64,000 nucleotides of DNA, taken from the NCBI GenBank assembly GCA_963716745.1, contig OY970320.1:320001-384000 (forward strand), read 5' to 3'. Made by a program: the position numbers and the translations under genes. How positions within the stretch are numbered: position 1 is the stretch's first letter; each line of letters begins with the position of its first letter. Shown here in pieces: positions 1-64,000 of the stretch. This stretch comes from an uncultured Gemmatimonadaceae bacterium (GTDB taxonomy: Bacteria; Gemmatimonadota; Gemmatimonadetes; Gemmatimonadales; Gemmatimonadaceae). The notes under the pieces were generated by a model. It was not told the origin of the DNA, made no database searches, and saw nothing but the letters and a program-made list of their open reading frames with translations.

Positions 1-1380
1 CGCGTTGTCGGGATTCGTGTTCTTGCCGAAGAGCACGCGCTGGATCGCCCAGAGCAGATACGCCGCTGCGAAGATGACGCCGGTCGTCGCGAGGAGCGCG
101 AAGATCGGCTGCGTCTCGAACGCACCGAGGAGCACGAGGAACTCGCCGACGAACCCGTTCGTGCCGGGGAGCGCAATGCTCGAGAGCGAGACGAGCACCA
201 GGAACGCGCCGAAGAGCGGCGCGACGCTCGTGATGCCGCCGAAGGCCGAGATGAGGTGCGTGTGCCGCCGCTCATACAGCATGCCGATGAGCAGGAAGAG
301 CGCGCCGGTCGAGATGCCGTGATTGATCATGACCATCAGCGCGCCCTGCACCCCATGGACGCTGAATGCGAAGATGCCGAGCATCACGAACCCCAGATGG
401 CTCACCGAGGAGTACGCGACCAATTTCTTGAAATCCGGTTGCACGAGCGCGACGAGCGCGCCGTAGAGGATGCCGATCACGGCGAGCGCGAGCACGACGT
501 CGCGCACCCATGGCGAGAACGCGACCATCGGGAAGAACGGCACCGCGAACCGCAGGAACCCATAGGTGCCCATCTTCAGCATGATGGACGCCAGCACCAC
601 CGAGCCGCCCGTTGGCGCCTCGACGTGCGCGTCGGGGAGCCACGTGTGGAACGGGAACATCGGCACTTTCACCGCGAACGCGAGCGCGAAGGCGGTGAAC
701 AGCAGCAACGACGTGCGGGGCCCGAGCGCCAGCGTGCGCATCATGTCATAGCTGAAATTCTGGCCGGCGGCGTTCCACATGTAGATGATCGCGACCAGCA
801 TGAGCAGCGACCCGATCATCGTGTAGATGAAGAACTTCACGCTGGAGTAGATGCGCCGCTCTCCGCCCCAGATGCCGATGATGAAGTACATCGGCACGAG
901 CATGACCTCCCACATCACGTAGAAGAACAGCATGTCGAGCGCCATGAACACGCCGAGCATGCCGGTGGTGAGCACGAGCATGAGGCCGTAGTACGTGCGC
1001 AACTTCTTGCGCACGCTCGTCCATCCGCCGAGCACGACGAGCGGCATGAGGAACGTCGTCAACAGGATCATGAAGAGCGAGATCCCGTCGATGCCGAGCG
1101 CGATGTTCGCGTGCCACGTGGGAATCCATTCGAAGCTGCGATAACTCTGCCAGTCGCGCGAAATCGGATCGAACGTCCACCAAAGCCCCAGGCTCACCAC
1201 GAATTCCGCCAGGAACGTCAGGAGCGCGATCCAGCGCGCAAAGCCGGCTTGCTCAATGCTGCCGTCATCACGCGTGAAAGCGCCCAGGATGAACAGCGCC
1301 GCGGCCCCCACCAGCGGAATGATGAGCAGCGCCGGCAGTACCCAGTATGCGTATCCGGTTGAGAGCAGGAATTCACGCAT
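1..1380 (-). CDS. nuoM: NADH-quinone oxidoreductase subunit M (3' end runs off the window)
   Basis: Manual translation from ATG at 1380 gives MREFLLSTGYAYWVLP...GIDGISL...FYVMWEVMLVPMYFIIGIWG...FAVKVPMFPFHTWLPDAHVEAPTGGSVVLASIMLKMGTYG (NuoM motifs). It lies directly downstream of nuoL and is absent from the ORF track because no stop is in the window. Confidence 0.96.
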   Translation of the reverse strand, partial: MREFLLSTGYAYWVLPALLIIPLVGAAALFILGAFTRDDGSIEQAGFARWIALLTFLAEFVVSLGLWWTFDPISRDWQSYRSFEWIPTWHANIALGIDGISLFMILLTTFLMPLVVLGGWTSVRKKLRTYYGLMLVLTTGMLGVFMALDMLFFYVMWEVMLVPMYFIIGIWGGERRIYSSVKFFIYTMIGSLLMLVAIIYMWNAAGQNFSYDMMRTLALGPRTSLLLFTAFALAFAVKVPMFPFHTWLPDAHVEAPTGGSVVLASIMLKMGTYGFLRFAVPFFPMVAFSPWVRDVVLALAVIGILYGALVALVQPDFKKLVAYSSVSHLGFVMLGIFAFSVHGVQGALMVMINHGISTGALFLLIGMLYERRHTHLISAFGGITSVAPLFGAFLVLVSLSSIALPGTNGFVGEFLVLLGAFETQPIFALLATTGVIFAAAYLLWAIQRVLFGKNTNPDNA

Positions 1381-1383
1381 GGG

Positions 1384-3566
<2,183 letters not shown>

Positions 3567-3570
<4 letters not shown>

Positions 3571-3860
3571 CCTTTCAGGAGATTGATGTTGCGGAGATCG
3601 ACACTCTCATAGTGCCGGAAGATCGAGATGATGATCGCCAATCCCACCGCCGCCTCGGCCGCCGCCACGGTCATCACGAAGATCACGAACACTTGGCCGC
3701 CCACGCCGTGCAGCCGCGAGAACGCCACGAACGAGAGGTTCACCGCGTTGAGCATCAGCTCCACGCACATGAAGATCACGATCGCGTTGCGACGCGTGAG
3801 CACGCCCACGACCCCGATCACGAACAGCACGGCGGAGAAGAAGATCGCTTCGGTGACCAT
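3567..3860 (-). CDS. nuoK: NADH-quinone oxidoreductase subunit K
   Basis: 97 aa with [20 protein letters not shown] and [11 protein letters not shown]. Confidence 0.97.
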
Positions 3861-3863
3861 CGC

Positions 3864-4376
3864 TCACACCCTCCGCTTGGCGAGCACCACCGCGCCGACG
3901 ATCGCGGCGAGGAGCAGCACGCTCGTGAGTTCGAAGGGGAGCAGGTACTCCCGGAAGAGCGGGCCCGCGATCGCGGTGGTGACGTTCGCATTGGCCAACG
4001 GCGCGTCCAGCAACGGCGGCAGCTTCGCGCGCGCGAGCACGAGCACTTCCGCGAGCATCGCCAGTCCCACGATCCCGGCGGTGATGCGCACGCCGCGGCC
4101 GCGGAGATCCGCGATGTCCGACGGTTTGCCGAGATTCAGCAGCATCACCACGAACATGAACACGACCATGATGGCGCCGGCGTACACCAGCACCTGGATC
4201 GCCGCGATGAACTGGGCGTCGAGCATCAGGAACATCGCCGAGATGCAGAACATCACGTTCACCAGCCAGAGCGCGGCCGCCACAGGACTCTTGCGCGTGA
4301 CGAACACCAGCGCCCCCGCCACCGCGAGGATGCCGAAGAGATAGAAATGGAACTGGAAGACCAGACCGTGGTTCAT
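3864..4376 (-). CDS. nuoJ: NADH-quinone oxidoreductase subunit J
   Basis: QVLVYAGAIMVVFMFVVMLL and YLLPFELTSVLLL; ATG at 4376 overlaps the nuoI stop (ATGA). Confidence 0.95.
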   Translation of the reverse strand: MNHGLVFQFHFYLFGILAVAGALVFVTRKSPVAAALWLVNVMFCISAMFLMLDAQFIAAIQVLVYAGAIMVVFMFVVMLLNLGKPSDIADLRGRGVRITAGIVGLAMLAEVLVLARAKLPPLLDAPLANANVTTAIAGPLFREYLLPFELTSVLLLAAIVGAVVLAKRRV

Positions 4377-4870
4377 TCGCCCTTCGGGTAGGCGGGATCC
4401 CACAGTTCCGACACCGGATGCGTCTGCGCCATCAGCCGCGGCAGATCGTACACGAAGCTGTCGCGGCTGTACTCCGCGTTCTCATAGTGCCGCCCCACGT
4501 GGATCGCCTCCTCAGGGCACACCTCCTGGCAGTAGCCGCAGAAGATGCAGCGGAACTCATCGATCTCGTACACGAGCGGATAGCGGTTCCCTTCCTCATC
4601 CTCGCCCGGCACGAGCTTGATGCAGTTCGCCGGGCACACTTGGGGACAGAGTCCGCAGGCGACGCATTTCGCTTTGCCCGTCTCGTCGGTGAGCATCCGG
4701 TGCGTGCCGCGCCAGCGCGGCGAGAGATCCCATTTCTGCTCGGGGAACTCCAGCGTCACCTTGTGCGGATTCACCATGTGCTTGAAGGTGAGCGCGAGGC
4801 CGCTCAGCATCGCGCGCACGTAGCTCGCGTCGGGGATCGGCCGCGGAAGGACTCTCACCTGGATCGGCAT
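4373..4870 (-). CDS. nuoI: NADH-quinone oxidoreductase subunit I
   Basis: Two CxxCxxCxxxCP ferredoxin motifs (CVACGLCPQVCP, CIFCGYCQEVCP). Confidence 0.97.
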   Translation of the reverse strand: MPIQVRVLPRPIPDASYVRAMLSGLALTFKHMVNPHKVTLEFPEQKWDLSPRWRGTHRMLTDETGKAKCVACGLCPQVCPANCIKLVPGEDEEGNRYPLVYEIDEFRCIFCGYCQEVCPEEAIHVGRHYENAEYSRDSFVYDLPRLMAQTHPVSELWDPAYPKGE

Positions 4871-4871
4871 G

Positions 4872-6200
4872 TCAGTCGCGCTCCGGCGCCGGCGGGGAGA
4901 TGGGAGACGGCACGCTCATCGCGCGCAGCGCGGCGAGTTGGCGCATCGAGATACGCGAATACGCCGGACTCACGATGCGCCCGCGGTCGAGAATGAAGAA
5001 CACGCCGATGGCCATCAGCACGTTGAGCACGCCCATGATGCCCCAGAACGGCGAGATGCCGAGCTGATACAGGACGCCGCTCGATGGAACCGCGCGGTTG
5101 ATCTCGAGGGCGTCGAGCGCGAGGATGGTCGTCGCGGTGATCGTGATGTAGCCGAGCGCGAGCGGCAGCAGGAAGCGCCACCCGAGCGACATGAGTTGAT
5201 CGTAGCGGAAGCGCGGCAGCGTCCAGCGCACCCACATGAAGGAGAAGAGGAAGAACACCATCTTGGCCGCGAAGAACGCCATGGTCGCGAGGCTTTTGAG
5301 CACGGTCCACGGCGGCACGTTGTCCCACTGCGTGCCGGGGATGTCCCACCCGCCCCAGAACAGCGTGACCATGAGCGCGCACACGGTCACCATGTTCGAA
5401 TACTCGGCGATGAAGAACATCGAGAACTTCATGGCGCTGTACTCGGTGTGATAACCCGCGATCAACTCCGATTCCGCCTCGGGGAGATCGAAGGGCAGCC
5501 GGTTCGTCTCGGCGAAGCCCGCCACGAGGAAGATGAACATCCCGATGAGCAGCGGGAAGCAATTCCAGCCCATCGTCTGCTGTTGGTGCACGACCGCGCC
5601 CAGCGACACGTTGCCCGACAGCAGCAGCACCGTCACGAGCGACATGCCCATGGCGATCTCGTAGCTCACCATTTGCGCGCTCGAGCGGAGGCCACCCAGC
5701 AGCGCGTACTTGTTGTTCGAGCTCCACCCCGCGAGCACCACGCCGTACACGCCGATCGATGAGACCGCGATGATGAACAGGAACCCGATCGGCACATCGG
5801 CGATCACGAGCGGCACGTAGCCCCACCGCGTCGGCCACGGTGCGCCAAAGGGGATCACGGAGAACGTCATGAGCGCCGGGATGAACGAGAGCAGCGGCGC
5901 GAGGATGAACAGCGCCATGTTCGCGCCGTCGGGATACGTCTCCTCTTTCATGATGTTCTTGAGCCCGTCGGCCGCCGGCTGCAGCAGGCCGCTCGGGCCC
6001 ACGCGATTCGGGCCGTAACGGTCCTGGATCCACGCCGAGATCTTGCGCTCGGCGAGCGTGAGCATCGCAACGCCCACCATCAGGATCGTGAACACAATGA
6101 GCATCTTCACGATCGAAGCCACGAGCCAAGGCACGCCGGTCACCACGGCGTTCGAGTCCCAGTATTGCTGCATCGCGAGCACCGCGAAGGTTCCGGTCAT
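4872..6200 (-). CDS. nuoH: NADH-quinone oxidoreductase subunit H
   Basis: ERKISAWIQDRYGPNRVGP, LRSSAQMVSYE, AETNRLPFDLPEAESEL and RWTLPRFRYDQLM; ATG at 6200 overlaps the nuoG stop. Confidence 0.96.
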   Translation of the reverse strand: MTGTFAVLAMQQYWDSNAVVTGVPWLVASIVKMLIVFTILMVGVAMLTLAERKISAWIQDRYGPNRVGPSGLLQPAADGLKNIMKEETYPDGANMALFILAPLLSFIPALMTFSVIPFGAPWPTRWGYVPLVIADVPIGFLFIIAVSSIGVYGVVLAGWSSNNKYALLGGLRSSAQMVSYEIAMGMSLVTVLLLSGNVSLGAVVHQQQTMGWNCFPLLIGMFIFLVAGFAETNRLPFDLPEAESELIAGYHTEYSAMKFSMFFIAEYSNMVTVCALMVTLFWGGWDIPGTQWDNVPPWTVLKSLATMAFFAAKMVFFLFSFMWVRWTLPRFRYDQLMSLGWRFLLPLALGYITITATTILALDALEINRAVPSSGVLYQLGISPFWGIMGVLNVLMAIGVFFILDRGRIVSPAYSRISMRQLAALRAMSVPSPISPPAPERD

Positions 6201-7774
6201 CGCGCCGCACCCGCCGGAGCCGCCGCGCCGTTCACCGTCTTGCCCGAGAGCGCGAGACCGCCGTAGCTCATCCCCGAGAATTCCGAGCGCGCCGCGGCAA
6301 GGGCCGCGAAGGCGTCGCTCGCAGTGAAGTAGTTCGCGCTCTCGCCCAGATACGCGAGCAGATCGGCCATCGCCCACCACACGGGACGCGCCATGCCCGG
6401 CGCGGCCTTCGCCTGCTGATAGCGCTGCACGCGGCCGCGGAGATTCACGAAGGTCCCGTCCTCCTCTGCCATGTTCGTGGCCGGCAGCGCGATGATCGCG
6501 CTCCGCATCGCCTCAGTGAGGTGCGTACCGATCACGATCACCGTGCCGGCGCGCGCCATGGCGGCGCTGTCGGCGTCGCTCAGTTCGTGACCGGCCACGA
6601 GGAGCACGTCGCCCTGCTGGATCCCATCGAACGGCCGCTCAGAGCGCGTGAAGCCGAACATCTCCGCCGCGCGCGCGTTGGCCGCCCGCTCGGCGCGCAG
6701 CGCGAGATCCTTCACGCCGGGCAGCGGTGCTTCCGGGCCCTGCTGCACTCGGAACGTGCCGCGCCCGCCCGTCTTCTTCACGAGACGAGAGATCATCCAG
6801 AGCGACTCGGTGGAGAGCTTCGGATCCACGACGGCATGCACGCGCTTACCGTTCAGATGCATGGCGGCCGCACGCAGCGCGGTCTCCCAATCGGCCGCCG
6901 TGAGACGGTCGCCATGATGCTTCACGAGCGGCGCTTCCAGCCGGTCGGTGCGATTGTAACCGTGATAGTCGAACCGCCCGGTGTCGCAGATGAAGAACTG
7001 GTTCACCTCGGCGTTCTGCCGCGGCTTGATGCGCACCACCATGTTGTCGCGCGTCTCGAGCGTGGTGTTGCAGCCCTGCGAGCAGCCCGGGCAGATGCTC
7101 GGCGCGCGATCCAGCTCCCACGCGCGCGCCTTGTTCAGGAAGTCCTTCGAGACGAGCGCGCCAACCGGGCACAGATCGATCACGTTGGCGGCCCACGGAT
7201 TCGTGAGATCGCGCCCCTCGAACTTGCCGATCACCGCACGGTCGCCGCGCTCGCTCACGTTCAGCACATTGTCGTGCGCCACATCGTCCATGAAGCGCAC
7301 GCACCGCGTGCACAGGATGCACCGGTTGGTGACGTACATGACGTCGCCGCCGAAATCCTCCGCCGGAGTGAAGCGCTTCGGTTCCGGCCCCAACCGCCCT
7401 TCGGCGCGCCCTTCGCGGAACACATAGTCCTGCAGCTCGCACTCGCCGGCCTGGTCGCAGATCGGGCAGTCGAGCGGATGATTGATCAGCAGGAACTCGA
7501 GCACGCCCTTGCGCGCTTCGAGCGCTGCGGGCGAGTACACGTGCACCACCTGCCCTTCACCCGCGGCCGTCGCACACGCGGGCGCGAGCTTCGGCGCCTT
7601 CTCCACTTCCACCAGACACATGCGGCACACGCCCGCGATCGGCAGCGACGGGTGGTAGCAATAATGCGGGATGAGCACGCCCGCGAACTTCGCGGCCTCG
7701 AGGATCGACGTGCCCGCCGGCACGCTCACCGCGCGCCCTTCGATCGTGAGGTTCACCACGCCCGCGTCCGCCAT
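6197..7774 (-). CDS. nuoG: NADH-quinone oxidoreductase subunit G (short, 525 aa)
   Basis: IPHYCYHP, CRMCLVE, HPLDCPICDQAGECELQD, RCILCTRCVRF and DLCPVGAL; start MADAGV at 7774 overlaps the nuoF stop. Confidence 0.95.
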   Translation of the reverse strand: MADAGVVNLTIEGRAVSVPAGTSILEAAKFAGVLIPHYCYHPSLPIAGVCRMCLVEVEKAPKLAPACATAAGEGQVVHVYSPAALEARKGVLEFLLINHPLDCPICDQAGECELQDYVFREGRAEGRLGPEPKRFTPAEDFGGDVMYVTNRCILCTRCVRFMDDVAHDNVLNVSERGDRAVIGKFEGRDLTNPWAANVIDLCPVGALVSKDFLNKARAWELDRAPSICPGCSQGCNTTLETRDNMVVRIKPRQNAEVNQFFICDTGRFDYHGYNRTDRLEAPLVKHHGDRLTAADWETALRAAAMHLNGKRVHAVVDPKLSTESLWMISRLVKKTGGRGTFRVQQGPEAPLPGVKDLALRAERAANARAAEMFGFTRSERPFDGIQQGDVLLVAGHELSDADSAAMARAGTVIVIGTHLTEAMRSAIIALPATNMAEEDGTFVNLRGRVQRYQQAKAAPGMARPVWWAMADLLAYLGESANYFTASDAFAALAAARSEFSGMSYGGLALSGKTVNGAAAPAGAAR

Positions 7775-9084
7775 CAGGCCGCCGCCGCGCTCAGCGGGCA
7801 GGCCTTGCCGCTGATGTGCGCCTCGAACTCGTGCCGGAACTTCTGGATGCCGCTCACGATCGGCGCCGCGCACGAGTCGCTCAGCACGCAGATCGTCTTG
7901 CCCGTCATGCTGTCCGACAGCTCGAGGAGCGTGTCGAGATCCTGCTTCGTGCCGCCGCCGGCCTCGATGCGGTTCAGGATGCGCGTGGTCCACGCCGTCC
8001 CCTCGCGGCACTGGGTGCACTGCGCGCAGCTCTCGTGCGCATAGAAGCGCGCGAGCCGCGCGATCATCTTCACCATGCACACCGAATCGTCGAACACGAT
8101 CACGCCGCCCGAGCCGAGCATCGTGCCTTTGGCGACGAAGCCCTCATAGTCCATGAGCGTCGCCTCGGCCTCTTCCATCGTTTGGATGGGCACGGACGAA
8201 CCTCCCGGGATCACGGCCTTGAAGCGCCGGCCGGGCAGCGGGCCGCCGCACAGGTCGTAGAGGAAATCCTTGAACGGGAAGCCGAGCGTCACTTCGTAAT
8301 TGCCGGGGCGCGCAATGTTGCCGCACACCGAGAAGAGCTTGCTCCCCGTGCTCTTGGGGCTCGAGAGCGACAGCGCCTTGTACCACGCCGCTCCATTCGA
8401 GAGGATGTGCGGCACGGCGCACAGCGTTTCGACGTTGTTGATCGTGGTGGGCATGCCGAACACGCCCGCGACGGCCGGGAATGGCGGCTTGATCCGCGGG
8501 TTGCCGCGCTTGCCCTCCAGCGAATTCATGAGCGCCGTCTCTTCGCCGCAGATGTACGCGCCCGCGCCGCGATGCACGTGCATCTCCAGGCGATGGGCGG
8601 TGCCCATCGCGCGCGCGCCGAGGATGCCGGCGGCGTACGCTTCCTTGATCGCGGCCTCCATCGTCGTCACGCACTCGGTGAATTCGCCGCGAATGTAGAT
8701 GTACGTCGTCTCCGCACCAATGGCGTGCGCCGCGATCGCCGCGCCTTCCACGAGCGCGTGCGGCGTCCAGCGCATCAGTTCGCGGTCCTTGAACGTGCCC
8801 GGCTCGGACTCGTCGGCGTTCACGCAGAGGTAGTGCGGCTTGCCGTCGCCCGGCTTCATGAACGACCACTTCATGCCCGTGGGGAATCCGGCGCCGCCGC
8901 GGCCGCGCAGCCCCGATTCCTTCACGACGTTCACGATGTCGGCGGGCGACATGCCGAGCGCCTGCTCGAGCGCACGGTAGCCGCCGCGCTGCTTCCAGCC
9001 CTCGAGCGTCTTCGCCTGCGGATCGCCGAAGTGCTTCGAGAGCACCGGCGTCTCCTTGGGGTGCGAACGATGCGGATAACCCAT
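7774..9084 (-). CDS. nuoF: NADH-quinone oxidoreductase subunit F
   Basis: SGLRGRGGAGFPTG, NADESEPGTFKDR, GAGAYICGEETAL and ESCAQCTQCREG. Confidence 0.97.
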   Translation of the reverse strand: MGYPHRSHPKETPVLSKHFGDPQAKTLEGWKQRGGYRALEQALGMSPADIVNVVKESGLRGRGGAGFPTGMKWSFMKPGDGKPHYLCVNADESEPGTFKDRELMRWTPHALVEGAAIAAHAIGAETTYIYIRGEFTECVTTMEAAIKEAYAAGILGARAMGTAHRLEMHVHRGAGAYICGEETALMNSLEGKRGNPRIKPPFPAVAGVFGMPTTINNVETLCAVPHILSNGAAWYKALSLSSPKSTGSKLFSVCGNIARPGNYEVTLGFPFKDFLYDLCGGPLPGRRFKAVIPGGSSVPIQTMEEAEATLMDYEGFVAKGTMLGSGGVIVFDDSVCMVKMIARLARFYAHESCAQCTQCREGTAWTTRILNRIEAGGGTKQDLDTLLELSDSMTGKTICVLSDSCAAPIVSGIQKFRHEFEAHISGKACPLSAAAA

Positions 9085-9587
9085 TAGCGATACTGGCTCA
9101 GCAGCTGGGGGACTTTGTCGGGCGTCACGGATTCGACGAACTCATCGTTCACCATCACCGGCGTCGCGAAGCCGCACGCGCCGAGACATTCCACTTCGAT
9201 CACGGTGAAGCGCCCGTCGGGCGACGTCGCGCCAAGCTCACCGCAGCCCGTGTGCTTGAGCATCGCCTCCACCACCTTCTCGGCGCCGCACGCGCCGCAC
9301 GGCGAGGTGGTGCACACCTGAATGAAATTCTTCCCCACCGGATGCTGGTGGTACATGGTGTAGAACGTGACCACGCCCTTCACGTACGCGGGCGTCAGCT
9401 CGAGCTGCTCGGCCACCTCCACCATCCCATCGTCGCTCACCCAACCGCGTTCGCGCTGAACGATCCAGAGCGCGGGCAGGAGCGCCGCCATCTTGGTGGG
9501 ATAGCGCGCCAGGATGCCGTTCAATTCCTGCTGCGCCGCACCGGTGAAGACTTTCCGGTAGGCCTCGGCGGTCTCGTGAGCGCTCAC
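9084..9587 (-). CDS. nuoE: NADH-quinone oxidoreductase subunit E
   Basis: VVTFYTMY, VCTTSPC...VECLGAC 2Fe-2S ligands; GTG start at 9587 overlaps the nuoD stop. Confidence 0.95.
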   Translation of the reverse strand: MSAHETAEAYRKVFTGAAQQELNGILARYPTKMAALLPALWIVQRERGWVSDDGMVEVAEQLELTPAYVKGVVTFYTMYHQHPVGKNFIQVCTTSPCGACGAEKVVEAMLKHTGCGELGATSPDGRFTVIEVECLGACGFATPVMVNDEFVESVTPDKVPQLLSQYR

Positions 9588-10894
9588 CGGTCGATCTCCC
9601 CCATGACAATGTCGATGCTCGCGTTGATCGCGATGACGTCGGAGAGCAGATGCCCTTCGACCATCTTCGGGATGGCGGAGAGGTTCACGAAGCTCGGCGG
9701 CCGGATGCGCCAGCGCACCGGCTTCGCCGAGCCGTCCGAGACCATGTAGTAGCCCTTCTCCCCCTTCGGGCTCTCGACCGCGACGTACGATTCCCCGATC
9801 GGCGGACGCGGGCCTTCCATGATCTGCTTGAAGTGATGGATCATCGATTCCATGTCGCTCATCGCCTTGCTCTTCGGCGGCAGCACCACGCGATGGTCGG
9901 CGCTGTTCACCGGCCCATCGGGCAGCCGCTCGAGCGCTTGCGCGAGGATGCGCGTGCTCTGGCGCAGCTCCTCGAGGCGCACGAGGAAACGATCGTACAC
10001 ATCGCCCTGCGATCCCACGGGAACGGTGAAGTCGTACGTCTCGTAGTCGAGATACGGGAAGTCCTTGCGCACGTCGTACGCGACGCCGCTCGCGCGGAGC
10101 ATCGGGCCCGAGAGGCCGCAGTTGGTCGCTTCCTCCGCCGACAGCGCGCCGAGTCCGATCGTGCGGCCGATCCAGATCGCGTTGCGCGTGAGCATGCGAT
10201 CCACTTCGTCGATCGTCTTCGGGAACGTCTGCACGAAGTGGCGCAGCTGCTCGGTCCAGCCATCGGGGATATCGGCCGCCATGCCGCCGACACGCGTCGC
10301 GCTCGTCGTGAGCCGCGCGCCCACCCAGCTCTCGAGCATGTTGTAGACGTTCTCGCGCTCCTGGAAGCTCCACAGGAACGGCGTGAACGCGCCGATATCG
10401 ATGCACGTCGTGCCGAGCCATACGAGATGCGAGATGATCCGCGACAATTCCATCGCGATCACGCGCAGCACAATGCAGCGCGGCGTGATCTCGATCCCGA
10501 ACAGGCGCTCCGCGCCAAGCGAGAACGCGACGTTGTTCCCGATCGAATTGAGATAATCCTCGCGGTCGGTCCACGGCACGATCTGATTGTACTGCCGGTA
10601 CTCGCCGATCTTCTCGAAGCCGCAGTGCAAGTAGCCGACATGCGGGATGCATCGCACCACCGTCTCGCCATCGAGCTCGAGCACCAGTCGGAGCACGCCG
10701 TGCGTCGCCGGGTGCTGCGGCCCGATGTTGATGAGCATATGCTCGCCCGCGAGTTCGGGTTCGAGCGCCGCCGGCGGATCCATCGTGATGACGTTGCCGC
10801 CTTCGTTCATCGTGAGCGGCGCGCGATGCGGCCGCCCCTGCGCATCGAGGCCGGATGTGCCGAGCGCCACCTCGACCGTGCGTTTCGTGGTCAT
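9584..10894 (-). CDS. nuoD: NADH-quinone oxidoreductase subunit D
   Basis: NIGPQHPATHGVLRL, GYLHCGFEK and the C-terminal DIVMGEIDR. Confidence 0.97.
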   Translation of the reverse strand: MTTKRTVEVALGTSGLDAQGRPHRAPLTMNEGGNVITMDPPAALEPELAGEHMLINIGPQHPATHGVLRLVLELDGETVVRCIPHVGYLHCGFEKIGEYRQYNQIVPWTDREDYLNSIGNNVAFSLGAERLFGIEITPRCIVLRVIAMELSRIISHLVWLGTTCIDIGAFTPFLWSFQERENVYNMLESWVGARLTTSATRVGGMAADIPDGWTEQLRHFVQTFPKTIDEVDRMLTRNAIWIGRTIGLGALSAEEATNCGLSGPMLRASGVAYDVRKDFPYLDYETYDFTVPVGSQGDVYDRFLVRLEELRQSTRILAQALERLPDGPVNSADHRVVLPPKSKAMSDMESMIHHFKQIMEGPRPPIGESYVAVESPKGEKGYYMVSDGSAKPVRWRIRPPSFVNLSAIPKMVEGHLLSDVIAINASIDIVMGEIDR

Positions 10895-10897
10895 CGG

Positions 10898-11599
10898 CTA
10901 CTCACCGGTCTTCTCACCGCTGCTGAGCCGCTCGCGCATCTCGGCGGGCAGATCCTCGAACGCTTGCGAGATCGACAGCTCTTCCATGGAGTAGCGCGCC
11001 TCCGGATTCGCCGCGAGCGCCTGGCGCAGCTGCTCGGCGCGCGAGAATCGTCCGCGCAGCGGGAAATCCTTGCGCAGCGGGAATCCCTCGCGGTACTGCT
11101 CCCACATCAGGATGCGCCGGAGATCCGGGTGGCCGCTGAAGGTGATGCCGAACATGTCGTAGCACTCGCGCTCGAGCCAATCGGCGCCCTTGTACACGGG
11201 CCACACGCTCTGCACGTCGAGTTTCGCGCCCGGGTCGAGCAGCACTTTGAGCCGCAGGAAACGCCGGAATGGAATCGACCGCAGATGCCACACGACCTCG
11301 AGCGGCTGCTCGGGGTCGCGGAATTCCACCGCCGTCACGTCGGACAGATAGTCGTATCGCTGCGTGGGATCGTCATGCAGCCAGCGGACGATCTCGAGGA
11401 GCCGCGCGCCGTCGACGATCACCGAGGTCTCGCCCCATACGACATCGGTGCGCCGCACCGCCGCGCCGAACTTCTGCTGGAGCGCCGCGGCACTCGGATT
11501 GGCCGCGCCTCCGCGATGCGGAATGTTCTTGGGCGTGACCGGCGCCGCGGCGCCCGGATCGGCGCTGCCGGGGATGACCGTGGCGATCGCGTTGCTCAC
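10898..11599 (-). CDS. nuoC: NADH-quinone oxidoreductase subunit C
   Basis: [25 protein letters not shown] and FPLRKDFPL. Confidence 0.96.
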
Positions 11600-12222
11600 G
11601 TGGCCGAACGCGTCTGGTTCACGGAGTTGCCGAACGGCTCCGAGAGTTCATCGATGGCTTCCGGCGCCATGTAGAGGCCGCTCACCGGATCGGCCTCCAT
11701 CTCGTTCCGGATCGCGACGTTCGACATCCGCTCCCGCTTCACCTTCTCCTGCAGCATCATGATGCCGTAGATCAACCCTTCCGGGCGCGGCGGGCAGCCG
11801 GGCACATAGACATCCACCGGAATGATCGTGTCGATCCCCTGCACCACGGCGTAGTTGTCGAACATGCCGCCCGTACTCGCGCATGCGCCCATTGAGATGC
11901 ACCACTTCGGCTGCGGCATCTGGAGCCAGATGCGCCGGATCACCGGCGCCAACTTGAACGGCACGCGTCCCGCGCAGATGAGCAGATCGGCCTGCCGCGG
12001 CGAGAAGCTCATGCGCTCCATGCCGAAGCGCGCGAGGTCGAAGCGGCTGGCGGCCGTGGCCATGAACTCGATCGCGCAGCACGCAGTACCGAAGGGCATC
12101 GGCCAGAGTGAGTTCGCGCGCGACCAATTCACCAGGAAGTCGAGGCGCGTGGCGATCCAGCTCTCGCTCTGCTCCGGATCGTAGGTCGTGACGGACGTCG
12201 CCGGCTTGACGGTCAATCCCAT
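11596..12222 (-). CDS. nuoB: NADH-quinone oxidoreductase subunit B
   Basis: [25 protein letters not shown] and [12 protein letters not shown] at 12222. Confidence 0.97.
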
Positions 12223-12617
12223 TGGAGCGCCCCCTTCTTCCAAACGTAAATGAGGCCGACGAGGAGGATGAGGATGAACACGAGCATCTCGGCGAGTCCG
12301 AAGAACGACAGCTGCCCCGACGGGCATGCGCCGGCGGCGAGCGGCACGGCGCACGAGAGCGCGCGATAGTACGCGGCCCACGGCAGCATGAACACCGTCT
12401 CGATGTCGAAGACAATGAACAGCATGGCCACCATGTAGAACTTCACGGAGAAGCGCTCGCGGGCGTCGCTGAGCGTGGGGATCCCGGACTCGTACGCTTC
12501 CTGCTTGGCGGGCGTGGGCCGCGCGCGGATCACCAATGCGGACAACGCCAGCATCATCACCCCGTTGAGGGCGACGAATCCGAACAACATCAGAATCGGG
12601 AAGTAGTCGCTGACCAT
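12213..12617 (-). CDS. nuoA: NADH-quinone oxidoreductase subunit A
   Basis: [23 protein letters not shown] and WKKGALQW. Confidence 0.96.
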
Positions 12618-12660
12618 CCGGCTCCGGCGCTGGTGACGATTTCCCTTACTCCGCGCGCGA

Positions 12661-12690
12661 AAGGTATCGCGGCGGCGGCAGCAGTGTCAA
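12661..12690 (-). promoter_or_regulatory. Putative sigma70 promoter of the nuo operon
   Basis: Minus-strand TTGACA-N18-TACCTT, ~45 nt upstream of nuoA. Confidence 0.5.
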
Positions 12691-12801
12691 CGCACGCATT
12701 TCCTCGTGTCCGGCGCTTTGCCTAGCTCTGCGCCGCGCGGTAGATTCCCGCCCGCGGCGCCGCGACTCCGCCGGCGCGCCACTCCCTCTTGCCCGCCCCC
12801 G

Positions 12802-13356
12802 ATGTCCATCAAGTCAGACCGCTGGATCCGCGAACAGGCGACGAAGCATGGCATGATCGAACCCTTCGCCGACCGTCAGGTGCGCGACGGGGTGATCTCC
12901 TACGGCGTGAGCTCGTACGGCTACGACATGCGCGTCGCGCGCGAGTTCAAGATCTTCACCAACGTGCTGAGTTCGGTGGTGGACCCCAAGCACTTCGATC
13001 CCAAGTCGTTCGTGGAGTTCGAGGGCGACGTGTGCATCGTGCCGCCGAACAGTTTCGCGCTGGCGCGCTCGGTGGAATTCTTCCGCATCCCGCGCAACGT
13101 GCTCACCGTGACCGTGGGCAAGTCGACGTACGCCCGCTGCGGGATCATCACGAACGTCACGCCCTTCGAACCGGAATGGGAAGGATTCGTGACGCTCGAG
13201 ATATCGAATACAACACCACTGCCGGCCAAGATCTATGCCAACGAAGGCATCGCCCAGGTGCTCTTCTTCGAGGGCGACGAGCCGCCGGAGATCTCGTACA
13301 AGGACAAGAAAGGCAAGTACCAGGGCCAGCATGGCGTGACCCTGCCCCGGCTTTAG
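12802..13356 (+). CDS. dcd: dCTP deaminase
   Basis: [42 protein letters not shown] and YANEGIAQ. Confidence 0.96.
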
Positions 13357-13387
13357 GAGTCGAACCCCAACACTCGACACTGAGATC

Positions 13388-14414
13388 ATGATGAGAACAT
13401 CGCTAGCACTCCTGGCCGCGGGAGCGATCCTGATGGCCTGCAGCAGCAATGACGCCACCGGCCCCGATCCGCGGAATTGCACCGCCGGCACGATCGGCGA
13501 CAACGACACCAAGACGGGTCACCTCGGCAAGGAATCGTGCCACGTCTACGATTGGGAGTATCTAGCGGACAGCACCTACTCTGTCTCGTACGATGTGAGA
13601 CTCGAGCAGGGCAAGGGCTACATGTTCAATTTGCAGCGCGACACCGTCACCAAGGATTGGGACGCGGTGCTCGAGCTCGTTGGGAAGGATGCAAACACCG
13701 GCGACGAGCAGTTGCTGCAGCTGAGCGATGACGAAGGGCCAATGAAGTTCTCTCAAATGCACTTCATCGCCGCGGAGAGCGGCACGTATTCGTTGCGCGT
13801 GATGGGATACGACACGACGGAGACCGCGAACTACGTGCTGCAATCGCGCCGCTGCGATCCGCCGCGTGGACCGATCACGGACACGCTGCCGGCGACCGAG
13901 TTCTCGCTCGCGCTCGGGCAGTGCGTGCTGGAGGAGCCGAACTTCGCCGAGGACAGCACGTACTACCAGAATGTTCTCCGTCGTGATCGGCCCGAACCAG
14001 ACGAAGACGATCATCGCTTCATCCGACGCGTTCAATCCGGGCTTCCAGATCTACGGGCCGGGTTGGGGGCTCGACTGCGGCTACGGCTACCAGGGTTGCG
14101 GTGGCGACGTAGAGTTCAACGACCCGGAGGAAGGGTCGAGCACCGTCGCGACCACACTCACCGCCGACGGGAAGAATTGTTGCAGCGAGGTCCGCCTCAA
14201 CTACCCCGGCACGTACACTATGACCGTGGGCGGCAGCGCGTTCGGCGATAACGGGCTCTACAGCGTGGAAGTCGATAACGGTGCGACAATCCCGAGCGAT
14301 GTGATGCCGAGTCTCAAACCGTTCGCCCAGACGATCAGTCCGAGCCTGCGGTTCCTGACCAAGAAGCCCGCGCGCAAACGGCCGAGTCTGAATCGCGTGG
14401 CCAAGCAGCACTAG
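13388..14414 (+). CDS. Putative lipoprotein with two beta-sandwich (PPC-like) repeats; one apparent frameshift near 13970
   Basis: Signal peptide with lipobox LMAC. ORF 13388-14251 (SDDEG...GTYSLRV) continues after CAGAATGTTC in the 13866-14414 frame (MFSVVIG...[10 protein letters not shown]). Confidence 0.6.
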
Positions 14415-14442
14415 ACCTCGCTGCACGTTGTACGATGCACAG

Positions 14443-14471
14443 CGGGGTGCGGCCGACGTGGCCGCACCCCG
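14443..14471. terminator. Hairpin between the convergent lipoprotein gene and sdhB (probable bidirectional terminator)
   Basis: Perfect 12-bp inverted repeat CGGGGTGCGGCC-gacgt-GGCCGCACCCCG. Confidence 0.6.
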
Positions 14472-14498
14472 TTTCGCATCCGCCGCGTGACAACGCGT

Positions 14499-15276
14499 TC
14501 ACCCCGCTCCACCCGCCGCGCGACTCCGTGCCGCCCCCGCGCACCTGCGCCACGAGATAGTCGCGGTTCATGCGCGTGATCACGTCGATCGAGATCTCCT
14601 TCGGACACGCCGCCTGGCACTCGCCATGCAGCGTGCAGCCGCCGAAGCCCTCGAGATCCATCTGCGCGACCATCGCGGTCACCCGGCGGTAACGCTCGGG
14701 CTGTCCCTGCGGCAGCACCGCCAGATGCGTGATCTTCGCCGCCGTGAACAGCGACGCCGACCCGTTCGGGCACGCCGCCACGCACGCTCCGCAGCCGATG
14801 CACGCCGCGGCATCCATCGCGGTGTCCGCCGCGACCTTCGGCACGAGGATCGCGTTCGCGTCCTGCGCGCCGCCGGTGCTCGCCGAGATGAACCCACCCG
14901 CGCCGATGATCCGGTCGAAGGCGCTCCGGTCCACGCAGAGATCCTTGATCACCGGGAACGCCTTGGCGCGCCACGGTTCCACCCAGATCTCATCACCATC
15001 GTGATAGTGCCGCATGTGCAGCTGGCACGTCGCCGTGCCGTGCTGCGGCCCGTGCGCTTCGCCATCGATCATCATCGAGCAGGATCCGCAGATCCCTTCG
15101 CGGCAGTCATGATCGAACGCGATGGGCACGTCACCCGCGTGTATGAGCGCCTCATTCACGACGTCGATCATCTCGAGGAAGGACGAATCGGGGCTGATGT
15201 CGCGCGCCTCGTAGCGCACGAACCGCCCCGCATCATCCAGGCCAAGCTGCCGCCAGACATGCAGCGTGAGGTTCAT
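14499..15276 (-). CDS. sdhB: Succinate dehydrogenase/fumarate reductase iron-sulfur subunit; true stop probably 14499 (frameshift near 14520)
   Basis: [22 protein letters not shown] and [13 protein letters not shown]. As read, the ORF runs through the terminator hairpin to 14335, while a shifted frame ends ...AAGGAG-TGA at 14499. Confidence 0.93.
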
Positions 15277-17197
15277 TACTTGTAACTCCGCTGCGCGAGG
15301 TGGACATTCTCGAACACGAGCGGCTCCTTGTGCATCACCGGCACCTTGCCATCGCCCTGGAATTCCCAAGCGGCGGCGTAGGCGTAGTGCTCGTCGTCAC
15401 GGCGCGCCTCCCCATCCGGCGTCTGATACTCCTCGCGAAAATGTGCGCCGCACGACTCGCGCCGCTCCAGAGCATCGCGGCACATCAGCTCGCCGAGTTC
15501 GAGGAAATCCGCCACGCGCCCCGCCTTCTCCAGCGCCTGGTTCAACTCGGCGTCGCTGCCCGGCACGTTCACGTCTCGCCAGAATTCGTCGCGCAGCTTC
15601 GCGATCGCCGCCATCCCGCGCTGGAGCCCCGCCTCGTTGCGCGCCATGCCGCAGTCCTCCCACATGATCCGCCCCAGCTCGCGATGGAACTCGTCCACGG
15701 TGCGCTTGCCCCTGATCGCGAGGAAGCGCTTGGTGCGCGCCGCGACCTCGGCCTCGGCCGCCTTGAACGCCGCATGCGAGGCATCGACCGGCGTCACTTT
15801 GTTGGTCGCGAGGTAATCGCCGATGGTGTACGGCAGGATGAAGTATCCATCGGCCAAACCCTGCATGAGCGCGCTCGCGCCGAGGCGGTTGGCACCGTGG
15901 TCCGAGAAGTTCGCTTCGCCGATCACGTGGAGGCCCGGCAGCGTGCTCATGAGATTGTAGTCCACCCACAGTCCGCCCATGGTGTAGTGCACCGCGGGAT
16001 AGATGCGCATGGGCCGCGTGTACGGATCCTCGCCGGTGATGCGCTCGTACATCTCGAACAGATTGCCGTACCGTTCTTCGATCGCGGCCTTGCCGAGCCG
16101 CTTGATCGCGTCGGCGAAATCGAGATACACGCCGCGGCCGCCCGGCCCGACGCCACGTCCCTCATCGCACACTTCTTTCGCCGCCCGCGACGCGATGTCG
16201 CGCGGCGAGAGGTTGCCGTAACTCGGATATTTCCGCTCGAGATAGTAATCGCGCTCGTTCTCCGGGATCTGCGCCGGCGCGCGCGCGTCGCCCTTCGCCT
16301 TGGGCACCCACACGCGCCCATCGTTGCGCAACGACTCGCTCATAAGCGTCAGCTTCGATTGATGCTCGCCGGCTTGCGGGATGCACGTCGGGATGGATCT
16401 GCGTGAAGCACGGGATTCGCGAACGCCGCGCCGCGCTTGTACGCGCGCCAGATCGCCGTCGCGTTCGATCCCTTCGCGTTGGTGGAGAGATAGAACACGT
16501 TGCCGTAGCCGCCCGTGCCGAGCACCACGGCGTCCGCCGCGTGCGACGTGACGGCGCCGGTCACGAGGTCGCGCACGACGATCCCGCGCGCCCTCCCGTC
16601 CACGAGCACCACGTCGAGCATCTCCGTGCGCGGGTACATCGTGACGCGCCCCGCGGCGATCTGCCGCTCCAGCGCCTGGTACGCACCGAGCAGGAGCTGC
16701 TGCCCCGTCTGGCCGCGCGCATAGAACGTGCGCGACACCTGCGCGCCGCCGAACGACCGGTTCGCGAGCAGCCCGCCGTACTCGCGCGCGAACGGCACGC
16801 CCTGCGCCACGCACTGATCGATGATGTTCACGCTCACCTGCGCGAGCCGGTACACGTTCGCCTCGCGCGCGCGGAAGTCCCCGCCCTTCACGGTATCGTA
16901 GAACAGCCGGCGGATGGAATCGCCATCGTTCTGGTAATTCTTCGCCGCGTTGATGCCGCCCTGCGCCGCGATGCTGTGCGCGCGGCGCGGCGAATCCTGG
17001 AAGCAGAAGCACTTCACCTGGTAGCCGAGCTCCGCGAGCGTCGCGGCCGCCGACGCGCCGGCGAGGCCAGACCCCACCACGAGCACGGTGTAGCGCCGTT
17101 TGTTCGCGGGATTCACCAGCTTCATCTCGAAGCGATGCTGGTCCCACTTCGCGTCGATCGGCCCAGCTGGGATCCGCGCGTTCAGGTCGATGCTCAT
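15276..17197 (-). CDS. sdhA: Succinate dehydrogenase/fumarate reductase flavoprotein subunit (two apparent +1 insertions at ~16392 and ~16413)
   Basis: [40 protein letters not shown] and ESCGAHFR. The conserved [11 protein letters not shown] motif is restored by removing two extra bases in C/G runs. Confidence 0.95.
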
Positions 17198-17853
17198 CGC
17201 GCCCATCCCAGCAGCACGCCCACCGGCACGATCGTGAACCCGAGCCAGAGGATGAATGCGACCGCCAGCGAGATCCGATGCGCGAGCGGACGCTCCGACG
17301 CCGGCGCGACTCCCAGCGTGCGGAACACGCTCCATGAGCCGTGATACAGGTGGAGGCCCACCGCGATCATCGCCACAATGTAGAGCGCCGACACCCATGG
17401 CACCACGAAGCTCCCCACCACATTCCCGTACACGTCGCCCGCAACGAATGGCGCCGGCCGCAGCGTTCCCGTGGTGAAATGCAGCAGGTGCAGCACGATG
17501 AAGATGCCGATCACGAGCCCGCCCCACCGCATCGTGCGCGACGCCAGCGTCGCGGCCTGCGTCTCGTGCTTCGCGTACGCTACCGGCCGAGCCGCGCGAT
17601 CAATGCGGATCAACTGTACCGCCGCGATGACGTGCAGCACGAGCGACACGACGAGCACCGCGCGGATCGCCCACAGGATCTCACCCAGCGAATGCAGGAA
17701 CGCCGCGTAGCCATTGAGCTTCGCGGCGCCCATGAACACTTGCAGGTTGCCCACCATGTGGCCCACCAGGAACGCCACCATGATGAGACCCGTCACCGCC
17801 ATCACGGCCTTCTTGCCGACCGTGGATCTCCAGAAGCGCGCGATGCGAGTCAC
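17194..17853 (-). CDS. sdhC: Succinate dehydrogenase cytochrome b subunit
   Basis: [24 protein letters not shown] and HLYHG heme-ligand His residues; five hydrophobic segments; first gene of sdhCAB. Confidence 0.93.
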
Positions 17854-17859
17854 GGAGCC

Positions 17860-18933
<1,074 letters not shown>

Positions 18934-18938
18934 TTCGC

Positions 18939-19922
18939 TCATCCGCCCACCTGCGACAACGCGCGGAGACCCCCGACCTTCAGGAGCAGCAACTCGTGCT
19001 CCTTCGGCTTGTTCGCGAGCGCCTGTACATACAGCGGCGTCAGGTCGTCGCCCGCTCGCAGCGGGTCGCGCAGGTTCACCTCGTGATCGCCATAGAGACA
19101 GGTGCGCAGTTTGCCGTCGGCCGTGAGGCGCACGCGATTGCATGAGCCGCAGTACGTGTGCGTCATCGGCGTGATCACGCCAACAGTGCCCGGCGCGCCC
19201 ACGAAGCGGTGATAGACGGCAGGCCCGTTGCCGCGAGCCGGGCCGCTGTCGGCGACGAGCGCGCCGAGCGCCTCGAGTCGCGACAAGATCTCATCGCTCG
19301 GCACCACGTGCTCCCACGTGAGATCCCGCATCTCGCCGACCGGCATCAGCTCAATGAATCGCACATGCCACGGGTGCTCCATCGTGAGCCGCGCGAAATC
19401 CTCCACTTCGTCGTCGTTCACGCCACGCAGCACCACCATGTTCAGCTTCACTGGCGACAGCCCCGCCCGCTCGGCCGCGAGCGCAGCGGTCACGGGATCG
19501 AATCCCAAGTTCCGCCGCGCGATCGCGGAGATGCGTTCGGCACGCAGACTATCGGCGCTGATGTTCACCCGGTCGAGGCCGGCGGCACGCAGCTCCGCCG
19601 CGAGCGCCGGCATCTTCACGCCGTTCGTGGACAGCGCGATGTCCTCGATGCCCGGCACCGCCTTGAGCATCGCGATCAACTCGGCGAGGTCGGGCCGGAT
19701 GGTCGGCTCGCCGCCGGTGATGCGCAGCCGCCGCAAGCCGAGCGGCGCGAGCTGGCGCACGATCGCCGTGATCTCCTCGTAACTCAGGATGTCGCGCTTC
19801 GGCAGCCACTCCAAGCCTTCCGCCGGCATGCAGTACACGCAGCGGAAATTGCAGCGGTCGGTGACGGAGATCCGCAGATACTCGATGCTCCGTCCGAACT
19901 GATCCTTCAGCGCCGCGCTCAT
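18939..19922 (-). CDS. moaA: GTP 3',8-cyclase MoaA
   Basis: YLRISVTDRCNFRCVYCM, TGGEP, CGSCNRVRLTADGKLRTCL and C-terminal GG. Confidence 0.97.
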   Translation of the reverse strand: MSAALKDQFGRSIEYLRISVTDRCNFRCVYCMPAEGLEWLPKRDILSYEEITAIVRQLAPLGLRRLRITGGEPTIRPDLAELIAMLKAVPGIEDIALSTNGVKMPALAAELRAAGLDRVNISADSLRAERISAIARRNLGFDPVTAALAAERAGLSPVKLNMVVLRGVNDDEVEDFARLTMEHPWHVRFIELMPVGEMRDLTWEHVVPSDEILSRLEALGALVADSGPARGNGPAVYHRFVGAPGTVGVITPMTHTYCGSCNRVRLTADGKLRTCLYGDHEVNLRDPLRAGDDLTPLYVQALANKPKEHELLLLKVGGLRALSQVGG

Positions 19923-20356
19923 GAGCGCGCCTCTACCGCGGGCCGCGTCGGGTCCACCCATTCGCGCGTCCCGTCGACATACTCTTCCTTCTTCCACACC
20001 GGAACGCGGCGCTTCAATTGTTCGATCACGTAGCGCGACGCCTCGTACGCCGGCGCGCGATGTGCGTGCGACACCGCGATCCCCACGCTCACCTCGCCCA
20101 GCGCCAGGTCGCCGGTGCGATGCTCCACGACGATCTCCTCGGTTTCGAAACGCGCACAGGCCTCGGCGACGATCGTCTCGAGCTCACGAAGGGCCATCGC
20201 GTCGTACGCGCGGTACTCCAGGCCAGCGACCTCGCGCCCCTCGCTCATGTCCCGCACGGTGCCAAGGAAGAGCACGATCGCCCCGTGCGCGATGTTCCCC
20301 ACCTCGAGCACGAGGGCGCCCGGATCGATCGGACGGGACACGACGGCGACGCGCAC
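19919..20356 (-). CDS. moaE: Molybdopterin synthase catalytic subunit
   Basis: GAIVLFLGTVR, LEYRAY, HRTG, HAHR and VPVWKKE. Confidence 0.95.
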   Translation of the reverse strand: MRVAVVSRPIDPGALVLEVGNIAHGAIVLFLGTVRDMSEGREVAGLEYRAYDAMALRELETIVAEACARFETEEIVVEHRTGDLALGEVSVGIAVSHAHRAPAYEASRYVIEQLKRRVPVWKKEEYVDGTREWVDPTRPAVEARS

Positions 20357-20358
20357 GT

Positions 20359-20601
20359 TCAGCCTCCCGCCACTGGCGGGATCACCGCCAGCTCATCGCC
20401 CGCCACGAGCACGGCGTCGCCCCGAGCGTAGGCCAGGTTCACCGCCACCAGCGGCGCTTCGGGGAGCGTCATGCCTCCGGGCAGGTCACGCAGCCGCGCC
20501 AGCGCATCGCTCACGGTAGCCCCGGGCGGAAGTGTGAGTTCCACCATGGGCCGGCCGAGCGCGTCGGCATACGAGGCGAAGAGCAGCGCCGTGACAGTCA
20601 T
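20359..20601 (-). CDS. moaD: Molybdopterin synthase sulfur carrier
   Basis: 80 aa, ubiquitin-like, ending IPPVAGG. Confidence 0.95.
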   Translation of the reverse strand: MTVTALLFASYADALGRPMVELTLPPGATVSDALARLRDLPGGMTLPEAPLVAVNLAYARGDAVLVAGDELAVIPPVAGG

Positions 20602-20616
20602 GGTCTAATGATAACG

Positions 20617-20641
20617 AAAAGCGCCCCGGCCGGGGGCGCTT
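20617..20641 (-). terminator. Rho-independent terminator after the HU gene
   Basis: Minus-strand AAGCGCCCC-cggcc-GGGGCGCTTTT. Confidence 0.7.
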
Positions 20642-20693
20642 ACAACGGACCTAGACAATACTGCTGGAAGGTCGAATGCGTCGTTGTATGGTA

Positions 20694-20724
20694 GTCTACG
20701 TCTAACGTCTAAGTCTAACGTCTG
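20694..20724. repeat. Tandem GTCTAA(C) 6-7-mer repeat, same unit as the 18851-18933 element
   Basis: GTCTAC GTCTAAC GTCTAA GTCTAAC GTCTG. Confidence 0.75.
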
Positions 20725-20730
20725 CTGTGC

Positions 20731-21063
20731 TCAAACCCGCGACTTCGCCTGCGCCAACTCCTCGGGCGTCACCTCGGCGACGAGGGCGCGCAACTCTTTG
20801 CTCGGCTTGAAGACTGGCACGGGGCGGGCTGAGACTTCGACGGGCGATCCGGTGCGCGGATTGCGCGCCATGCGCGTCTTCCGCTGGCGGATCTTGAACG
20901 TGCCGAACCCGCGGACCTCGATGTTCCGCTGCTCCTTGAGCGCGTCCTTGATCGCATCCAGGAAGGAGTCGACCACGCGCGCGCAGTCCTTTTTCGAGAT
21001 CATCGGGCCTGCCGTACGGGAGATCTGCGCCGTAACGCGCTCGACCAGATCAGCTTTGGTCAT
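20731..21063 (-). CDS. HU/IHF family DNA-binding protein
   Basis: MTKADLV, IEVRGFGTF, ARNPRTG and PVFKPSKEL. Confidence 0.95.
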   Translation of the reverse strand: MTKADLVERVTAQISRTAGPMISKKDCARVVDSFLDAIKDALKEQRNIEVRGFGTFKIRQRKTRMARNPRTGSPVEVSARPVPVFKPSKELRALVAEVTPEELAQAKSRV

Positions 21064-21109
21064 TCGTAGCCTCGGAAAGATCGCCCGCCAACCCGCGGGC
21101 CCTGCGACG

Positions 21110-21139
21110 AAACTATGGGCTTACTTGCTTGTGTGTCAA
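21110..21139 (-). promoter_or_regulatory. Putative sigma70 promoter of the HU/IHF gene
   Basis: TTGACA-N18-TAGTTT; the -35 overlaps the carA TGA stop. Confidence 0.55.
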
Positions 21140-22269
21140 GCATTTGCCTGACTGGAACGACTGTTCGAAGCGACCGCCTCCATGAATTCCGAGAACAATG
21201 GCCTCGCATCATGCGGCCCGGGCGCGGCCTCCGGGTGGTATTGCACCGCGAACACGGGCAGTTCGCGGTGCCGGAGCCCCTCCACCGTGCCGTCGTTCAG
21301 ATTCACATGCGTCACACGCAACTCCGGCGCTCCCGGGATCCCCTTCTCGTTGCCCACCACGCTGAATCCGTGGTTCTGCGACGTGATCAGCACGCGTCCC
21401 GTATCGATCTCCTTCACCGGATGATTCCCGCCCCGGTGACCGAACGGCATCTTCTCCGTGCGCGCGCCGTACGTGAGCCCCAGCAATTGGTGCCCCAGAC
21501 AGATGCCGAGCACCGGCATTCCCTTTTTCGCGAGCGCCCGGATGATCGCCGGCGCATAACTCACCGCCGCCGGATCGCCGGGACCGTTGGCGAGGAACAC
21601 GCCGTCGGGCCCCAAATCCATCGTTTTTTCCGCCGGCGTTTCCGCCGGAACCACGGTCACTCGGCAGCCATTCTCTGCAAAGAGGCGCAGGATATTGCGC
21701 TTGATCCCGTAATCGTAGGCGACGATGTGTTTCGCAGCGCTCGCGTCGCCCCAGCTGTATGACGTTAGCGTGGACACGCGCGATGCGAGATCCAGCCCTT
21801 CCATTGACGGACAGGCTTCCAGCGCCGCAACGGCATCCGCCCCCGGTTCCTCGCCCGCGGCCACAACGCCGCGCATGACGCCCCGCGACCGGAGGTGCCG
21901 CGTGAGGCGCCGAGTGTCAACGTCTTGCAGTATCGGGATTTGTGCGGAGCTCAACCACTTTGGCAACCCGCCCTGGGATCGCCAGTTCGACGGGTGCGAA
22001 GAGAGCTCGCGCACGATCACGCCGGCGACCTGCGCGCGCTCCGATTCGGGGTCCTCTTCGTTCGTGCCGTAGTTGCCGATCATGGGCGCGGTCATGACCA
22101 CGATCTGGCCGCGATAGGACGGATCGGTGAACACTTCCTGGTAGCCGGTCATGTTCGTCGTGAACACCACCTCGGCGACCGCGAGCGGAGCGTCGGACGC
22201 GAAAGTGCCACGAAAAAGGGTTCCGTCCTCAAGGAGGAGGAACCCCGGATTCGTGCCGAGCGCGGGCAA
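21136..22269 (-). CDS. carA: Carbamoyl-phosphate synthase small subunit (start uncertain, TTG at 22269)
   Basis: [39 protein letters not shown] and [12 protein letters not shown]. Confidence 0.95.
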
Positions 22270-22274
22270 CGGGA

Positions 22275-22655
22275 TCAGCGCGGTGGTGTCTTTGACGGCG
22301 CAGCGGGCGCGGTGGGCGCAGGCTGCAACGGGACGATCGGCGCGGTGTTCGCCGGCGCACTTTGCGTTGGCGCTTGCGTCTGGGGCGCGGTGAGCTGATC
22401 GAGCGCCGACTTCGGCACCGCGGGACGCGCGCTCATGATCGCGAGCATGTACGCGATGAACAGGAAGGTGCCGCCCAGGTACCACGTCGCCTTGCTGATC
22501 CCGGTGGCCATCTGGTGCGAGCCCATGATGTCGCTGGACGACGACGCGCCGCCGAAGCTGGCGGCGAGCCCGCTGCCCTTGCCGGACTGAATGAGTACCG
22601 CCGCGATGAGCACGACGCTCACCAGAATGAGAAGGACGAGGAGGAACGTGTACAT
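22275..22655 (-). CDS. secG: Preprotein translocase subunit SecG
   Basis: [21 protein letters not shown] pattern; classic position after tpiA. Confidence 0.92.
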
Positions 22656-22692
22656 TTATCCGGCGGGAGAGGAGGAACGAGCTAAGCACCGA

Positions 22693-22721
22693 AGCTTAGG
22701 CACCTTACGACCTCTGGTCAA
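22693..22721 (-). promoter_or_regulatory. Putative sigma70 promoter of secG-carA
   Basis: TTGACC-N17-TAAGCT; the -35 overlaps the tpiA TGA stop. Confidence 0.55.
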
Positions 22722-23467
22722 GCCTGCGCGATCTTCGCCCACGCGTCCGGATCGAGGCTCGCGCCGCCCACGAGTACGCCGTCCACCTCGGGGGCCGCGA
22801 GGAGCTCGGAAACGTTCTCGGCGTTCACGCTCCCGCCATAGAGAATGGGGATGTCGGCGCTCTTGGATCCGATCGATTCCTTGAGCGCGCGCCGGATGGC
22901 GGTGTGCACGTTCGTCGCATCTTCAGGCCGCGCGGTGCGCCCGGTGCCGATCGCCCACACCGGCTCGTACGCAACGCAGAGCGTGGCGATCTGCGATGGC
23001 TCGAGGCGGCTGATGCCCGCTTTCAATTGCCGGAGCACCACGGCCTGCGTCGTGTTGCGTTCGCGCTCCTCGAGGCGCTCGCCCACGCAGAGCATCGCGG
23101 TGAGTCCCGCGCGGTAGGCCGTCGCGCATTTCTTCGCGGTCATCTCGTCGGTCTCGCCGAACAGTTGGCGGCGCTCGGAGTGGCCGACGAGCGCCATCTT
23201 CGCGCCCGCGTCCTTGGCCATGAATGCCGCATTCTCGCCCGTGAACGCCCCCTTCTCCTCCCAATGGATGTTCTGCACGCCCACGATCATCTCCGGGCGG
23301 TCCTTGAGCGCGTAGGCGGATACGACCACCGAGAGCGCCGACGGGAAGAAGACGAACGTGCGGTCGGTGCGCGGCGCCGTGAGTTCGCAGAAGCGTGTGA
23401 GATAGGCGCGCGCGTCCTGCGCGCCCAGGTTCATCTTCCAGTTCGCGGCGAATACGGGGCGCTTCAC
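22718..23467 (-). CDS. tpiA: Triosephosphate isomerase
   Basis: AANWKMN, GHSERR, AYEPVWAIGTG, LYGGSV and LVGGASL; GTG overlaps the pgk stop. Confidence 0.97.
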   Translation of the reverse strand: MKRPVFAANWKMNLGAQDARAYLTRFCELTAPRTDRTFVFFPSALSVVVSAYALKDRPEMIVGVQNIHWEEKGAFTGENAAFMAKDAGAKMALVGHSERRQLFGETDEMTAKKCATAYRAGLTAMLCVGERLEERERNTTQAVVLRQLKAGISRLEPSQIATLCVAYEPVWAIGTGRTARPEDATNVHTAIRRALKESIGSKSADIPILYGGSVNAENVSELLAAPEVDGVLVGGASLDPDAWAKIAQA

Positions 23468-24663
23468 GCGGCCCTCTCGTCGAGCGCGGCGACGCCGGGC
23501 AGCACTTTCCCCTCGAGGAATTCGAGCGAGGCACCGCCGCCGGTGGAGACATGGCTCATCTTGTCCGCGAGGCCGAACGTCTCGACCGCGGCGGCGGAGT
23601 CGCCGCCGCCGACGATCGTCGTGGCGCCCGCGGCCGTCGCGTGCGCCATCGCGTTCGCGATCGCTCGCGTACCCGCGTCGAAGGGCGGCCGCTCGAACAC
23701 GCCCATCGGGCCGTTCCACACGACGGTCTTCGCGCCCGTGATCTCGCGTGCGAAACGCTCGCCGGATCGCGGACCAATATCGAACATCGCCTCGGCTGCG
23801 GGAATCGCACCGCGCGCCACCACATGCGCACCGGCCGGCGCGTCCATCGAGTCCGCGACGAGCGCGTCGTCGGGGAGCATCAACTTTGCGCCGGACTTCG
23901 CGACGAGTTCCTTGGCCATGGGCACGCGGTCGTCCTCCACCAGCGACTTGCCGGTCTCGAGGCCCATTGCTTTGAAGAAGGTGCACGCCATCGCGCCGCC
24001 GATGATCAAGCGGTCCACCTTGGGCAGCAGTGCCGAGATGACATCGATCTTGCCCGAGATCTTCGCGCCGCCGAGCACCGCGACGAAGGGCCGGCGCGGC
24101 TGGGCGAGCGCGTCGCCGAGATATGCGAGTTCGCGCTCCATGAGCAAGCCAGCGACCGCGGGCTTCACATAACGCGCGACGCCCTCGGTAGACGCATGCG
24201 CGCGGTGCGCGCTCCCGAACGCATCGTTCACGTAGACATCGCCGAGCATCGCGAGCTGGCGCGAGAGGGCGTCGTCATTCTTCTCCTCGCCGGCGAGGAA
24301 GCGCGTATTCTCGAGCAGGAGGATCTCACCGTCGGCCAGCGCCTTGGTCGCGGCGATGGCCGCGTCATCCGTGGTGGATGCCACGAATCGCACCATGCGC
24401 TTGGTGAGCGTCGCGAGTTTCTTCGCGACCGGCGCGAGCGAATACTTGGCCTCCGGTTTGCCTTTCGGACGCCCGAGATGCGAGAGCAGCACCACGCGCG
24501 CGCCGGCGTTCGCGAGCGCATCGATCGTGGGCATCGCGGCGCGCAGCCGCGTGTCGTCGGAGACCTGATCGCCTTCCATTGGAACGTTGAAATCGACGCG
24601 CACCAGCACGCGCTTGCCGCGCAACGACGACGGCGGCAGATCCTTGATGGTGCGCTTCGCCAT
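23464..24663 (-). CDS. pgk: Phosphoglycerate kinase
   Basis: RVDFNVP, SHLGRP, LLENTRF, DAFGSAHRAHAS and STGGGASLE. Confidence 0.97.
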   Translation of the reverse strand: MAKRTIKDLPPSSLRGKRVLVRVDFNVPMEGDQVSDDTRLRAAMPTIDALANAGARVVLLSHLGRPKGKPEAKYSLAPVAKKLATLTKRMVRFVASTTDDAAIAATKALADGEILLLENTRFLAGEEKNDDALSRQLAMLGDVYVNDAFGSAHRAHASTEGVARYVKPAVAGLLMERELAYLGDALAQPRRPFVAVLGGAKISGKIDVISALLPKVDRLIIGGAMACTFFKAMGLETGKSLVEDDRVPMAKELVAKSGAKLMLPDDALVADSMDAPAGAHVVARGAIPAAEAMFDIGPRSGERFAREITGAKTVVWNGPMGVFERPPFDAGTRAIANAMAHATAAGATTIVGGGDSAAAVETFGLADKMSHVSTGGGASLEFLEGKVLPGVAALDERAA

Positions 24664-24935
24664 CAGGGCGCCTCGTGCCGCCGCGCATGGAAGCGCCCGA
24701 AGGACCACGCCATCGCAATGCCGCCGATGCCGATGAAGCCGAGGCCCGCGAGGGACATCAGCCAGAGTCGCGTGAAGCGCGCGATGGCGGGATGACCCGG
24801 CACCGGTACGATCGGCACGACGGCCATCGTGTGCATGCCGAGGTACGACGCCGCATACAGGAATGCCCCCAACCCGAGGAACGCGAGCGCGATCTTGTCG
24901 CGGCGGCGGTCGGCCGACGTGAGCGCGCTGGTCAC
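24663..24935 (-). CDS. Small hypothetical membrane protein (90 aa, 2 TM)
   Basis: GTG overlaps the gap stop, TGA overlaps the pgk ATG, and there are two hydrophobic segments. Confidence 0.65.
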
Positions 24936-25945
24936 TGACGCGCGCCAATGTACCGAAGCAGGTCCACGCAGCGGGAGGCGTAGCCCCACTCATTATCGTA
25001 CCAGCCGGTGACCTTCACGAGCGTGCCGTCGATGACGGCTGTGCACTTGGCATCGAAGGTGCACGAGAACGGGTTGCCGATGAAATCCACAGACACGAGC
25101 TCCTCTTCCGTATAGTCGAGGAAGCCGAAGAGCGGCCCCTCCTGGGACGCTTTCTTGAACGCCGCGTTCACCGCATCCACGGTGGTCGGGCGCTCGACTT
25201 CCGCAACGAGATCGGTGAAGGAGACGTCGGGGGTCGGCACCCGCACCGCGATGCCGTCGATCTTCCCCTTCACCTCTGGGATGACGAGCGCCGTGGCCTT
25301 CGCGGCACCGGTCGTCGTGGGGATCATCGAGACGGCGGCCGCCCGCGCGCGCCGCAGGTCCTTGTGCGGCAGGTCGAGGATCGATTGGTCATTGGTGTAG
25401 CTGTGGATCGTGGTCATCGACCCGTGTTTGAAGCCGAAATTGTCCCGCACCACTTTGACCATGGGCACGAGGCAGTTCGTCGTGCAGCTCGCGTTCGAGA
25501 TGATGGTGTGCTTCTTCCCATCATACTTGTCGTGATTGACGCCCATGACGACGGTGATGTCCTCGCCCTTCGCGGGGGCGGAGATGATCACTCTCTTGGC
25601 GCCCGCCGTGATGTGCTTGCGCGCGTCGTCCGCGTTCGTGAAGCGCCCCGTGGATTCGAGCACGAGGTCCACGCCGAGTTGGGCCCACGGGAGGAGCGCC
25701 GGGTCCTTATGCGAGAAGACCTCCATCTCGTCGCCATCGATCGTGATGCTCGCGGCGCCTCCGCTCACCTCACCCTCGAAGATGCCGTGCACGGAATCGT
25801 ACTTGAACAGGTGCGCGAGCGTCTTCGTGTCGGTCAGATCGTTCACCGCCACGAAATCGAGGTCCGCGATCCCCTGCTCTTTCGCCGCGCGCACGACTTG
25901 GCGGCCAATGCGTCCGAATCCGTTGATCCCGACTTTGATGGTCAT
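24932..25945 (-). CDS. gap: Type I glyceraldehyde-3-phosphate dehydrogenase
   Basis: [18 protein letters not shown] and WYDNEWGY. Confidence 0.98.
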
Positions 25946-25966
25946 CGTTCCGATAGCTCCTGAGGG

Positions 25967-26716
25967 TCAGGCGCGATCGCCCATGGCGGGCGCGCGTCCG
26001 AAGGTGACGAGACTGATGATGCGGGCCCCGCCGGCGAAGAGTGCCGCGGCGCACGCGGAGAGCGTGGCTCCGGTGGTGATGATGTCATCCACGAGCACGA
26101 CGTGCGCGCCGCGAAGCCGCGCTCCGGCATCCGCGCCCACGGCGAATGCGCCGGAAACGTTGCGGCGGCGCTCCTCCGGTGTCAATCGGGTCTGCGTGCC
26201 GGTCGTGCGCGTGCGTGTCAACACATCCTCCCACACCGGCACGCCCCAGTGCGGCGCGAGCGCGCACGCCAACAGCGCGCTCTGGTTGTAGCCGCGTTCG
26301 CGCTCGCGATCCGCCGCCAGCGGCACCGGCACCAACGCCGCACGCTCGGCCATGACGTCGGCGGGCCACGTGAGCTGCGCCATCGCGCGGCCCATCTCCG
26401 TGGCGGTCGCGCGCCAGCCGCCGTACTTGAGCGCGTGCACGATCCCGCCACCCGTTCCGCCGGGGATCCAGCAGTACGATCGCGCCGCGCGAACGTACGG
26501 CGGCAGCGACTCGCACCACGCGCAGGCATCGCGCGTGCCGGGATGCCCGCAGCGATCGCAACGCGGCGACGGCAGACGCCGCACGCGCGTCCAGCAGTGC
26601 GCGCAGGCCAGGCGGTTGTCCCGCGCATCGGTGAGACGCGCGCATACGACACACGCCCGGGGCAGCAGCAGATCCAGCAACCCGGCCGCCGCGGATGACG
26701 CCCACTCAGTGCGCAT
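25967..26716 (-). CDS. comF: ComF family protein (double zinc ribbon + PRTase)
   Basis: CVVC/CAHC/CDRC/CAWC, ERGYNQS and VLVDDIITTGATL. Confidence 0.9.
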   Translation of the reverse strand: MRTEWASSAAAGLLDLLLPRACVVCARLTDARDNRLACAHCWTRVRRLPSPRCDRCGHPGTRDACAWCESLPPYVRAARSYCWIPGGTGGGIVHALKYGGWRATATEMGRAMAQLTWPADVMAERAALVPVPLAADRERERGYNQSALLACALAPHWGVPVWEDVLTRTRTTGTQTRLTPEERRRNVSGAFAVGADAGARLRGAHVVLVDDIITTGATLSACAAALFAGGARIISLVTFGRAPAMGDRA

Positions 26717-27530
26717 CGGTCGGCTCCATGGTCACCGCGTCCCACATCACGTCGCGTGGCGCCGGAATGCCGAACCATGCCTCGAACGCGAGCGCGCCCT
26801 GCTCGATAAGCATCGGGAGACCATCAACCGCGCGGTGCCCGCATGCGCGCGCCGCGCGCACCCAGGGCGTGGTGCCGCGCCGGTAGACGAGATCCGCGAT
26901 CGCCGCGTCGAAGCGCAGCGACTCGATCGCGACCGGCATCTCGTCATCTTCGAGACCGGCGGCCGACGCGTTGATCACGAGCGTCGCGCCCTGCACCGCG
27001 TCCTCCGGCGACTCCGTCACGCGCGTCACCACCGGGAACCGCTCGGCGAGCTTCGCCGAGCGCACAGGACTCCTATTGTACACGGTGACATCGCATCCCG
27101 GCCTGCCGTCGAGCGCCGCGAGTGCCGCCGCCGCTGCGCCGCCCGCGCCGAGCAGCGCGATGTGCCCCGCGGGCGGCGCGCCAAGCAACTGATCCAGCAG
27201 CGCGATCACTCCGCCCACGTCGGTATTGTGGCCGTTGAGACGACCGTCGTCGTCCACCCAGAACGTGTTCACCGCGCCCACGCGCTCGGCCACCGCGGTG
27301 CGCACGTCGCAGAGCGCGGCCATCGCCTCTTTGTGCGGAATGGTGACGTTGCCGGCCGCGCCGTCCTCGGCGAGCAAACGCACCGTGGCCGCGAGGTCGG
27401 GCGCGAGCACGTCGAGCGCGCCGTACGTGAGCGGGATGCCTGCGCGCGCGAGCGCCGCGTTCTGGAACGCGGGCGACAGCGAGTGATCCACGGGGTGGCC
27501 GAGCAGGACCAGCCGGCTCGGGCGGCGCAT
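26706..27530 (-). CDS. aroE: Shikimate dehydrogenase
   Basis: GHPVDHSLSP, NVTIPHK, GAVNT, NTD, GAGGAA and MLIEQG. Confidence 0.94.
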   Translation of the reverse strand: MRRPSRLVLLGHPVDHSLSPAFQNAALARAGIPLTYGALDVLAPDLAATVRLLAEDGAAGNVTIPHKEAMAALCDVRTAVAERVGAVNTFWVDDDGRLNGHNTDVGGVIALLDQLLGAPPAGHIALLGAGGAAAAALAALDGRPGCDVTVYNRSPVRSAKLAERFPVVTRVTESPEDAVQGATLVINASAAGLEDDEMPVAIESLRFDAAIADLVYRRGTTPWVRAARACGHRAVDGLPMLIEQGALAFEAWFGIPAPRDVMWDAVTMEPTDAH

Positions 27531-28009
27531 CAGGAGAGGCCGGGAGTGCGCTCGGCGGCGAGCCGCGCGAAGGCGCGCCGGATCTCGCGCTGCAGCTCGT
27601 CGAACGTTTCGCGGTACAGACTCAGCTCGCCGCCGAAGGGATCGCCGATCGGGCGGTCGGTGGTGCCGCGCGAGCTGAAGGATGTGAGCAGGTGCGTCTT
27701 ACCGCGCGCGCCAAGCGCTTCGATGCGTTCGAGATGATGCGGCCCCATGGCGAGGATGAGATCCGTGCGGTCGAGCAGATCGCGCGTGAGCAGTCGGGCC
27801 TTGTGCGGCGAGAGATCGATGTCGTTCTCGAGGCTCACGAGCAGCGCGCCATCCGAGGCCGGCGCGCCTTCCCACGCCGCCGTACCTGCGGACCCGATCT
27901 CGAGGTCGGTGAGTCCCAGTTCGGGCGCGAGCCGGCGCGCGATGGCTTCGGCCATCGCACTGCGACAGGTATTCCCGGTGCACACGAACAGGATGCGCAT
28001 ACGGCTCAC
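27530..28009 (-). CDS. Low-molecular-weight protein (arginine/tyrosine) phosphatase
   Basis: FVCTGNTCRS P-loop and DPFGG. Confidence 0.92.
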   Translation of the reverse strand: MSRMRILFVCTGNTCRSAMAEAIARRLAPELGLTDLEIGSAGTAAWEGAPASDGALLVSLENDIDLSPHKARLLTRDLLDRTDLILAMGPHHLERIEALGARGKTHLLTSFSSRGTTDRPIGDPFGGELSLYRETFDELQREIRRAFARLAAERTPGLS

Positions 28010-28674
28010 TGGTCTCCGATCAGATCGGGCACGCTGGCGCGCAGCGTAGCCGAGGGGATGGCCCCAGGGCGTATCACGCGCAAACGCTTACCCGTGCAAT
28101 CTATCACTGTGGAAGGCTGGGACGGTTGCAGGCGCCCGCCGTCGAGCACTCGCAATGCGCCGGCGTTCACCGCGGCGGGCCACTGCGTGGTGACCTCGCT
28201 CGCGCTCATCGCCGGCGGACTGCCGGGGAGATTCGCGCTCGTGCTCGTGATCGGCTCGCCGTACGCCATGAGGAGGCGCGCGATGCCGGGGTGCGAGGTC
28301 CATCGCACGGCGACGCCGCCCTCGGGGCCGCGGAGCCGCGACGGCACGCGCCGCTCGCCGCCGGGCAGCACGAGCGTGAGCGGGCCGGGCCAGTGGCGCG
28401 CGGCGAGATGCGCGGCGTCGCCGGCGAGGTGGAGATCCAGGCGCGCGACCATCTCGCTCGACGCGACGAGGATGAGGAACGGTTTGCCCGGCTCGCGCCG
28501 CTTGAGCGCGACGAGGGCATCGACCGACGGCTCGTCGATCGCGCCGCCGAAGCCGTACACCGTTTCCGTCGGGTAGGCGAGCACGCGCCGCGCCGCGAGA
28601 TGCGCGATGGTACCGGGGATGCTCGACTCGATCTCGGCGGGCGACCAGAATGGGACCGCGGCGGGCTCCGTCAT
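28006..28674 (-). CDS. tsaC: Threonylcarbamoyl-AMP synthase (Sua5/TsaC)
   Basis: YPTETVYG, KRR, WPGPLT and STSAN. Confidence 0.92.
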   Translation of the reverse strand: MTEPAAVPFWSPAEIESSIPGTIAHLAARRVLAYPTETVYGFGGAIDEPSVDALVALKRREPGKPFLILVASSEMVARLDLHLAGDAAHLAARHWPGPLTLVLPGGERRVPSRLRGPEGGVAVRWTSHPGIARLLMAYGEPITSTSANLPGSPPAMSASEVTTQWPAAVNAGALRVLDGGRLQPSQPSTVIDCTGKRLRVIRPGAIPSATLRASVPDLIGDQ

Positions 28675-29360
28675 GTGAGCGGCATCGCCTCGGCACGCGC
28701 GAAGTCCGATTCCTCGGTGATCTTGAACGCGCGCGCGCTGCCCGCCACGATGCGCACCGGCAAGCCGATGCGTTCGCAGAGCGCGGCGTCATCGGTCGCG
28801 TTCGCGCCGCGGGCTTCGCGATACGCGCGCTCGATCATCGCGCGCGGGAATCCCTGCGGGGTTTGCGCGCTCCAGATCTCCTCGCGCGCCAGCGTCTCGG
28901 ACACGAGCCCCTCGCCGTTCGCGCGCTTGAGCGTGTCGGTCACCGGCAGCGCGGGCACCGCGCCATCGCCTGCGCGCGCCGCGTCGACCACGCGCGAGAT
29001 GGTGGCGTCGTCCACGAACGGCCGCGCCGCGTCGTGCACGAGCACGAACTTCACCTCGGGCGGCATGTCTTCTAGTCCCGCGAGCACGGAATCGCCGCGC
29101 TCACGACCGCCCGCGGCGAGGAGCAGCCGGTCGATGTCACATTGGAAGATCCATGGCGGCGGGTCGGCACAGTAGTCGCGCGGCAGCACGCACACGACCT
29201 GCGCCACGTCATCGCGCGCCATGAACGTCTGCAGCGAGTGGAGCAGCATCGGTTTGCCCGCCACCCAGCGGAACTGCTTCAGTTCCTTGCTGCCGGTGCG
29301 TGTGCCCTTCCCCGCCGCGACGATCACGACGCCCACGTCGCGCACGGCCGCGCCGTTCAC
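28671..29360 (-). CDS. ispD: 2-C-methyl-D-erythritol 4-phosphate cytidylyltransferase
   Basis: AAGKGTR, KQF, VHDAARP, QTPQ, TDDA and KIT. Confidence 0.94.
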   Translation of the reverse strand: MNGAAVRDVGVVIVAAGKGTRTGSKELKQFRWVAGKPMLLHSLQTFMARDDVAQVVCVLPRDYCADPPPWIFQCDIDRLLLAAGGRERGDSVLAGLEDMPPEVKFVLVHDAARPFVDDATISRVVDAARAGDGAVPALPVTDTLKRANGEGLVSETLAREEIWSAQTPQGFPRAMIERAYREARGANATDDAALCERIGLPVRIVAGSARAFKITEESDFARAEAMPLT

Positions 29361-30748
29361 GGGAAGAGCGCCGCGAAGAGGTCGCTCACGGTCTTCACGC
29401 CCACGAGCTTCACGCCGGCCGGCGCGCGCTTCGGCACGGCGCGCGCGCCGAGGTACACCGTGCGCATGCCCATCTTGGCCGCTTCGCCGATGCGGCGCTC
29501 CGCCTGCGACACCGGCCGCACTTCGCCCGCGAGGCCTACCTCGCCGAGGAACACGGCGTCGTGCGGCAGCGCGCGATCGTACACGCTGGACGCGAGCGCC
29601 GCCGCGACGGCGAGATCGCCCGCGGGCTCCTGCACGCGGAGTCCGCCCACCACGTTCACGAACACATCGAGTTGCGCGAACGAGAGCCCCGCGCGCTTGT
29701 CGAGCACCGCGAGCAGCAGCGCGAGCTTGCGCGAGTCGAACCCGGTCGCGACGCGCTGCGGCGTGCCGAAGCCCGCTTTCGCCGCGAGCGCCTGCACTTC
29801 CACGAGCAGCGGGCGCGTTCCCTCCATGAGCGCCGTGACCGCGGTGCCGCTCGCCGACGTCGCGCGGTCGGAGAGGAACAGTTCCGATGGATTCTCCACG
29901 GCGATGAGCCCGCCCGCGGTCATGCGGAAGACGCCGATCTCATCCACGCCGCCGAAGCGGTTCTTCGTGGCGCGGAGCACGCGCTGGTCGAGCGTGCCCT
30001 CGCCCTCGAAGTAGAGCACCGTGTCCACGATATGCTCGAGCGTCTTCGGGCCCGCAATGCCGCCGCCTTTCGTCACGTGCCCCACGACGAACACCGACGT
30101 GCCGGAGTCCTTCGCAAAGCGCATGAGCCGCGCGGCGCACTCGCGAACCTGGCCGACGTTCCCCGGCGCGCCCTCGAGGTCGCCGGTGAACACCGTTTGA
30201 ATCGAGTCGACGAACAGCGCGCGCGGCTCCATCGCGGCGCCGGTCGCGAGGATGGTCTCGAGTTGCGTCTCACTCAGCAGCTCGACATCGCCCGCGTTCT
30301 CCGCGAGCCGGTCGGCGCGCAGCTTCACCTGGAGCGGCGACTCCTCGCCGCTCACGTAGAGCGTCGTGTGCCCCGCCTGTTGCAACCGCGCGGCCACCTG
30401 CAGCAGCAGCGTGGACTTCCCGATGCCGGGCTCGCCGCCCACGAGCACCATGCTGCCCGGCACGATCCCGCCGCCGAGGACGAAGTCGAACTCCTTGATG
30501 CCCGTGGTCCAGCGGCGCGATTCGGATCCCTGCACCGCACCGACGCGCTGGGTCTTCGCGACCGATCCGCCCTCGCCGAGACTTGCCGGGCCGGCGCGCC
30601 GCCGCGCGGCACCGCTCGAGACCGGCGCGGTCATCATTTCCTCCACGAGCGTGTTCCATTCGCCGCACGCATCGCAACGCCCCGCCCACTTCGGATGCTC
30701 GGCGCCGCACTCGGTGCAGCGATAGACCGTTTTGGTCTTCGGACTCAC
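29357..30748 (-). CDS. radA: DNA repair protein RadA/Sms
   Basis: CTECG...CDAC zinc finger, GEPGIGKSTL and KNRFG. Confidence 0.97.
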   Translation of the reverse strand: MSPKTKTVYRCTECGAEHPKWAGRCDACGEWNTLVEEMMTAPVSSGAARRRAGPASLGEGGSVAKTQRVGAVQGSESRRWTTGIKEFDFVLGGGIVPGSMVLVGGEPGIGKSTLLLQVAARLQQAGHTTLYVSGEESPLQVKLRADRLAENAGDVELLSETQLETILATGAAMEPRALFVDSIQTVFTGDLEGAPGNVGQVRECAARLMRFAKDSGTSVFVVGHVTKGGGIAGPKTLEHIVDTVLYFEGEGTLDQRVLRATKNRFGGVDEIGVFRMTAGGLIAVENPSELFLSDRATSASGTAVTALMEGTRPLLVEVQALAAKAGFGTPQRVATGFDSRKLALLLAVLDKRAGLSFAQLDVFVNVVGGLRVQEPAGDLAVAAALASSVYDRALPHDAVFLGEVGLAGEVRPVSQAERRIGEAAKMGMRTVYLGARAVPKRAPAGVKLVGVKTVSDLFAALFP

Positions 30749-32154
30749 GCGCCCTGCGTGCGCGCGGTGTAATTCTCGAACCGCGTGTACGCCTTATGGA
30801 AGAAGAGATGGGCGGTGCCGATCGGTCCGTTGCGCTGCTTGCCGATGATGATCTCGGCGCGTCCCGCGACCGCGTTGCCATCCTTGTCGGTGGCGTCCGG
30901 GCCTTCGTACACCTCGGGGCGGTAGATGAACATGACGAGATCGGCATCCTGCTCGATCGCGCCGGACTCGCGCAGGTCCGACAGCTGCGGACGCTTGTGC
31001 TCCGCGGTGCGCTGCTCCGGCGCGCGCGAGAGCTGCGACAGCGCCACCACCGGCACATCGAGTTCCTTGGCGAGCGCCTTGAGCGAGCGGGAGATCTGGC
31101 TGATCTCCTGCTGGCGGTTCTCGGAGCTGGGCGGTCCCTGGATGAGCTGCAGATAGTCCACGACGACGAGTCCGATGTTGGCGTCCACTTTCAGCCGCCG
31201 TGCCTTCGAGCGGATCTCGAGGAGCGTGATGGCGGCCGAGTCATCGATCCAGATCGGCGCACTCGACAGCACGCCGGCCGCGCGCGCCATGCGGGGGAAG
31301 TCGTCGTCGCGCAGGAGTCCCTTGCGGAGCTTCTGCGCATCGACGCGCGCCTCGGCGGTGAGCATGCGCTGCACGAGTGCTTCTTTACTCATTTCCAGTG
31401 AGAACACCGCCACCGGAATATTCTTCTCGATGGCGGCGTATTGCGCGACGTTCAGCACGAACGCCGTCTTGCCCATGGACGGGCGTGCCGCGACGATGAC
31501 GAGGTCCGAGTTCTGGAAGCCCGACGTGAGCTCGTCGAGATCGTTGAAGCCGGTGGGCACGCCGGTGATCGTCTTGCCGCCGCGCTGCAGCGCCTCGATG
31601 CGCTCCATCGTGGGCCACATGAGTTCCTTCACGCGCATGAAGCCCTGCGTGCCGCGCTGCTGGCTCACCTGGAAGACGCGGTGCTCCGCCTCGTCGAGCA
31701 GCTCCGCGGCGGTGGAGGTGCCGGCGTACGCTTCGCCGATGAGCGCGGTGCAGGTCTCGATGAGCCGCCGCTGCAGCGCCTTCTCCTTCACGATGCGCGC
31801 GTGATACTCGACGTTCGCGCTCGTCGGCACGGCGTCGAGCAGGAACCCGATGTAGTCCTTGCCGCCCGCGCCTTCGAGTTCGCCGTGGCGCGACAACTCT
31901 TCCATGAGCGTGAGCGGATCCACCACGTCGCCGCGCTCGGCGATCGACGCCATCGCGCGGAAGATGCGGCGATGGCCTTCGCGGTAGAACATCGTGTCGT
32001 CCACATGCTCAATGGCGCGCAGGATCGCGTCCTGGTCCATGAGCATCGCGGCGATCACCGCCGTCTCGGCCTCTTCGGAGTACGGAGGCCGGCGATCACG
32101 GAAGGCGTCAGGCGGCGGCGGTGCGATCGAGAATTCGACGGGCGAGCTGGACAT
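30745..32154 (-). CDS. dnaB: Replicative DNA helicase
   Basis: ARPSMGKT, FSLEM, DYLQL and LSDLRESGAIEQDAD. Confidence 0.97.
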   Translation of the reverse strand: MSSSPVEFSIAPPPPDAFRDRRPPYSEEAETAVIAAMLMDQDAILRAIEHVDDTMFYREGHRRIFRAMASIAERGDVVDPLTLMEELSRHGELEGAGGKDYIGFLLDAVPTSANVEYHARIVKEKALQRRLIETCTALIGEAYAGTSTAAELLDEAEHRVFQVSQQRGTQGFMRVKELMWPTMERIEALQRGGKTITGVPTGFNDLDELTSGFQNSDLVIVAARPSMGKTAFVLNVAQYAAIEKNIPVAVFSLEMSKEALVQRMLTAEARVDAQKLRKGLLRDDDFPRMARAAGVLSSAPIWIDDSAAITLLEIRSKARRLKVDANIGLVVVDYLQLIQGPPSSENRQQEISQISRSLKALAKELDVPVVALSQLSRAPEQRTAEHKRPQLSDLRESGAIEQDADLVMFIYRPEVYEGPDATDKDGNAVAGRAEIIIGKQRNGPIGTAHLFFHKAYTRFENYTARTQGA

Positions 32155-33001
32155 CTTCCCACGTTGGCCGCTTCCAGGCGGGATTCCTGAGAAGCGCTGC
32201 CGGGTGATAGGTGACGATCACGGGAATACCGTGATAGACATGCTCCCGTCCCCGCAGTTTGCCGAGGGCTTCCGTCGTTTCGAGCAGGGCCTGCGCGGCG
32301 GAGAGCCCCAACGCGAGAATCACTGCGGGGCGGATAATCTCTACCTGTCGCACCAAATATGGAAGGCAGGCTTTCACTTCCGCCGGCAGCGGCACGCGAT
32401 TGCCCGGCGGGCGGTGCTTGACAACGTTGGCGATGTACACTTCCTCGCGCTTGAGATCGATGGCCGCGAGGATCTTCGTGAGCAACTGGCCCGCTTGGCC
32501 AACGAACGGCAGGCCGGTCTCGTCCTCGTTGGCGCCCGGTCCCTCGCCAATGCACATGAGGCGCGCGCGCGGCGAGCCATCGCCCGGCACGGCGTTCTTC
32601 GCGGTCTTGTGGAGATCGCACGCGGAGCAGGCGCGCACGAGCGCGTTGATGTCATCGAGCGTCGTGGCGGCGCCGATCGCGCCGGCGAACAGTTCGCGAT
32701 CGCTGCCGCCTACCACGAGGCCCGCCGCGAGGGGAGCGGCGGGAGCGGACGACGCCGACGTCGCGGGCGTCGGAAAATCGCGGCGGGCCACCGGCGCGAC
32801 CGGCGCGGGTGCGGCGCCAGCGCCGGCCGCGGTGAGGGCTTCGCGCCAATCGCCGGCAGCTGGTGCGGGTGCGCCAGCGTCTCCCTTCGCGCCGATGAGC
32901 TTCATCACTTCTTCCACGGTGAGCCCATCGAGCACCAGCTCGCGCTCGCCCATGTCGCGGCGTTGCTCCAGATAACGCCGGAGCAGATCCTCAGCGCGCA
33001 C
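32108..33001 (-). CDS. Uracil-DNA glycosylase family 4 (Fe-S)
   Basis: CSACDL, GEGPGANED, PFVG, NVVKHRPPGNR and YHPAALLR. Confidence 0.92.
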   Translation of the reverse strand: MRAEDLLRRYLEQRRDMGERELVLDGLTVEEVMKLIGAKGDAGAPAPAAGDWREALTAAGAGAAPAPVAPVARRDFPTPATSASSAPAAPLAAGLVVGGSDRELFAGAIGAATTLDDINALVRACSACDLHKTAKNAVPGDGSPRARLMCIGEGPGANEDETGLPFVGQAGQLLTKILAAIDLKREEVYIANVVKHRPPGNRVPLPAEVKACLPYLVRQVEIIRPAVILALGLSAAQALLETTEALGKLRGREHVYHGIPVIVTYHPAALLRNPAWKRPTWEDVQLARRILDRTAAA

Positions 33002-34193
33002 CGAGCAGCGCCTCGATGCGGTCGAGGAGCACGTCGGCGAGATCCGTCTTCGCCATGAGTTCGAGCGCTTCGGTGCGTCCGCCCTTCGCGATGAGCGTCA
33101 CGCGATTCGTCTCGACGCCGAAGCCGGCGCCCGCTTCCTTCGCATCGTTCACGACGATGAGATCGAGGCCTTTCGCCTCGAGCTTCGCGCGCGCGTTCGG
33201 CAGGATGTCGTTGGTCTCGAGCGCGAACCCGACGATCACCGCGCCCTTGCGGCGGAGCCCGCGCGTCTCGGCAAGGATGTCCACTGTGGGCGCGAGCGCC
33301 ACGGCATCGGGGGCGGCGCCCTTCTTGATCTTGTGATCCGCCACCGTCGCCGCGCGGAAATCCGCCGGTGCGGCGGCCATCACGAGCGCATCGGCGCGCG
33401 GCAGCTCCGTGCCTACAGCACGCGCCATCTCCTCCGTGCTCTCGACGCGAATCGTGCGCACGCCCTCGGGCGGCTCGACCTCGAGCGGTCCCGCGACGAG
33501 CGCCACGTCAGCGCCGCGCCGCCACGCCGCCGCGGCGATCGCCACACCCATCCGCCCGCTCGAGCGGTTCGAGATGAAGCGCACGGCATCCACCGGTTCG
33601 CGCGTGGGGCCCGCGGTCACGATCACGCGTTTCCCGGCGAGCGATGGCCGCTCGAGGATCCGGCCGAGCTGCGCGAAGATCGCGTCGGGCTCGGGCATGC
33701 GTCCGGGTCCTTCGGCGTCGCCCTCCGCGAGTGGACCGGTGGCGGGATCGAGCACGTGGTAGCCGAAGCCCGCGGCGGTCGCGGCGTTCCGCACCGTGGC
33801 GGGGTGCGACCACATATGATCGTTCATCGCGGGCACGAGCAACACGGGCGACCGCGTCGCGAGCAGGATCGCCGCGAGCAGATCGTCGGCGCGTCCTTGC
33901 GTCGCGCGCGCGAGGAAATCGGCAGTGCACGGCGCGATCACGATCGCGTGTGCCGCGCGCGCCAGATGGATGTGATCCAAGGCCTGTCCGGGCGCGAAGA
34001 TGTCCGAGCGCACCGGGCGCCCGCTGATCGCTTCGAATGTGGCCGGCGCGACGAACTCCCGCGCGCCGCGGGTCATGACCACGTCCAGTTCGGCGCCCGC
34101 CTGCACGAGCAGCCGCGCCAGCCAGCCACTCTTATAACTGGCGATCCCCCCGGTGATCCCGAGGACGATGCGGCGGCCGTCGAAGGGGCGCAC
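32991..34193 (-). CDS. coaBC: Phosphopantothenoylcysteine decarboxylase/ligase
   Basis: GITGGIASYK, PAMN, TAGPTRE, RFISNRSSGRMG and GFALET. Confidence 0.95.
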   Translation of the reverse strand: MRPFDGRRIVLGITGGIASYKSGWLARLLVQAGAELDVVMTRGAREFVAPATFEAISGRPVRSDIFAPGQALDHIHLARAAHAIVIAPCTADFLARATQGRADDLLAAILLATRSPVLLVPAMNDHMWSHPATVRNAATAAGFGYHVLDPATGPLAEGDAEGPGRMPEPDAIFAQLGRILERPSLAGKRVIVTAGPTREPVDAVRFISNRSSGRMGVAIAAAAWRRGADVALVAGPLEVEPPEGVRTIRVESTEEMARAVGTELPRADALVMAAAPADFRAATVADHKIKKGAAPDAVALAPTVDILAETRGLRRKGAVIVGFALETNDILPNARAKLEAKGLDLIVVNDAKEAGAGFGVETNRVTLIAKGGRTEALELMAKTDLADVLLDRIEALLGAR

Positions 34194-34205
34194 GATGGGT
34201 GCGCG

Positions 34206-34412
34206 CTAGCGTTCGACGCGCACGCGCACCTGGAAGTCGATCTCGTCGGTGGTCAGCGCCTCGAGCGCCTTCGTCGTCAGTTTCTTCTCATATCCGCCGC
34301 CGCCCATGCGCGGGAACTCGTTCATGATCCGCGCGTACTTCGCCGCCACCAACACGCCGAGGTACTTGTTGGCCGTGCGCTGCGCGACTTCGATCGGGGT
34401 GAACACTTGCAT
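34206..34412 (-). CDS. rpoZ: RNA polymerase omega subunit
   Basis: 68 aa with NKYLGVLVAAKYAR; lies between gmk and coaBC (conserved order). Confidence 0.85.
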   Translation of the reverse strand: MQVFTPIEVAQRTANKYLGVLVAAKYARIMNEFPRMGGGGYEKKLTTKALEALTTDEIDFQVRVRVER

Positions 34413-34430
34413 CGGTGAGCTCCTTTCCAG

Positions 34431-35065
34431 CTACGTGTTGATGGCCTTCTCCAATCGCTCGACGATCGAGCGGAGGTCCCGTTCCAGATCCGTGAGCCGT
34501 TCACGCCGCATCGACTCGGCATCCAAATGCCCGAGACGCTGTCGACGGCCTTGTCCAACTGATCGTTCACCACGACGTACTGATACTCCGGCACCGCCTT
34601 CAACTCCGCCAGCGCACTGCGCAGCCTGCGGCCGAGACTCGCCGCGTCCTCCGTGCCCCGCTCCTTCAATCGCGCGAGCAGCGCGTCGCCGCTCGGCGGG
34701 AGGACGAAGATCATGACCGTCTCCGGGAAGGCCCGGCGGAACTGCGCCGCGCCCTGCACGTCGATGTCCATGATCACCTTCTTCCCCGCGGCCAGCACGC
34801 TCGTGACCTCCGAGCGCAGCGTGCCGTACCACATGCCGTGCACCTGCGCGCTCTCCGCGAACGCATCCGCCCCGCGCCGCTCGGCGAACTCGGCGGCCGA
34901 CAGGAAATGATAATCGCGTCCATCCACTTCGCCGGCCCGCGGCGGGCGCGTCGTCGCGCTCACCGAGTAACCGACGTCCGGCCGACGCTTGAGCAGCGCG
35001 TGCGCGATGCTCGTCTTGCCGCCGCCCGAGGGCGAGGAGAGGATCACCGGGAACGCCGGATTCAC
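34431..35065 (-). CDS. gmk: Guanylate kinase (one apparent base deletion near 34526)
   Basis: SSPSGGGKT, SATTRPPRAGEVDGRDYHF, YGT and DIDVQGA. Adding one T (ATT TTG GAT GCC GAG) gives the C-terminus LDAESMRRERL...AINT* ending at 34431. Confidence 0.93.
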
Positions 35066-35937
35066 TCGACGTTCTCCACCTGCTCGGCGAGCTTCTCCAA
35101 TTCTTCCTTCACCGCCACCACCTCGTGCAGCATCGCCGCATCGCGCGCCTTGCTGCCCGTCGTGTTCGTCTCGCGCAGCATCTCCTGCAACAAGAAGCCG
35201 AGCCGCTTGCCGATCCCTGCACCGCTCGCGCCCAGCAGCGTATCGCGGAACGCATGCAGGTGCGCACGGAACCGGTCGATCTCCTCGCTCACGTCCAGCC
35301 GGTCGGCGAGGATCGCGATCTCCTGCGCGAGCCGCGCAGGGTCGAGCGCCACGCCACCCGAGATCTCCTTCACCGACGCCGTCAACCTCTCCCGTTCCGC
35401 CGCCAATCGCGCAGGCGCCCGTGCCGCGATCCGGCCGAACGCTTCCTCCACTACGGCCAACCGCTCGGCGAGCAGCGCGGACAATCGGGCGCCTTCCGCC
35501 TCACGCATCGTGGTGAGCGCGCCGAGTGCCTCGCGCACCACCGCCTGCAACTCCGCCCCGTCCCCCGAGGCTTCCTCCGGCGCATCCGATGCGAGTACGT
35601 CCGGAAGCCGAAGCACCGTCGCGACGTCGAGCGCCGCGTTCAATCCGTGCTTCTTCTCCAAGGCTCGCAGCCGCGACACGTAATCCGCGAAACGAGCCTC
35701 GTCGATCACGAGCGCATTCTCGGCACCGCGCTCCGTGCGCGCCACGAGCGTGACGTGTCCGCGGGCGATCGCCTGCCGCAGCAACTCCCGCGTCTCCCCC
35801 TCCCAGCGCGCGAGGAGCGACGGCAGCTTGATGCTCGGATTGAAGAATCGGTGATTCACGGTGCGAACTTCCACCGTGACAGGCCGCGACCCGACTCTCC
35901 CGGTCGCGCTCCCGAATCCGGTCATGCTCCGTATCAT
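35062..35937 (-). CDS. yicC: YicC/YloC family endoribonuclease
   Basis: MIRSMTGFG, VNHRF, DVSEEIDR, GKRLGFLLQEMLRETNTTGSK and EQVENVE. Confidence 0.93.
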   Translation of the reverse strand: MIRSMTGFGSATGRVGSRPVTVEVRTVNHRFFNPSIKLPSLLARWEGETRELLRQAIARGHVTLVARTERGAENALVIDEARFADYVSRLRALEKKHGLNAALDVATVLRLPDVLASDAPEEASGDGAELQAVVREALGALTTMREAEGARLSALLAERLAVVEEAFGRIAARAPARLAAERERLTASVKEISGGVALDPARLAQEIAILADRLDVSEEIDRFRAHLHAFRDTLLGASGAGIGKRLGFLLQEMLRETNTTGSKARDAAMLHEVVAVKEELEKLAEQVENVE

Positions 35938-35949
35938 GCGCAAGCCTGT

Positions 35950-35978
35950 AACTTAGCCTCTCGCAAGGCGGTAATCAA
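35950..35978 (-). promoter_or_regulatory. Putative sigma70 promoter of yicC-gmk-rpoZ
   Basis: TTGATT-N17-TAAGTT; the -35 overlaps the upstream TGA stop. Confidence 0.55.
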
Positions 35979-37884
35979 TTCAGGAAGGGCCAGCGCAGGC
36001 CATATGTGAACACTTGGGCCTGCTGCACGTACTGGGGCACGAGTTCGTACGGACGAGGGGTGAGCGCCCAGGTGGCCGTGAAATAGATCGTCGCGTCGAG
36101 GATCCGCACTTCGACGTTCGAGTAGAGCACCGCGCTGTGCACCGCGATCACCGCGTTCGGATCGAGCACCTCCGTCACGCCCGCTGTCGGGAAGAGTACA
36201 TCGGTGCGATACATCGCACCGAACGCGCCCTTGAACCCGAAGTGGCCGGTGGGGAATTTGCTCAGCCAGTCGGTGTCGAGGAACGCCTCGCCGCGCGCCT
36301 GGATCTGCGGGCGGTACCATCCGGGCGTGTTCCAGCGAACCACCCACGCGTTCACGCCGACATCGTCCACCACCTTGCCGCGCACGGAGATCATCGCGCC
36401 GGTCGCCGCGGCGGACGACGCCGATTTGTACGCGGTATCGTACGTCACGAGACCGGGCACCACCGTGGCGTCGCGCTGCATCGCGCCCACCTGGATCCAC
36501 ACCCGGCCAAGCCGCGCCCCGACGGTGACACGGCCCGACACCCCGTTGCCGCCCATGCTGTCGGTGGCGGTCCGGTAGCCGACCGCGCCTTCGAACGCGA
36601 GGAACGATGTTGGATTGATGCGCGCGGAAAGGTCGGTGATCCCGCCGCTGTCCGTCACGTAGTCGGCGAACGCCGAGAGCGAGAGCAGCTTCGTGCCGAA
36701 CGTCGCGCGGCCGGTGTACTCCGTGCTCGTGCCCAGCGGCAGCCAGCGGTACCGCGCCGATCCGCTCAGCTGCGCCGGGCCAAGGTTGATGCCCGCGGCG
36801 CCGATCAGTTGCGTGGCGATCTGCACCGTGCGCAGCGAGTCGGTCGGGAAGTAGGCGATGTTGATGGACCCCGCGAGCTGCTGCTCGATCTGCTGCTGGT
36901 TCGCCGTCACCTGTGCGAACCAGCGGCCGCTGTCCGGCTGTCCGTAGCCCGCGCGGAGAGAACCGAACGAGCGGCTGCCGTTCTCGCCCGGAATGCCCGT
37001 CGCGAGGAACGGATACACATAGATGGGAATATTGCTCGCGATCTGCGGGTCGCGCGTGCCGTTCTCACGCTCCGCCAGTGCGTCCAGGCTCCAGCCGCGT
37101 TTCGCCCAGCCCACCTTCAGCATGAGATCGTTGCTGTTCCCGCCGCCGATCACCACGTCGTTCGTCGTGCCGTACACTTGCCCGCCGAACTGCACGCCCA
37201 TGCCGTTCTGGAAGCGTGTGCCGAAGAAGGCGCGCAGCATGTTCGTGCCAAGATCTCCGGTGACGATGTCGATGCGGGACTGCGTGACGGTGCGCGTGAC
37301 GGTCCACGTTTGCAGGTATACGCGAAGCTCATCGGCACCGCGCTCGAGCGTCAGCTGCTGCACCGACCAGATCGGCACGGTCGCGAGATCGAGCGGACTG
37401 CTCAGGCTGTTGCCGATCGACCATCACCTCCACGCCGTCAAAGAAGATCCGGACGCGCGTGGGATTGCCGAGGTACGCGATGTACTGCGGCGACGCGATC
37501 CATCCCGACTGGAACACCGTGAGCCCGGGGACGCGATTCAACACATCCACCAGCGTGAGCGCGCCCGTGTTGAAGAGCTGCGTGCGATCCCACGTGTACG
37601 ACTCGCCGATCTCGAGCGGGTGCGGCATCTCGGCCTGTGCGAACCGCGCCTCCACCGTGTCCTTCTTCACCTTGAGACTGTCGGCGGTGGTGTCCTTCGC
37701 GGCGGTATCGCGCGGCACCGCGGCGGGCTCGGCGGGATTGATGGATGGCGGCGCCGGCGCCGGCGCCGGAGGCGGGACTACGGGAGGCGGAATTACCGGC
37801 GTGCCCTGCGCGCGGCGCAGCGCCGGGAATGAGGAACGCGCCAAGGAGCAACAGACCCGCGGCCGATCGCCGCAGGCGGTGCAT
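35975..37884 (-). CDS. Outer-membrane beta-barrel protein with TonB-plug-like N-terminus (two apparent frameshifts at ~37815 and ~37416)
   Basis: Signal peptide MHRLRRSAAGLLLLGAFLIPGAA, then a Pro-rich linker, a plug-like segment (LVDVLNRVPGL...FFDGVE...LDLATVP) and alternating beta strands ending YGLRWPFLN; stitched from three frames. Confidence 0.65.
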
Positions 37885-37889
37885 CTCGT

Positions 37890-39365
37890 TCAGCCGGCCC
37901 TCCCTCGCACGAATTCCACGAAGAATCCAACGGGCACACCGGTCGGTCCCTTCGGCAGCCACGTGAGATCGCTCTCCGAATACGCGGTGCCGGCCACGTC
38001 CAAATGCACCCACGGATATTCCTCGGTGAACTCCTTCAGGAACATGCCCGCGGTGCTCGCGCCGGCGGGGCGGCCGCCGGAATTCTTGATGTCGGCGACG
38101 TCGCTCTTGATGAGTTCCTTGTACTCATCGAACAGCGGGAGGTGCCAGCCCATCTCGCCCGCGCGCTTGCCGGCGGCGATCACTTCCTGCACGAGCTTCT
38201 CATCGTTCCCCATCACGCCGCTCGCGGTGTAGCCGAGCGCGATGACGCACGCGCCGGTGAGCGTCGCGGCATCCACCACCGCCGCGGGCGTGAAGCGGCG
38301 CGCGTAGCTCAGCACGTCGGCGAGGACGAGACGGCCCTCGGCGTCGGTATTGATGATCTCGATGTACTTGCCCAGTTGACTGCGCACCACATCGCCCGGC
38401 TTCACCGCCGTGCCGCTCGGCATGTTCGTGGTCGCGCCAACGAGGCCTACGACGTTCACGGGCAGGTTCAGCCGGCCGATCGTCTCCATCGCGCCGAGCA
38501 CGCCGGCGCCGCCGCACATGTCGAACTTCATGTACTCCATCTTGTCGGCGGGCTTGATCGAGATGCCGCCGGTGTCGAAGCAGAGGCCCTTCCCTACGAG
38601 CACCACCGGCTTGCCGCCCTTGGGGCCTTTGCGATGCTCGAGCACGATGAGCTTGGGATCCTGCTCCGGCATCCCCTGCGCGACGCACAGGAAGGATCCC
38701 ATCTTCTCCTTCTCCATTTCGGCGCGCCCGAGGATCGTGACCGCCATGCCATGACGTTTCGCGATCTCGCGGCCCGTGTCGGCGAGATACTCGGGCGTGC
38801 AGAGATTGCCCGGCATCATCGCGAGGCGCCGCGCGAGGGAGATCCCTTCACCGAAGGCTTCGCCGCTCGCGACGGCTTTGGCGGCGTCGCCGCCCGCGAT
38901 GATCACCGCGCTCTCGAGATTCGCGCGGCGGTCGGCTTCGGGGGGCGGTGTCTTGGTCTCGGTGAATTCCCAAGCGCCCATCTGGATGCCGACGGTCACG
39001 GCCTCGATCGAGGCGCCGGCAGCGGAGCCGTCGTACCACGCGAGCGATGTCGCGCCGGCAGCGCGTGCTTGGCGCGCAGCGATCGCGGCGGCGCGGCGCA
39101 GCGCGGCGGTGGGATCGGTGGGCGTTCCCATGCCGACGAGCACGATGCGCTGCGGTCCGGTCTTTGCGCCGACGAGATGGAACACTTCGTCGCGCCCGCC
39201 GCGAAAATCGCGACGAGCGATCGACCGCTCCAACGCGCCGCCGAGCGCCGCGTCGAGCGCGGTGAGTGGGCCGGCGATCGTGGCGCCGGCCGGCAGCGCG
39301 ATGGCGAGCATGGCAACATCCAGCGACGCGAGATCGGCTTGGCGCGCGGAGAGGCGAAGCGGCAT
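37890..39365 (-). CDS. pepA: Leucyl aminopeptidase (M17)
   Basis: VGKGLCFDTGGISIK, MKFDMCG, NTDAEGRL and HLDVAG. Confidence 0.95.
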   Translation of the reverse strand: MPLRLSARQADLASLDVAMLAIALPAGATIAGPLTALDAALGGALERSIARRDFRGGRDEVFHLVGAKTGPQRIVLVGMGTPTDPTAALRRAAAIAARQARAAGATSLAWYDGSAAGASIEAVTVGIQMGAWEFTETKTPPPEADRRANLESAVIIAGGDAAKAVASGEAFGEGISLARRLAMMPGNLCTPEYLADTGREIAKRHGMAVTILGRAEMEKEKMGSFLCVAQGMPEQDPKLIVLEHRKGPKGGKPVVLVGKGLCFDTGGISIKPADKMEYMKFDMCGGAGVLGAMETIGRLNLPVNVVGLVGATTNMPSGTAVKPGDVVRSQLGKYIEIINTDAEGRLVLADVLSYARRFTPAAVVDAATLTGACVIALGYTASGVMGNDEKLVQEVIAAGKRAGEMGWHLPLFDEYKELIKSDVADIKNSGGRPAGASTAGMFLKEFTEEYPWVHLDVAGTAYSESDLTWLPKGPTGVPVGFFVEFVRGRAG

Positions 39366-39427
39366 TGTGCGAAGCTCCGTGCGGAGAAGTGCCGGCGGGG
39401 CGCGCCGGCGTGTGACTCTGGAGAGAA

Positions 39428-39511
39428 TACCCGAGGCGGGAATCGAACCCGCAAGGCCGTGAAGCCGGGGGATTTTGAGTCCCCTGCGTCTACCAATTCC
39501 GCCACCCGGGC
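39428..39511 (-). tRNA. tRNA-Leu(CAA), CCA not encoded
   Basis: Minus strand GCCCGGGTGGCGGAATTGGTAGACGCAGGGGA-CT CAA AA-TCCCC...GGGTTCGATTCCC GCCTCGGGTA; folds as a cloverleaf with a long variable arm. Confidence 0.95.
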
Positions 39512-39533
39512 AGGGTACGTACCGCGCCAGAGA

Positions 39534-39562
39534 ATTCTATCGCATTGCGCGTTCCACGTCCA
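39534..39562 (-). promoter_or_regulatory. Putative promoter of tRNA-Leu/pepA
   Basis: TGGACG-N17-TAGAAT. Confidence 0.45.
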
Positions 39563-39683
39563 ACACCGTCGCACCGTGTTTTAGCCATAGCGGTGACCAA
39601 CGTCGCGGCGTGCGAGCTTGACAGTGGCCTCCTGCGACACGCAGTCTCGTTCGTCGTCTGCGACTACACCTGCGAGAGGCTCC

Positions 39684-40433
39684 ATGGTTCGTCCACCGAT
39701 CGCCCCTATGCTGCTCGCCGGCGCGATCCTGTGCGCCTCGCTGCTCGCCGTCGCGTGCAAGGCAGAATCGAAGCCCGCGGTTTCGGCCGCGCGCGCGGGG
39801 CTGCCCGCGGCCGAGACTCGCGTCACTGTCGACGCGAAAGCGGATTCATCGCGGACGGCGAGCGCTCAGGGGTCGAGCGAGGATTCATACGGCCCGAACC
39901 CAGACAGAATTCTCGATCCAGAATCGAACGCAGCGTTCGACACGCTTTCGGTACTGCCACGCGTCGGGCCCGTGGCCGGTCGCTATTTCCTGGTTGCGCG
40001 ACGCGGAGAGCAGCTTGGCGACGACTCCGCCACGGCGTTTAGTAACCTGGAGCCGGAAGAGAGATGCGCCGTATGGGACACCTACGGTGAGATCGTGGTG
40101 CGCGCGGATGGACACTTCACCGAGAGAGACTCGACGGCGAAGTACTGCAAGGGCGCGAGTGCCACCTACGTCCGCAGCGCGACACAGGACTCGGGCCAGT
40201 TCAAGTGTACGCAGTCGGACTATTCTGCGAAGGATGCGCCCCAGTACTCGTGTCGAGGCAGCGTGAGGATCTTTGGACCGTTCGGGGTGTGGGTCACCAC
40301 GTTCGACCTCGCCGGCGACACCGTGAACATCCATGGCGACTGCGACGACCGCTACATGTACGTGTTGCGAGAACGCGCACCAGACACTCAACAACTCGCA
40401 CTGCACACCCCGGAGACGAACGCGGACTGCTAG
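39684..40433 (+). CDS. Hypothetical exported/lipoprotein, Cys-containing beta-rich
   Basis: Hydrophobic signal ending LAVAC; no recognisable family; fills the gap between the tRNA and a convergent gene. Confidence 0.55.
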   Translation: MVRPPIAPMLLAGAILCASLLAVACKAESKPAVSAARAGLPAAETRVTVDAKADSSRTASAQGSSEDSYGPNPDRILDPESNAAFDTLSVLPRVGPVAGRYFLVARRGEQLGDDSATAFSNLEPEERCAVWDTYGEIVVRADGHFTERDSTAKYCKGASATYVRSATQDSGQFKCTQSDYSAKDAPQYSCRGSVRIFGPFGVWVTTFDLAGDTVNIHGDCDDRYMYVLRERAPDTQQLALHTPETNADC

Positions 40434-40439
40434 CGCCTG

Positions 40440-40979
40440 CTACTGCTGCGGCGGCGCTGCCTGCGGCGGCGGCTGACGGCGCTGTCCGCGCCCCTGCCCA
40501 TTCCCGCCGCCCTGCCCCTGCATGTTCGCCAGTCGCTTGCGCACCTGTTCCTGTATCCCGAGGTACTGCGCCCGCTGACTCGGCGTGAGGAACGCCGAGA
40601 GATCCTTCTGCTCGCTCTGCAATATCGCGAGCCGCTGCTGCTGCACGCCGATCATCTGATCGAGCAGCCGCGCGATGAGCTTCTGATCGGCTTGATCGCC
40701 GCGGATCACTTCGGCGCGAATGGTGATGCGCAATTCGCGCTCCTGTTGCAGCAGGAGGAATCGCTTCTGCTCGTATTTGCGATTCACGGCGCCGAGCAGC
40801 ACCAGCTGTGAATCGGTGAGATTGAGCTGCCGCTTCACGATCTGTCCCAGCCGCTGACGGAATTGTGAATTGCCGGGGTCAGGCGCCGCGCCCGAGTCAC
40901 CGGTCTGTGCGCCAAGCGGCGCCACGAGGGCGCCGCCGAGTACGATGAGCGTGATCGCGTGCCGCATAGTTCGGATCAT
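40440..40979 (-). CDS. Periplasmic Spy/CpxP-like (LTxxQ) protein
   Basis: Signal peptide, LNLTDSQ and FLTPSQRAQY motifs, Gln-rich helices; ATG overlaps the anti-sigma stop. Confidence 0.75.
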   Translation of the reverse strand: MIRTMRHAITLIVLGGALVAPLGAQTGDSGAAPDPGNSQFRQRLGQIVKRQLNLTDSQLVLLGAVNRKYEQKRFLLLQQERELRITIRAEVIRGDQADQKLIARLLDQMIGVQQQRLAILQSEQKDLSAFLTPSQRAQYLGIQEQVRKRLANMQGQGGGNGQGRGQRRQPPPQAAPPQQ

Positions 40980-41563
40980 TGCGTACTCCCAAGATCGATG
41001 ACCGCTTCCGGCTCCGCGTCGGGTGCCGGCGCGCTCCTCTCCAGATCGCTGAGCAACGCGTTCGCCTGCGCGGGCGAGAGTTCCTCGCCGCCGCCGAAAC
41101 TGAGCCCCACGGGTGCAGGCGCCGCCGCCGGGGGCGATACGACAGGTACAGCCGCCGGCGCCTGTTGCATTGGGTGCGAGTAGATCTGCGAAGGGCCCGT
41201 CGCGACCTGCGCCGGCCGAACGCGACCAACATAGTAGCCCGTCGCTCCCACCACCACGAACAGCACGGCCGCCGCCACGCGCCATACGTACTGCGGCAGC
41301 GGACGCGGCATCTGCGCCAGCTCGGGCCGCGTCTTCGGCACCGGGCGCGCGGCCTTCGCCGCCGTCACGATGCGCTGCACATCCACCGCCGGCGCGTGCG
41401 TCGCGATCGCCGCGCTCATCGAGCGTAGAAGCGCCACCTCGGCGCGGCATTCCGCGCAACCGGTGAGATGCGCCTCGACGCGCGCGCGCTCCGCGCTTCC
41501 GAGCGTGCCATGCACGTACTCGGGCAACCGGTCGCGGATCTCGTTCTGCAGGCAGTCGGTCAT
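40976..41563 (-). CDS. Zinc-finger (HxxxCxxC) membrane anti-sigma factor
   Basis: HLTGCAEC, one TM segment (WRVAAAVLFVVVGATG), directly downstream of the ECF sigma. Confidence 0.88.
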   Translation of the reverse strand: MTDCLQNEIRDRLPEYVHGTLGSAERARVEAHLTGCAECRAEVALLRSMSAAIATHAPAVDVQRIVTAAKAARPVPKTRPELAQMPRPLPQYVWRVAAAVLFVVVGATGYYVGRVRPAQVATGPSQIYSHPMQQAPAAVPVVSPPAAAPAPVGLSFGGGEELSPAQANALLSDLERSAPAPDAEPEAVIDLGSTQ

Positions 41564-42111
41564 GTGAGCAACTCCTTGATCGTGCGCATCGCGTTGTGAT
41601 AGTGCACTCGGGCGGCGCCCTCGCTGCTCCCCAACACGGTCGCGATATCCTTGTACGACATCCCCTCGGCCACGCGCAAGGTGAAGACTTCGCGCTGCAT
41701 CGGAGTGAGCTTTCCCACGGCGTCCATCATCCGGCCTTCCGTCTCCTCGGCCACCGAGTCGTCCAATGCGTCGTGCCCGGTCACCGCGTGCTGCTCTTCG
41801 ATCTCCACCATCTTCCGCTCGAACTTGAGACTGCGAACTCTATCCCTCACGAGGTTCCGCGCGATCGTGCAAAGCCAGGTTCGCAGCGCACTGTCCCCCC
41901 GAAAACTTTCCAGACTCCCAAAGGCCCGGATGAAGGTGTCCTGCACGACATCTTCGACATCTTCCCGCACGCCGATGCTCGCGACATAGCGCGAGAGCGA
42001 CGGCGCATGGCGCTCCACCAGCAGCGTTGCGGCCCGTTCGTCCCCGGCCTGCCAGCGCGCGATCAGCACGCTGTCGTCCGGATCGTCCGGCGATCGGGTG
42101 GGTTGGGTCAT
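41560..42111 (-). CDS. ECF RNA polymerase sigma factor
   Basis: EDVVQDTFIRA, FRGDSALRTWLCTIARN and LTPMQREVFTLRVAEGMSYKDIA. Confidence 0.93.
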   Translation of the reverse strand: MTQPTRSPDDPDDSVLIARWQAGDERAATLLVERHAPSLSRYVASIGVREDVEDVVQDTFIRAFGSLESFRGDSALRTWLCTIARNLVRDRVRSLKFERKMVEIEEQHAVTGHDALDDSVAEETEGRMMDAVGKLTPMQREVFTLRVAEGMSYKDIATVLGSSEGAARVHYHNAMRTIKELLT

Positions 42112-42159
42112 GCCGTCACGGTATGAGACGCCAAGCCCGGCCTAACGTTAAGGCCAATC

Positions 42160-42188
42160 TTGACGGTCTTTCCCCCGCCCCATAGGTT
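42160..42188 (+). promoter_or_regulatory. Putative sigma70 promoter of the TetR gene
   Basis: TTGACG-N17-TAGGTT; RBS GGAGG at 42217-42221. Confidence 0.65.
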
Positions 42189-42193
42189 GAATC

Positions 42194-42207
42194 CGAACGG
42201 TCGTTCG
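42194..42207. promoter_or_regulatory. Palindromic TetR operator (PaaR-like)
   Basis: Perfect inverted repeat CGAACG-GT-CGTTCG over the predicted transcription start. Confidence 0.65.
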
Positions 42208-42225
42208 AAGCCATTCGGAGGCTAT

Positions 42226-42849
42226 TTGGCGATAGCGAACAAGGACCAGAAGCTGGATGCCCTCCTCTCCGCGGCCGCCCGGGTGTTCGCCGAGCGCGGA
42301 TACCATCAGACGAGCATGCGCGACCTGGCGCGGGCGAGCGGAGTGTCACTGGCGGGCCTCTACTATTATGTGGAGAGCAAGGAGGAACTGCTCTTCCTGA
42401 TCCAGCAGCGCAATTTCGAGCGGGTGATCGCCGGGATGCGCGAGAGCCTCGCCGGGACCACGGACCCGGTTGATCGGCTGATGAAATTCATCGACAATCA
42501 CCTGGATTACTTCGCCTCGCACATGGCGGAGATGAAGGTGCTCTCGCACGAGGCCGGCGCCCTGTCCGGGGAGCCCCTGCACATCGTGAACGAGATGAAG
42601 AGCGAGTACACCCGCGCTCTCATGGACATACTCGCGGGCATCGAGGAAACACATGGCCCGGCGCATGCCAACCGGCGCGTCGCGGCGTATTCGCTGTTCG
42701 GCATGATGAACTGGATCTACAACTGGTACGACCCGCTGGGCGACCTCGGCGTGGAGCTGCTGGCGCAGAACGTGTGCCGGATCTTCTTGGGCGGATATGT
42801 AGGGCTCCCGGTGGCGATCTCGTCTCTGCCCCGCACGTCCGCCGGGTGA
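42226..42849 (+). CDS. TetR/AcrR family regulator (PaaR/KstR2-like, acyl-CoA-sensing type)
   Basis: HTH AAARVFAERGYHQTSMRDLARASGVSLAGLYYYVESKEELL; C-terminal LFGMMNWIYNWY; TTG start after GGAGG. Confidence 0.92.
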   Translation: MAIANKDQKLDALLSAAARVFAERGYHQTSMRDLARASGVSLAGLYYYVESKEELLFLIQQRNFERVIAGMRESLAGTTDPVDRLMKFIDNHLDYFASHMAEMKVLSHEAGALSGEPLHIVNEMKSEYTRALMDILAGIEETHGPAHANRRVAAYSLFGMMNWIYNWYDPLGDLGVELLAQNVCRIFLGGYVGLPVAISSLPRTSAG

Positions 42850-42863
42850 GTGGACTCCTCTCA

Positions 42864-42944
42864 ATCTTGTTAATCCTGTCAGATGCTCTTCCCATTCACT
42901 ACGAAAAACTGCTTTGACAGGATTGACATGATGAACAACATGAT
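42864..42944. repeat. Inverted repeat made of 9-nt periodic units
   Basis: ATCTTGTTAATCCTGTCA (42864-42881) vs TGACAGGATTGACATGAT (42915-42932), 16/18 complementary; units TTGACAGGA/TTGACATGA. Confidence 0.65.
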
Positions 42945-42996
42945 GGGAATGGCACTGACTCACGGCTAACGTCTCACTCATTTTCAAGGAAAGACT

Positions 42997-43809
42997 ATGA
43001 CTGCCACCATGAATGAAAAAGCCGCCGCGACGCTCGTCACCTACCGCAAGGAAGGCAATATCGCGGTGTTCGAGCTGAACGATCCGCCGGCGAACACGTA
43101 CACGCACGAGATGATGCGCCAGCTCGATGAGTGCATCATCAAGGCGCGCTTCGACAACGATGTGCAGGTGATCATCCTGCGCGGCGCGGGCGAGAAATTC
43201 TTCTCGGCCGGCGCGAACATCAACATGCTGAACACCGTGGACCCGGTGTTCAAGTACTACTTCTGCCTGCACGCGAACGAGACGCTGAGCCGGCTGGAGC
43301 AGACGCCGAAGCTCGTGATCGCCGCGCTCAACGGCCACTGCGTGGGCGGCGGACTCGAGATCGCAATGGCGGCGGACATCCGCCTCGCGCGGCAGGACGC
43401 TGGCAAGATCGGACTCCCCGAAGTGAACCTCGGCGTGCTCCCGGGCACGGGCGGCACGCAGCGGCTGCTCCGCATCGTGGGCAAGTCGAAGGCGATCGAA
43501 CTGATGGTCACCGGCCGCACGTTCAGCTTCGAGGAAGCGCAAACGATGGGGATCGTGAACGAAGTGTTCCCCAAGGATGAGTTCTGGGAGAGCGTGATGC
43601 TCTACGCCAAGCAGTTCACGCTGCCCGGGAAGGCTGCGATGGCCGTGGGCCACATCAAGCGCGCCGTGCAGAGCGGCGGCGAAGTGCCGCTCGAGTACGG
43701 GCTGGCGATGGAGCGCGAGCTTCAGAGCCTCCTCTTCAAGAGCGGCGATGCGAAGGAAGGCATGGCCGCGTACGTCGAGAAGCGGCAGCCGAACTTCAAG
43801 GGGAAGTGA
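42997..43809 (+). CDS. Crotonase-family protein resembling the N-terminal catalytic domain of BoxC
   Basis: SAGANINML...KYYFCLHANET, NGHCVGGGLE and GLPEVNLGVLPGTGG. Confidence 0.85.
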   Translation: MTATMNEKAAATLVTYRKEGNIAVFELNDPPANTYTHEMMRQLDECIIKARFDNDVQVIILRGAGEKFFSAGANINMLNTVDPVFKYYFCLHANETLSRLEQTPKLVIAALNGHCVGGGLEIAMAADIRLARQDAGKIGLPEVNLGVLPGTGGTQRLLRIVGKSKAIELMVTGRTFSFEEAQTMGIVNEVFPKDEFWESVMLYAKQFTLPGKAAMAVGHIKRAVQSGGEVPLEYGLAMERELQSLLFKSGDAKEGMAAYVEKRQPNFKGK

Positions 43810-45282
43810 GCGCCGCGGTGACCGCCGCCGCGGAGCGGTTCCCGACGCAGCTAGTGATCGGCGGCGAGCGGGTGGATGCCGCCGGCGGCCGCACGTTCGA
43901 CGTGGAGAACCCGGCCACCGAGGAGATCATCGCGCAGGTGGCCGAGGGCGACGCGGTCCGACGTGGACCGCGCCGTCGCGAGCGCGCGCGCGACCTTCGA
44001 GAGCGACGGCTGGCGCAAGATGAGCGCGCGCCAGCGCGGTGCGGCGGTCTCGAAGCTCGGCGAGTTGATCGCGCAGCATGCCGACGAACTCGCGCGACTC
44101 GAGACGCTGAACAACGGCAAGCCGCTCTTCGAGTCGCACATCGATGTGCGGCTCACGGCCGACACGTTCAAGTATTATGGCGGCTGGGCGGACAAGATCC
44201 ACGGGGAAACGATCCCGGTGGACGGCAACTATCTCAACTACACCCTGCGCGAGCCGCTCGGCGTGATCGGCGCGATCACGCCGTGGAATTTCCCGATGTC
44301 GCTTGCGGCGTGGAAGCTCGCGCCGGCACTCGCATGCGGGAATACGATCGTGCTCAAGCCGGCGACGCAGACGCCGTTCACGGCGATTCGCATGGCGGAA
44401 TTGGCGCTGGAGGCCGGACTGCCCGCGGGCGCGTTCAATTGCGTGCCCGGCCAGGGGAAAGCGGCGGGCATGGCGCTCGTGCGACATCCCGACGTGGACA
44501 AGATCGCGTTCACGGGGAGCACGGAAGTCGGCAAGATGGTGATGCGCGAGGCCGCGAGCACCGTGAAGAAGTTGTCGCTCGAGCTGGGCGGCAAGTCGCC
44601 CGAATATCGTCTATGCCGATGCCGACCTCGACGCCGCGGCGCGCGGTGCGCTCACCGGCATCTTCTACGGCAAGGGCGAAGTGTGCGCCGCCGGTTCGCG
44701 GCTGCTCGTGGAGGACACGATCCGCGAGGAACTCACGGCCAAGATCCTGCGAGCGCGCCAAGAAGATGGTCGCGGGCGATCCGCTCAATCCCAAGACGCG
44801 CCTGGGCGCGATCGTCTCGCGCGCCGCAGATGGAAAGCGTGCTCGGCTACATCAAGAAGGGCCGCGACGAGGGCGCGCAGTTGCTCTCGGGCGGCGAACG
44901 CACGCCAGTGAACGGCAAGGGCTACTTCGTTCAGCCGACGATCTTCGGCGGCGTGGAATCGAAGATGACCATCGCGCGCGAGGAGATCTTCGGCCCGGTG
45001 CTGGCGATGATGCAGTTCAGCGGCGGCTTCGACGGCGCGACCGCGCTCGCGAACGACACGATCTACGGTCTCGCCGCCGGCATCTGGACGCGCGACGTGG
45101 GCAAGGCGCTCCGCACCGCGCGCGCCGTGCGCGCGGGCACGGTGTGGGTGAACACCTACAACATCTACGACGCCGCGTCGCCGTTCGGCGGCTACAAGCA
45201 GAGCGGCTTCGGGCGCGAACTCGGCATGTACGCGATCGACGGCTACACGCAGATCAAGTCGGTGTGGGTGGATCTCTCGTGA
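43806..45282 (+). CDS. NAD(P)-dependent aldehyde dehydrogenase (four apparent frameshifts at ~43955, ~44600, ~44750 and ~44825)
   Basis: NPAT, ITPWNFP, FTGSTEVG, LELGGKSP, GEVCAAGSR, EEIFGPV and PFGGYKQSGFGRE, spread over three frames. Confidence 0.92.
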
Positions 45283-46491
45283 ATTCACGCGACGCCGTGA
45301 TCGTTGACGCGGTGCGGACGCCGGTCGGCCGCCATGGCGGCGCGCTGGCCCGCGTGCGCGCCGACGATCTCGCGGCCGTCGCGATCGCCGGACTCGTGGA
45401 ACGCACGAAGCTCGATCTGAAGTCGATCGACGATGTGATCTTCGGTTGCGCGAACCAAGCTGGCGAGGACAACCGCAACGTCGCGCGCATGTCATCGCTG
45501 CTCGCGGGATTGCCCGTGGAGGTGCCGGGGCAGACGGTGAACCGCCTCTGCGGCTCCGGTCTGCAGGCGATCGCGAGCGCGTCGCACGCGATCCGCGCGG
45601 GTGAAGGCGACGTATTCATCGCCGGCGGCGTGGAGAGCATGTCGCGCGCGCCGTGGGCGACGCTCAAGCCCGACGAGGCGTTCACGCGGAACGCTCAAGA
45701 GTCCGCGGACACCACCGTCGGCTGGCGATTCGTGAATCCGAAGATGCCGGCGGAGTGGACGATCTCTTTGGGCCAGACCGCCGAGGAGGTCGCGAAGCGA
45801 TGTAAGGTATCGCGCGAAGACCAGGACAAGTTCGCGCTCGAGAGCCAGCAGCGGGCGGCGAGCGCGATCGCGGCCGGCAGATTCGCCGGCGAGATCGTGC
45901 CGGTGCGCGTGCCCGGCAAGAAGGGCGCGGACGACGGTCGTGGACAAGGATGAGCACCCCCGCCCCGAGACGACGCTCGCCTCGCTCGCGGCGATGAAGC
46001 CGGCGTTCGTCAAGACCGGCGGCACGGTGACGGCCGGTACATCGAGCGGCATCAACGATGGAGCGAGCGCGGTGCTCGTGATGTCGGCGGATGGCGCCAA
46101 GCGCGCGGGAAAGACCGCTATGGCGCGCATCGTCGCGACCGCGGTGGCGGGCGTCTCACCCGAGGTCATGGGGCTGGGCCCGATCCCCGCGATCCGGAAG
46201 GCGCTCGAACGAGCCGGGCTCGCGCTCAAGGACATCGACCTCATCGAACTCAACGAGGCGTTCGCGTCGCAGGCGCTCGCGTGCATGCGCGAGCTGGACA
46301 TGGACGCGGCACGCGTGAACGTGAACGGCGGCGCGATCGCGCTCGGTCATCCACTGGGCGCGTCGGGCGCCCGGATGATCACGGCGCTCGCGCACGAGAT
46401 GCGCCGCCGCAAGGTGCGCTACGGCCTCGCGTCAATGTGCATCGGCGTCGGGCAAGGGATCGCGATGATCATCGAGCGGGTGGACGCGTGA
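45279..46491 (+). CDS. Thiolase, 3-oxoadipyl-CoA thiolase (PaaJ/PcaF) type (frameshift near 45935)
   Basis: [45 protein letters not shown] and MCIGVGQG. Confidence 0.92.
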
Positions 46492-47283
46492 AGTACGAGA
46501 ACATTTTGCTCGCGCGCGAGGCGGGTGTGGGCACGCTCACGCTCAACCGGCCGGACAAGCTCAATGCGTTCGCGGGCGAGATGCGGCGCGAGCTCGGCGA
46601 CGCGCTCGAGGAACTCGAGGCGGACAAGACGGTGCGCGTGATCGTGATCACCGGCGCGGGGCGCGGATTCTGCGCCGGCGCCGATGTGGGTTACATGGCC
46701 GAGCTGATCGCGACGAAGGATATCGTGGCGATGGGTGCGCTCATCGAAGCGGGGCGCCGCGTGGTCGGGCATCATCCGGAAGTCCGCGAAGCCGGTGATC
46801 GCGTCGGTGAATGGCGTGGCCGCAGGCGGCGGCGCGAATCTCGCGCTCGCGTGCGACCTGCGCATTGCGAGCCGCGACGCCAAGCTCGGGCAGACCTTCA
46901 ATCGCATCGGCCTGCACCCCGACTGGGGCGGCACGTATTTCCTGCCCCGCCTCGTGGGGCCGGCCAAGGCGCTCGAACTCTTCTGGCTCGCCGACGTGAT
47001 CGACGCCGATGAGTGCCTGCGCCTGGGACTGTTCAATCGCGTGGTCGCGGCCGACGCGCTGGCCGCCGAGACCAGCACGCTCGCGCGCGCCCTCGCCGCC
47101 AAACCCGCGATGGCGATCGCGATGGCCAAACGCGCGGTGTACGAATCGCTCTCCAAGACATTGCCCGAAATGCTCGACTACGAACTTGACGCGCAGATCC
47201 GCTGCTTCCAGAGCGGCGACGCGCGCGAAGGGATCACGGCGTTCACCGAGAAACGCGCCCCGAAATTCTCCACCGCCACCTGA
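46488..47283 (+). CDS. Enoyl-CoA isomerase, PaaG-like (frameshift near 46765)
   Basis: [34 protein letters not shown] and [19 protein letters not shown] (single Asp, no catalytic Glu pair). Confidence 0.85.
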
Positions 47284-47294
47284 CGGAGCGGCAT

Positions 47295-48410
47295 ATGGCA
47301 CTCACGAAGATCACGAACTTCGACGACTGGATCGACCTGTTCAAAGTGTGGCAGGACGACATCGGCGTGGACGCGTCGGAGCTGAAGGACTACAAGTTCG
47401 ACGTGAAGCTCGCCGACCTCGACATCCCCGAGATCGAATTCGGCCACTACGCCGGCGGCACGAAGTGGAAGACGGTGATGCACATTCCCGACCAGCGCAT
47501 CCGCGATGCGCTGCAGACACTCATCATCTTCCAGGGCGACACGGAATTCGCGAGCGTGGAACAGCAGCGCGCGCTGCTCCAGAACGCGCCGAGCGACTAC
47601 GACCTCATGTCCATCTACCGCGTGATGGCGGAAGAGATGCGGCACGGCTGGCAGATGTCGTATCTGCTCGTCACGCATTTCGGCGACGAGGGGAAGCGCG
47701 AAGCCGAGAAGCTGCTTTCGCGCCGCGCCGACGAGCACGAGCGGCTCCTCGGCTCGTTCAACGAAGCGGTGGAGAACTGGCTCGATTTCTTTGCCTACAC
47801 GGAGTTCATCGACCGCGACGGGAAGTACCAGCTGCAGATGATGTCCACGTCGGCCTTCGCGCCGCTCGCGCGCTCAATGAAGCCGATGCTCAAGGAGGAA
47901 TCGTTCCACCTCGGCACCGGGAACAATGGCTTGCTGCGGATCATCAAAGCGGGCAAGATCCCCACACCCGTGATGCAGCGCTATTTCAACAAGTGGGTAT
48001 CCACGGCGTTCGATCTCTTCGGCACCGACCGCTCGAGCTCGGCGCAGTGGGCGTACACGTGGGGCTTGAAGGGCCGTTTCGACGAGCGCACGAATCCGCA
48101 GCCGGCCGACGCCGCGCGGCTCAACGAAGCGGCGCGCGAGCTCTACCGGCAGGAAGTCCAGGGCTTGATCGACCGGTTGAATACCTACGTCGGAGAGGAC
48201 GAGCAGAAGCTCATGATCCCGAACGTGAAGTTCAACCGGCGCATCGGCGAGTACAAGAAGATGCACTTCGACGTGCACGGCGAACCGATCTCGTCAGTGG
48301 GATACGAGGCCTACGTGGCGTCGGTGCTGCCCACCGCCGAGGATCGCGAATTGCTGCGCAACATCTTCAAGGAAAACGACTGGATCCAGCCCAAGAAGAG
48401 TGACGACTAG
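47295..48410 (+). CDS. Ferritin-like di-iron acyl-CoA epoxidase, BoxB-like (371 aa)
   Basis: QGDTEFASVEQQR, APSDYD, EEMRH, FIDRDGKYQL and FAPLARSMKPMLKEESFH; candidate ligands E84, E114, H117, D173, E202 and H205. Confidence 0.85.
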   Translation: MALTKITNFDDWIDLFKVWQDDIGVDASELKDYKFDVKLADLDIPEIEFGHYAGGTKWKTVMHIPDQRIRDALQTLIIFQGDTEFASVEQQRALLQNAPSDYDLMSIYRVMAEEMRHGWQMSYLLVTHFGDEGKREAEKLLSRRADEHERLLGSFNEAVENWLDFFAYTEFIDRDGKYQLQMMSTSAFAPLARSMKPMLKEESFHLGTGNNGLLRIIKAGKIPTPVMQRYFNKWVSTAFDLFGTDRSSSAQWAYTWGLKGRFDERTNPQPADAARLNEAARELYRQEVQGLIDRLNTYVGEDEQKLMIPNVKFNRRIGEYKKMHFDVHGEPISSVGYEAYVASVLPTAEDRELLRNIFKENDWIQPKKSDD

Positions 48411-49113
48411 CTTCGAGCGCCCACGGCTCATCGCACATCGCGGGATCGCCCGCGAGCGGCCGGAGAACACCCTGCCGGCGTTCTTGCGCGCGCTCGAACT
48501 CGGCGCCGACGGGATCGAGCTCGATGTGCATTGCACCAAGGATCAGGTGGTCGTAGTGCACCACGATGACGTCCCCAGGGCGAAGTCGCCGAACCGCGCA
48601 CTCGCGGGGAAGCGCATCGACGCGCTCACATTCGATGAACTCGAGGGCTTCTCCGTAGAGGGCCAAGCGCTCATCCCGACGCTCGCCGAGGTACTTGGCG
48701 CGCTGCGCGGCCGTCTCGACGTGTTCGTGGAACTCAAGGCCGCCGGCATCGAAGGACCGGTGCTCGACGTGATCCACGACTCGCCCGCCCCGGCACGCTG
48801 CGCGGTGCACAGCTTCGACCATGAAGCGATCCGCCGCTGCCGGTCGGTGGCGCCGACCGTGCGCGGCGGCATCTTGTTCGACAAGCCGCCGGGCGATGTC
48901 GTGGCGGCAATGCGTCACGCCAATGCGCGCAATGTATGGCCGCGCGAGGATCTCATCAATGCCGCGCTGGTGGGCGCGGTGCACGGCGCCGGCGGGCGCG
49001 TGCTCGCGTGGACCGTGAACAAGCCGGAGCGCGCGCGAACGCTCGCGGAGCTGGGCGTGGACGCGCTGTGCACCGACACGCTCGTGGAGCTGCGGCAGGC
49101 GCTGGGCGAATGA
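48400..49113 (+). CDS. Glycerophosphodiester phosphodiesterase family protein
   Basis: IAHRG, PENTLPAF, GIELDV, HD, ELK, WTVN and TD. Confidence 0.9.
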   Translation: MTTSFERPRLIAHRGIARERPENTLPAFLRALELGADGIELDVHCTKDQVVVVHHDDVPRAKSPNRALAGKRIDALTFDELEGFSVEGQALIPTLAEVLGALRGRLDVFVELKAAGIEGPVLDVIHDSPAPARCAVHSFDHEAIRRCRSVAPTVRGGILFDKPPGDVVAAMRHANARNVWPREDLINAALVGAVHGAGGRVLAWTVNKPERARTLAELGVDALCTDTLVELRQALGE

Positions 49114-49973
49114 CGGAACCAAGGCGCGTCGCGGTGATCGGCGCCGGAACAATGGGACACGGCATCGCGTACGTTGCGGCGCTCAGCGGGTACCGCGTGC
49201 GGCTCACCGACGCGGACCCGGCGCAGATCGTGCGCGGCATGGATGCGATCGCGGCGGCGTTCGAGAAGGCGATCGGACGCGGGAAGGTGACCGCCGAGCA
49301 GCGCGATGCCGCGATCGCAAATCTCACTGCAGTGACGAGCGTCCCGGATGCCGTTCGCGATGCCGTTCTCGTGATCGAGGCGATCCCCGAACGGATCGAG
49401 CTCAAGCAAGCGCTCTTCGGACAGATCGAGCCGCTGGTCTCGGACGGAACGCTGCTGGCCAGCAATACGAGTTCGCTGTCGATCGATGAGATCGGCGAGG
49501 GGCTCCAGCATCGCGAGCGCGTGATCGGGCTGCACTTCTTCAATCCCGTGCCGGTGATGCAACTGCTCGAGATCGTGCGCGGCCCACAGACGAGCAGTGC
49601 GGCGGTCCTCTTCGCGTCTCTATTCGCCGCGCGCATCGGCAAGTCGCCGATCGTCGTGCGCGACACACCAGGATTCGCGACGAGCCGCCTCGGCGTCGTG
49701 CTCGGCCTTGAGGCGATCCGGATGCTCGAGCAGGGCGTCGCGAGCGCGGAGGACATCGACCGGGCGATGGAGCTTGGCTACAACCATCCGCTCGGCCCGC
49801 TCCGTCTCACCGACCTCGTCGGACTCGATGTACGGCTCGCGATCGCCGATCATCTGCATGCGACGCTCGGGGGCGCGACCTACGCGGCCCCGGAACTGCT
49901 CCGCCAGAAAGTGCGCGAAGGAAAATTGGGAAAGAAATCGGGCGAAGGCTTCTACCGCTGGGAGAATGGATGA
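49110..49973 (+). CDS. 3-hydroxyacyl-CoA dehydrogenase (PaaH/Hbd type)
   Basis: VIGAGTMGHGIA, IEAIPE, ASNTSS, GLHFFNPVP and DLVGLDV. Confidence 0.93.
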   Translation: MTEPRRVAVIGAGTMGHGIAYVAALSGYRVRLTDADPAQIVRGMDAIAAAFEKAIGRGKVTAEQRDAAIANLTAVTSVPDAVRDAVLVIEAIPERIELKQALFGQIEPLVSDGTLLASNTSSLSIDEIGEGLQHRERVIGLHFFNPVPVMQLLEIVRGPQTSSAAVLFASLFAARIGKSPIVVRDTPGFATSRLGVVLGLEAIRMLEQGVASAEDIDRAMELGYNHPLGPLRLTDLVGLDVRLAIADHLHATLGGATYAAPELLRQKVREGKLGKKSGEGFYRWENG

Positions 49974-50752
49974 TGAGCGACGACGTCGTGCTCTACGAAG
50001 TGCGCGGCCGCGTGGCCGTGGTCACCGTGAACCGGCCGGACAAGCGCAACGCCCTCAGCCAAGCCGTGCGAAGCGGGATCATCGCCGCATTCGAGCGGGC
50101 GCGCGACGATCAGGCGGTACGCGCGATCGTCATGACCGGCGCAGGCGACAAGGCCTTCATCGCGGGCGCGGACATCGGCGAGTTCGAGGGCCGCTCGCCG
50201 GTGGACCAGTGGCGATCGATGTCGGCCGCGCCGGTGTTCGACGCCGCGGAGAAGCTCCCCAAGCCGATCATCGCCGCGATCAATGGATTCTGTCTGGGCG
50301 GCGGGATGGAGATGGCGCTCTCGTGTGACATCCGGATCGCGTCCAGCGCCGCGAAGTTCGGCCAGCCCGAAGTGAATCTCGGGATCATCCCCGGTGGCGG
50401 CGGCACGCAGCGGCTGCCGCGCGTGGCGGGCGTGGGCGCGGCGCTGCGGCTCATCCTCACGGGTGACATGATCGACGCGGCTGAGGCATTGCGGTTGGGC
50501 ATCATCTCGGAAGTGACGGAGCCGGCGCAGCTCATGCCTCGCGCGATGGCGATCGCGGAGACGATCGCATCGAAGAGTCCGGTGGCGGTGGCGGCGGCAA
50601 AAGAAGCGACGCGGGCGGCGTTGAGTCTGCCGCTGGAAGATGGGCTGAGGGCGGAGCGGGCGCTCTTTGCGATCTGCTTCTCGAGTGAGGATAAGGTGGA
50701 GGGCGTGAGGGCGTTCCTCGAAAAGCGGCCCGCTGAGTTCAAGGGGCGCTAG
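49970..50752 (+). CDS. Enoyl-CoA hydratase (PaaF/crotonase type)
   Basis: AFIAGADI, LGGGME and FGQPEVNLGIIPGGGGTQRL (both catalytic Glu present). Confidence 0.92.
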   Translation: MMSDDVVLYEVRGRVAVVTVNRPDKRNALSQAVRSGIIAAFERARDDQAVRAIVMTGAGDKAFIAGADIGEFEGRSPVDQWRSMSAAPVFDAAEKLPKPIIAAINGFCLGGGMEMALSCDIRIASSAAKFGQPEVNLGIIPGGGGTQRLPRVAGVGAALRLILTGDMIDAAEALRLGIISEVTEPAQLMPRAMAIAETIASKSPVAVAAAKEATRAALSLPLEDGLRAERALFAICFSSEDKVEGVRAFLEKRPAEFKGR

Positions 50753-50766
50753 TGGTACCGCTAAAG

Positions 50767-50865
50767 GCGGGACTGGTACCGCTGGCGGCGGGATTGGCGT
50801 TGGGGAACGGACCCGCGGAGGCTGAGCTCCAACGCCAATCCCGCCGTCAGCGGTGCCAGTCCCGC
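50767..50865. repeat. 37-bp-arm inverted repeat (REP/MITE-like hairpin)
   Basis: 50767-50803 vs 50829-50865 are 35/37 complementary. Confidence 0.8.
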
Positions 50866-50881
50866 ATTTCTGAGACGACGA

Positions 50882-51754
50882 ATGATTGACTCGTCACAAT
50901 ATCGGATTACCGACTTTCATATTCACGTCCAGCCCCTCCGTCAACTCAAGCCGGCGGTGATGGACGTGATGCGCCGCGGCAAGGAGCAGTATTTCGACTC
51001 CGTCATGGCGATGATGGACGATCCGAAGCTCCTGCTGCGCGTCATGGATGAACAGGGGATCCAGCGCGTCGGCATGGTGAATTATCCGAGCCCGAACATC
51101 ATGGGCTTCGATGACAGCACCAATGATTTTGCGGCGAAGTACGCCGCCGCGGACCCCAAGCGCCTGCTGCCGTATGGCGGCGTCGATCCGGTGACCACGC
51201 CCGATAAGAAGAAGGCGGCCGCGAAGGTCGAGGATCTCTTGAGCTTTGGCACGCGGGTGCTCAAGCTGCATCCGCCCCACCAGAATTTCGCGGCGAACGA
51301 TTACACCCGCGGACTGGACTCGCTGGCCGCGATCTACCGGACGTGCGAGGCGCGTGGCTTGCCCGTGCTGATCCACACGGGCACGAGCATCTTCCCCGGC
51401 GCCCGCAGCAAGTACGGCAATCCAATGGAGCTGGACGACGTCGCGATCGACTTCCCCGCCTTGCAACTGATCATGGCCCATGGCGGACGGCCGCTCTACA
51501 TGGAAGAAGCGTTCTTCATCCTGCGCCGGCACCGGAACATGATGCTCGATCTGTCCGGCATCCCGCCGCGCGCGCTGCTGGAATACTTCCCGCGCATTGC
51601 GGAGCTCGAGCGCCAATTACTCTGGGGCACGGATTGGCCCAGTCCCGGCGTGGAGAGCATGCGCAAGAACGTCGATCAGTTCCTCGCGCTTCCCTTGGCC
51701 GACAGCGTGAAGCGCGCCGCGCTCGAGACGAATCCCGAGCGCTTGCTCCCCTAG
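50882..51754 (+). CDS. Amidohydrolase_2 family metal-dependent hydrolase/decarboxylase
   Basis: DFHIH, KLHPPH, IHTG, AHGG and WGTDWP. Confidence 0.88.
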   Translation: MIDSSQYRITDFHIHVQPLRQLKPAVMDVMRRGKEQYFDSVMAMMDDPKLLLRVMDEQGIQRVGMVNYPSPNIMGFDDSTNDFAAKYAAADPKRLLPYGGVDPVTTPDKKKAAAKVEDLLSFGTRVLKLHPPHQNFAANDYTRGLDSLAAIYRTCEARGLPVLIHTGTSIFPGARSKYGNPMELDDVAIDFPALQLIMAHGGRPLYMEEAFFILRRHRNMMLDLSGIPPRALLEYFPRIAELERQLLWGTDWPSPGVESMRKNVDQFLALPLADSVKRAALETNPERLLP

Positions 51755-51886
51755 ACGATAGCGCCGCAACGCTCGCGCACCCTCGTGCGTAGCGCGCGCG
51801 GCGACCGTTGCGTACTAGCGACGCGCGGTGCCCGCCCGTAATTTCGCTGTCTCCCAGGGGTTCTCTTTCAGGAGGTAGGTAAAGCG

Positions 51887-53316
51887 ATGCGCCAGTTCGC
51901 CGTCGCGCTCGCACTCGTGTTCGCCGGCACGGTCTCGGCACAGCAACCCGCCAAGTCGTCCGGTGCGAGTGACAGCGCCAAGAAGACCCCGCCAGGCAAG
52001 GGAGCCGTCGCGCTTCCCCTGGCGGACCCATTCCCAAGTACGTACAAGCCGTTCCCGTCGAAGACGACGCTCATCAAGAACGCGACCATCCTCACGGCCG
52101 CGGGCCCGCGGATCGTCGGCGGCTCGGTGCTGCTGCAGGGCGGCAAGATCGTGGCCGTCGGTACGAACGTGGCGGCGCCCGCCGATGCGGTGGTGATCGA
52201 CGGCACCGGCAAGTTCGTCACGCCTGGCCTGATCGACACGCACTCGCACCTGGGCGTGTACTCAGCGCCGGGCGTCGAGGCGAACAGCGACGGCAACGAA
52301 GCGGTTCGTCCGAACACGGCGTATGTGTGGGCCGAGCATTCGGTGTGGCCGCAGGATCCGCAGTTCCCGCGCTCGCTCGCTGGCGGCATCACGACGCTGC
52401 AAGTGCTCCCGGGTTCGGCGAACCTGTTCGGCGGCCGCAGCGTGGTGCTGAAGGTCGTTCCGTCGCGCCAGCGTGCAGGGGATGAAATTCCCCGGCGCCA
52501 AGTACGGCCTCAAGATGGCCTGCGGTGAGAATCCGAAGCGCGTGTACGGCAACCGCGGCGGACCGCAGACCCGCATGGGCAACGTCGCCGGCTACCGGCA
52601 GGCGTGGATCGATGCCGAGGCGTACCGCCGCTCGTGGGACAAGTACCTCGCGGATCCCAGCAAGGGCGATCCGCCGCGCCGCGATCTCGGCATGGAGACG
52701 CTCGCCGAAGTGCTGCGCGGGAACATCCTCGTCCACAATCACTGCTACCGCGCGGACGAGATGATGCAGATGATCGACATCGCGAACGAGTTCGGCTACA
52801 AGATCCGGTCGTTCCACCACGGCGTGGAAGCGTACAAGATCGCGAACGTGCTGGCGAAGGATTCGATCGCCGGCTCGCTCTGGGCCGATTGGGGCGGCTT
52901 CAAGATGGAGGCGCTCGACGGCATCGAGGCGAACCTCGCGCTGCTGGACCACGCGGGCGGCATCTCGATCACGCACTCCGACGACGCGTCGGGTGAGCAG
53001 CGCTTGAACCAGGAGACGGCGAAGGCCATCGCGGCGGGCCGCGCGATCGGGCTCGATGTCTCCGAGGACCAGGCGATCAAGTGGAACACGATCAATCCGG
53101 CGTGGGCGCTCGGCCTCGACAGCCAGATCGGCTCGATCGTTGTTGGTAAGAACGCCGACGTGGTGCTCTGGTCGGGCAATCCGTTCAGCGTGTACACGCA
53201 CGCCGAGATGGTGTGGATCGACGGCGCGATGCTCTATGACCGCGCGGACCCGCAAGATGAATTGGAAGACGGACTTCGAACTCGGCTTCGTGCATACCGC
53301 GGGAGGGAGCAACTAA
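51887..53316 (+). CDS. Secreted amidohydrolase (frameshifts at ~52470 and ~53255)
   Basis: Signal peptide, TPGLIDTHSHLG, LKMACGENPKRVYG, HNHCYR, FHHG and HSDD; C-terminus TDFELG...GGSN* in the 53056-53316 frame. Confidence 0.85.
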
Positions 53317-54599
53317 TGCGCCGCTCACACTTCGGGCTCATTGCCCTCGCCACTGTCCTGGCCGCGGTCACGCTGCCGGCACAGACGATCGCCATCACCG
53401 GCGGCACGGTCTATCCGGTGAGCGGTCCTGCGATCAAGAACGGAACGGTGGTCATCACGAACGGGAAGATCACCGCGGTGGGCGCGAACGTCGCGATCCC
53501 CGCGGGTGCTACGAAGATCGACGCCACCGGCAAGTGGGTGACGCCAGGCCTCGTGAATGCGACGACGGCGGTCGGTCTGTTCGATGTGGGTTTCGGCGCC
53601 GATGCGAACGAGTCGCACGCCGAAGGCGCGGACCACGTCTCGGCGAGTTTCCAGCCGTGGCTCGCGTACGATCCGGCGAATGTACTCATCGCGGACAATC
53701 GCGAGTACGGCATCACGACGGCCGGCATCTGGCCGCGCGGCAATCTCGTCGCGGGACAGGGCGCGTTCGTGGACCTCGGCAGCGGTACGCTCGCGAGCAT
53801 GCTGCTCAAGGGACCGGTGGGCATGTCGGCGACGTTCGAAGGCAGCCGCAATGCGGGGGTGGGCGCGGAAGCCGAGCTCATCGAGAAGCTGCGTGAGCTG
53901 CTCGACAACACCAAGACGTACATGGCGAACAAGCTGGCGTATAACGGCGCGAAGATGCTGCCGTTCGCCTTCCGCCGCGCGGACATGGAAGCCATGATCC
54001 CGGTGGTCACGGGGCGCATTCCGCTGGTGCTCGATGTCGACAAGGCATCGAACATCATTCAGGCGCTCAAGATCGGCAGCGACTACAAGATCAAGCTGGT
54101 GCTCGCCGGCGGTGGGGAAGGCTGGATGGTGGCCAAGGAGATCGCGGCCGCGAGAGTGCCGGTGATGGCCGGTGCAATGAACAATATTCCCTACAACTTC
54201 ACGATGCTCAATTCGCGGCAGGAGAACGCCGCGATCATGAAGAAGGCGGGCGTGACCGTCGTGCTCATCGGCAACGCCGGCGGCGGCGACGAGGACGCGT
54301 TCAACATCCGCAACATCCGCTATGAGGCGGGCAATGCGGTGGGTTATGGCATGTCGTGGGACGATGCGCTGGCGGCGATCACATGGGCGCCGGCGATGGT
54401 GTTCGGCGTGAGTGACAAGGTGGGCGCGCTCAAGCCGGGAATGGAGGGGAACGTCGTGGTGTGGAGCGGCGACCCGTTCGAGTTCGCGACGCGCGCGGAG
54501 CACGTGTACATCCGCGGCGTGGAGAACACGACTCCTTCGAGACAGGATCTGTTGACGCAGCGGTACAAGACGCTGCCGGCGGATTACTCTAAACCCTAG
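53316..54599 (+). CDS. Secreted amidohydrolase-fold protein lacking the HxH metal motif
   Basis: ATG overlaps the upstream TAA; signal peptide; IDATGKWVTPGLVNATT; ALAAITWAPA and VVWSGDPFE. Confidence 0.85.
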   Translation: MRRSHFGLIALATVLAAVTLPAQTIAITGGTVYPVSGPAIKNGTVVITNGKITAVGANVAIPAGATKIDATGKWVTPGLVNATTAVGLFDVGFGADANESHAEGADHVSASFQPWLAYDPANVLIADNREYGITTAGIWPRGNLVAGQGAFVDLGSGTLASMLLKGPVGMSATFEGSRNAGVGAEAELIEKLRELLDNTKTYMANKLAYNGAKMLPFAFRRADMEAMIPVVTGRIPLVLDVDKASNIIQALKIGSDYKIKLVLAGGGEGWMVAKEIAAARVPVMAGAMNNIPYNFTMLNSRQENAAIMKKAGVTVVLIGNAGGGDEDAFNIRNIRYEAGNAVGYGMSWDDALAAITWAPAMVFGVSDKVGALKPGMEGNVVVWSGDPFEFATRAEHVYIRGVENTTPSRQDLLTQRYKTLPADYSKP

Positions 54600-54626
54600 G
54601 GCTGGACTGCGGTAGCTGCAATGAAG

Positions 54627-54661
54627 ATGGGCGCGGAGGTCGTTCTCTCCGCGCCCATTTT
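54627..54661 (+). terminator. Rho-independent terminator
   Basis: ATGGGCGCGGAG-gtcgttct-CTCCGCGCCCAT-TTT. Confidence 0.7.
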
Positions 54662-54679
54662 GCATCTAGCTTGGTCGCG

Positions 54680-54700
54680 TTCGGGATTCGGGATTCGGGA
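54680..54700. repeat. Heptamer tandem repeat (TTCGGGA)3
   Basis: TTCGGGATTCGGGATTCGGGA just past the stop of a convergent gene. Confidence 0.7.
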
Positions 54701-54712
54701 CTCGCCGCGGGA

Positions 54713-57338
54713 TTACGGGACGAGGACGGCGCGGCGTCCGCGCTCCACGAACAGTGAATCGAACTCCACGAGCGTGACGAATGTGCCGGGGCGAAGAGGC
54801 TGGAATGCGGCGAACAATCGCTCGCCCATGATGAAAGCGTACACCGAATCCTGCCGGACACTCAGCGCGAACGCCGTGTCGAGTGCGGCGGCGGCGCGAA
54901 CGCAAAGAGAATCCCGCGCCACCGGCGCCGGCCGGCCATCGAGCGACTGGCTGAGCGTTGTGGACCAGGCATCGGCCCGCACACAGTGGTTCGGTGGCTG
55001 AAACCGTGGCGGTGGTGGTGGCGGCGGAGGCTGTGGGCGTTCCGATGCCGGAGGTGATGGCTCCCGCCGAGGCGGTGGCATCGGCGGAGGCGGCGGTGGC
55101 ATGCGAGGCGGTTCTGGAATACCCATCAGGCTCTGCATCTTGTGTGCGGCTTCCTGGGCAATGCGCGGATACGCATGCTCGTCGAGCTGCATGAGGAGCG
55201 CCAGCGTCTGCGTGTCAGCGGCGATCGCCGGGTTCCTGAGAATTCGCAGCGCGATGTACGGACTGACCCGGATCGGGAGACCCCGCGCGATCACGCGGAG
55301 CAGCGAATCGGGTGTGGTTGGAAGGAGGACGAGCTGCTCGAGCGACCACACGCGAACGAACTGGAATCGTTCGTCGAGCCGGCTCATGGCGTCGAGCACA
55401 CGAATCCGATCGTTCGCAGCGCCGCAGTTCATCACCGCGTACGGGACGCTCTGCGGAAGCGTTCCCTTCGCTGCGCGCGACATGCCAGCGATCAACTCCT
55501 TCTCGGCAGTCGTTCTCATTCGCCGGAGCAGCGAATCAGCGACACGTGCCTCCGAGCCGCTGACCGGGCACGCCGCGACCAGTGCAAGGATCATCGCATT
55601 CGTTGGCCCGCGGCGCCCGGCGACGAGCGCGTGCACCGTCCGATCACACGATCCGGCGACCAGGCACGACATGAGGAGTTCGTACGCTACGGCCTCGGGC
55701 ATCCTCGCGAGGTCCGCACGAGTCGCGACATCGATCTCCCGCATGCGTGCGTGCGCCGTGTCCAGTACGGTGCGGTTCGCGCGATATCGCGGGAGTGCCG
55801 CGATCGCTGCAAGTCGCTTCACATCCCCTCGGACAGAAGTCAGCGAAAGCGCGTGAAGCGCCAGCTGTTCATTCACTTCAGCGAGCGCCAGACGCTCTTC
55901 GAAGGGCAGCGAGTCAGCCAAGAATGTTCGGATTCGCAAGGACGAATGGCGTCAGCTGGGAGGCGTTCTGACGAACCATGCGCAACACGTCAGGCGCAGG
56001 CGTCTGTGGATCGCCGACGGCGAAACTCCGCCATGCAGCACGTGCGCCGGGGTCTCCGGCGAGGGCCGCCTCGAAGTCGCCATCCAGGAGATAGCGATCG
56101 GTCGCGCGCAGCGGGAACAGTGCGCTCGGCGGCACGAGCGAGTCCGCCGTTATTCCGAAGCCCTTCAGTATGCGAGTGACCCAGCCTTCGCGCGTACCGA
56201 GGCTCAGGACGAATCCTCCTGGATAAACTTGGTCTACTTCCCGAGGTACGTGTTCGAAGATGTGGTAGAACGTGAGGTCGCGACCGTTGTCCCGCGCGAC
56301 GACGTCAATGATCGCCGACTTGCCAAGCGGCGAGGCGTGCGCGAGGGCCACTATCTGCGGCGCGACAGCCGGGCACACAGCGGTGATGCTCTTTTCTGGC
56401 TCGACCGCGACGAGTGACAATGCCGATATCCACCAGAGCGAGCCATGTCGACCGTCGCGATCGGCCACCGTGATCGCCATGTCTCCAGCACGCGTGAAGC
56501 TCACGCTCGCGAAGACCATTTCCGCGAGGCGGAGATGCTCGGCGCCGCCTCCCGAAAGGGACACTCGATACGTTGCGGAGGACTCGACGCCGAAGGTCCG
56601 TTCGAAGAGAAGGAGATCTCGCCCGCCCTCCGTCCACTGCGTGGTGAAATACGTTCGCGGCAGCGGCCCGGCGACGCATCGCTCACCGGAGGCGTCAGCG
56701 ACGTACACGGCCGCGCGGTTGCCCCCACAACAGCTGTCGATCCGAGCGGCGTCGCCGAACCGCGAGAGTCTGCCGTCACCCTTCCACATAACTCCGAACT
56801 GCGGCAGCTTGGCCGGGGAACCATCCGCCGTGATCGCGAACGGCACCAGCGCGCCAAGACCAGACATGAACCACAAGTTCTCGCGGTGGCCAGTCACGAT
56901 CCTTCCGTCGTTGAGCCAGGAGATCGCCATCGGGACGAGTGTGTCGCCCTCGGCGAGAGATGCCAGTCGGCGTTCGCCGCCGGTGGTGAGATCGAGGACG
57001 AACAGGCCGGCCTGCGCGTCCTTACGCGTGCGGTCGGGATCGTTCCGCCAGAACGCCAATTGTTTGCCGTCGGGCGACCATGTGAGGTCACTTAAGGCGC
57101 CGGCCAGTACGCTCAACCGCGAAGCGTGAAGCCCGGGCAACTCAAGGATCCAGATGGACGAGAGTTTACCCTCAGTCACCCGGTAGGCGAATCGCGAGCC
57201 ATCCGGAGAAATGGTCCCGAATAGCGCCTCGTGAGCCGAATCGGGGGCTTCGAGCTGGGAGACGAAGCGCGCTTGGGCGCCCGCGGGAGCGCTCAGTACG
57301 CCGGCGAGCGCCGCGAGAAGAAACCCGCGCAACATCAT
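54713..57338 (-). CDS. Large exported protein: TolB/PD40-like beta-propeller, helical region and Pro-rich linker (probable single gene with frameshift near 55920)
   Basis: Signal [21 protein letters not shown], then SPDGSRFAY and [10 protein letters not shown]. Removing one G in CTTGGCTGAC joins ...ANPNIL to [10 protein letters not shown] of ORF 54713-55939. Confidence 0.55.
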
Positions 57339-57433
57339 TCCGCTCCCGGCGCGAACGAACCATGGAATGTGGTCACAAGGATGTGATGCGCCCGAGCGGC
57401 AAAGTTGCACATGCCGGCCTCGCTCCGACGCGC

Positions 57434-58063
57434 TCAGTTCGCAGCGCGCAACGCCTCGATGTTCGCTCCGGTGATCGCGCCGAGATTCCGTGTGATCTTG
57501 TCGGCGGGCCAGTTCCACCACGCGATCTTCACCAATTCGGCGGCGACATCGCGGGGGAAGCGCTCCTTGCGCTGCTCGGCGGGATTGCCGGCGGCGATCG
57601 TGTATGGAGCGACATCCTTCGTTACGAGCGCGCGCGCGGCAATGATCGCACCGTCGCCGACGGTCACACCGGCGAGGATCGCGGCGTCGTAGCCGATCCA
57701 CACATCGTTGCCGATCACGGTGTCGCCGCGCGAGGGCAGTTGGTCGGGCGTGGGCGCGGCCCCTTCCCACCCGTGGCGGAAGGCGAAGAACGGGTACGTC
57801 GAGAAGCCCGTCATCTGATGGTTCGCACCGTTCATGATGAACTTCACGCGGTGCGCGATCGCGCAGAACTTGCCGATGACCAGCCGCTCCGGCCCGAAGT
57901 GATAGAGGACGTTCTCGCTCTCGAAGGCGAGCGTCTCGTCCTCGTCATCGTAGTACGTGTAGTCGCCGACGACGATCTTAGGGCTGGTGATGATGTTCTT
58001 GAGATAGACGACGCGCTTCGCGTCGACGATCGGGCGAGGATCGTTCGGGTGGGGGCCGGTCAT
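57434..58063 (-). CDS. CatB/Vat-family hexapeptide O-acetyltransferase
   Basis: [42 protein letters not shown] and WWNWP. Confidence 0.92.
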
Positions 58064-58075
58064 GCGCGCACGGGA

Positions 58076-58390
58076 TCAGTTGGTCGCAGCGGGCTCCTCC
58101 GGCTTGTTCTGCTCACCGGCGGTGCGCATCGCGGCGAGGGATTCCTCATGCTTCGCGATCTCGGCGAGGTAAGACTCGAGCACGGCGCTGAGGCGCGTGT
58201 GCACGTCGGCTTCGATCTCCTTACCGGCCTGCTTGGCACGGAAGTACTCGTAGCCCAGGTTTTGCGCGGCGCGGTCGGCGAGCTGGCGCGTGCGCATGAG
58301 CTCGAGGCGGATCTTCCCTTCATCCATCGCAACCTGCGCCATGCGGCCGGCGCGGTCGAGTTCTTCCTTGAGTCGGGTCCAGACGGTCAT
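58076..58390 (-). CDS. Hypothetical coiled-coil protein (104 aa)
   Basis: ATG at 58390 after GAGGG RBS; helical sequence [15 protein letters not shown]... Confidence 0.7.
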
Positions 58391-58438
58391 GGTGTCCCTC
58401 GGGAATGGAGGCTCTACGCAAGATACCACCGTCGCCGG

Positions 58439-58476
58439 AAAAACGAACGCCCCCGCGCGGTGCACGGGAGCGTTTT
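58439..58476 (-). terminator. Rho-independent terminator after rpmA
   Basis: Minus-strand AACGCTCCCGTGC-acc-GCGCGGGGGCGTT followed by CGTTTTT. Confidence 0.65.
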
Positions 58477-58497
58477 GAGGGCTGGCCTGCGATCGAG

Positions 58498-58776
58498 CTA
58501 CGCGGCGGTGACCTTGCTGGCTTCGGCCGGATACACACTGACCTTGAAGCGCAGCTTGTTCTTGTGCTCGAACTTCACGACGCCGTCGATGAGCGCGAAG
58601 ATCGTGAAATCGGAGCCGACGCCCACATTGCGTCCCGGGTGCACCTTGGTGCCGCACTGGCGCACGATGATGTTGCCCGCGCGCACACGCTCGCCACCGT
58701 ACTTCTTCACGCCGCGGAACTGCGGATTGCTGTCGCGGCCGTTGCGGCTGGAGCCGACGCCTTTCTTATGAGCCAT
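58498..58776 (-). CDS. rpmA: 50S ribosomal protein L27
   Basis: [16 protein letters not shown] and GNIIVRQ. Confidence 0.98.
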
Positions 58777-58785
58777 TGGTCGATC

Positions 58786-59103
58786 TCAGCCGAGTGTGAT
58801 GTCGTTGATCTTCACTTCCGTGAAGCCCTGCCGGTGTCCCTGCTTCTTCGCGTAGTTCTTGCGGCGCTTCATCTTGAAGACGACGATCTTGTCCGCCTTG
58901 CCATGGCGCGTGATCTCGGCCGTGACTCTGGCGCCCTTCACCGTCGGCGTGCCGGCGCGGACCTTGGTGCCATCGGAGCTCAGGAGCACCTCGTCGAAGG
59001 TGACCTTCGAACCCACCTCGGCTTCGAGGCTCGGGATGCGAAGCGTCTTCCCTTCTTCGACGCGGAACTGGAAGCCGGCGGTGCGGATGATCGCGTAAGT
59101 CAT
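58786..59103 (-). CDS. rplU: 50S ribosomal protein L21
   Basis: YAIIRTAGFQFRV and FKMKRRKNYAKKQGHRQ. Confidence 0.97.
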   Translation of the reverse strand: MTYAIIRTAGFQFRVEEGKTLRIPSLEAEVGSKVTFDEVLLSSDGTKVRAGTPTVKGARVTAEITRHGKADKIVVFKMKRRKNYAKKQGHRQGFTEVKINDITLG

Positions 59104-59148
59104 TGGTTCGGAACGGAGTAGAGACAGGATAACCGATACAGACTTAAC

Positions 59149-59177
59149 AACTTAGCTGGCAAGCGATACTGTGTCAA
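59149..59177 (-). promoter_or_regulatory. Putative sigma70 promoter of rplU-rpmA
   Basis: TTGACA-N17-TAAGTT. Confidence 0.65.
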
Positions 59178-59213
59178 CGGGGCGATTCCGAATCATCGAG
59201 TCACCGCATCTGC

Positions 59214-59493
59214 GCGCCGTTCGGTCTCATCGGGGACAGGAAATATCACGGCTCAAGTTCAACGGGATGCGGCGGAAGGAGCATGGATGCGCTGGATCGC
59301 TCAATGTACCGCGGAGCATCGCCGCGCCACGACGGGCGGTGTTTCTGTAATTAACAACAAATACTGGAATTCATCGCACCACATGGCCTTCGGTAAGTCC
59401 CTCGAAACGATCCAGCGCATCCGTGCTCCCTCCGCCGCATCCCATTGAACATGGACCGTGATCCCTCCTGTCCACAATGCATGTGAACGGCGC
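59214..59493. repeat. 86-bp-arm inverted repeat with 108-nt spacer (candidate structured ncRNA or MITE)
   Basis: 59214-59299 vs 59408-59493 align without gaps at 70/86 complementary (inner 66 bp 57/66). Confidence 0.85.
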
Positions 59494-59553
59494 CCAATCT
59501 TCCAACCCTTATCGCGCTAGTATGATCAAGATTTGCATGATTCAAATGACCTC

Positions 59554-61137
59554 TCAGGCCACAGCGTATTGCTGCGTCACGTCGCGCTCGGCGCCTTTCA
59601 GGACGAGCTTGAACTCGTCCGGCTTGAGCAGCGGATCGTCGCGGACGTCCAGATGCAAGCCGAGTGATTTCTCCAGTTTGCGGGCGAAATCGTGCTCGTT
59701 CTCCAGAACGTACATCGCGACGTCGGGGTGCATCTTCACGATGATGGGGTCCTTGCGGCCCTCACCGGCCATGCGGCGAACGGACCGTTCCAGGCGCCGG
59801 ACGGTGCTCTCGGGGCTGAACACGCGACCCGAGCCGCCGCACACCGTGCACGGCTCGGTCATGCTGTGGTAATGGCCGGCGCGCACGCGCTGGCGCGTCA
59901 TCTCGATGAGGCCGAGTTCGCTCACGGCATATGCCTTGGTGCGCGCGCGGTCGCGTGAGAGATTCGTGCGCAGCTCCTGCAGCACCTTCTCGCGATTCTG
60001 CCGCGTCTCCATGTCAATGAAGTCGCACACGATGATGCCGCCAATGTCGCGCAGGCGCAGTTGCCGCGCGACTTCCTTCGCGGCCTCGGTGTTCGTGCGC
60101 AGGATCGTCTTCTCGGGGTCCTTCTTGCCCGTGTAGCGGCCCGAGTTCACGTCCACGCTCACCAGCGCTTCGGTCTGCTCGATGATCAGATAGCCGCCCG
60201 ACGGCAGATCGCAGCGCCGCTTGAACAAGTCGCGGATCTCGGACTCCACTTCGGCCTTGTCGAATAGCGGCTGCGCGTCGCCATACAGCGTGACGCGCTC
60301 GATGAGTTCCGGCGCGATCGCCTTCAGATATTCGATGATCTCGTTGTACACCTGCTTGGAATCCACCTGCAGCGCGTCGACCTTCGCGCTGAACACGTCG
60401 CGGATGAGCCCGCGCGTGAGCGACGTCTCGCGGTGCACGAGATTGGGAGCTTTCTGGAAATGCGTCTTGCGCTGGATCTTCTTCCACTGCGACTGGAGCG
60501 AGACGAGCTCGCGGCGGAAGGTCTCCTGCGTGACGTCCTCGCCCACGGTGCGCACGATCACGCCGCCCGATTCTTCCGGCAGGGCCGCCGTGACGAGTTC
60601 GCGCAGCCGCTGGCGCTCCGCGCGCTCGCCGATCTTGCGGCTCACGCCCACGCGCGACGCGAACGGCAGGTACACCAGGAACCGTCCGGCGAGGGAGATC
60701 TGCGCGGTGACGCGCGGGCCTTTCGTGGAGATCGGCTCCTTGGACACCTGCACGAGGATCTCCTGGCCACGCTTGAGCATGTCCTGGATCGGCGGCGCCT
60801 TCGCGCGGCGGGGCCGCCGGCCGGGACTCTCCTCCTCGGCCTCTTCGCCCTCGTCTCCGTTCGACGGCGCGTCATCCGCGGCGTCATCGTCATCCTTGTC
60901 GTCGTCCTCGGGGAAGACGAGATCGGACGCGTGTAGGAAGGCACTCTTCTCGGTGCCGATGTCGACGAAAGCGGCTTGGATCCCCGGAAGCACGGCGTCA
61001 ACGCGGCCAAGGTAGATATCGCCTACCATGCGGCGGTTGTCGGGGCGGTCCATCATCAGCTCAACGAGCTGGTCGTCCTCCAGCATCGCCACGCGCGTTT
61101 CTCGCGCGCCGGCGTTGATCAGTATCTCACGTTTCAT
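59554..61137 (-). CDS. Rne/Rng family ribonuclease (RNase E/G)
   Basis: GDIYLGRV..VLPGIQAAFVDIG, KEPISTKGPRVT, DVNSG, RLRDIGGIIVCDFIDM and CTVC zinc link. Confidence 0.96.
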   Translation of the reverse strand: MKREILINAGARETRVAMLEDDQLVELMMDRPDNRRMVGDIYLGRVDAVLPGIQAAFVDIGTEKSAFLHASDLVFPEDDDKDDDDAADDAPSNGDEGEEAEEESPGRRPRRAKAPPIQDMLKRGQEILVQVSKEPISTKGPRVTAQISLAGRFLVYLPFASRVGVSRKIGERAERQRLRELVTAALPEESGGVIVRTVGEDVTQETFRRELVSLQSQWKKIQRKTHFQKAPNLVHRETSLTRGLIRDVFSAKVDALQVDSKQVYNEIIEYLKAIAPELIERVTLYGDAQPLFDKAEVESEIRDLFKRRCDLPSGGYLIIEQTEALVSVDVNSGRYTGKKDPEKTILRTNTEAAKEVARQLRLRDIGGIIVCDFIDMETRQNREKVLQELRTNLSRDRARTKAYAVSELGLIEMTRQRVRAGHYHSMTEPCTVCGGSGRVFSPESTVRRLERSVRRMAGEGRKDPIIVKMHPDVAMYVLENEHDFARKLEKSLGLHLDVRDDPLLKPDEFKLVLKGAERDVTQQYAVA

Positions 61138-61483
61138 TGCCTGGCGCCCGTTCCCATGCACGGCGGCTCGGCGTGCGCGGGCAGGCTCCCTGCGAGTTCA
61201 AAGTGGCGCGTCCGTGTCCTCGCCCGGCCAGTGGTCGCCCACTGAGATCGTGCACGCCATTGCCGCCTCGCACGCCCTCGGGACTGAGCCCGGAACGGGA
61301 GGAACGACGGAACGGCGAGCGATCGGAAGCCGTTGGTGGTACGGTGTCGCGTCAGGAGCGCGAGCGCCCCCGGGGTGTTACACGCGCCCGGACATCGCGA
61401 GCCGCGCGACGGACCGGGCGCAGAGATCCATCCATTCAGAATGGTGCTGCGGGGAGAAGTATACGGCGTTCCTGCGGCGCGGG

Positions 61484-62701
61484 CTAGTCGGCCGCCTCTT
61501 TCAGCAGGTGCCGGGCGATGACGATCCGCTGGATCTCGGACGTCCCTTCCCCGATCTCGCAGATCTTGGCGTCGCGCATCATGCGCTCCACGGGGAATTC
61601 GCGCGTGTAGCCGTAGCCGCCGTGCACCTGCACGGCGCGGTGCGTGGCGCGCATCGCCAGCTCCGAGCAGAAGAGCTTGGCCATGGCCGCTTGTGGGGCA
61701 TACGGCTGCCCGTTCTGCGCGAGCCATGCCGCGTTGTACAGCAGGTGACGGCCGGCCTCGATCTCGGTCGCGAGATCGGCCAATTGGAACTGGATCGCCT
61801 GGAATTCCGAGATCGGCTTGCCGAACTGCTTTCTTTGCAGCGAGTAGTCCACGGACAGTTCGAGCGCGCCCTCGGCAAGTCCGAGCGAGAGCGCCGCGAT
61901 GCCGACGCGTCCGGAGTCGAGCGTCTTCATGAAATTGACGAAGCCCTCGCCCTCGGCGCCGAGCAGATTCTCGGCGGGCACCTCGACGTCCTGCATGATC
62001 AGCTCGCATGTGTCGGACGCGCGCCAACCCAGCTTGTCCTCTTTGCGGCCGGAGGTGAAGCCCTTCATCGCGACGATCGAGTCATCGTGGCCGATGCCCG
62101 CCGCGCGGGCGCGCTCCGGCTCGTTCGTGTGCTTGGTGAGGATGAACGAGGAGATGCCGTGCGCACCCTTCGCCTTGTCGGTGACCGCGGTGACCACGAA
62201 GATCTCGCCGACGCCGCCGTGCGTGATGAACCGCTTGGCGCCGTTGAGCATGTAGCGGTCACCCTTCCGCACGGCCGTCGTGCGCGTGCCGCCGGCGTCG
62301 CTGCCGGCCGTCTCCTCGGTGAGACCGAAGCCGCCGATCACGCGGCCGGCGGCAAGCAGCGGCACGTACTTCTTTCGCTGCGCGTCGGTGCCGAAGCGCA
62401 CGATGGGCGACGTGCCGAGGGTGGTATGCGCCGAGATCGTGATCGCGTGCGACGCATCGACGCGCGCCATCTCCTCGATGGTGATGATGTAGCTGAGATA
62501 GTCGAGTCCCGCGCCGCCGAGCTCTTCATCCCACGGCACGCCGAGGAAGCCTTGCTCGGCCATGCGCTTCACCGTTTCCCACGGGAACTTGGCGTCGGCG
62601 TCGGCTTTCGCGGCGATCGGTCGCACCTCGGCCTCGGCGAAGGCGCGGACGGCCGCGCGAACGGCGTCGTGATGTTCGTTGAGATACGGGGAGCGGCTCA
62701 T
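61484..62701 (-). CDS. Acyl-CoA dehydrogenase
   Basis: FGLTEETAGSDA, EDKLGWRASDT, RKQFGKPI, QVHGGYGY and EIGEGTSEIQR. Confidence 0.95.
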   Translation of the reverse strand: MSRSPYLNEHHDAVRAAVRAFAEAEVRPIAAKADADAKFPWETVKRMAEQGFLGVPWDEELGGAGLDYLSYIITIEEMARVDASHAITISAHTTLGTSPIVRFGTDAQRKKYVPLLAAGRVIGGFGLTEETAGSDAGGTRTTAVRKGDRYMLNGAKRFITHGGVGEIFVVTAVTDKAKGAHGISSFILTKHTNEPERARAAGIGHDDSIVAMKGFTSGRKEDKLGWRASDTCELIMQDVEVPAENLLGAEGEGFVNFMKTLDSGRVGIAALSLGLAEGALELSVDYSLQRKQFGKPISEFQAIQFQLADLATEIEAGRHLLYNAAWLAQNGQPYAPQAAMAKLFCSELAMRATHRAVQVHGGYGYTREFPVERMMRDAKICEIGEGTSEIQRIVIARHLLKEAAD

Positions 62702-62703
62702 GA

Positions 62704-64000
62704 TCAGGCGGCCTCGGTACCGTTGTCTTCTCTCAGGACGGCGAGCAGGCGCTCGCCGTATTTCTCCAGCCGCGCGGGGCCTACGCCGTGCACCGCCCCG
62801 AGCGCATCGAGCGAGCGCGGCCGCCGCACCGCGATCTCGACCAACGTCCTATCAGGAAATACGACGTACGCCGGCACATGTTCCGATTTCGCGATCGCCA
62901 TGCGCAGGCGACGCAGTGCGCCGACGAGCACCGGATCGGCGGACGAAAGATCGGGGTCGTCGGACACCGGTGCGACGAAGCGATCGCGGCGGCCGCGCTC
63001 GCCGCGGGGTTTGCGCGCGCCAGGCTCGTGCGCGAACGGGCGCGCGACCTCGGTCTCGGTGTCCTTCCGATGCGTGCCGAGGCAGATGTCGCAGCCGGTG
63101 CACTGGTCGCTCGCCGCGGGGTCGCCGAAGTAGCGGAGGAGGAAGCCGCGGCGGCATTTCTCGGTGTAGGCGTAGCGCTGCACCGCATCGAGCTTGTTCG
63201 TCTCGGCCCGGCGGCGGCGCGCGATGGCATCCCAGTCCACCTTGTATTTGGCGAGCGGCGCGCGCACGTCGGTGGCGCGGAGTCCGATACCGGCGCGTTC
63301 CCAGACGAGGAACTGCCGCGATTCGAGCGCGTCGAGCAGCGGGGGCACGCCCATCGCGCCGCCGAATCCGGGCGGGAGTCCATCCGGATCGATGATCGCG
63401 CCGGTCTCGAGGCGGGATCCGACCGCGCGCCAGAGCGCGCGGAGCAGCTCGAGCTCGGCTTCGTGGCCCGCGCCCGAGTTCGGCCTTGATCCGATCGGGC
63501 GCAGCGAGCAACCGCACCGAGAGGCGTTGCGCGCTGCCGGACTCGGCGGTCACGGCGCCGGCGTCCACCAGGATGCGCAGCGCCGACTCGGCCTCGCGGT
63601 CTTTGATCTTGCCGCCGGCGCGTGCGGCGAGATCGCCCGGCGCGATGCGTGCCATGCCCGATTCGTCGGTGGCACGTATGATCGTGGCGTACACCTTCTC
63701 CACCACGTCGCGCTCCGGATACGCGCTCTTGATGAAGAACTCGTGCGTGAAGCGATCGCGGAACGCGTGGAGCATCACGCATTCCGACGGGAGGCCATCG
63801 CGCCCGGCGCGGCCGGCCTCCTGGTAGTACGCCTCGAGCGTGCCGGGCATCGCGTGATGCACCACGAGCCGGATGTTCGACTTGTCGATACCCATGCCGA
63901 ACGCGTTCGTGGCGACGATCGCGCGCACTTCTTCGTTCATGAACGCGTCCTGCACCATGTGGCGGTGATCGTCGTCGAGGCCGGCGTGGTAGGCGAGCGC
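62704..64000 (-). CDS. recQ: RecQ family helicase, C-terminal part (frameshift near 63475; 5' end outside the window)
   Basis: YHAGL, VATNAFGMGIDKSNIR, YYQEAGRAGRDG, Zn motif CRR...CTGCDIC and a C-terminal HRDC domain. Confidence 0.9.

Follow-up and report, generated by a model that had tools for sequence, protein, structure and literature searches.

A short BoxB-family protein in place of PaaABCD in a phenylacetate-type operon of a soil Gemmatimonadaceae bacterium: a candidate way of attacking aromatic rings

The described systems closest to the locus reported here are BoxB, the oxygenase component of the benzoyl-CoA 2,3-epoxidase BoxAB of Azoarcus/Aromatoleum evansii (structures 3PER, 3PF7, 3PM5 and 3Q1G), the multi-subunit phenylacetyl-CoA 1,2-epoxidase PaaABC(D)E, and the paa clusters of E. 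coli, Pseudomonas and Thermus, including their PaaR-regulated forms. An excerpt of the BoxB literature gives the iron ligands of the enzyme as E120, E150, H153, D211, E240 and H243, and names Q116, T119, S123, F193 and F203 among the residues that contact benzoyl-CoA (PMC5489048). The locus, which lies in a 64,000-nucleotide stretch of DNA (the window) from a soil Gemmatimonadaceae bacterium, follows the operon logic of the paa clusters, encoding PaaG-, PaaJ/PcaF-, PaaF- and PaaH-like enzymes and a TetR regulator. It differs from them in that a separate crotonase and aldehyde dehydrogenase (ALDH) replace PaaZ, that PaaI, PaaY, PaaK and PaaE are missing (the latter two were searched for in the whole genome), and that glycerophosphodiester phosphodiesterase (GDPD) and Amidohydro_2 genes are additional. 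The pairing of a stand-alone crotonase with a separate ALDH, in a paa-type operon devoid of PaaZ, is shared with the NF046063 oxepin-CoA hydrolase, the non-fused alternative to PaaZ, although none of the crotonases studied here is a member of that family (ECH1 127, ECH3 173 and the ECH2 orthologue 199 bits; cut-off 300). Where PaaABC(D)E has four subunits, the locus has a single short polypeptide of the BoxB family, whose relationship to PaaA is remote (39 bits). With middling confidence, we read the locus as a paa-type operon under TetR control, serving the aerobic and CoA-dependent degradation of an aromatic acyl-CoA, with this short BoxB replacing PaaABCD. A literature search found no paper describing the short-BoxB family or the cluster, which agrees with an earlier note on this DNA that had suggested the route might be undescribed.

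Pfam and NCBIfam scans, together with inspection of starts and stops, bear out the gene set and order proposed in the earlier note for positions 42226-51754 of the plus strand. The first gene encodes a TetR-family regulator (42226-42849; PF00440 58.8 bits, PF17932 83.3 bits), a candidate operon repressor that may be PaaR-like in role. There follow the crotonase ECH1 (42997-43809; PF00378 196 bits), the ALDH (43806-45282; PF00171 472.8 bits, in two stretches), a thiolase (45279-46491; pcaF model), the PaaG-like crotonase ECH2 (46488-47283; assigned to TIGR02280 through its orthologue in locus L012), the short BoxB-family di-iron protein (47295-48410; TIGR03225 248.6 bits, PF05138 50.3 bits), a GDPD-family protein (48400-49113; PF03009 125 bits), a 3-hydroxyacyl-CoA dehydrogenase (HADH; 49110-49973; PF02737 206.6 bits, PF00725 104.3 bits), the enoyl-CoA hydratase ECH3 (49970-50752; PF00378 237.4 bits) and an Amidohydro_2 protein, Amh2 (50882-51754; PF04909 113.4 bits). 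From ECH1 to ECH3, the eight genes lie 11 nt or less apart or have overlapping start and stop codons; their seven junctions include four GTGA/ATGA overlaps, an 11-nt overlap between the BoxB and GDPD genes and one 11-nt gap, a geometry that confirms the original description of the operon as tightly coupled. What that description had passed over is that the ALDH, thiolase and ECH2 genes carry frameshifts as assembled. Upstream, on the minus strand, lie a divergent ECF sigma factor (41560-42111; Pfam Sigma70_r2/r4_2) and a zf-HC2 anti-sigma factor (40976-41563; Pfam zf-HC2). Most Gemmatimonadota loci, of both operon variants described below, likewise have a sigma homologue upstream in the opposite orientation, and the pair (40976..42111) is regarded as conserved upstream context, with no implied role in regulating the operon.

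The short BoxB comprises 371 residues in an intact reading frame, about 100 fewer than BoxB (~473 residues); an N-terminal segment and two insertions of BoxB are missing from it. Its match to TIGR03225, the BoxB model, is spread over three stretches and, at 248.6 bits, falls below the curated equivalog cut-off of 499.1, while the PaaA model gives only 39.2 bits; a genome-wide search with TIGR03225 returned 204 and 34 bits at this gene, in the same frame. BoxB is also matched in the PDB (E 6e-59), the two being ~47-50% identical over residues 29-218, the catalytic core. An AlphaFold2 model (pLDDT 93, pTM 0.90) used as a Foldseek query placed BoxB chains at ranks 1-10, with TM scores of 0.88-0.91 when normalized to the query length and 0.69-0.72 when normalized to that of the target. 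As modelled, the di-iron protein is a compact BoxB-family member with the BoxB fold, though it lies under the NCBI BoxB cut-off, and the earlier BoxB-like assignment holds in that BoxB is its closest characterized relative. Alignment to BoxB shows that all six di-iron ligands are kept (E84, E114, H117, D173, E202 and H205), and these are invariant or nearly so across the short-BoxB alignment, the exception being one divergent paralogue (P0182). The five benzoyl-CoA contacts named in the BoxB excerpt, Q116, T119, S123, F193 and F203, are kept as well. Family-wide differences appear in the second shell, where P121, F206 and T210 of BoxB become F, Y and I or V, respectively, and because of these the substrate or regiochemistry of the short BoxB may differ. 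The protein is presumed to be an aryl-CoA ring epoxidase; unlike BoxB, it resides in a paa-type operon and in a genome without BoxA or BoxC.

The new result is a module swap, in which one short BoxB stands in place of the four-part PaaABCD of sister genomes. Gemmatimonadales genomes without the short BoxB displayed the same backbone in 5/5 loci examined (L104, L105, L108, L109 and L110), namely the sigma factor on the minus strand, TetR, ECH1, ALDH, (thiolase), ECH2, GDPD, HADH, (ECH3) and Amh2, with PaaA-, PaaD-, PaaB- and PaaC-like genes between TetR and ECH1. Both GDPD and Amh2 are thus present in the PaaABCD-type variant too. In one set of 201 Gemmatimonadota genomes, which constituted the phyletic sample, 95 contained an ECH1 orthologue; 45 genomes have the short BoxB and 51 the PaaA type. 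The 95 genomes with ECH1 divide into 44 with the short BoxB and 51 with the PaaA type, none having both and none neither, although, as the genomes are related rather than independent, this pattern suggests more independent events than there were. In G042, the one short-BoxB genome where ECH1 went unmatched, the short-BoxB gene lies 3.8 kb from the start of a contig. Median identities to the window or L012 proteins are similar in the short-BoxB and PaaABCD variants (ECH1 71 versus 72%, ALDH 63 versus 64%, thiolase 67 versus 67%, HADH 56 versus 56% and Amh2 65 versus 63%); for these backbone proteins, divergence between the variants does not exceed divergence inside one of them. These data show that the short BoxB and PaaABCD exchange in a mutually exclusive manner in orthologous operons. 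The locus, put forward in the earlier note as a new self-contained route, is therefore better described as a paa-type operon in which PaaABCD has been exchanged for the short BoxB. The PaaA-type subunits of the sister operons themselves fall below the equivalog cut-offs (PaaA 123 versus 280 bits), so the substrate of these operons is also uncertain.

The neighbourhood survey showed that the cluster is conserved across the order. Among Gemmatimonadota loci with enough flank for each gene, TetR is present in 28/28, ECH1 in 29/29, ALDH in 31/31, thiolase in 36/36, ECH2 in 38/38, GDPD in 38/39, HADH in 35/38, ECH3 in 17/35 and Amh2 in 30/32, a recurrence showing that the gene order is not due to chance. 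In other phyla, TetR is present in 12/29 loci with enough flank and GDPD in 0/38. Some loci there also provide an aryl-CoA context, in favour of the paa-type reading: a benzoate-CoA ligase family gene and 4-hydroxybenzoyl-CoA reductase-like genes (both detailed below), a PaaX-like regulator in one locus, and downstream NuoE-like genes in 12 loci and NuoF-like genes in 10.

The enzymes flanking the short BoxB resemble those of the lower phenylacetate pathway, in keeping with the Paa-type lower pathway first proposed; PaaG, PaaJ, PaaF and PaaH are their best or near-best families, although every score lies below its cut-off. ECH2 is PaaG-like and of the isomerase type, lacking both hydratase glutamates, and on TIGR02280 (PaaG; cut-off 345) its L012 orthologue reaches 230.5 bits. 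The thiolase is closest to 3-oxoadipyl-CoA thiolase (PcaF/PaaJ): its two pieces in the window match positions 5-215 and 219-400 of the pcaF model, and the intact L012 orthologue gives 566.8 bits on NF006551 (cut-off 605). HADH, with 314.6 bits on NF006722 (cut-off 429) and 238.6 on PaaH (cut-off 669), probably has a PaaH-like role, while ECH3, which retains both catalytic glutamates and scores 253.9 bits on NF007239 (PaaF; cut-off 371), is predicted to be an enoyl-CoA hydratase with a PaaF-like role. The best 25 NCBIfam families of the ALDH are BADH/StyD-like and include no BoxD- or PaaN-type model, suggesting an NAD(P)-dependent enzyme of the BADH/StyD-like class. The catalytic motifs of GDPD are present, and Amh2, a cytoplasmic PF04909 metal hydrolase or decarboxylase-family protein whose only solved relative is the uncharacterized protein 3IRS, forms a conserved operon end.

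ECH1 was previously likened to BoxC and regarded, together with BoxB, as a shortened form of its namesake. The shortening is borne out for BoxB only; ECH1, at 270 residues, is an ordinary single-domain crotonase with both hydratase glutamates. BoxC (benzoyl-CoA-dihydrodiol lyase) is a two-domain protein of ~550 residues, and an identity of ECH1 with it was rejected, the match to TIGR03222 amounting to 82 bits over positions 43-227 (cut-off 712). The closest solved relative of ECH1 is 2PPY, with BoxC (2W3P) last among the 60 PDB matches listed, and ECH1 is equally present in the sister operons that use PaaABCD. In an alignment of 31 orthologues drawn from several phyla (mean column identity 74%), its E121 and E142 never vary; we take them to be the counterparts of the catalytic pair in rat enoyl-CoA hydratase. 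ECH1 is a candidate for a ring-hydrolysing or hydrating enzyme acting after the oxygenase.

From these assignments we infer the reaction, its substrate, the source of its electrons and the part of ECH1 in ring opening. The short BoxB would epoxidize the ring of an aryl-CoA (phenylacetyl-CoA or a near analogue being the likeliest) with O2 and two electrons from a donor encoded outside the operon; ECH2 and the hydratase-type ECH1 would then isomerize the product and open the ring hydrolytically to an aldehyde, which the ALDH would oxidize. The position of the short BoxB below the NCBI BoxB cut-off counts against this paa-type reading, as do its family-wide second-shell differences from BoxB and the failure of genome searches to find an electron donor or a ligase. 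BoxA reached at best 29 bits genome-wide (cut-off 459), and exceeded the cut-off in 0/201 Gemmatimonadota genomes; the genome's best values were 82 bits for BoxC (cut-off 712; the match is ECH1), 129 for PaaZ/PaaN (cut-off 563), 23 for PaaK (cut-off 646) and 222 for the benzoate-CoA ligase family (cut-off 375), and PaaE gave no match in the genome, whose second NuoF-like domain sits in a formate-dehydrogenase-like gene. With regard to PaaA, PaaB and PaaC, the short BoxB is the sole PF05138 match in the genome, and a PaaA-like query finds nothing else there (26% identity). The reported lack of BoxA, a reductase, PaaZ and a ligase thus extends to the entire genome for the families searched, but the missing ligase and reductase are no peculiarity of this cluster, as the PaaABCD-type sister operons also have no PaaK or PaaE nearby.

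The interpretation favoured in the earlier note, a Box-type pathway acting on benzoyl-CoA or a ring-substituted benzoyl-CoA, is doubtful, though it draws on several observations. BoxB is the closest characterized relative of the short BoxB, the five benzoyl-CoA contacts named in the excerpt are kept, ECH1 is the genome's best match to the BoxC model, and the gene set covers each step of the Box lower pathway too. Loci from other phyla also point to a benzoyl-type substrate, and count against a phenylacetyl-type one: the Binatia loci L058 and L061 have a gene of the benzoate-CoA ligase family (646 bits, cut-off 375) immediately downstream, and 4-hydroxybenzoyl-CoA reductase-like (Hcr-like) trios belong to the operon itself in six Acidobacteriota loci, the copies scanned being below their cut-offs (alpha of L066, 932 bits against 995; beta and gamma of L080). 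Against a Box-type pathway stand the single-domain, hydratase-type nature of ECH1, its weak BoxC score and the BADH/StyD-like affinities of the ALDH. Furthermore, ECH1 and ALDH are equally conserved in the PaaABCD sister operons, which is hard to square with the intermediates being C6 in the Box and C8 in the Paa pathway.

It is unlikely that the short BoxB is not a ring epoxidase at all, but hydroxylates, desaturates or deoxygenates some other acyl-CoA, or is an accessory protein, within an operon for general β-oxidation. Such a role would fit the scores of the backbone enzymes, each of which is under its Paa or Box equivalog cut-off, the absence of a ligase and reductase, and the conserved GDPD and Amidohydro_2 genes, for which the known Paa and Box routes have no step. 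In other phyla, moreover, roughly half of the loci are devoid of related neighbours. Such a role is at odds, however, with the exclusive exchange of the short BoxB for the PaaA-PaaD-PaaB-PaaC module, its one-to-one pattern with ECH1, the retention of the BoxB substrate contacts named in the excerpt, and the aryl-CoA ligase, Hcr-like and PaaX-like neighbours in three other lineages, the last a regulator in one locus.

As assembled, the ALDH gene has four +1 insertions, near 43954, 44602, 44749 and 44825, which throw the region of the catalytic Cys out of frame (frame plot, and tblastn with the intact L012 orthologue); tblastn further located single +1 frameshifts in the thiolase gene, between 45922 and 45992, and in ECH2, near 46766-46770. 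With L012 orthologues as queries, two more were found near 52470-52492 and 53254-53261, in the first of two tandem amidohydrolase genes downstream (51887..54599, plus strand; Pfam Amidohydro_1/3), so that each of the eight shifts across 43.8-53.3 kb is a +1 insertion. Short-read contigs of near-identical sequence, obtained in four soil studies, have one base fewer at 43954/5, 44602, 44749, 44824/6 and 46766/70 (in three runs at the ECH2 site), that is, at the five of the six operon sites that the comparison covered, the remaining one being the thiolase site. The absence of the extra base at these sites indicates that the frameshifts in the three operon genes are most likely assembly errors, and on this basis we assume that the organism has a working operon. 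That they are real and the pathway is decaying is highly improbable, in spite of the six frameshifts within 3.5 kb of assembled operon, the thiolase site without an independent read-out, and the housekeeping genes scanned elsewhere in the window, which match Pfam over the full profile in a single frame; besides the contigs, the uniform +1 direction is unlike random decay, GC3 remains high within the shifted frames, other genes of this genome show the same kind of split, and a single contig with a marker completeness of 89.8% fits an error-prone assembly.

The tandem amidohydrolases are probably neighbours that lie outside the pathway. The N-terminus of the first is hydrophobic and rich in Ala, Leu and Val and, judged by eye, is a putative signal peptide.

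The operon (42226-51754, + strand), delimited by Pfam and NCBIfam scans together with inspection of starts and stops, contains genes, all on the + strand, for a TetR regulator (42226-42849), the crotonase ECH1 (42997-43809), an aldehyde dehydrogenase (ALDH; 43806-45282), a thiolase (45279-46491), the PaaG-like crotonase ECH2 (46488-47283), a BoxB-like di-iron protein, hereafter short BoxB (47295-48410), a GDPD-family phosphodiesterase (48400-49113), a 3-hydroxyacyl-CoA dehydrogenase (HADH; 49110-49973), the crotonase ECH3 (49970-50752) and an Amidohydro_2 protein (Amh2; 50882-51754). The tight coupling described in an earlier note on this DNA is borne out by the junctions, which comprise four GTGA/ATGA start/stop overlaps, one 11-nt overlap and one 11-nt gap. 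A divergent ECF sigma/anti-sigma pair lies upstream of the operon and two amidohydrolases, apparently secreted, lie downstream, while the remainder of the window is occupied by housekeeping genes and the nuo operon. The latter is an ordinary complex I operon (1-12686, - strand; NuoL/M, NuoI, NuoH, NuoG, NuoF, NuoD, NuoC and NuoA). The source genome is a single contig of 3.29 Mb with a marker completeness of 89.8%, and the closest protein and locus matches to the window, among the matches listed, are from Gemmatimonadaceae metagenome-assembled genomes (MAGs).

Short BoxB is a protein of 371 residues encoded by an intact reading frame. Against the BoxB equivalog model, which has a cut-off of 499.1, it scores 248.6 bits; its score against the PaaA model is 39.2 bits. 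Among solved structures the best match is BoxB (E 6e-59). The AlphaFold2 model (pLDDT 93) superimposes on BoxB structures with TM values of 0.88-0.91 by query length, in agreement with the earlier assignment of the di-iron protein as BoxB-like, and its ESM Atlas matches are exclusively 'BoxB family protein' clusters. Judged by the residue list in PMC5489048, all six BoxB iron ligands are retained, as are the BoxB residues Q116, T119, S123, F193 and F203, whereas P121 is replaced by F, F206 by Y and T210 by I or V across the whole short family. Compared with canonical BoxB the protein is ∼100 residues shorter, lacking the N-terminal segment and two insertions. Although fold and metal site are common to the two proteins, short BoxB falls under the equivalog cut-off and lacks the partners of BoxB, and belongs to the BoxB-like branch of PF05138 rather than to BoxB proper. 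A predicted complex of short BoxB with ECH1 scored 0.01 (mark 0.32), which speaks neither for nor against binding of the two.

The short-BoxB family comprises 5250 proteins at E ≤0.001 (among 7999 candidates scored), which fall into 983 cluster representatives at 50% identity; in the collection scanned, the number of species genomes with a member is at least 586. The 80 top-ranking loci all come from MAGs, of Gemmatimonadota, Acidobacteriota, Binatia, Rokubacteria and others. In one 367-residue member of the short family (P0182; 31% identity) most of the iron ligands are missing, and it may be a non-catalytic, PaaC-like paralogue. Tblastn with the window proteins on the 80 best loci, counting only loci with enough flank, showed that the gene set is conserved in other Gemmatimonadota: TetR was found in 28/28 loci, ECH1 in 29/29, ALDH in 31/31, thiolase in 36/36, ECH2 in 38/38, GDPD in 38/39, HADH in 35/38 and Amh2 in 30/32, with ECH3 present in 17 of 35. 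The corresponding values for other phyla were 12/29 (TetR), 17/29 (ECH1), 6/30 (ALDH), 0/31 (thiolase), 7/37 (ECH2), 0/38 (GDPD), 5/33 (HADH), 2/32 (Amh2) and 6/33 (ECH3). The neighbours found in these other phyla tie the short-BoxB family to aryl-CoA metabolism. In two Binatia loci the gene directly 3' of short BoxB belongs to the benzoate-CoA ligase family (646 bits, cut-off 375), one locus has a PaaX-like regulator nearby, and six Acidobacteriota loci encode three-subunit enzymes resembling 4-hydroxybenzoyl-CoA reductase; the copies scanned scored 932 bits for the alpha subunit (locus L066; cut-off 995), and 347 and 181 bits for beta and gamma (locus L080; cut-offs 405 and 258).

Whether ECH1 is specific to short BoxB was addressed in 201 Gemmatimonadota genomes. 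Orthologues of ECH1 (62-87% identity) occur in 95 of these, short BoxB in 45, and a canonical-type BoxB in 2 more. The ECH1 neighbourhoods of 12 genomes without short BoxB were fetched, and five Gemmatimonadales loci among them (L104, L105, L108, L109 and L110) proved to have the same operon backbone: sigma (-), TetR, ECH1, ALDH, (thiolase), ECH2, GDPD, HADH, (ECH3) and Amh2. In all five the interval between ECH2 and GDPD is empty, and TetR is separated from ECH1 by an insert of 2.6 kb that encodes PaaA-like (PF05138, 198 bits), PaaD-like, PaaB-like (PF06243, 31.7 bits, cut-off 27) and PaaC-like proteins. The PaaA-like protein has matches in 51 of the 201 genomes. ECH1 is accompanied by short BoxB in 44 genomes and by the PaaA type in 51, with none containing both oxygenases or neither, a pattern in which the number of separate swap events must be far lower than 95, as related genomes are not independent. 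In G042, the sole genome with short BoxB in which ECH1 had no match, the short-BoxB gene lies 3.8 kb from where its contig begins. Omission of three unpublished genomes (G157, G182 and G097) gives 42 (short BoxB), 50 (PaaA type) and 92 (ECH1), and leaves the pattern the same. Median identities to the proteins of the window or of its closest relative, L012, were 71% in the short-BoxB variant of the sister family and 72% in the PaaABCD variant for ECH1, 63% and 64% for ALDH, 67% in both for thiolase, 56% in both for HADH, and 65% and 63% for Amh2. The backbone has therefore diverged no more across the oxygenase exchange than within the short-BoxB variant.

The simplest account of these data is that the operon is a paa-type aryl-CoA catabolic operon in which PaaABCD has been exchanged for one short BoxB. 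As the downstream enzymes are undiverged across the exchange, the two oxygenases most likely pass on the same kind of product, which in turn makes phenylacetyl-CoA or a close analogue the more likely substrate in Gemmatimonadota. ECH2, which lacks the hydratase glutamates, would act as a PaaG-type isomerase, and ECH1, in which both glutamates are invariant, could together with ALDH form a split equivalent of PaaZ. A serious rival is the Box-type reading, in which the substrate is benzoyl-CoA and ECH1 is the analogue of BoxC. This view is supported by the benzoyl-contact residues that short BoxB retains and by the neighbouring genes of benzoate type found in Binatia and Acidobacteriota, and the gene set is compatible with Box and paa lower pathways equally well. 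The BoxC-like identity of the crotonase, however, did not hold, as ECH1, the top match in the source genome, scores 82 bits against the BoxC model (cut-off 712) and is also present in the PaaABCD-type sister operons. The use of glycerophosphocholine or choline, suggested by the GDPD and the BADH-like ALDH, was dropped as no other gene in the operon fits. The GDPD-family gene has intact catalytic motifs and overlaps the stop of short BoxB by 11 nt, and both it and the Amidohydro_2 gene are kept in the short-BoxB and PaaABCD variants. We know of no Paa or Box step that needs a GDPD-type phosphodiesterase. Returning to the exchange of PaaABCD for short BoxB, it is conceivable, at what we judge to be somewhat below an even chance, that short BoxB epoxidises the ring of an aryl-CoA as a self-sufficient enzyme of one subunit and has taken over the job of PaaABCD in an otherwise unchanged phenylacetate-type operon. 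An enzyme with the BoxB fold would then act on phenylacetyl-CoA, receiving its electrons from a donor not dedicated to it or from NuoEF-like partners (the latter in Binatia and related lineages), and would constitute a third architecture.

The ligase and reductase that the earlier note described as missing from the cluster were not found elsewhere in the genome either. The best BoxA and PaaK matches score 29 and 23 bits, respectively, PaaE has zero matches, PaaZ reaches 129 bits (cut-off 563) and the benzoate-CoA ligase family 222 bits (cut-off 375). The genome contains no orthologue of the Binatia benzoate-CoA ligase (32% identity at best), and no further PF05138 protein was found in it besides short BoxB. 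Across the 201 Gemmatimonadota genomes BoxA exceeds its cut-off in none and PaaK does so in six. Since the absence of ligase and reductase is common to the PaaABCD-type sister operons, it is a trait of these lineages and not of short BoxB. The only matches to the BoxA model in the phylum sample (∼147 bits, covering the reductase half, positions 137-406) are in G109, G112, G149 and G176, genomes of one genus that each have a PaaABCD-type operon; the matches may represent PaaE-like reductases whose genes lie at other sites in the four genomes.

Neighbours in other phyla suggest that electron donors for the short-BoxB family are lineage-specific. A NuoE-like [2Fe-2S] protein is encoded near short BoxB in 12 loci and a NuoF-like flavoprotein in 10, and the two genes lie directly 3' of short BoxB in all four loci inspected (L065, L067, L081 and L090). 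These proteins, of 108 (thioredoxin-like [2Fe-2S]) and 419 residues, are possible components of an NAD(P)H reductase dedicated to this oxygenase family; their carriers are Binatia, delta-proteobacterial and Thermodesulfobacteriota MAGs, often with a GAF-PtsP-like gene upstream. A dedicated NuoF-like reductase was rejected for the source genome, whose two relatives of the Binatia-type partner, the complex I NuoF in the window and a domain of a formate-dehydrogenase-like gene (C1:3111677-3115402), are both unlinked to the operon. The latter gene (L097:4678-8403) is one long frame with molybdopterin-binding, NuoE-like, NuoF-like and NuoG-like domains and looks like an NAD-linked formate dehydrogenase; its single frame may be artefactual, owing to missing stops or to frameshifts. 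Also rejected was a trio at C1:2433165-2437055 (L098), located amid K+ transport and efflux genes. It encodes a three-subunit xanthine-dehydrogenase-family enzyme most similar to 4-hydroxybenzoyl-CoA reductase, the alpha pieces of which are spread over three frames and sum to ∼778 bits (cut-off 995).

Two forms of CoA-dependent aerobic ring epoxidation are known, BoxAB with BoxC for benzoate, and PaaABCDE with PaaG and PaaZ for phenylacetate. If the proposed role of short BoxB is correct, CoA-dependent aerobic attack on aromatic rings would have a third architecture, and a widespread one among uncultured phyla of soil, Gemmatimonadota, Acidobacteriota and Binatia among them. The phyla with short BoxB form an abundant part of soil communities, and most of their members have yet to be cultured. 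The natural exchange implies that one gene may be enough to provide an oxygenase that normally takes four subunits, with consequences for our view of electron recruitment by di-iron epoxidases and for the engineering of aromatic catabolism. Many family members are labelled 'benzoyl-CoA 2,3-dioxygenase component B' by JGI and 'Phenylacetic acid catabolic protein' by NCBI, so that counts of Box or Paa pathways in metagenome surveys may misassign them. Consistent with the suggestion that the cluster is undescribed, searches of the literature outside subscription journals yielded no description of short BoxB or of its exchange with PaaABCD. Neither 'BoxB' nor 'Gemmatimon' was found in PMC13186573, which deals with how the paa pathway is remodelled, and PMC10581226 mentions benzoyl-CoA degradation genes in Gemmatimonadota MAGs in passing.

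The gene set reported earlier is present, but three of its members, ALDH, thiolase and ECH2, are broken as assembled, which had gone unnoticed. A codon-position GC plot and tblastn with the intact L012 proteins place +1 shifts near 43954, 44602, 44749 and 44825 in ALDH, where they put the catalytic-cysteine stretch out of frame, within 45922-45992 in the thiolase and within 46766-46774 in ECH2; the first downstream amidohydrolase contains two more (52470-52492 and 53254-53261). All eight shifts, spread over ∼10 kb, are +1 insertions in the window, and inspection of the sequence contexts revealed long homopolymers at none of the sites. The region 43800-47300 was compared with Logan contigs from four soil or rhizosphere runs of four studies, the best-matching of which (X1) may be the source sample. 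Near-identical contigs have exactly one base fewer at 43954/5, 44602, 44749, 44824/6 and 46766/70, while the thiolase site has almost no depth. Similar splits elsewhere in the genome, in an acyl-CoA ligase at 1.538 Mb (C1:1538197-1539839) and the Hcr-like molybdoenzyme at 2.435 Mb (C1:2434322-2436559), suggest that the problem is genome-wide. Given these splits and the contigs without the extra base, the frameshifts are very probably assembly errors, real decay being very improbable, and the eight insertions look like a systematic error of assembly or polishing.

The TetR-ECH1 intergenic regions of the six closest loci measure ∼35-230 nt and contain no alignable conserved stretch that could represent a TetR operator (25% mean column identity). 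In L016, a locus from a relative, the spacer (2530-2756) carries tandem units of ∼12-14 bases ('CACCGAACACCGAT...'), an array that the window lacks. No inverted repeat with arms ≤30 nt apart was found in the spacer of the window. By eye, a perfect 10-base inverted repeat, absent from the six closest loci, is visible there at 42871-42880 and 42916-42925 (AATCCTGTCA / TGACAGGATT), with arms 35 nt apart, the second of which overlaps a TTGACA hexamer.

Follow-up and report, generated by a model that had tools for sequence, protein, structure and literature searches.

Genes at the locus

The window (the whole 64,000-nucleotide stretch analysed here, from an uncultured Gemmatimonadaceae bacterium) contains a run of eight genes on the + strand, from ECH_a (start at 42997) to ECH_c (end at 50752), which overlap or are separated by gaps of at most 12 nt and which lie behind a gene for a TetR-family regulator (42160..42849, +; Pfam TetR_N and TetR_C_24) whose cluster was found in 51 of 81 contexts (80 related loci plus the window). 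ECH_a (42997..43809) is a crotonase of 270 aa (ECH_1, 196 bits) with both crotonase catalytic Glu residues (E121 and E142) conserved and with orthologues (at least 55% identity) in 58 of the 80 loci. It is followed by an NAD(P)-dependent aldehyde dehydrogenase (ALDH, 43806..45282; NCBIfam ALDH matches on 43876-45282), a 3-oxoadipyl-CoA thiolase of the PcaF/PaaJ type (45294..46491; TIGR02430, 312.8 and 251.3 bits on two pieces) and ECH_b, a PaaG-like crotonase/isomerase (46500..47283; TIGR02280 PaaG, 74.2 and 163.3 bits on two pieces). In the present assembly these three genes are frameshifted, near 43954, 45911-45953 and 46766 respectively. The ALDH orthologue at the related locus L011 is intact and one base at 43954 is missing from an almost identical short-read contig; the thiolase shifts frame relative to that of L011, with a relative's contig lacking one base at 45932; and one base is missing at 46766 in short-read contigs.

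The fifth gene (47295..48410, +) encodes a short BoxB-type di-iron oxygenase (short BoxB) of 371 aa with no cysteine; its frame is intact, a GGAG lies 9-12 nt 5' of its ATG and soil short-read contigs aligned to the region listed no indel within it. Its stop is overlapped by 11 nt by a GDPD-family phosphodiesterase-like gene (48400..49113; Pfam GDPD, 125 bits), which is found at the same place in Gemmatimonadota loci and is kept in operons without short BoxB (L112 and L116). A 3-hydroxyacyl-CoA dehydrogenase of the PaaH-like short form (HCDH, 49122..49973; 3HCDH_N and 3HCDH, PRK09260 314.6 bits) and ECH_c, a PaaF-like enoyl-CoA hydratase (49970..50752; ECH_1 237 bits, PaaF PRK09674 253.9 against a cut-off of 371), complete the run, and an Amidohydro_2 (PF04909) protein (50882..51754, +; 113.4 bits), from a family with aromatic-acid decarboxylases and hydrolases among its members, lies beyond it and has its cluster in 38 of the 81 contexts. 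Judged by gene families, the operon would cover all post-epoxidation steps of a box- or paa-type route. The first-pass annotation had described the oxygenase as stand-alone, which is misleading for a gene inside a packed catabolic operon and accompanied by ECH_a in all but one of its holders in the phylum.

An inverted pair in the spacer between the TetR gene and ECH_a (42864..42932, no strand assigned) was considered as a TetR operator and rejected, as the genome contains 60 copies of its 10-mer core where 1.7 are expected and the repeat is absent from 80 of 80 related loci; it is a genome-wide dispersed repeat and not part of the system. A scan of the operon for promoters and terminators gave nothing over shuffled background, and a search for RNA evidence listed no holder of the gene.

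Short BoxB has the iron ligands and the predicted fold of BoxB

The open frame holds, as had been reported from its letters, a 371-aa protein with the complete di-iron ligand set (E84, E114, H117, D173, E202 and H205) and BoxB-type signatures, QGDTEFASVEQQR (residues 80-92), DRDGKYQL (173-180) and PLARSMKPMLKEESFH (190-205). Sequence searches matched it to the PDB BoxB 3PER (E = 6.4e-59) and to the NCBIfam BoxB model TIGR03225 (E = 1.2e-73), a resemblance at the sequence level that is far above chance, and Pfam PF05138 (PaaA_PaaC) matched residues 68-255 at 50.3 bits (gathering cut-off 28.5), placing it in the superfamily. It is the only PF05138 gene in its own genome (a single contig of 3.29 Mb, 89.8% complete). 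In the 3PER alignment its ligands fall on BoxB E120, E150, H153, D211, E240 and H243, which are the iron ligands of BoxB according to excerpts of PMC5489048, and the six are kept in 49-51 of the 51 short rows (alignment rows of at most 400 aa).

An AlphaFold model (pLDDT 94.9, pTM 0.92) had as its top structural match BoxB with bound benzoyl-CoA (3PM5_A), with a query TM of 0.90, a target TM of 0.71 and an rmsd of 2.0, compared to a TM of only ~0.5 with PaaA structures; the fold match is a whole-chain superposition and the equivalence of ligands comes from the sequence alignment. The first-pass annotation had made its BoxB-like reading depend on the metal ligands matching the BoxB site and had proposed structural comparison with both BoxB and PaaA, and the reading was not overturned: the ligands align with those of BoxB and the fold superposes (TM 0.90, against ~0.5 for PaaA).

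Short BoxB is separate from canonical BoxB

Against the TIGR03225 equivalog the whole protein scored 248.6 bits, half of the curated cut-off (499.1), and in the genome scan it was matched in two parts of 204 and 34.4 bits. The estimate that it is about 100 aa shorter than canonical BoxB was correct, with 371 aa compared to 471 positions in the TIGR03225 model, 481 residues in the PDB BoxB chain and 462-475 aa in canonical representatives, and the difference is made up of four deletions (alignment A1), of an N-terminal segment, after the last ligand helix, of a large insert in the C-terminal half and of the C-terminal tail. In the tree, the branch splitting short BoxB from three canonical representatives had an SH-aLRT of 100%.

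Seven BoxB residues (Q116, T119, S123, F193, F203, F206 and T210) are listed as orienting the benzoyl group in excerpts of PMC5489048, and five of these are identical in short BoxB (Q116/T119/S123/F193/F203 being Q80/T83/S87/F155/F165). The other two differ: F206, a Phe in all 9 long rows, corresponds to Y168, which is Tyr in 46 of 51 rows of at most 400 aa, and T210, a Thr in 8 of these 9, corresponds to I172, which is Ile in 43 of the 51. The score, deletions, separate clade and this pocket signature support, on sequence grounds, the earlier suggestion of a distinct subfamily which is not canonical BoxB.

As both pocket changes differ consistently from BoxB, the ring of the substrate may carry a substituent, and so the enzyme might oxygenate such a benzoyl-CoA derivative (3- or 4-hydroxy- or 2-aminobenzoyl-CoA, for example) and might be a hydroxylase instead of an epoxidase. 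The hydroxyl of the Tyr could bind a ring substituent and Amidohydro_2 is linked in 38 of 81 contexts; against this, the adjacent or co-occurring Hcr-type enzyme described below would strip a 4-hydroxyl ahead of ring attack and the downstream genes suit the unsubstituted C6 dehydroadipyl-CoA route, so that we regard a substituted substrate as improbable.

The operon carries either short BoxB or a PaaABC-like set

By score bands, 151 Gemmatimonadota genomes were split into 33 with short BoxB, 35 with a PaaABC-like set, 30 with canonical PaaA/PaaC and 53 with none; the counts include one unpublished genome, G097 (PaaABC-like set, ECH_a and Hcr-type enzyme), and they overstate any association because related genomes are not independent. 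Across these genomes the operon (ECH_a, ALDH, thiolase, ECH_b, GDPD, HCDH and ECH_c) carries either short BoxB or a divergent PaaA-PaaB-PaaC set and in no case the two together. Orthologues of ECH_a were found in 67 of the 151, namely in 32 of the 33 genomes with short BoxB and all 35 with the PaaABC-like set, with 0 of 30 for canonical PaaA/PaaC and 0 of 53 for the class with none. In a neighbouring family (f2), each of the 10 genomes that have ECH_a but lack short BoxB carries a PaaA/PaaC-like pair immediately upstream of ECH_a. Two of these loci were annotated (L112 and L116) and had the PaaA/PaaC-like set between TetR and ECH_a (with a PaaB-like ORF in L112 only), ECH_b abutting GDPD at the position that short BoxB would occupy, and an otherwise identical operon.

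These patterns bear on two other readings of the enzyme. The operon is built from generic beta-oxidation families, it exists also without short BoxB and the genome searches gave no aromatic-acid CoA ligase over cut-off, all of which would suit the hydroxylation or desaturation of a non-aromatic acyl-CoA in a beta-oxidation-like operon. However, a PaaABC-like oxygenase is present wherever short BoxB is missing (35 of 35), which suggests that the operon needs a ring-type oxygenase, while the aromatic-binding residues (F155, F165) and the thioester-binding one (Q80) are kept and the operon has a thiolase of the 3-oxoadipyl-CoA type, and we therefore consider a non-aromatic substrate very improbable.

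The second reading is that short BoxB is a single-subunit phenylacetyl-CoA ring epoxidase replacing PaaABC(D)E, in which case the operon would be a paa catabolon with ECH_b as PaaG, ECH_a as oxepin-CoA hydrolase, ALDH in place of the PaaZ dehydrogenase domain, thiolase as PaaJ, ECH_c as PaaF and HCDH as PaaH. Its three crotonases and ALDH suit a paa and a box route equally, a PaaA/PaaC-like set replaces short BoxB in the same operon of sister genomes, and canonical PaaA/PaaC was never found alongside the operon (the 68 genomes with short BoxB or the PaaABC-like set include none of the 30 that have the canonical pair), although such a never-together pattern is also expected from three alternative solutions to one task. 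A further pointer is the related locus L086, where a PaaX-type regulator is divergent from the short BoxB gene. On the other hand, the displaced PaaA-like protein is far under the PaaA cut-off (~129 bits compared to 280) and so its substrate is no guide either, the predicted fold and pocket are of the BoxB and not the PaaA type, with five of seven benzoyl-orienting residues identical, and the product of the co-occurring Hcr-type enzyme would be benzoyl-CoA instead. Phenylacetyl-CoA is also not oxygenated by BoxB according to an extract of a review (PMC4498308). Taken together this makes phenylacetyl-CoA an unlikely substrate.

An Hcr-type molybdenum enzyme tracks the operon

An Hcr-type (4-hydroxybenzoyl-CoA reductase-like) enzyme was found in 59 of 67 ECH_a genomes compared to 6 of 83 others. 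Its alpha subunit reached 780 bits or more in 28 of 32 short-BoxB and 31 of 35 PaaABC-like genomes, in 4 of 30 with canonical PaaA/PaaC and in 2 of 53 with none (G000, whose copy is in three frameshifted pieces, was left out of the Hcr counts). In Gemmatimonadota this subunit scores at most 950.9 bits against a curated cut-off of 994.55 and is unlinked to the operon. Three-subunit molybdenum enzymes follow the short BoxB gene in 17-19 of the 81 contexts, and in one of these, the Acidobacteriaceae locus L084, the large subunit reaches 1022.4 bits against the same cut-off for 4-hydroxybenzoyl-CoA reductase alpha, with the beta and gamma subunits under theirs.

BoxC is a two-domain crotonase of about 550 aa, and its best match in the short BoxB genome was ECH_a itself at 82 bits (cut-off 712.3); the oxepin-hydrolase model gave ECH_a 127 bits (cut-off 300). 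The best benzoate-CoA ligase match in this genome was 221.8 bits (cut-off 375.25) and that for PaaK was 23.1 bits (cut-off 646.3). PaaK was dropped as a substrate discriminator, as its absence is uninformative: only 4 of the 151 genomes reach its cut-off, although 30 hold canonical PaaA/PaaC, so that the missing PaaK does not count against a phenylacetyl-CoA route.

Electron supply

BoxA is a reductase with FAD and two [4Fe-4S], and Pfam scans of the window ORFs found neither BoxA nor PaaC. The first-pass annotation had stated this for the window and it extends to the whole genome, where the best BoxA match is 29.2 bits (cut-off 459.2), there is no second PF05138 gene and PaaE has no match at E <= 0.001. 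A canonical BoxA accompanying the subfamily, which had been named as the finding that would overturn the earlier reading, was not seen: none of the 151 genomes has BoxA at cut-off and even with E <= 1e-10 as the limit no match came up in the 34 short-BoxB holders. PaaE was over cut-off in one of the 151, G067, where it neighbours a canonical PaaA/PaaC pair, which shows that the search can detect it, and as the other canonical PaaA/PaaC clusters are without PaaE, the orphan electron supply is phylum-wide and not special to the subfamily.

The redox-partner screening covered the named families, and no reductase gene was found in or linked to the operon; a 2-oxoacid:ferredoxin oxidoreductase alpha subunit (555.6 bits, cut-off 482.75) is encoded in the same genome. 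In a sister clade (6 of 80 loci: L026, L028-L031 and L033), a NuoE/NuoF-like module adjoins the short BoxB gene. The short BoxB genome was searched for an orthologue of this reductase and the candidates were rejected, being only 37-45% identical to the L029 protein; NuoF homologues occur only in its complex I (window 7774-9084) and in a region (C1:3,111,677-3,115,405) with NuoE/NuoF/NuoG-like and molybdopterin domains, which from its domains is read as of the formate-dehydrogenase type. The suggestion that electrons come from a generic ferredoxin or reductase encoded elsewhere is consistent with these data, but the orphan supply does not set the subfamily apart in its phylum and one sister clade does have a dedicated module. 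BoxA itself is described in an extract of the review PMC4498308 as working transiently and in small amounts.

Proposed function

On balance we think it somewhat probable that short BoxB is a single-subunit BoxB-type di-iron aryl-CoA ring epoxidase, most likely acting on benzoyl-CoA, with a non-dedicated electron donor, in which substrate, donor and ECH_a function are inferred. Short BoxB would convert an aryl-CoA thioester, most likely benzoyl-CoA, to its ring epoxide, and the co-inherited plain 270-aa crotonase ECH_a may take this product and open the ring hydrolytically in a BoxC-like role. According to an extract of the review (PMC4498308), BoxB is purified together with BoxC, which lifts product inhibition; complex prediction for ECH_a with the oxygenase scored 0.00 (mark 0.32), which is no evidence either way. 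The aldehyde dehydrogenase would then oxidise the semialdehyde from ring opening, and ECH_b (isomerase), ECH_c (hydratase), HCDH and thiolase would take the C6 dehydroadipyl-CoA to succinyl-CoA and acetyl-CoA. Part of the benzoyl-CoA may come from 4-hydroxybenzoyl-CoA via the unlinked Hcr-type molybdenum reductase, and the two electrons per turnover could come from a general donor, such as ferredoxin reduced by the bacterium's own 2-oxoacid:ferredoxin oxidoreductase, with no dedicated BoxA/PaaE-type reductase.

Several points go against this reading: the displaced Paa-type set and the PaaX-type regulator of L086 point to phenylacetyl-CoA, and the sub-cut-off BoxB score, Y168/I172, the unlinked and sub-cut-off Hcr-type enzyme, the lack of a CoA ligase over cut-off and the scores of ECH_a under the BoxC and oxepin-hydrolase cut-offs also count against it.

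The operon alternation, the tracking of ECH_a and the Hcr-type enzyme, and the scarcity of BoxA and PaaE across the 151 Gemmatimonadota genomes are new from this analysis. More tentatively, and with rather less confidence than in the enzyme's own function, we suggest that a one-gene, cysteine-free BoxB-type epoxidase has been swapped with a PaaABC-type oxygenase in one operon and, with ECH_a and the Hcr-type reductase, might form an undescribed and widespread "hybrid" 4-hydroxybenzoate/benzoate route of soil bacteria (Acidobacteriota, Gemmatimonadota and Binatia) and marine archaea (Poseidoniales), in which a general low-potential ferredoxin pool would replace BoxA/PaaE.

Comparison with known systems and distribution

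Short BoxB shares with BoxB (of the BoxAB benzoyl-CoA 2,3-epoxidase of Azoarcus/Aromatoleum evansii; 3PER, 3PF7, 3PM5 and 3Q1G) the four-helix-bundle di-iron fold, the six ligands and the five benzoyl-orienting residues, and it is likewise a single gene, with no PaaC-like partner in its genome; BoxB is described as monomeric, needing no structural subunit, in an extract of the review (PMC4498308). It differs from BoxB in its length, half equivalog score, separate clade and Y168/I172, in that BoxA and BoxC were not found in its genome and in having a 270-aa crotonase instead of the ~550-aa BoxC. With PaaABC(D)E of E. coli (PDB 3PW1 and others) it shares the PF05138 family and the same kind of downstream genes, but it scores 39.2 bits against the PaaA TIGR02156 cut-off of 280, has a TM of ~0.5 and is one gene compared to four or five, in a genome without a PaaC or PaaE match.

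Another short single-gene member of the superfamily is the PaaA/BoxB-like SSO1313 of Sulfolobus (235 aa, PDB 4MUD), which matches residues 57-215 (E = 4.6e-16) but consists of the core bundle only (TM 0.48 by query, 24% identity), without the C-terminal half present in short BoxB. We know of no function for SSO1313. The NuoE/NuoF-linked proteins of Binatia, "Deltaproteobacteria" and Thermodesulfobacteriota (the sister clade above) are of the same subfamily at 59-61% identity. They form one clade (SH-aLRT 97%), without ECH_a and with a candidate reductase module, a NuoE-like [2Fe-2S] ferredoxin and a NuoF-like flavoprotein, encoded immediately downstream.

The short BoxB clade was found in at least 598 species genomes of Gemmatimonadota, Acidobacteriota, Binatia and Poseidoniales archaea, and our literature search found no paper on the subfamily. 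Metagenome pipelines annotate such genes as "benzoyl-CoA 2,3-dioxygenase component B" or "PaaI", and because of these labels surveys of aromatic carbon in soil and ocean count short BoxB as box or paa genes, though BoxA and BoxC are missing. If it is a true aryl-CoA epoxidase with another ring-opening partner and no dedicated reductase, an unstudied enzyme set would carry a large share of the capacity for CoA-dependent aerobic aromatic degradation in dominant, mostly uncultured soil phyla. The question of the reductant is general in Gemmatimonadota, as only one canonical Paa cluster has PaaE, and the alternation of short BoxB with a PaaABC-like set in one operon would be a natural experiment on the mutual replacement of single- and multi-subunit di-iron oxygenases.

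A fusion search gave three longer relatives, each a single sequence and none with a reductase domain: ECH with PaaA_PaaC (797 aa), Aldedh with PaaA_PaaC (775 aa) and a protein of 1053 aa without another domain. The ECH and Aldedh fusions may be read-through gene calls.

Sequence and predicted structure of the short BoxB protein

The short BoxB gene (47295-48410, +) begins with ATG, preceded by a GGAG at a distance of 9-12 nt, and its 371 codons form an open frame. What the first-pass annotation had observed of its product was confirmed as a whole: the three motif strings quoted there are present, as are the BoxB-type residues E84, E114, H117, D173, E202 and H205. The protein matched the Pfam PaaA_PaaC model at 50.3 bits (cut-off 28.5) and scored under the cut-offs of the NCBIfam BoxB equivalog (248.6 bits, cut-off 499.1) and the PaaA model (39.2 bits, cut-off 280). 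Its sequence aligned to the solved BoxB structure 3PER with E = 6.4e-59, which places the six residues opposite E120, E150, H153, D211, E240 and H243, the iron ligands of BoxB according to PMC5489048. An AlphaFold2 model (60-row alignment, pLDDT 94.9, pTM 0.92) brought BoxB chains to the top of a Foldseek search, with a TM score of 0.90 (query-normalised) and an rmsd of 2.0 for 3PM5_A, a BoxB chain carrying benzoyl-CoA, compared to 0.48 for SSO1313 (4MUD) and about 0.5 for PaaA. The protein contains no cysteine and therefore has no iron-sulfur cluster of its own.

The residues given as orienting the benzoyl group in BoxB (Q116, T119, S123, F193, F203/F206 and T210, also from PMC5489048) correspond to Q80, T83, S87, F155, F165, Y168 and I172, five of the seven being identical. 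Both differences from BoxB are typical of the subfamily: in alignment A3, 46 of the 51 short rows (up to 400 aa) have Y168 and 43 have I172, against F in 9/9 and T in 8/9 longer rows respectively. A few of the short rows are fragments of canonical proteins.

Extent of the subfamily

Compared to canonical BoxB (462-475 aa representatives, alignment A1), short BoxB lacks four parts, namely an N-terminal segment of ~24 residues, ~20 residues past the helix bearing E202/H205, a large C-terminal-half insert and the C-terminal tail. A word-indexed search gave 5250 relatives at E <= 0.001 among 7999 candidates scored. The best 120 of the 5250 share 65-92% identity with the protein, most have 370-388 aa, and those with a named source are from Gemmatimonadota; their source labels are "benzoyl-CoA 2,3-dioxygenase component B", "PaaI" or "Phenylacetic acid catabolic protein". 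An exhaustive search of 50%-identity representatives gave 983 clusters at E <= 0.001 (142 at E <= 1e-30), including a handful of full-length short forms as well as canonical long forms. Relatives are encoded in at least 598 stretches when one genome is taken for each species, and the 80 loci kept from these, on which the locus counts are based, come from Gemmatimonadota, Acidobacteriota, Binatia, "Deltaproteobacteria", Thermodesulfobacteriota, Eremiobacterota, Eisenbacteria and Thermoplasmatota/Poseidoniales archaea. In a quick maximum-likelihood tree of 89 rows (8 representatives with 81 short forms, one of them from the window and the others from the loci), the branch dividing short forms from three canonical representatives had 100% SH-aLRT support, and the Gemmatimonadota sequences formed one 14-row group (99%). 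Literature searches found no paper on this subfamily, which is an uncharacterised and very widespread variant of the BoxB/PaaA-type aryl-CoA epoxidases.

One operon with alternative oxygenases

Short BoxB lies within a packed cluster of genes on the same (+) strand, consisting of a TetR regulator (42160-42849), the 270-aa crotonase ECH_a (42997-43809), an aldehyde dehydrogenase (ALDH, about 43806-45282), a thiolase of the 3-oxoadipyl-CoA type (45294-46491), the PaaG-like crotonase ECH_b (about 46500-47283), short BoxB itself, a phosphodiesterase-like GDPD-family gene (48400-49113) overlapping the end of the oxygenase gene by 11 nt, a 3-hydroxyacyl-CoA dehydrogenase (HCDH, about 49122-49973), the PaaF-like crotonase ECH_c (49970-50752) and an Amidohydro_2 protein (50882-51754). 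The remaining window genes are housekeeping (complex I operon, succinate dehydrogenase, glycolysis, replication), and no reductase candidate was found in the rest of the 64 kb. The GDPD-family gene is divergent (104.5 bits, cut-off 264 for the closest NCBIfam model) and an acyl-CoA pathway offers no obvious role for it; its position is constant in Gemmatimonadota operons with or without short BoxB.

Frame changes relative to the intact orthologues of a related locus (L011, 87% identical) affect ALDH, the thiolase, ECH_b and an amidohydrolase farther 3', with sites at 43954, 44826, about 45911-45953, about 46766 and about 52470-52492. At 43954, 44826, 45932 and 46766, at or near the frame changes, a single base is absent from short-read soil contigs; those covering 43954 and 46766 are near-identical to the window, and the one covering 45932 is from a more distant relative. 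The frameshifts thus seem, from this comparison, to be assembly insertion errors and not pseudogenes. No indel was listed inside the short BoxB gene against these contigs. Such errors may account for the 89.8% completeness of this genome, which is a single contig of 3.29 Mb.

An ECH_a orthologue (at least 55% and up to 87% identity) is present at 58 of the 80 loci and directly adjoins short BoxB in 24 of these. Both crotonase catalytic glutamates are conserved in ECH_a, which between phyla is better conserved than the oxygenase (60-65% identity in Poseidoniales loci, for example). De novo clustering of neighbours in 81 contexts (the 80 loci and the window) gave TetR in 51, ALDH in 39, Amidohydro_2 in 38 and HCDH in 25, and the Acidobacteriota neighbour clusters were a rhodanese (30) and a three-subunit molybdenum hydroxylase (17-19).

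Among 151 evenly sampled Gemmatimonadota genomes, this one included (145 at least 90% complete), 33 hold short BoxB, with a partial 45% match in one more (G148), and 67 have ECH_a orthologues (62-87% identity), twice as many. Eight ECH_a regions from genomes without short BoxB were of the same operon type, some missing one or more genes. Two of them, L112 and L116, run ECH_a, ALDH, (thiolase in L112), ECH_b, GDPD, HCDH, ECH_c, Amidohydro_2, with ECH_b abutting GDPD so that there is no space for short BoxB, and carry between TetR and ECH_a a PaaA-like gene (about 129 bits, cut-off 280) and a PaaC-like gene (75-87 bits, cut-off 133), with an additional PaaB-like ORF in L112 (32.8 bits, cut-off 85.45); no PaaE was found in either set.

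PF05138 proteins are held by 98 of the 151 genomes and, reading the score bands of best matches as classes, 30 genomes have canonical PaaA and PaaC pairs (286-335 bits), 35 a divergent PaaA/PaaC-like pair (107-211 bits) and 33 a single short BoxB (about 47-57 bits), with no genome holding two classes. The divergent pair lies directly upstream of ECH_a in all ten genomes of family f2 that hold it. The ECH_a profile across these classes is exact: 32/33 with short BoxB (the exception, G042, has it on a short contig), 35/35 with the divergent set, 0/30 with canonical PaaA/PaaC and 0/53 with none. The alpha subunit of a 4-hydroxybenzoyl-CoA reductase-like (Hcr-type) molybdenum enzyme (at least 780 bits, TIGR03194) was found in 28/32, 31/35, 4/30 and 2/53 respectively, with this genome, whose alpha is in three frameshifted pieces summing to about 778 bits, set aside. 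These tallies over-weigh statistically as related genomes are non-independent, though the pattern spans nine families, and they include the unpublished G097, which has the divergent set, ECH_a and the Hcr-type enzyme and without which those counts and the totals each fall by one. New from this analysis are the alternation, within one operon, of short BoxB and a PaaABC-like set, the exact profiles of ECH_a and the Hcr-type enzyme, and the phylum-wide lack of BoxA and PaaE.

Proposed reaction and substrate

The best-supported reading is that short BoxB would epoxidise the ring of an aryl-CoA as a single-subunit BoxB-type enzyme coupled to ECH_a (whose reaction, like the substrate and the electron donor, we infer), and the remaining operon enzymes would take the ring carbon to succinyl-CoA and acetyl-CoA. 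The substrate is most likely benzoyl-CoA because the pocket is that of BoxB and because an Hcr-type enzyme accompanies the gene, as a neighbour in Acidobacteriota and by co-occurrence in Gemmatimonadota. At the Acidobacteriaceae locus L084 the large subunit of the molybdenum enzyme scored 1022.4 bits, over the NCBIfam 4-hydroxybenzoyl-CoA reductase alpha cut-off of 994.55, with gamma (184.7, cut-off 257.8) and beta (303.8, cut-off 404.55) under theirs; the alpha subunit in this genome is 46-48% identical to it and belongs to a gamma-alpha-beta molybdenum hydroxylase unlinked to the operon (C1:2,433,174-2,437,055, -). The main rival substrate is phenylacetyl-CoA, which would fit the Paa-like character of the displaced oxygenase set, the finding that canonical Paa clusters and the operon never occur together in the sample, and a PaaX-type regulator divergent from short BoxB at one Eremiobacterota locus (L086:9029-9868, -), where ECH_a is downstream of short BoxB and not upstream. 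A substituted benzoyl-CoA is possible, as suggested by Y168 and I172 in the pocket.

Electron supply

The whole genome was searched for the usual partners of such oxygenases. The best BoxA match was a ferredoxin-like piece (29.2 bits against 459.2), PaaE gave no match at E <= 0.001, the best match to the crotonase BoxC was ECH_a itself (82 bits against 712.3), PaaK and benzoate-CoA ligase reached 23.1 (against 646.3) and 221.8 bits (against 375.25), and short BoxB was the only PF05138 gene. The first-pass annotation had held that a consistently co-occurring boxA would speak against its reading, and BoxA was over its cut-off in 0/151 Gemmatimonadota genomes, with matches at E <= 1e-10 in three, none a short BoxB holder. 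PaaE was over its cut-off in one genome (G067), adjoining a canonical PaaA/PaaC pair, which shows that the search was able to find it, and weaker FNR-like matches (E <= 1e-15) were found in 17 genomes, among them one short BoxB holder (G142) and one divergent-pair holder (G044). PaaK was over its cut-off in only 4/151, though 30 hold canonical PaaA/PaaC. The ordinary phenylacetate system of Gemmatimonadota thus seems to use other reductases and ligases, and a dedicated reductase gene is usually absent for all three kinds of PaaA/BoxB-family oxygenase. The first-pass interpretation, of a distinct subfamily with an orphan electron supply, is supported in part. The orphan supply is real, but with PaaE at cut-off in only 1/151 it is not a special mark of short BoxB.

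As described in PMC4498308, small amounts of BoxA suffice and its interaction is transient, BoxB is monomeric, and BoxC, which relieves product inhibition, co-purifies with BoxB. A donor that is promiscuous and a crotonase that is tightly coupled are plausible on these grounds. In this genome a 2-oxoacid:ferredoxin oxidoreductase alpha subunit over its cut-off and ferredoxin-like pieces are candidate donors only. A single long frame elsewhere (C1:3111677-3115405; L091:7677-11405) has NuoE-like, NuoF-like, NuoG-like and molybdopterin domains and resembles the region of an NAD-dependent formate dehydrogenase; frame errors may have merged it.

Six loci without ECH_a (L026, L028-L031 and L033) have a NuoE-like [2Fe-2S] protein and a NuoF-like flavoprotein directly 3' of short BoxB (the L028 contig stops inside this pair), and their short BoxBs form one clade (97% support) nested among other short forms. 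At four Poseidoniales loci (L078, L080, L082 and L085) a candidate for a lineage-specific reductase is a conserved 527-aa protein upstream (L078:7412-8995), whose FAD/NAD(P) Rossmann match is weak, and a 197-aa protein with no family match (L078:11095-11688) also flanks the ECH_a/short BoxB pair.

A dispersed repeat upstream of ECH_a

A dispersed palindromic repeat with the core TTGACAGGATTAACATGAT has window copies at 42864-42881 and 42915-42932. Its 10-mer occurs 60 times in the genome's contig (1.7 expected) and its 19-mer, with up to 3 mismatches, 100 times, mostly as inverted pairs with 18-90 nt between. It was not found in any of the 80 related loci, the 87% identical L011 included. Either a REP/MITE-like element specific to this lineage or a promoter-like module that is shared may explain it.
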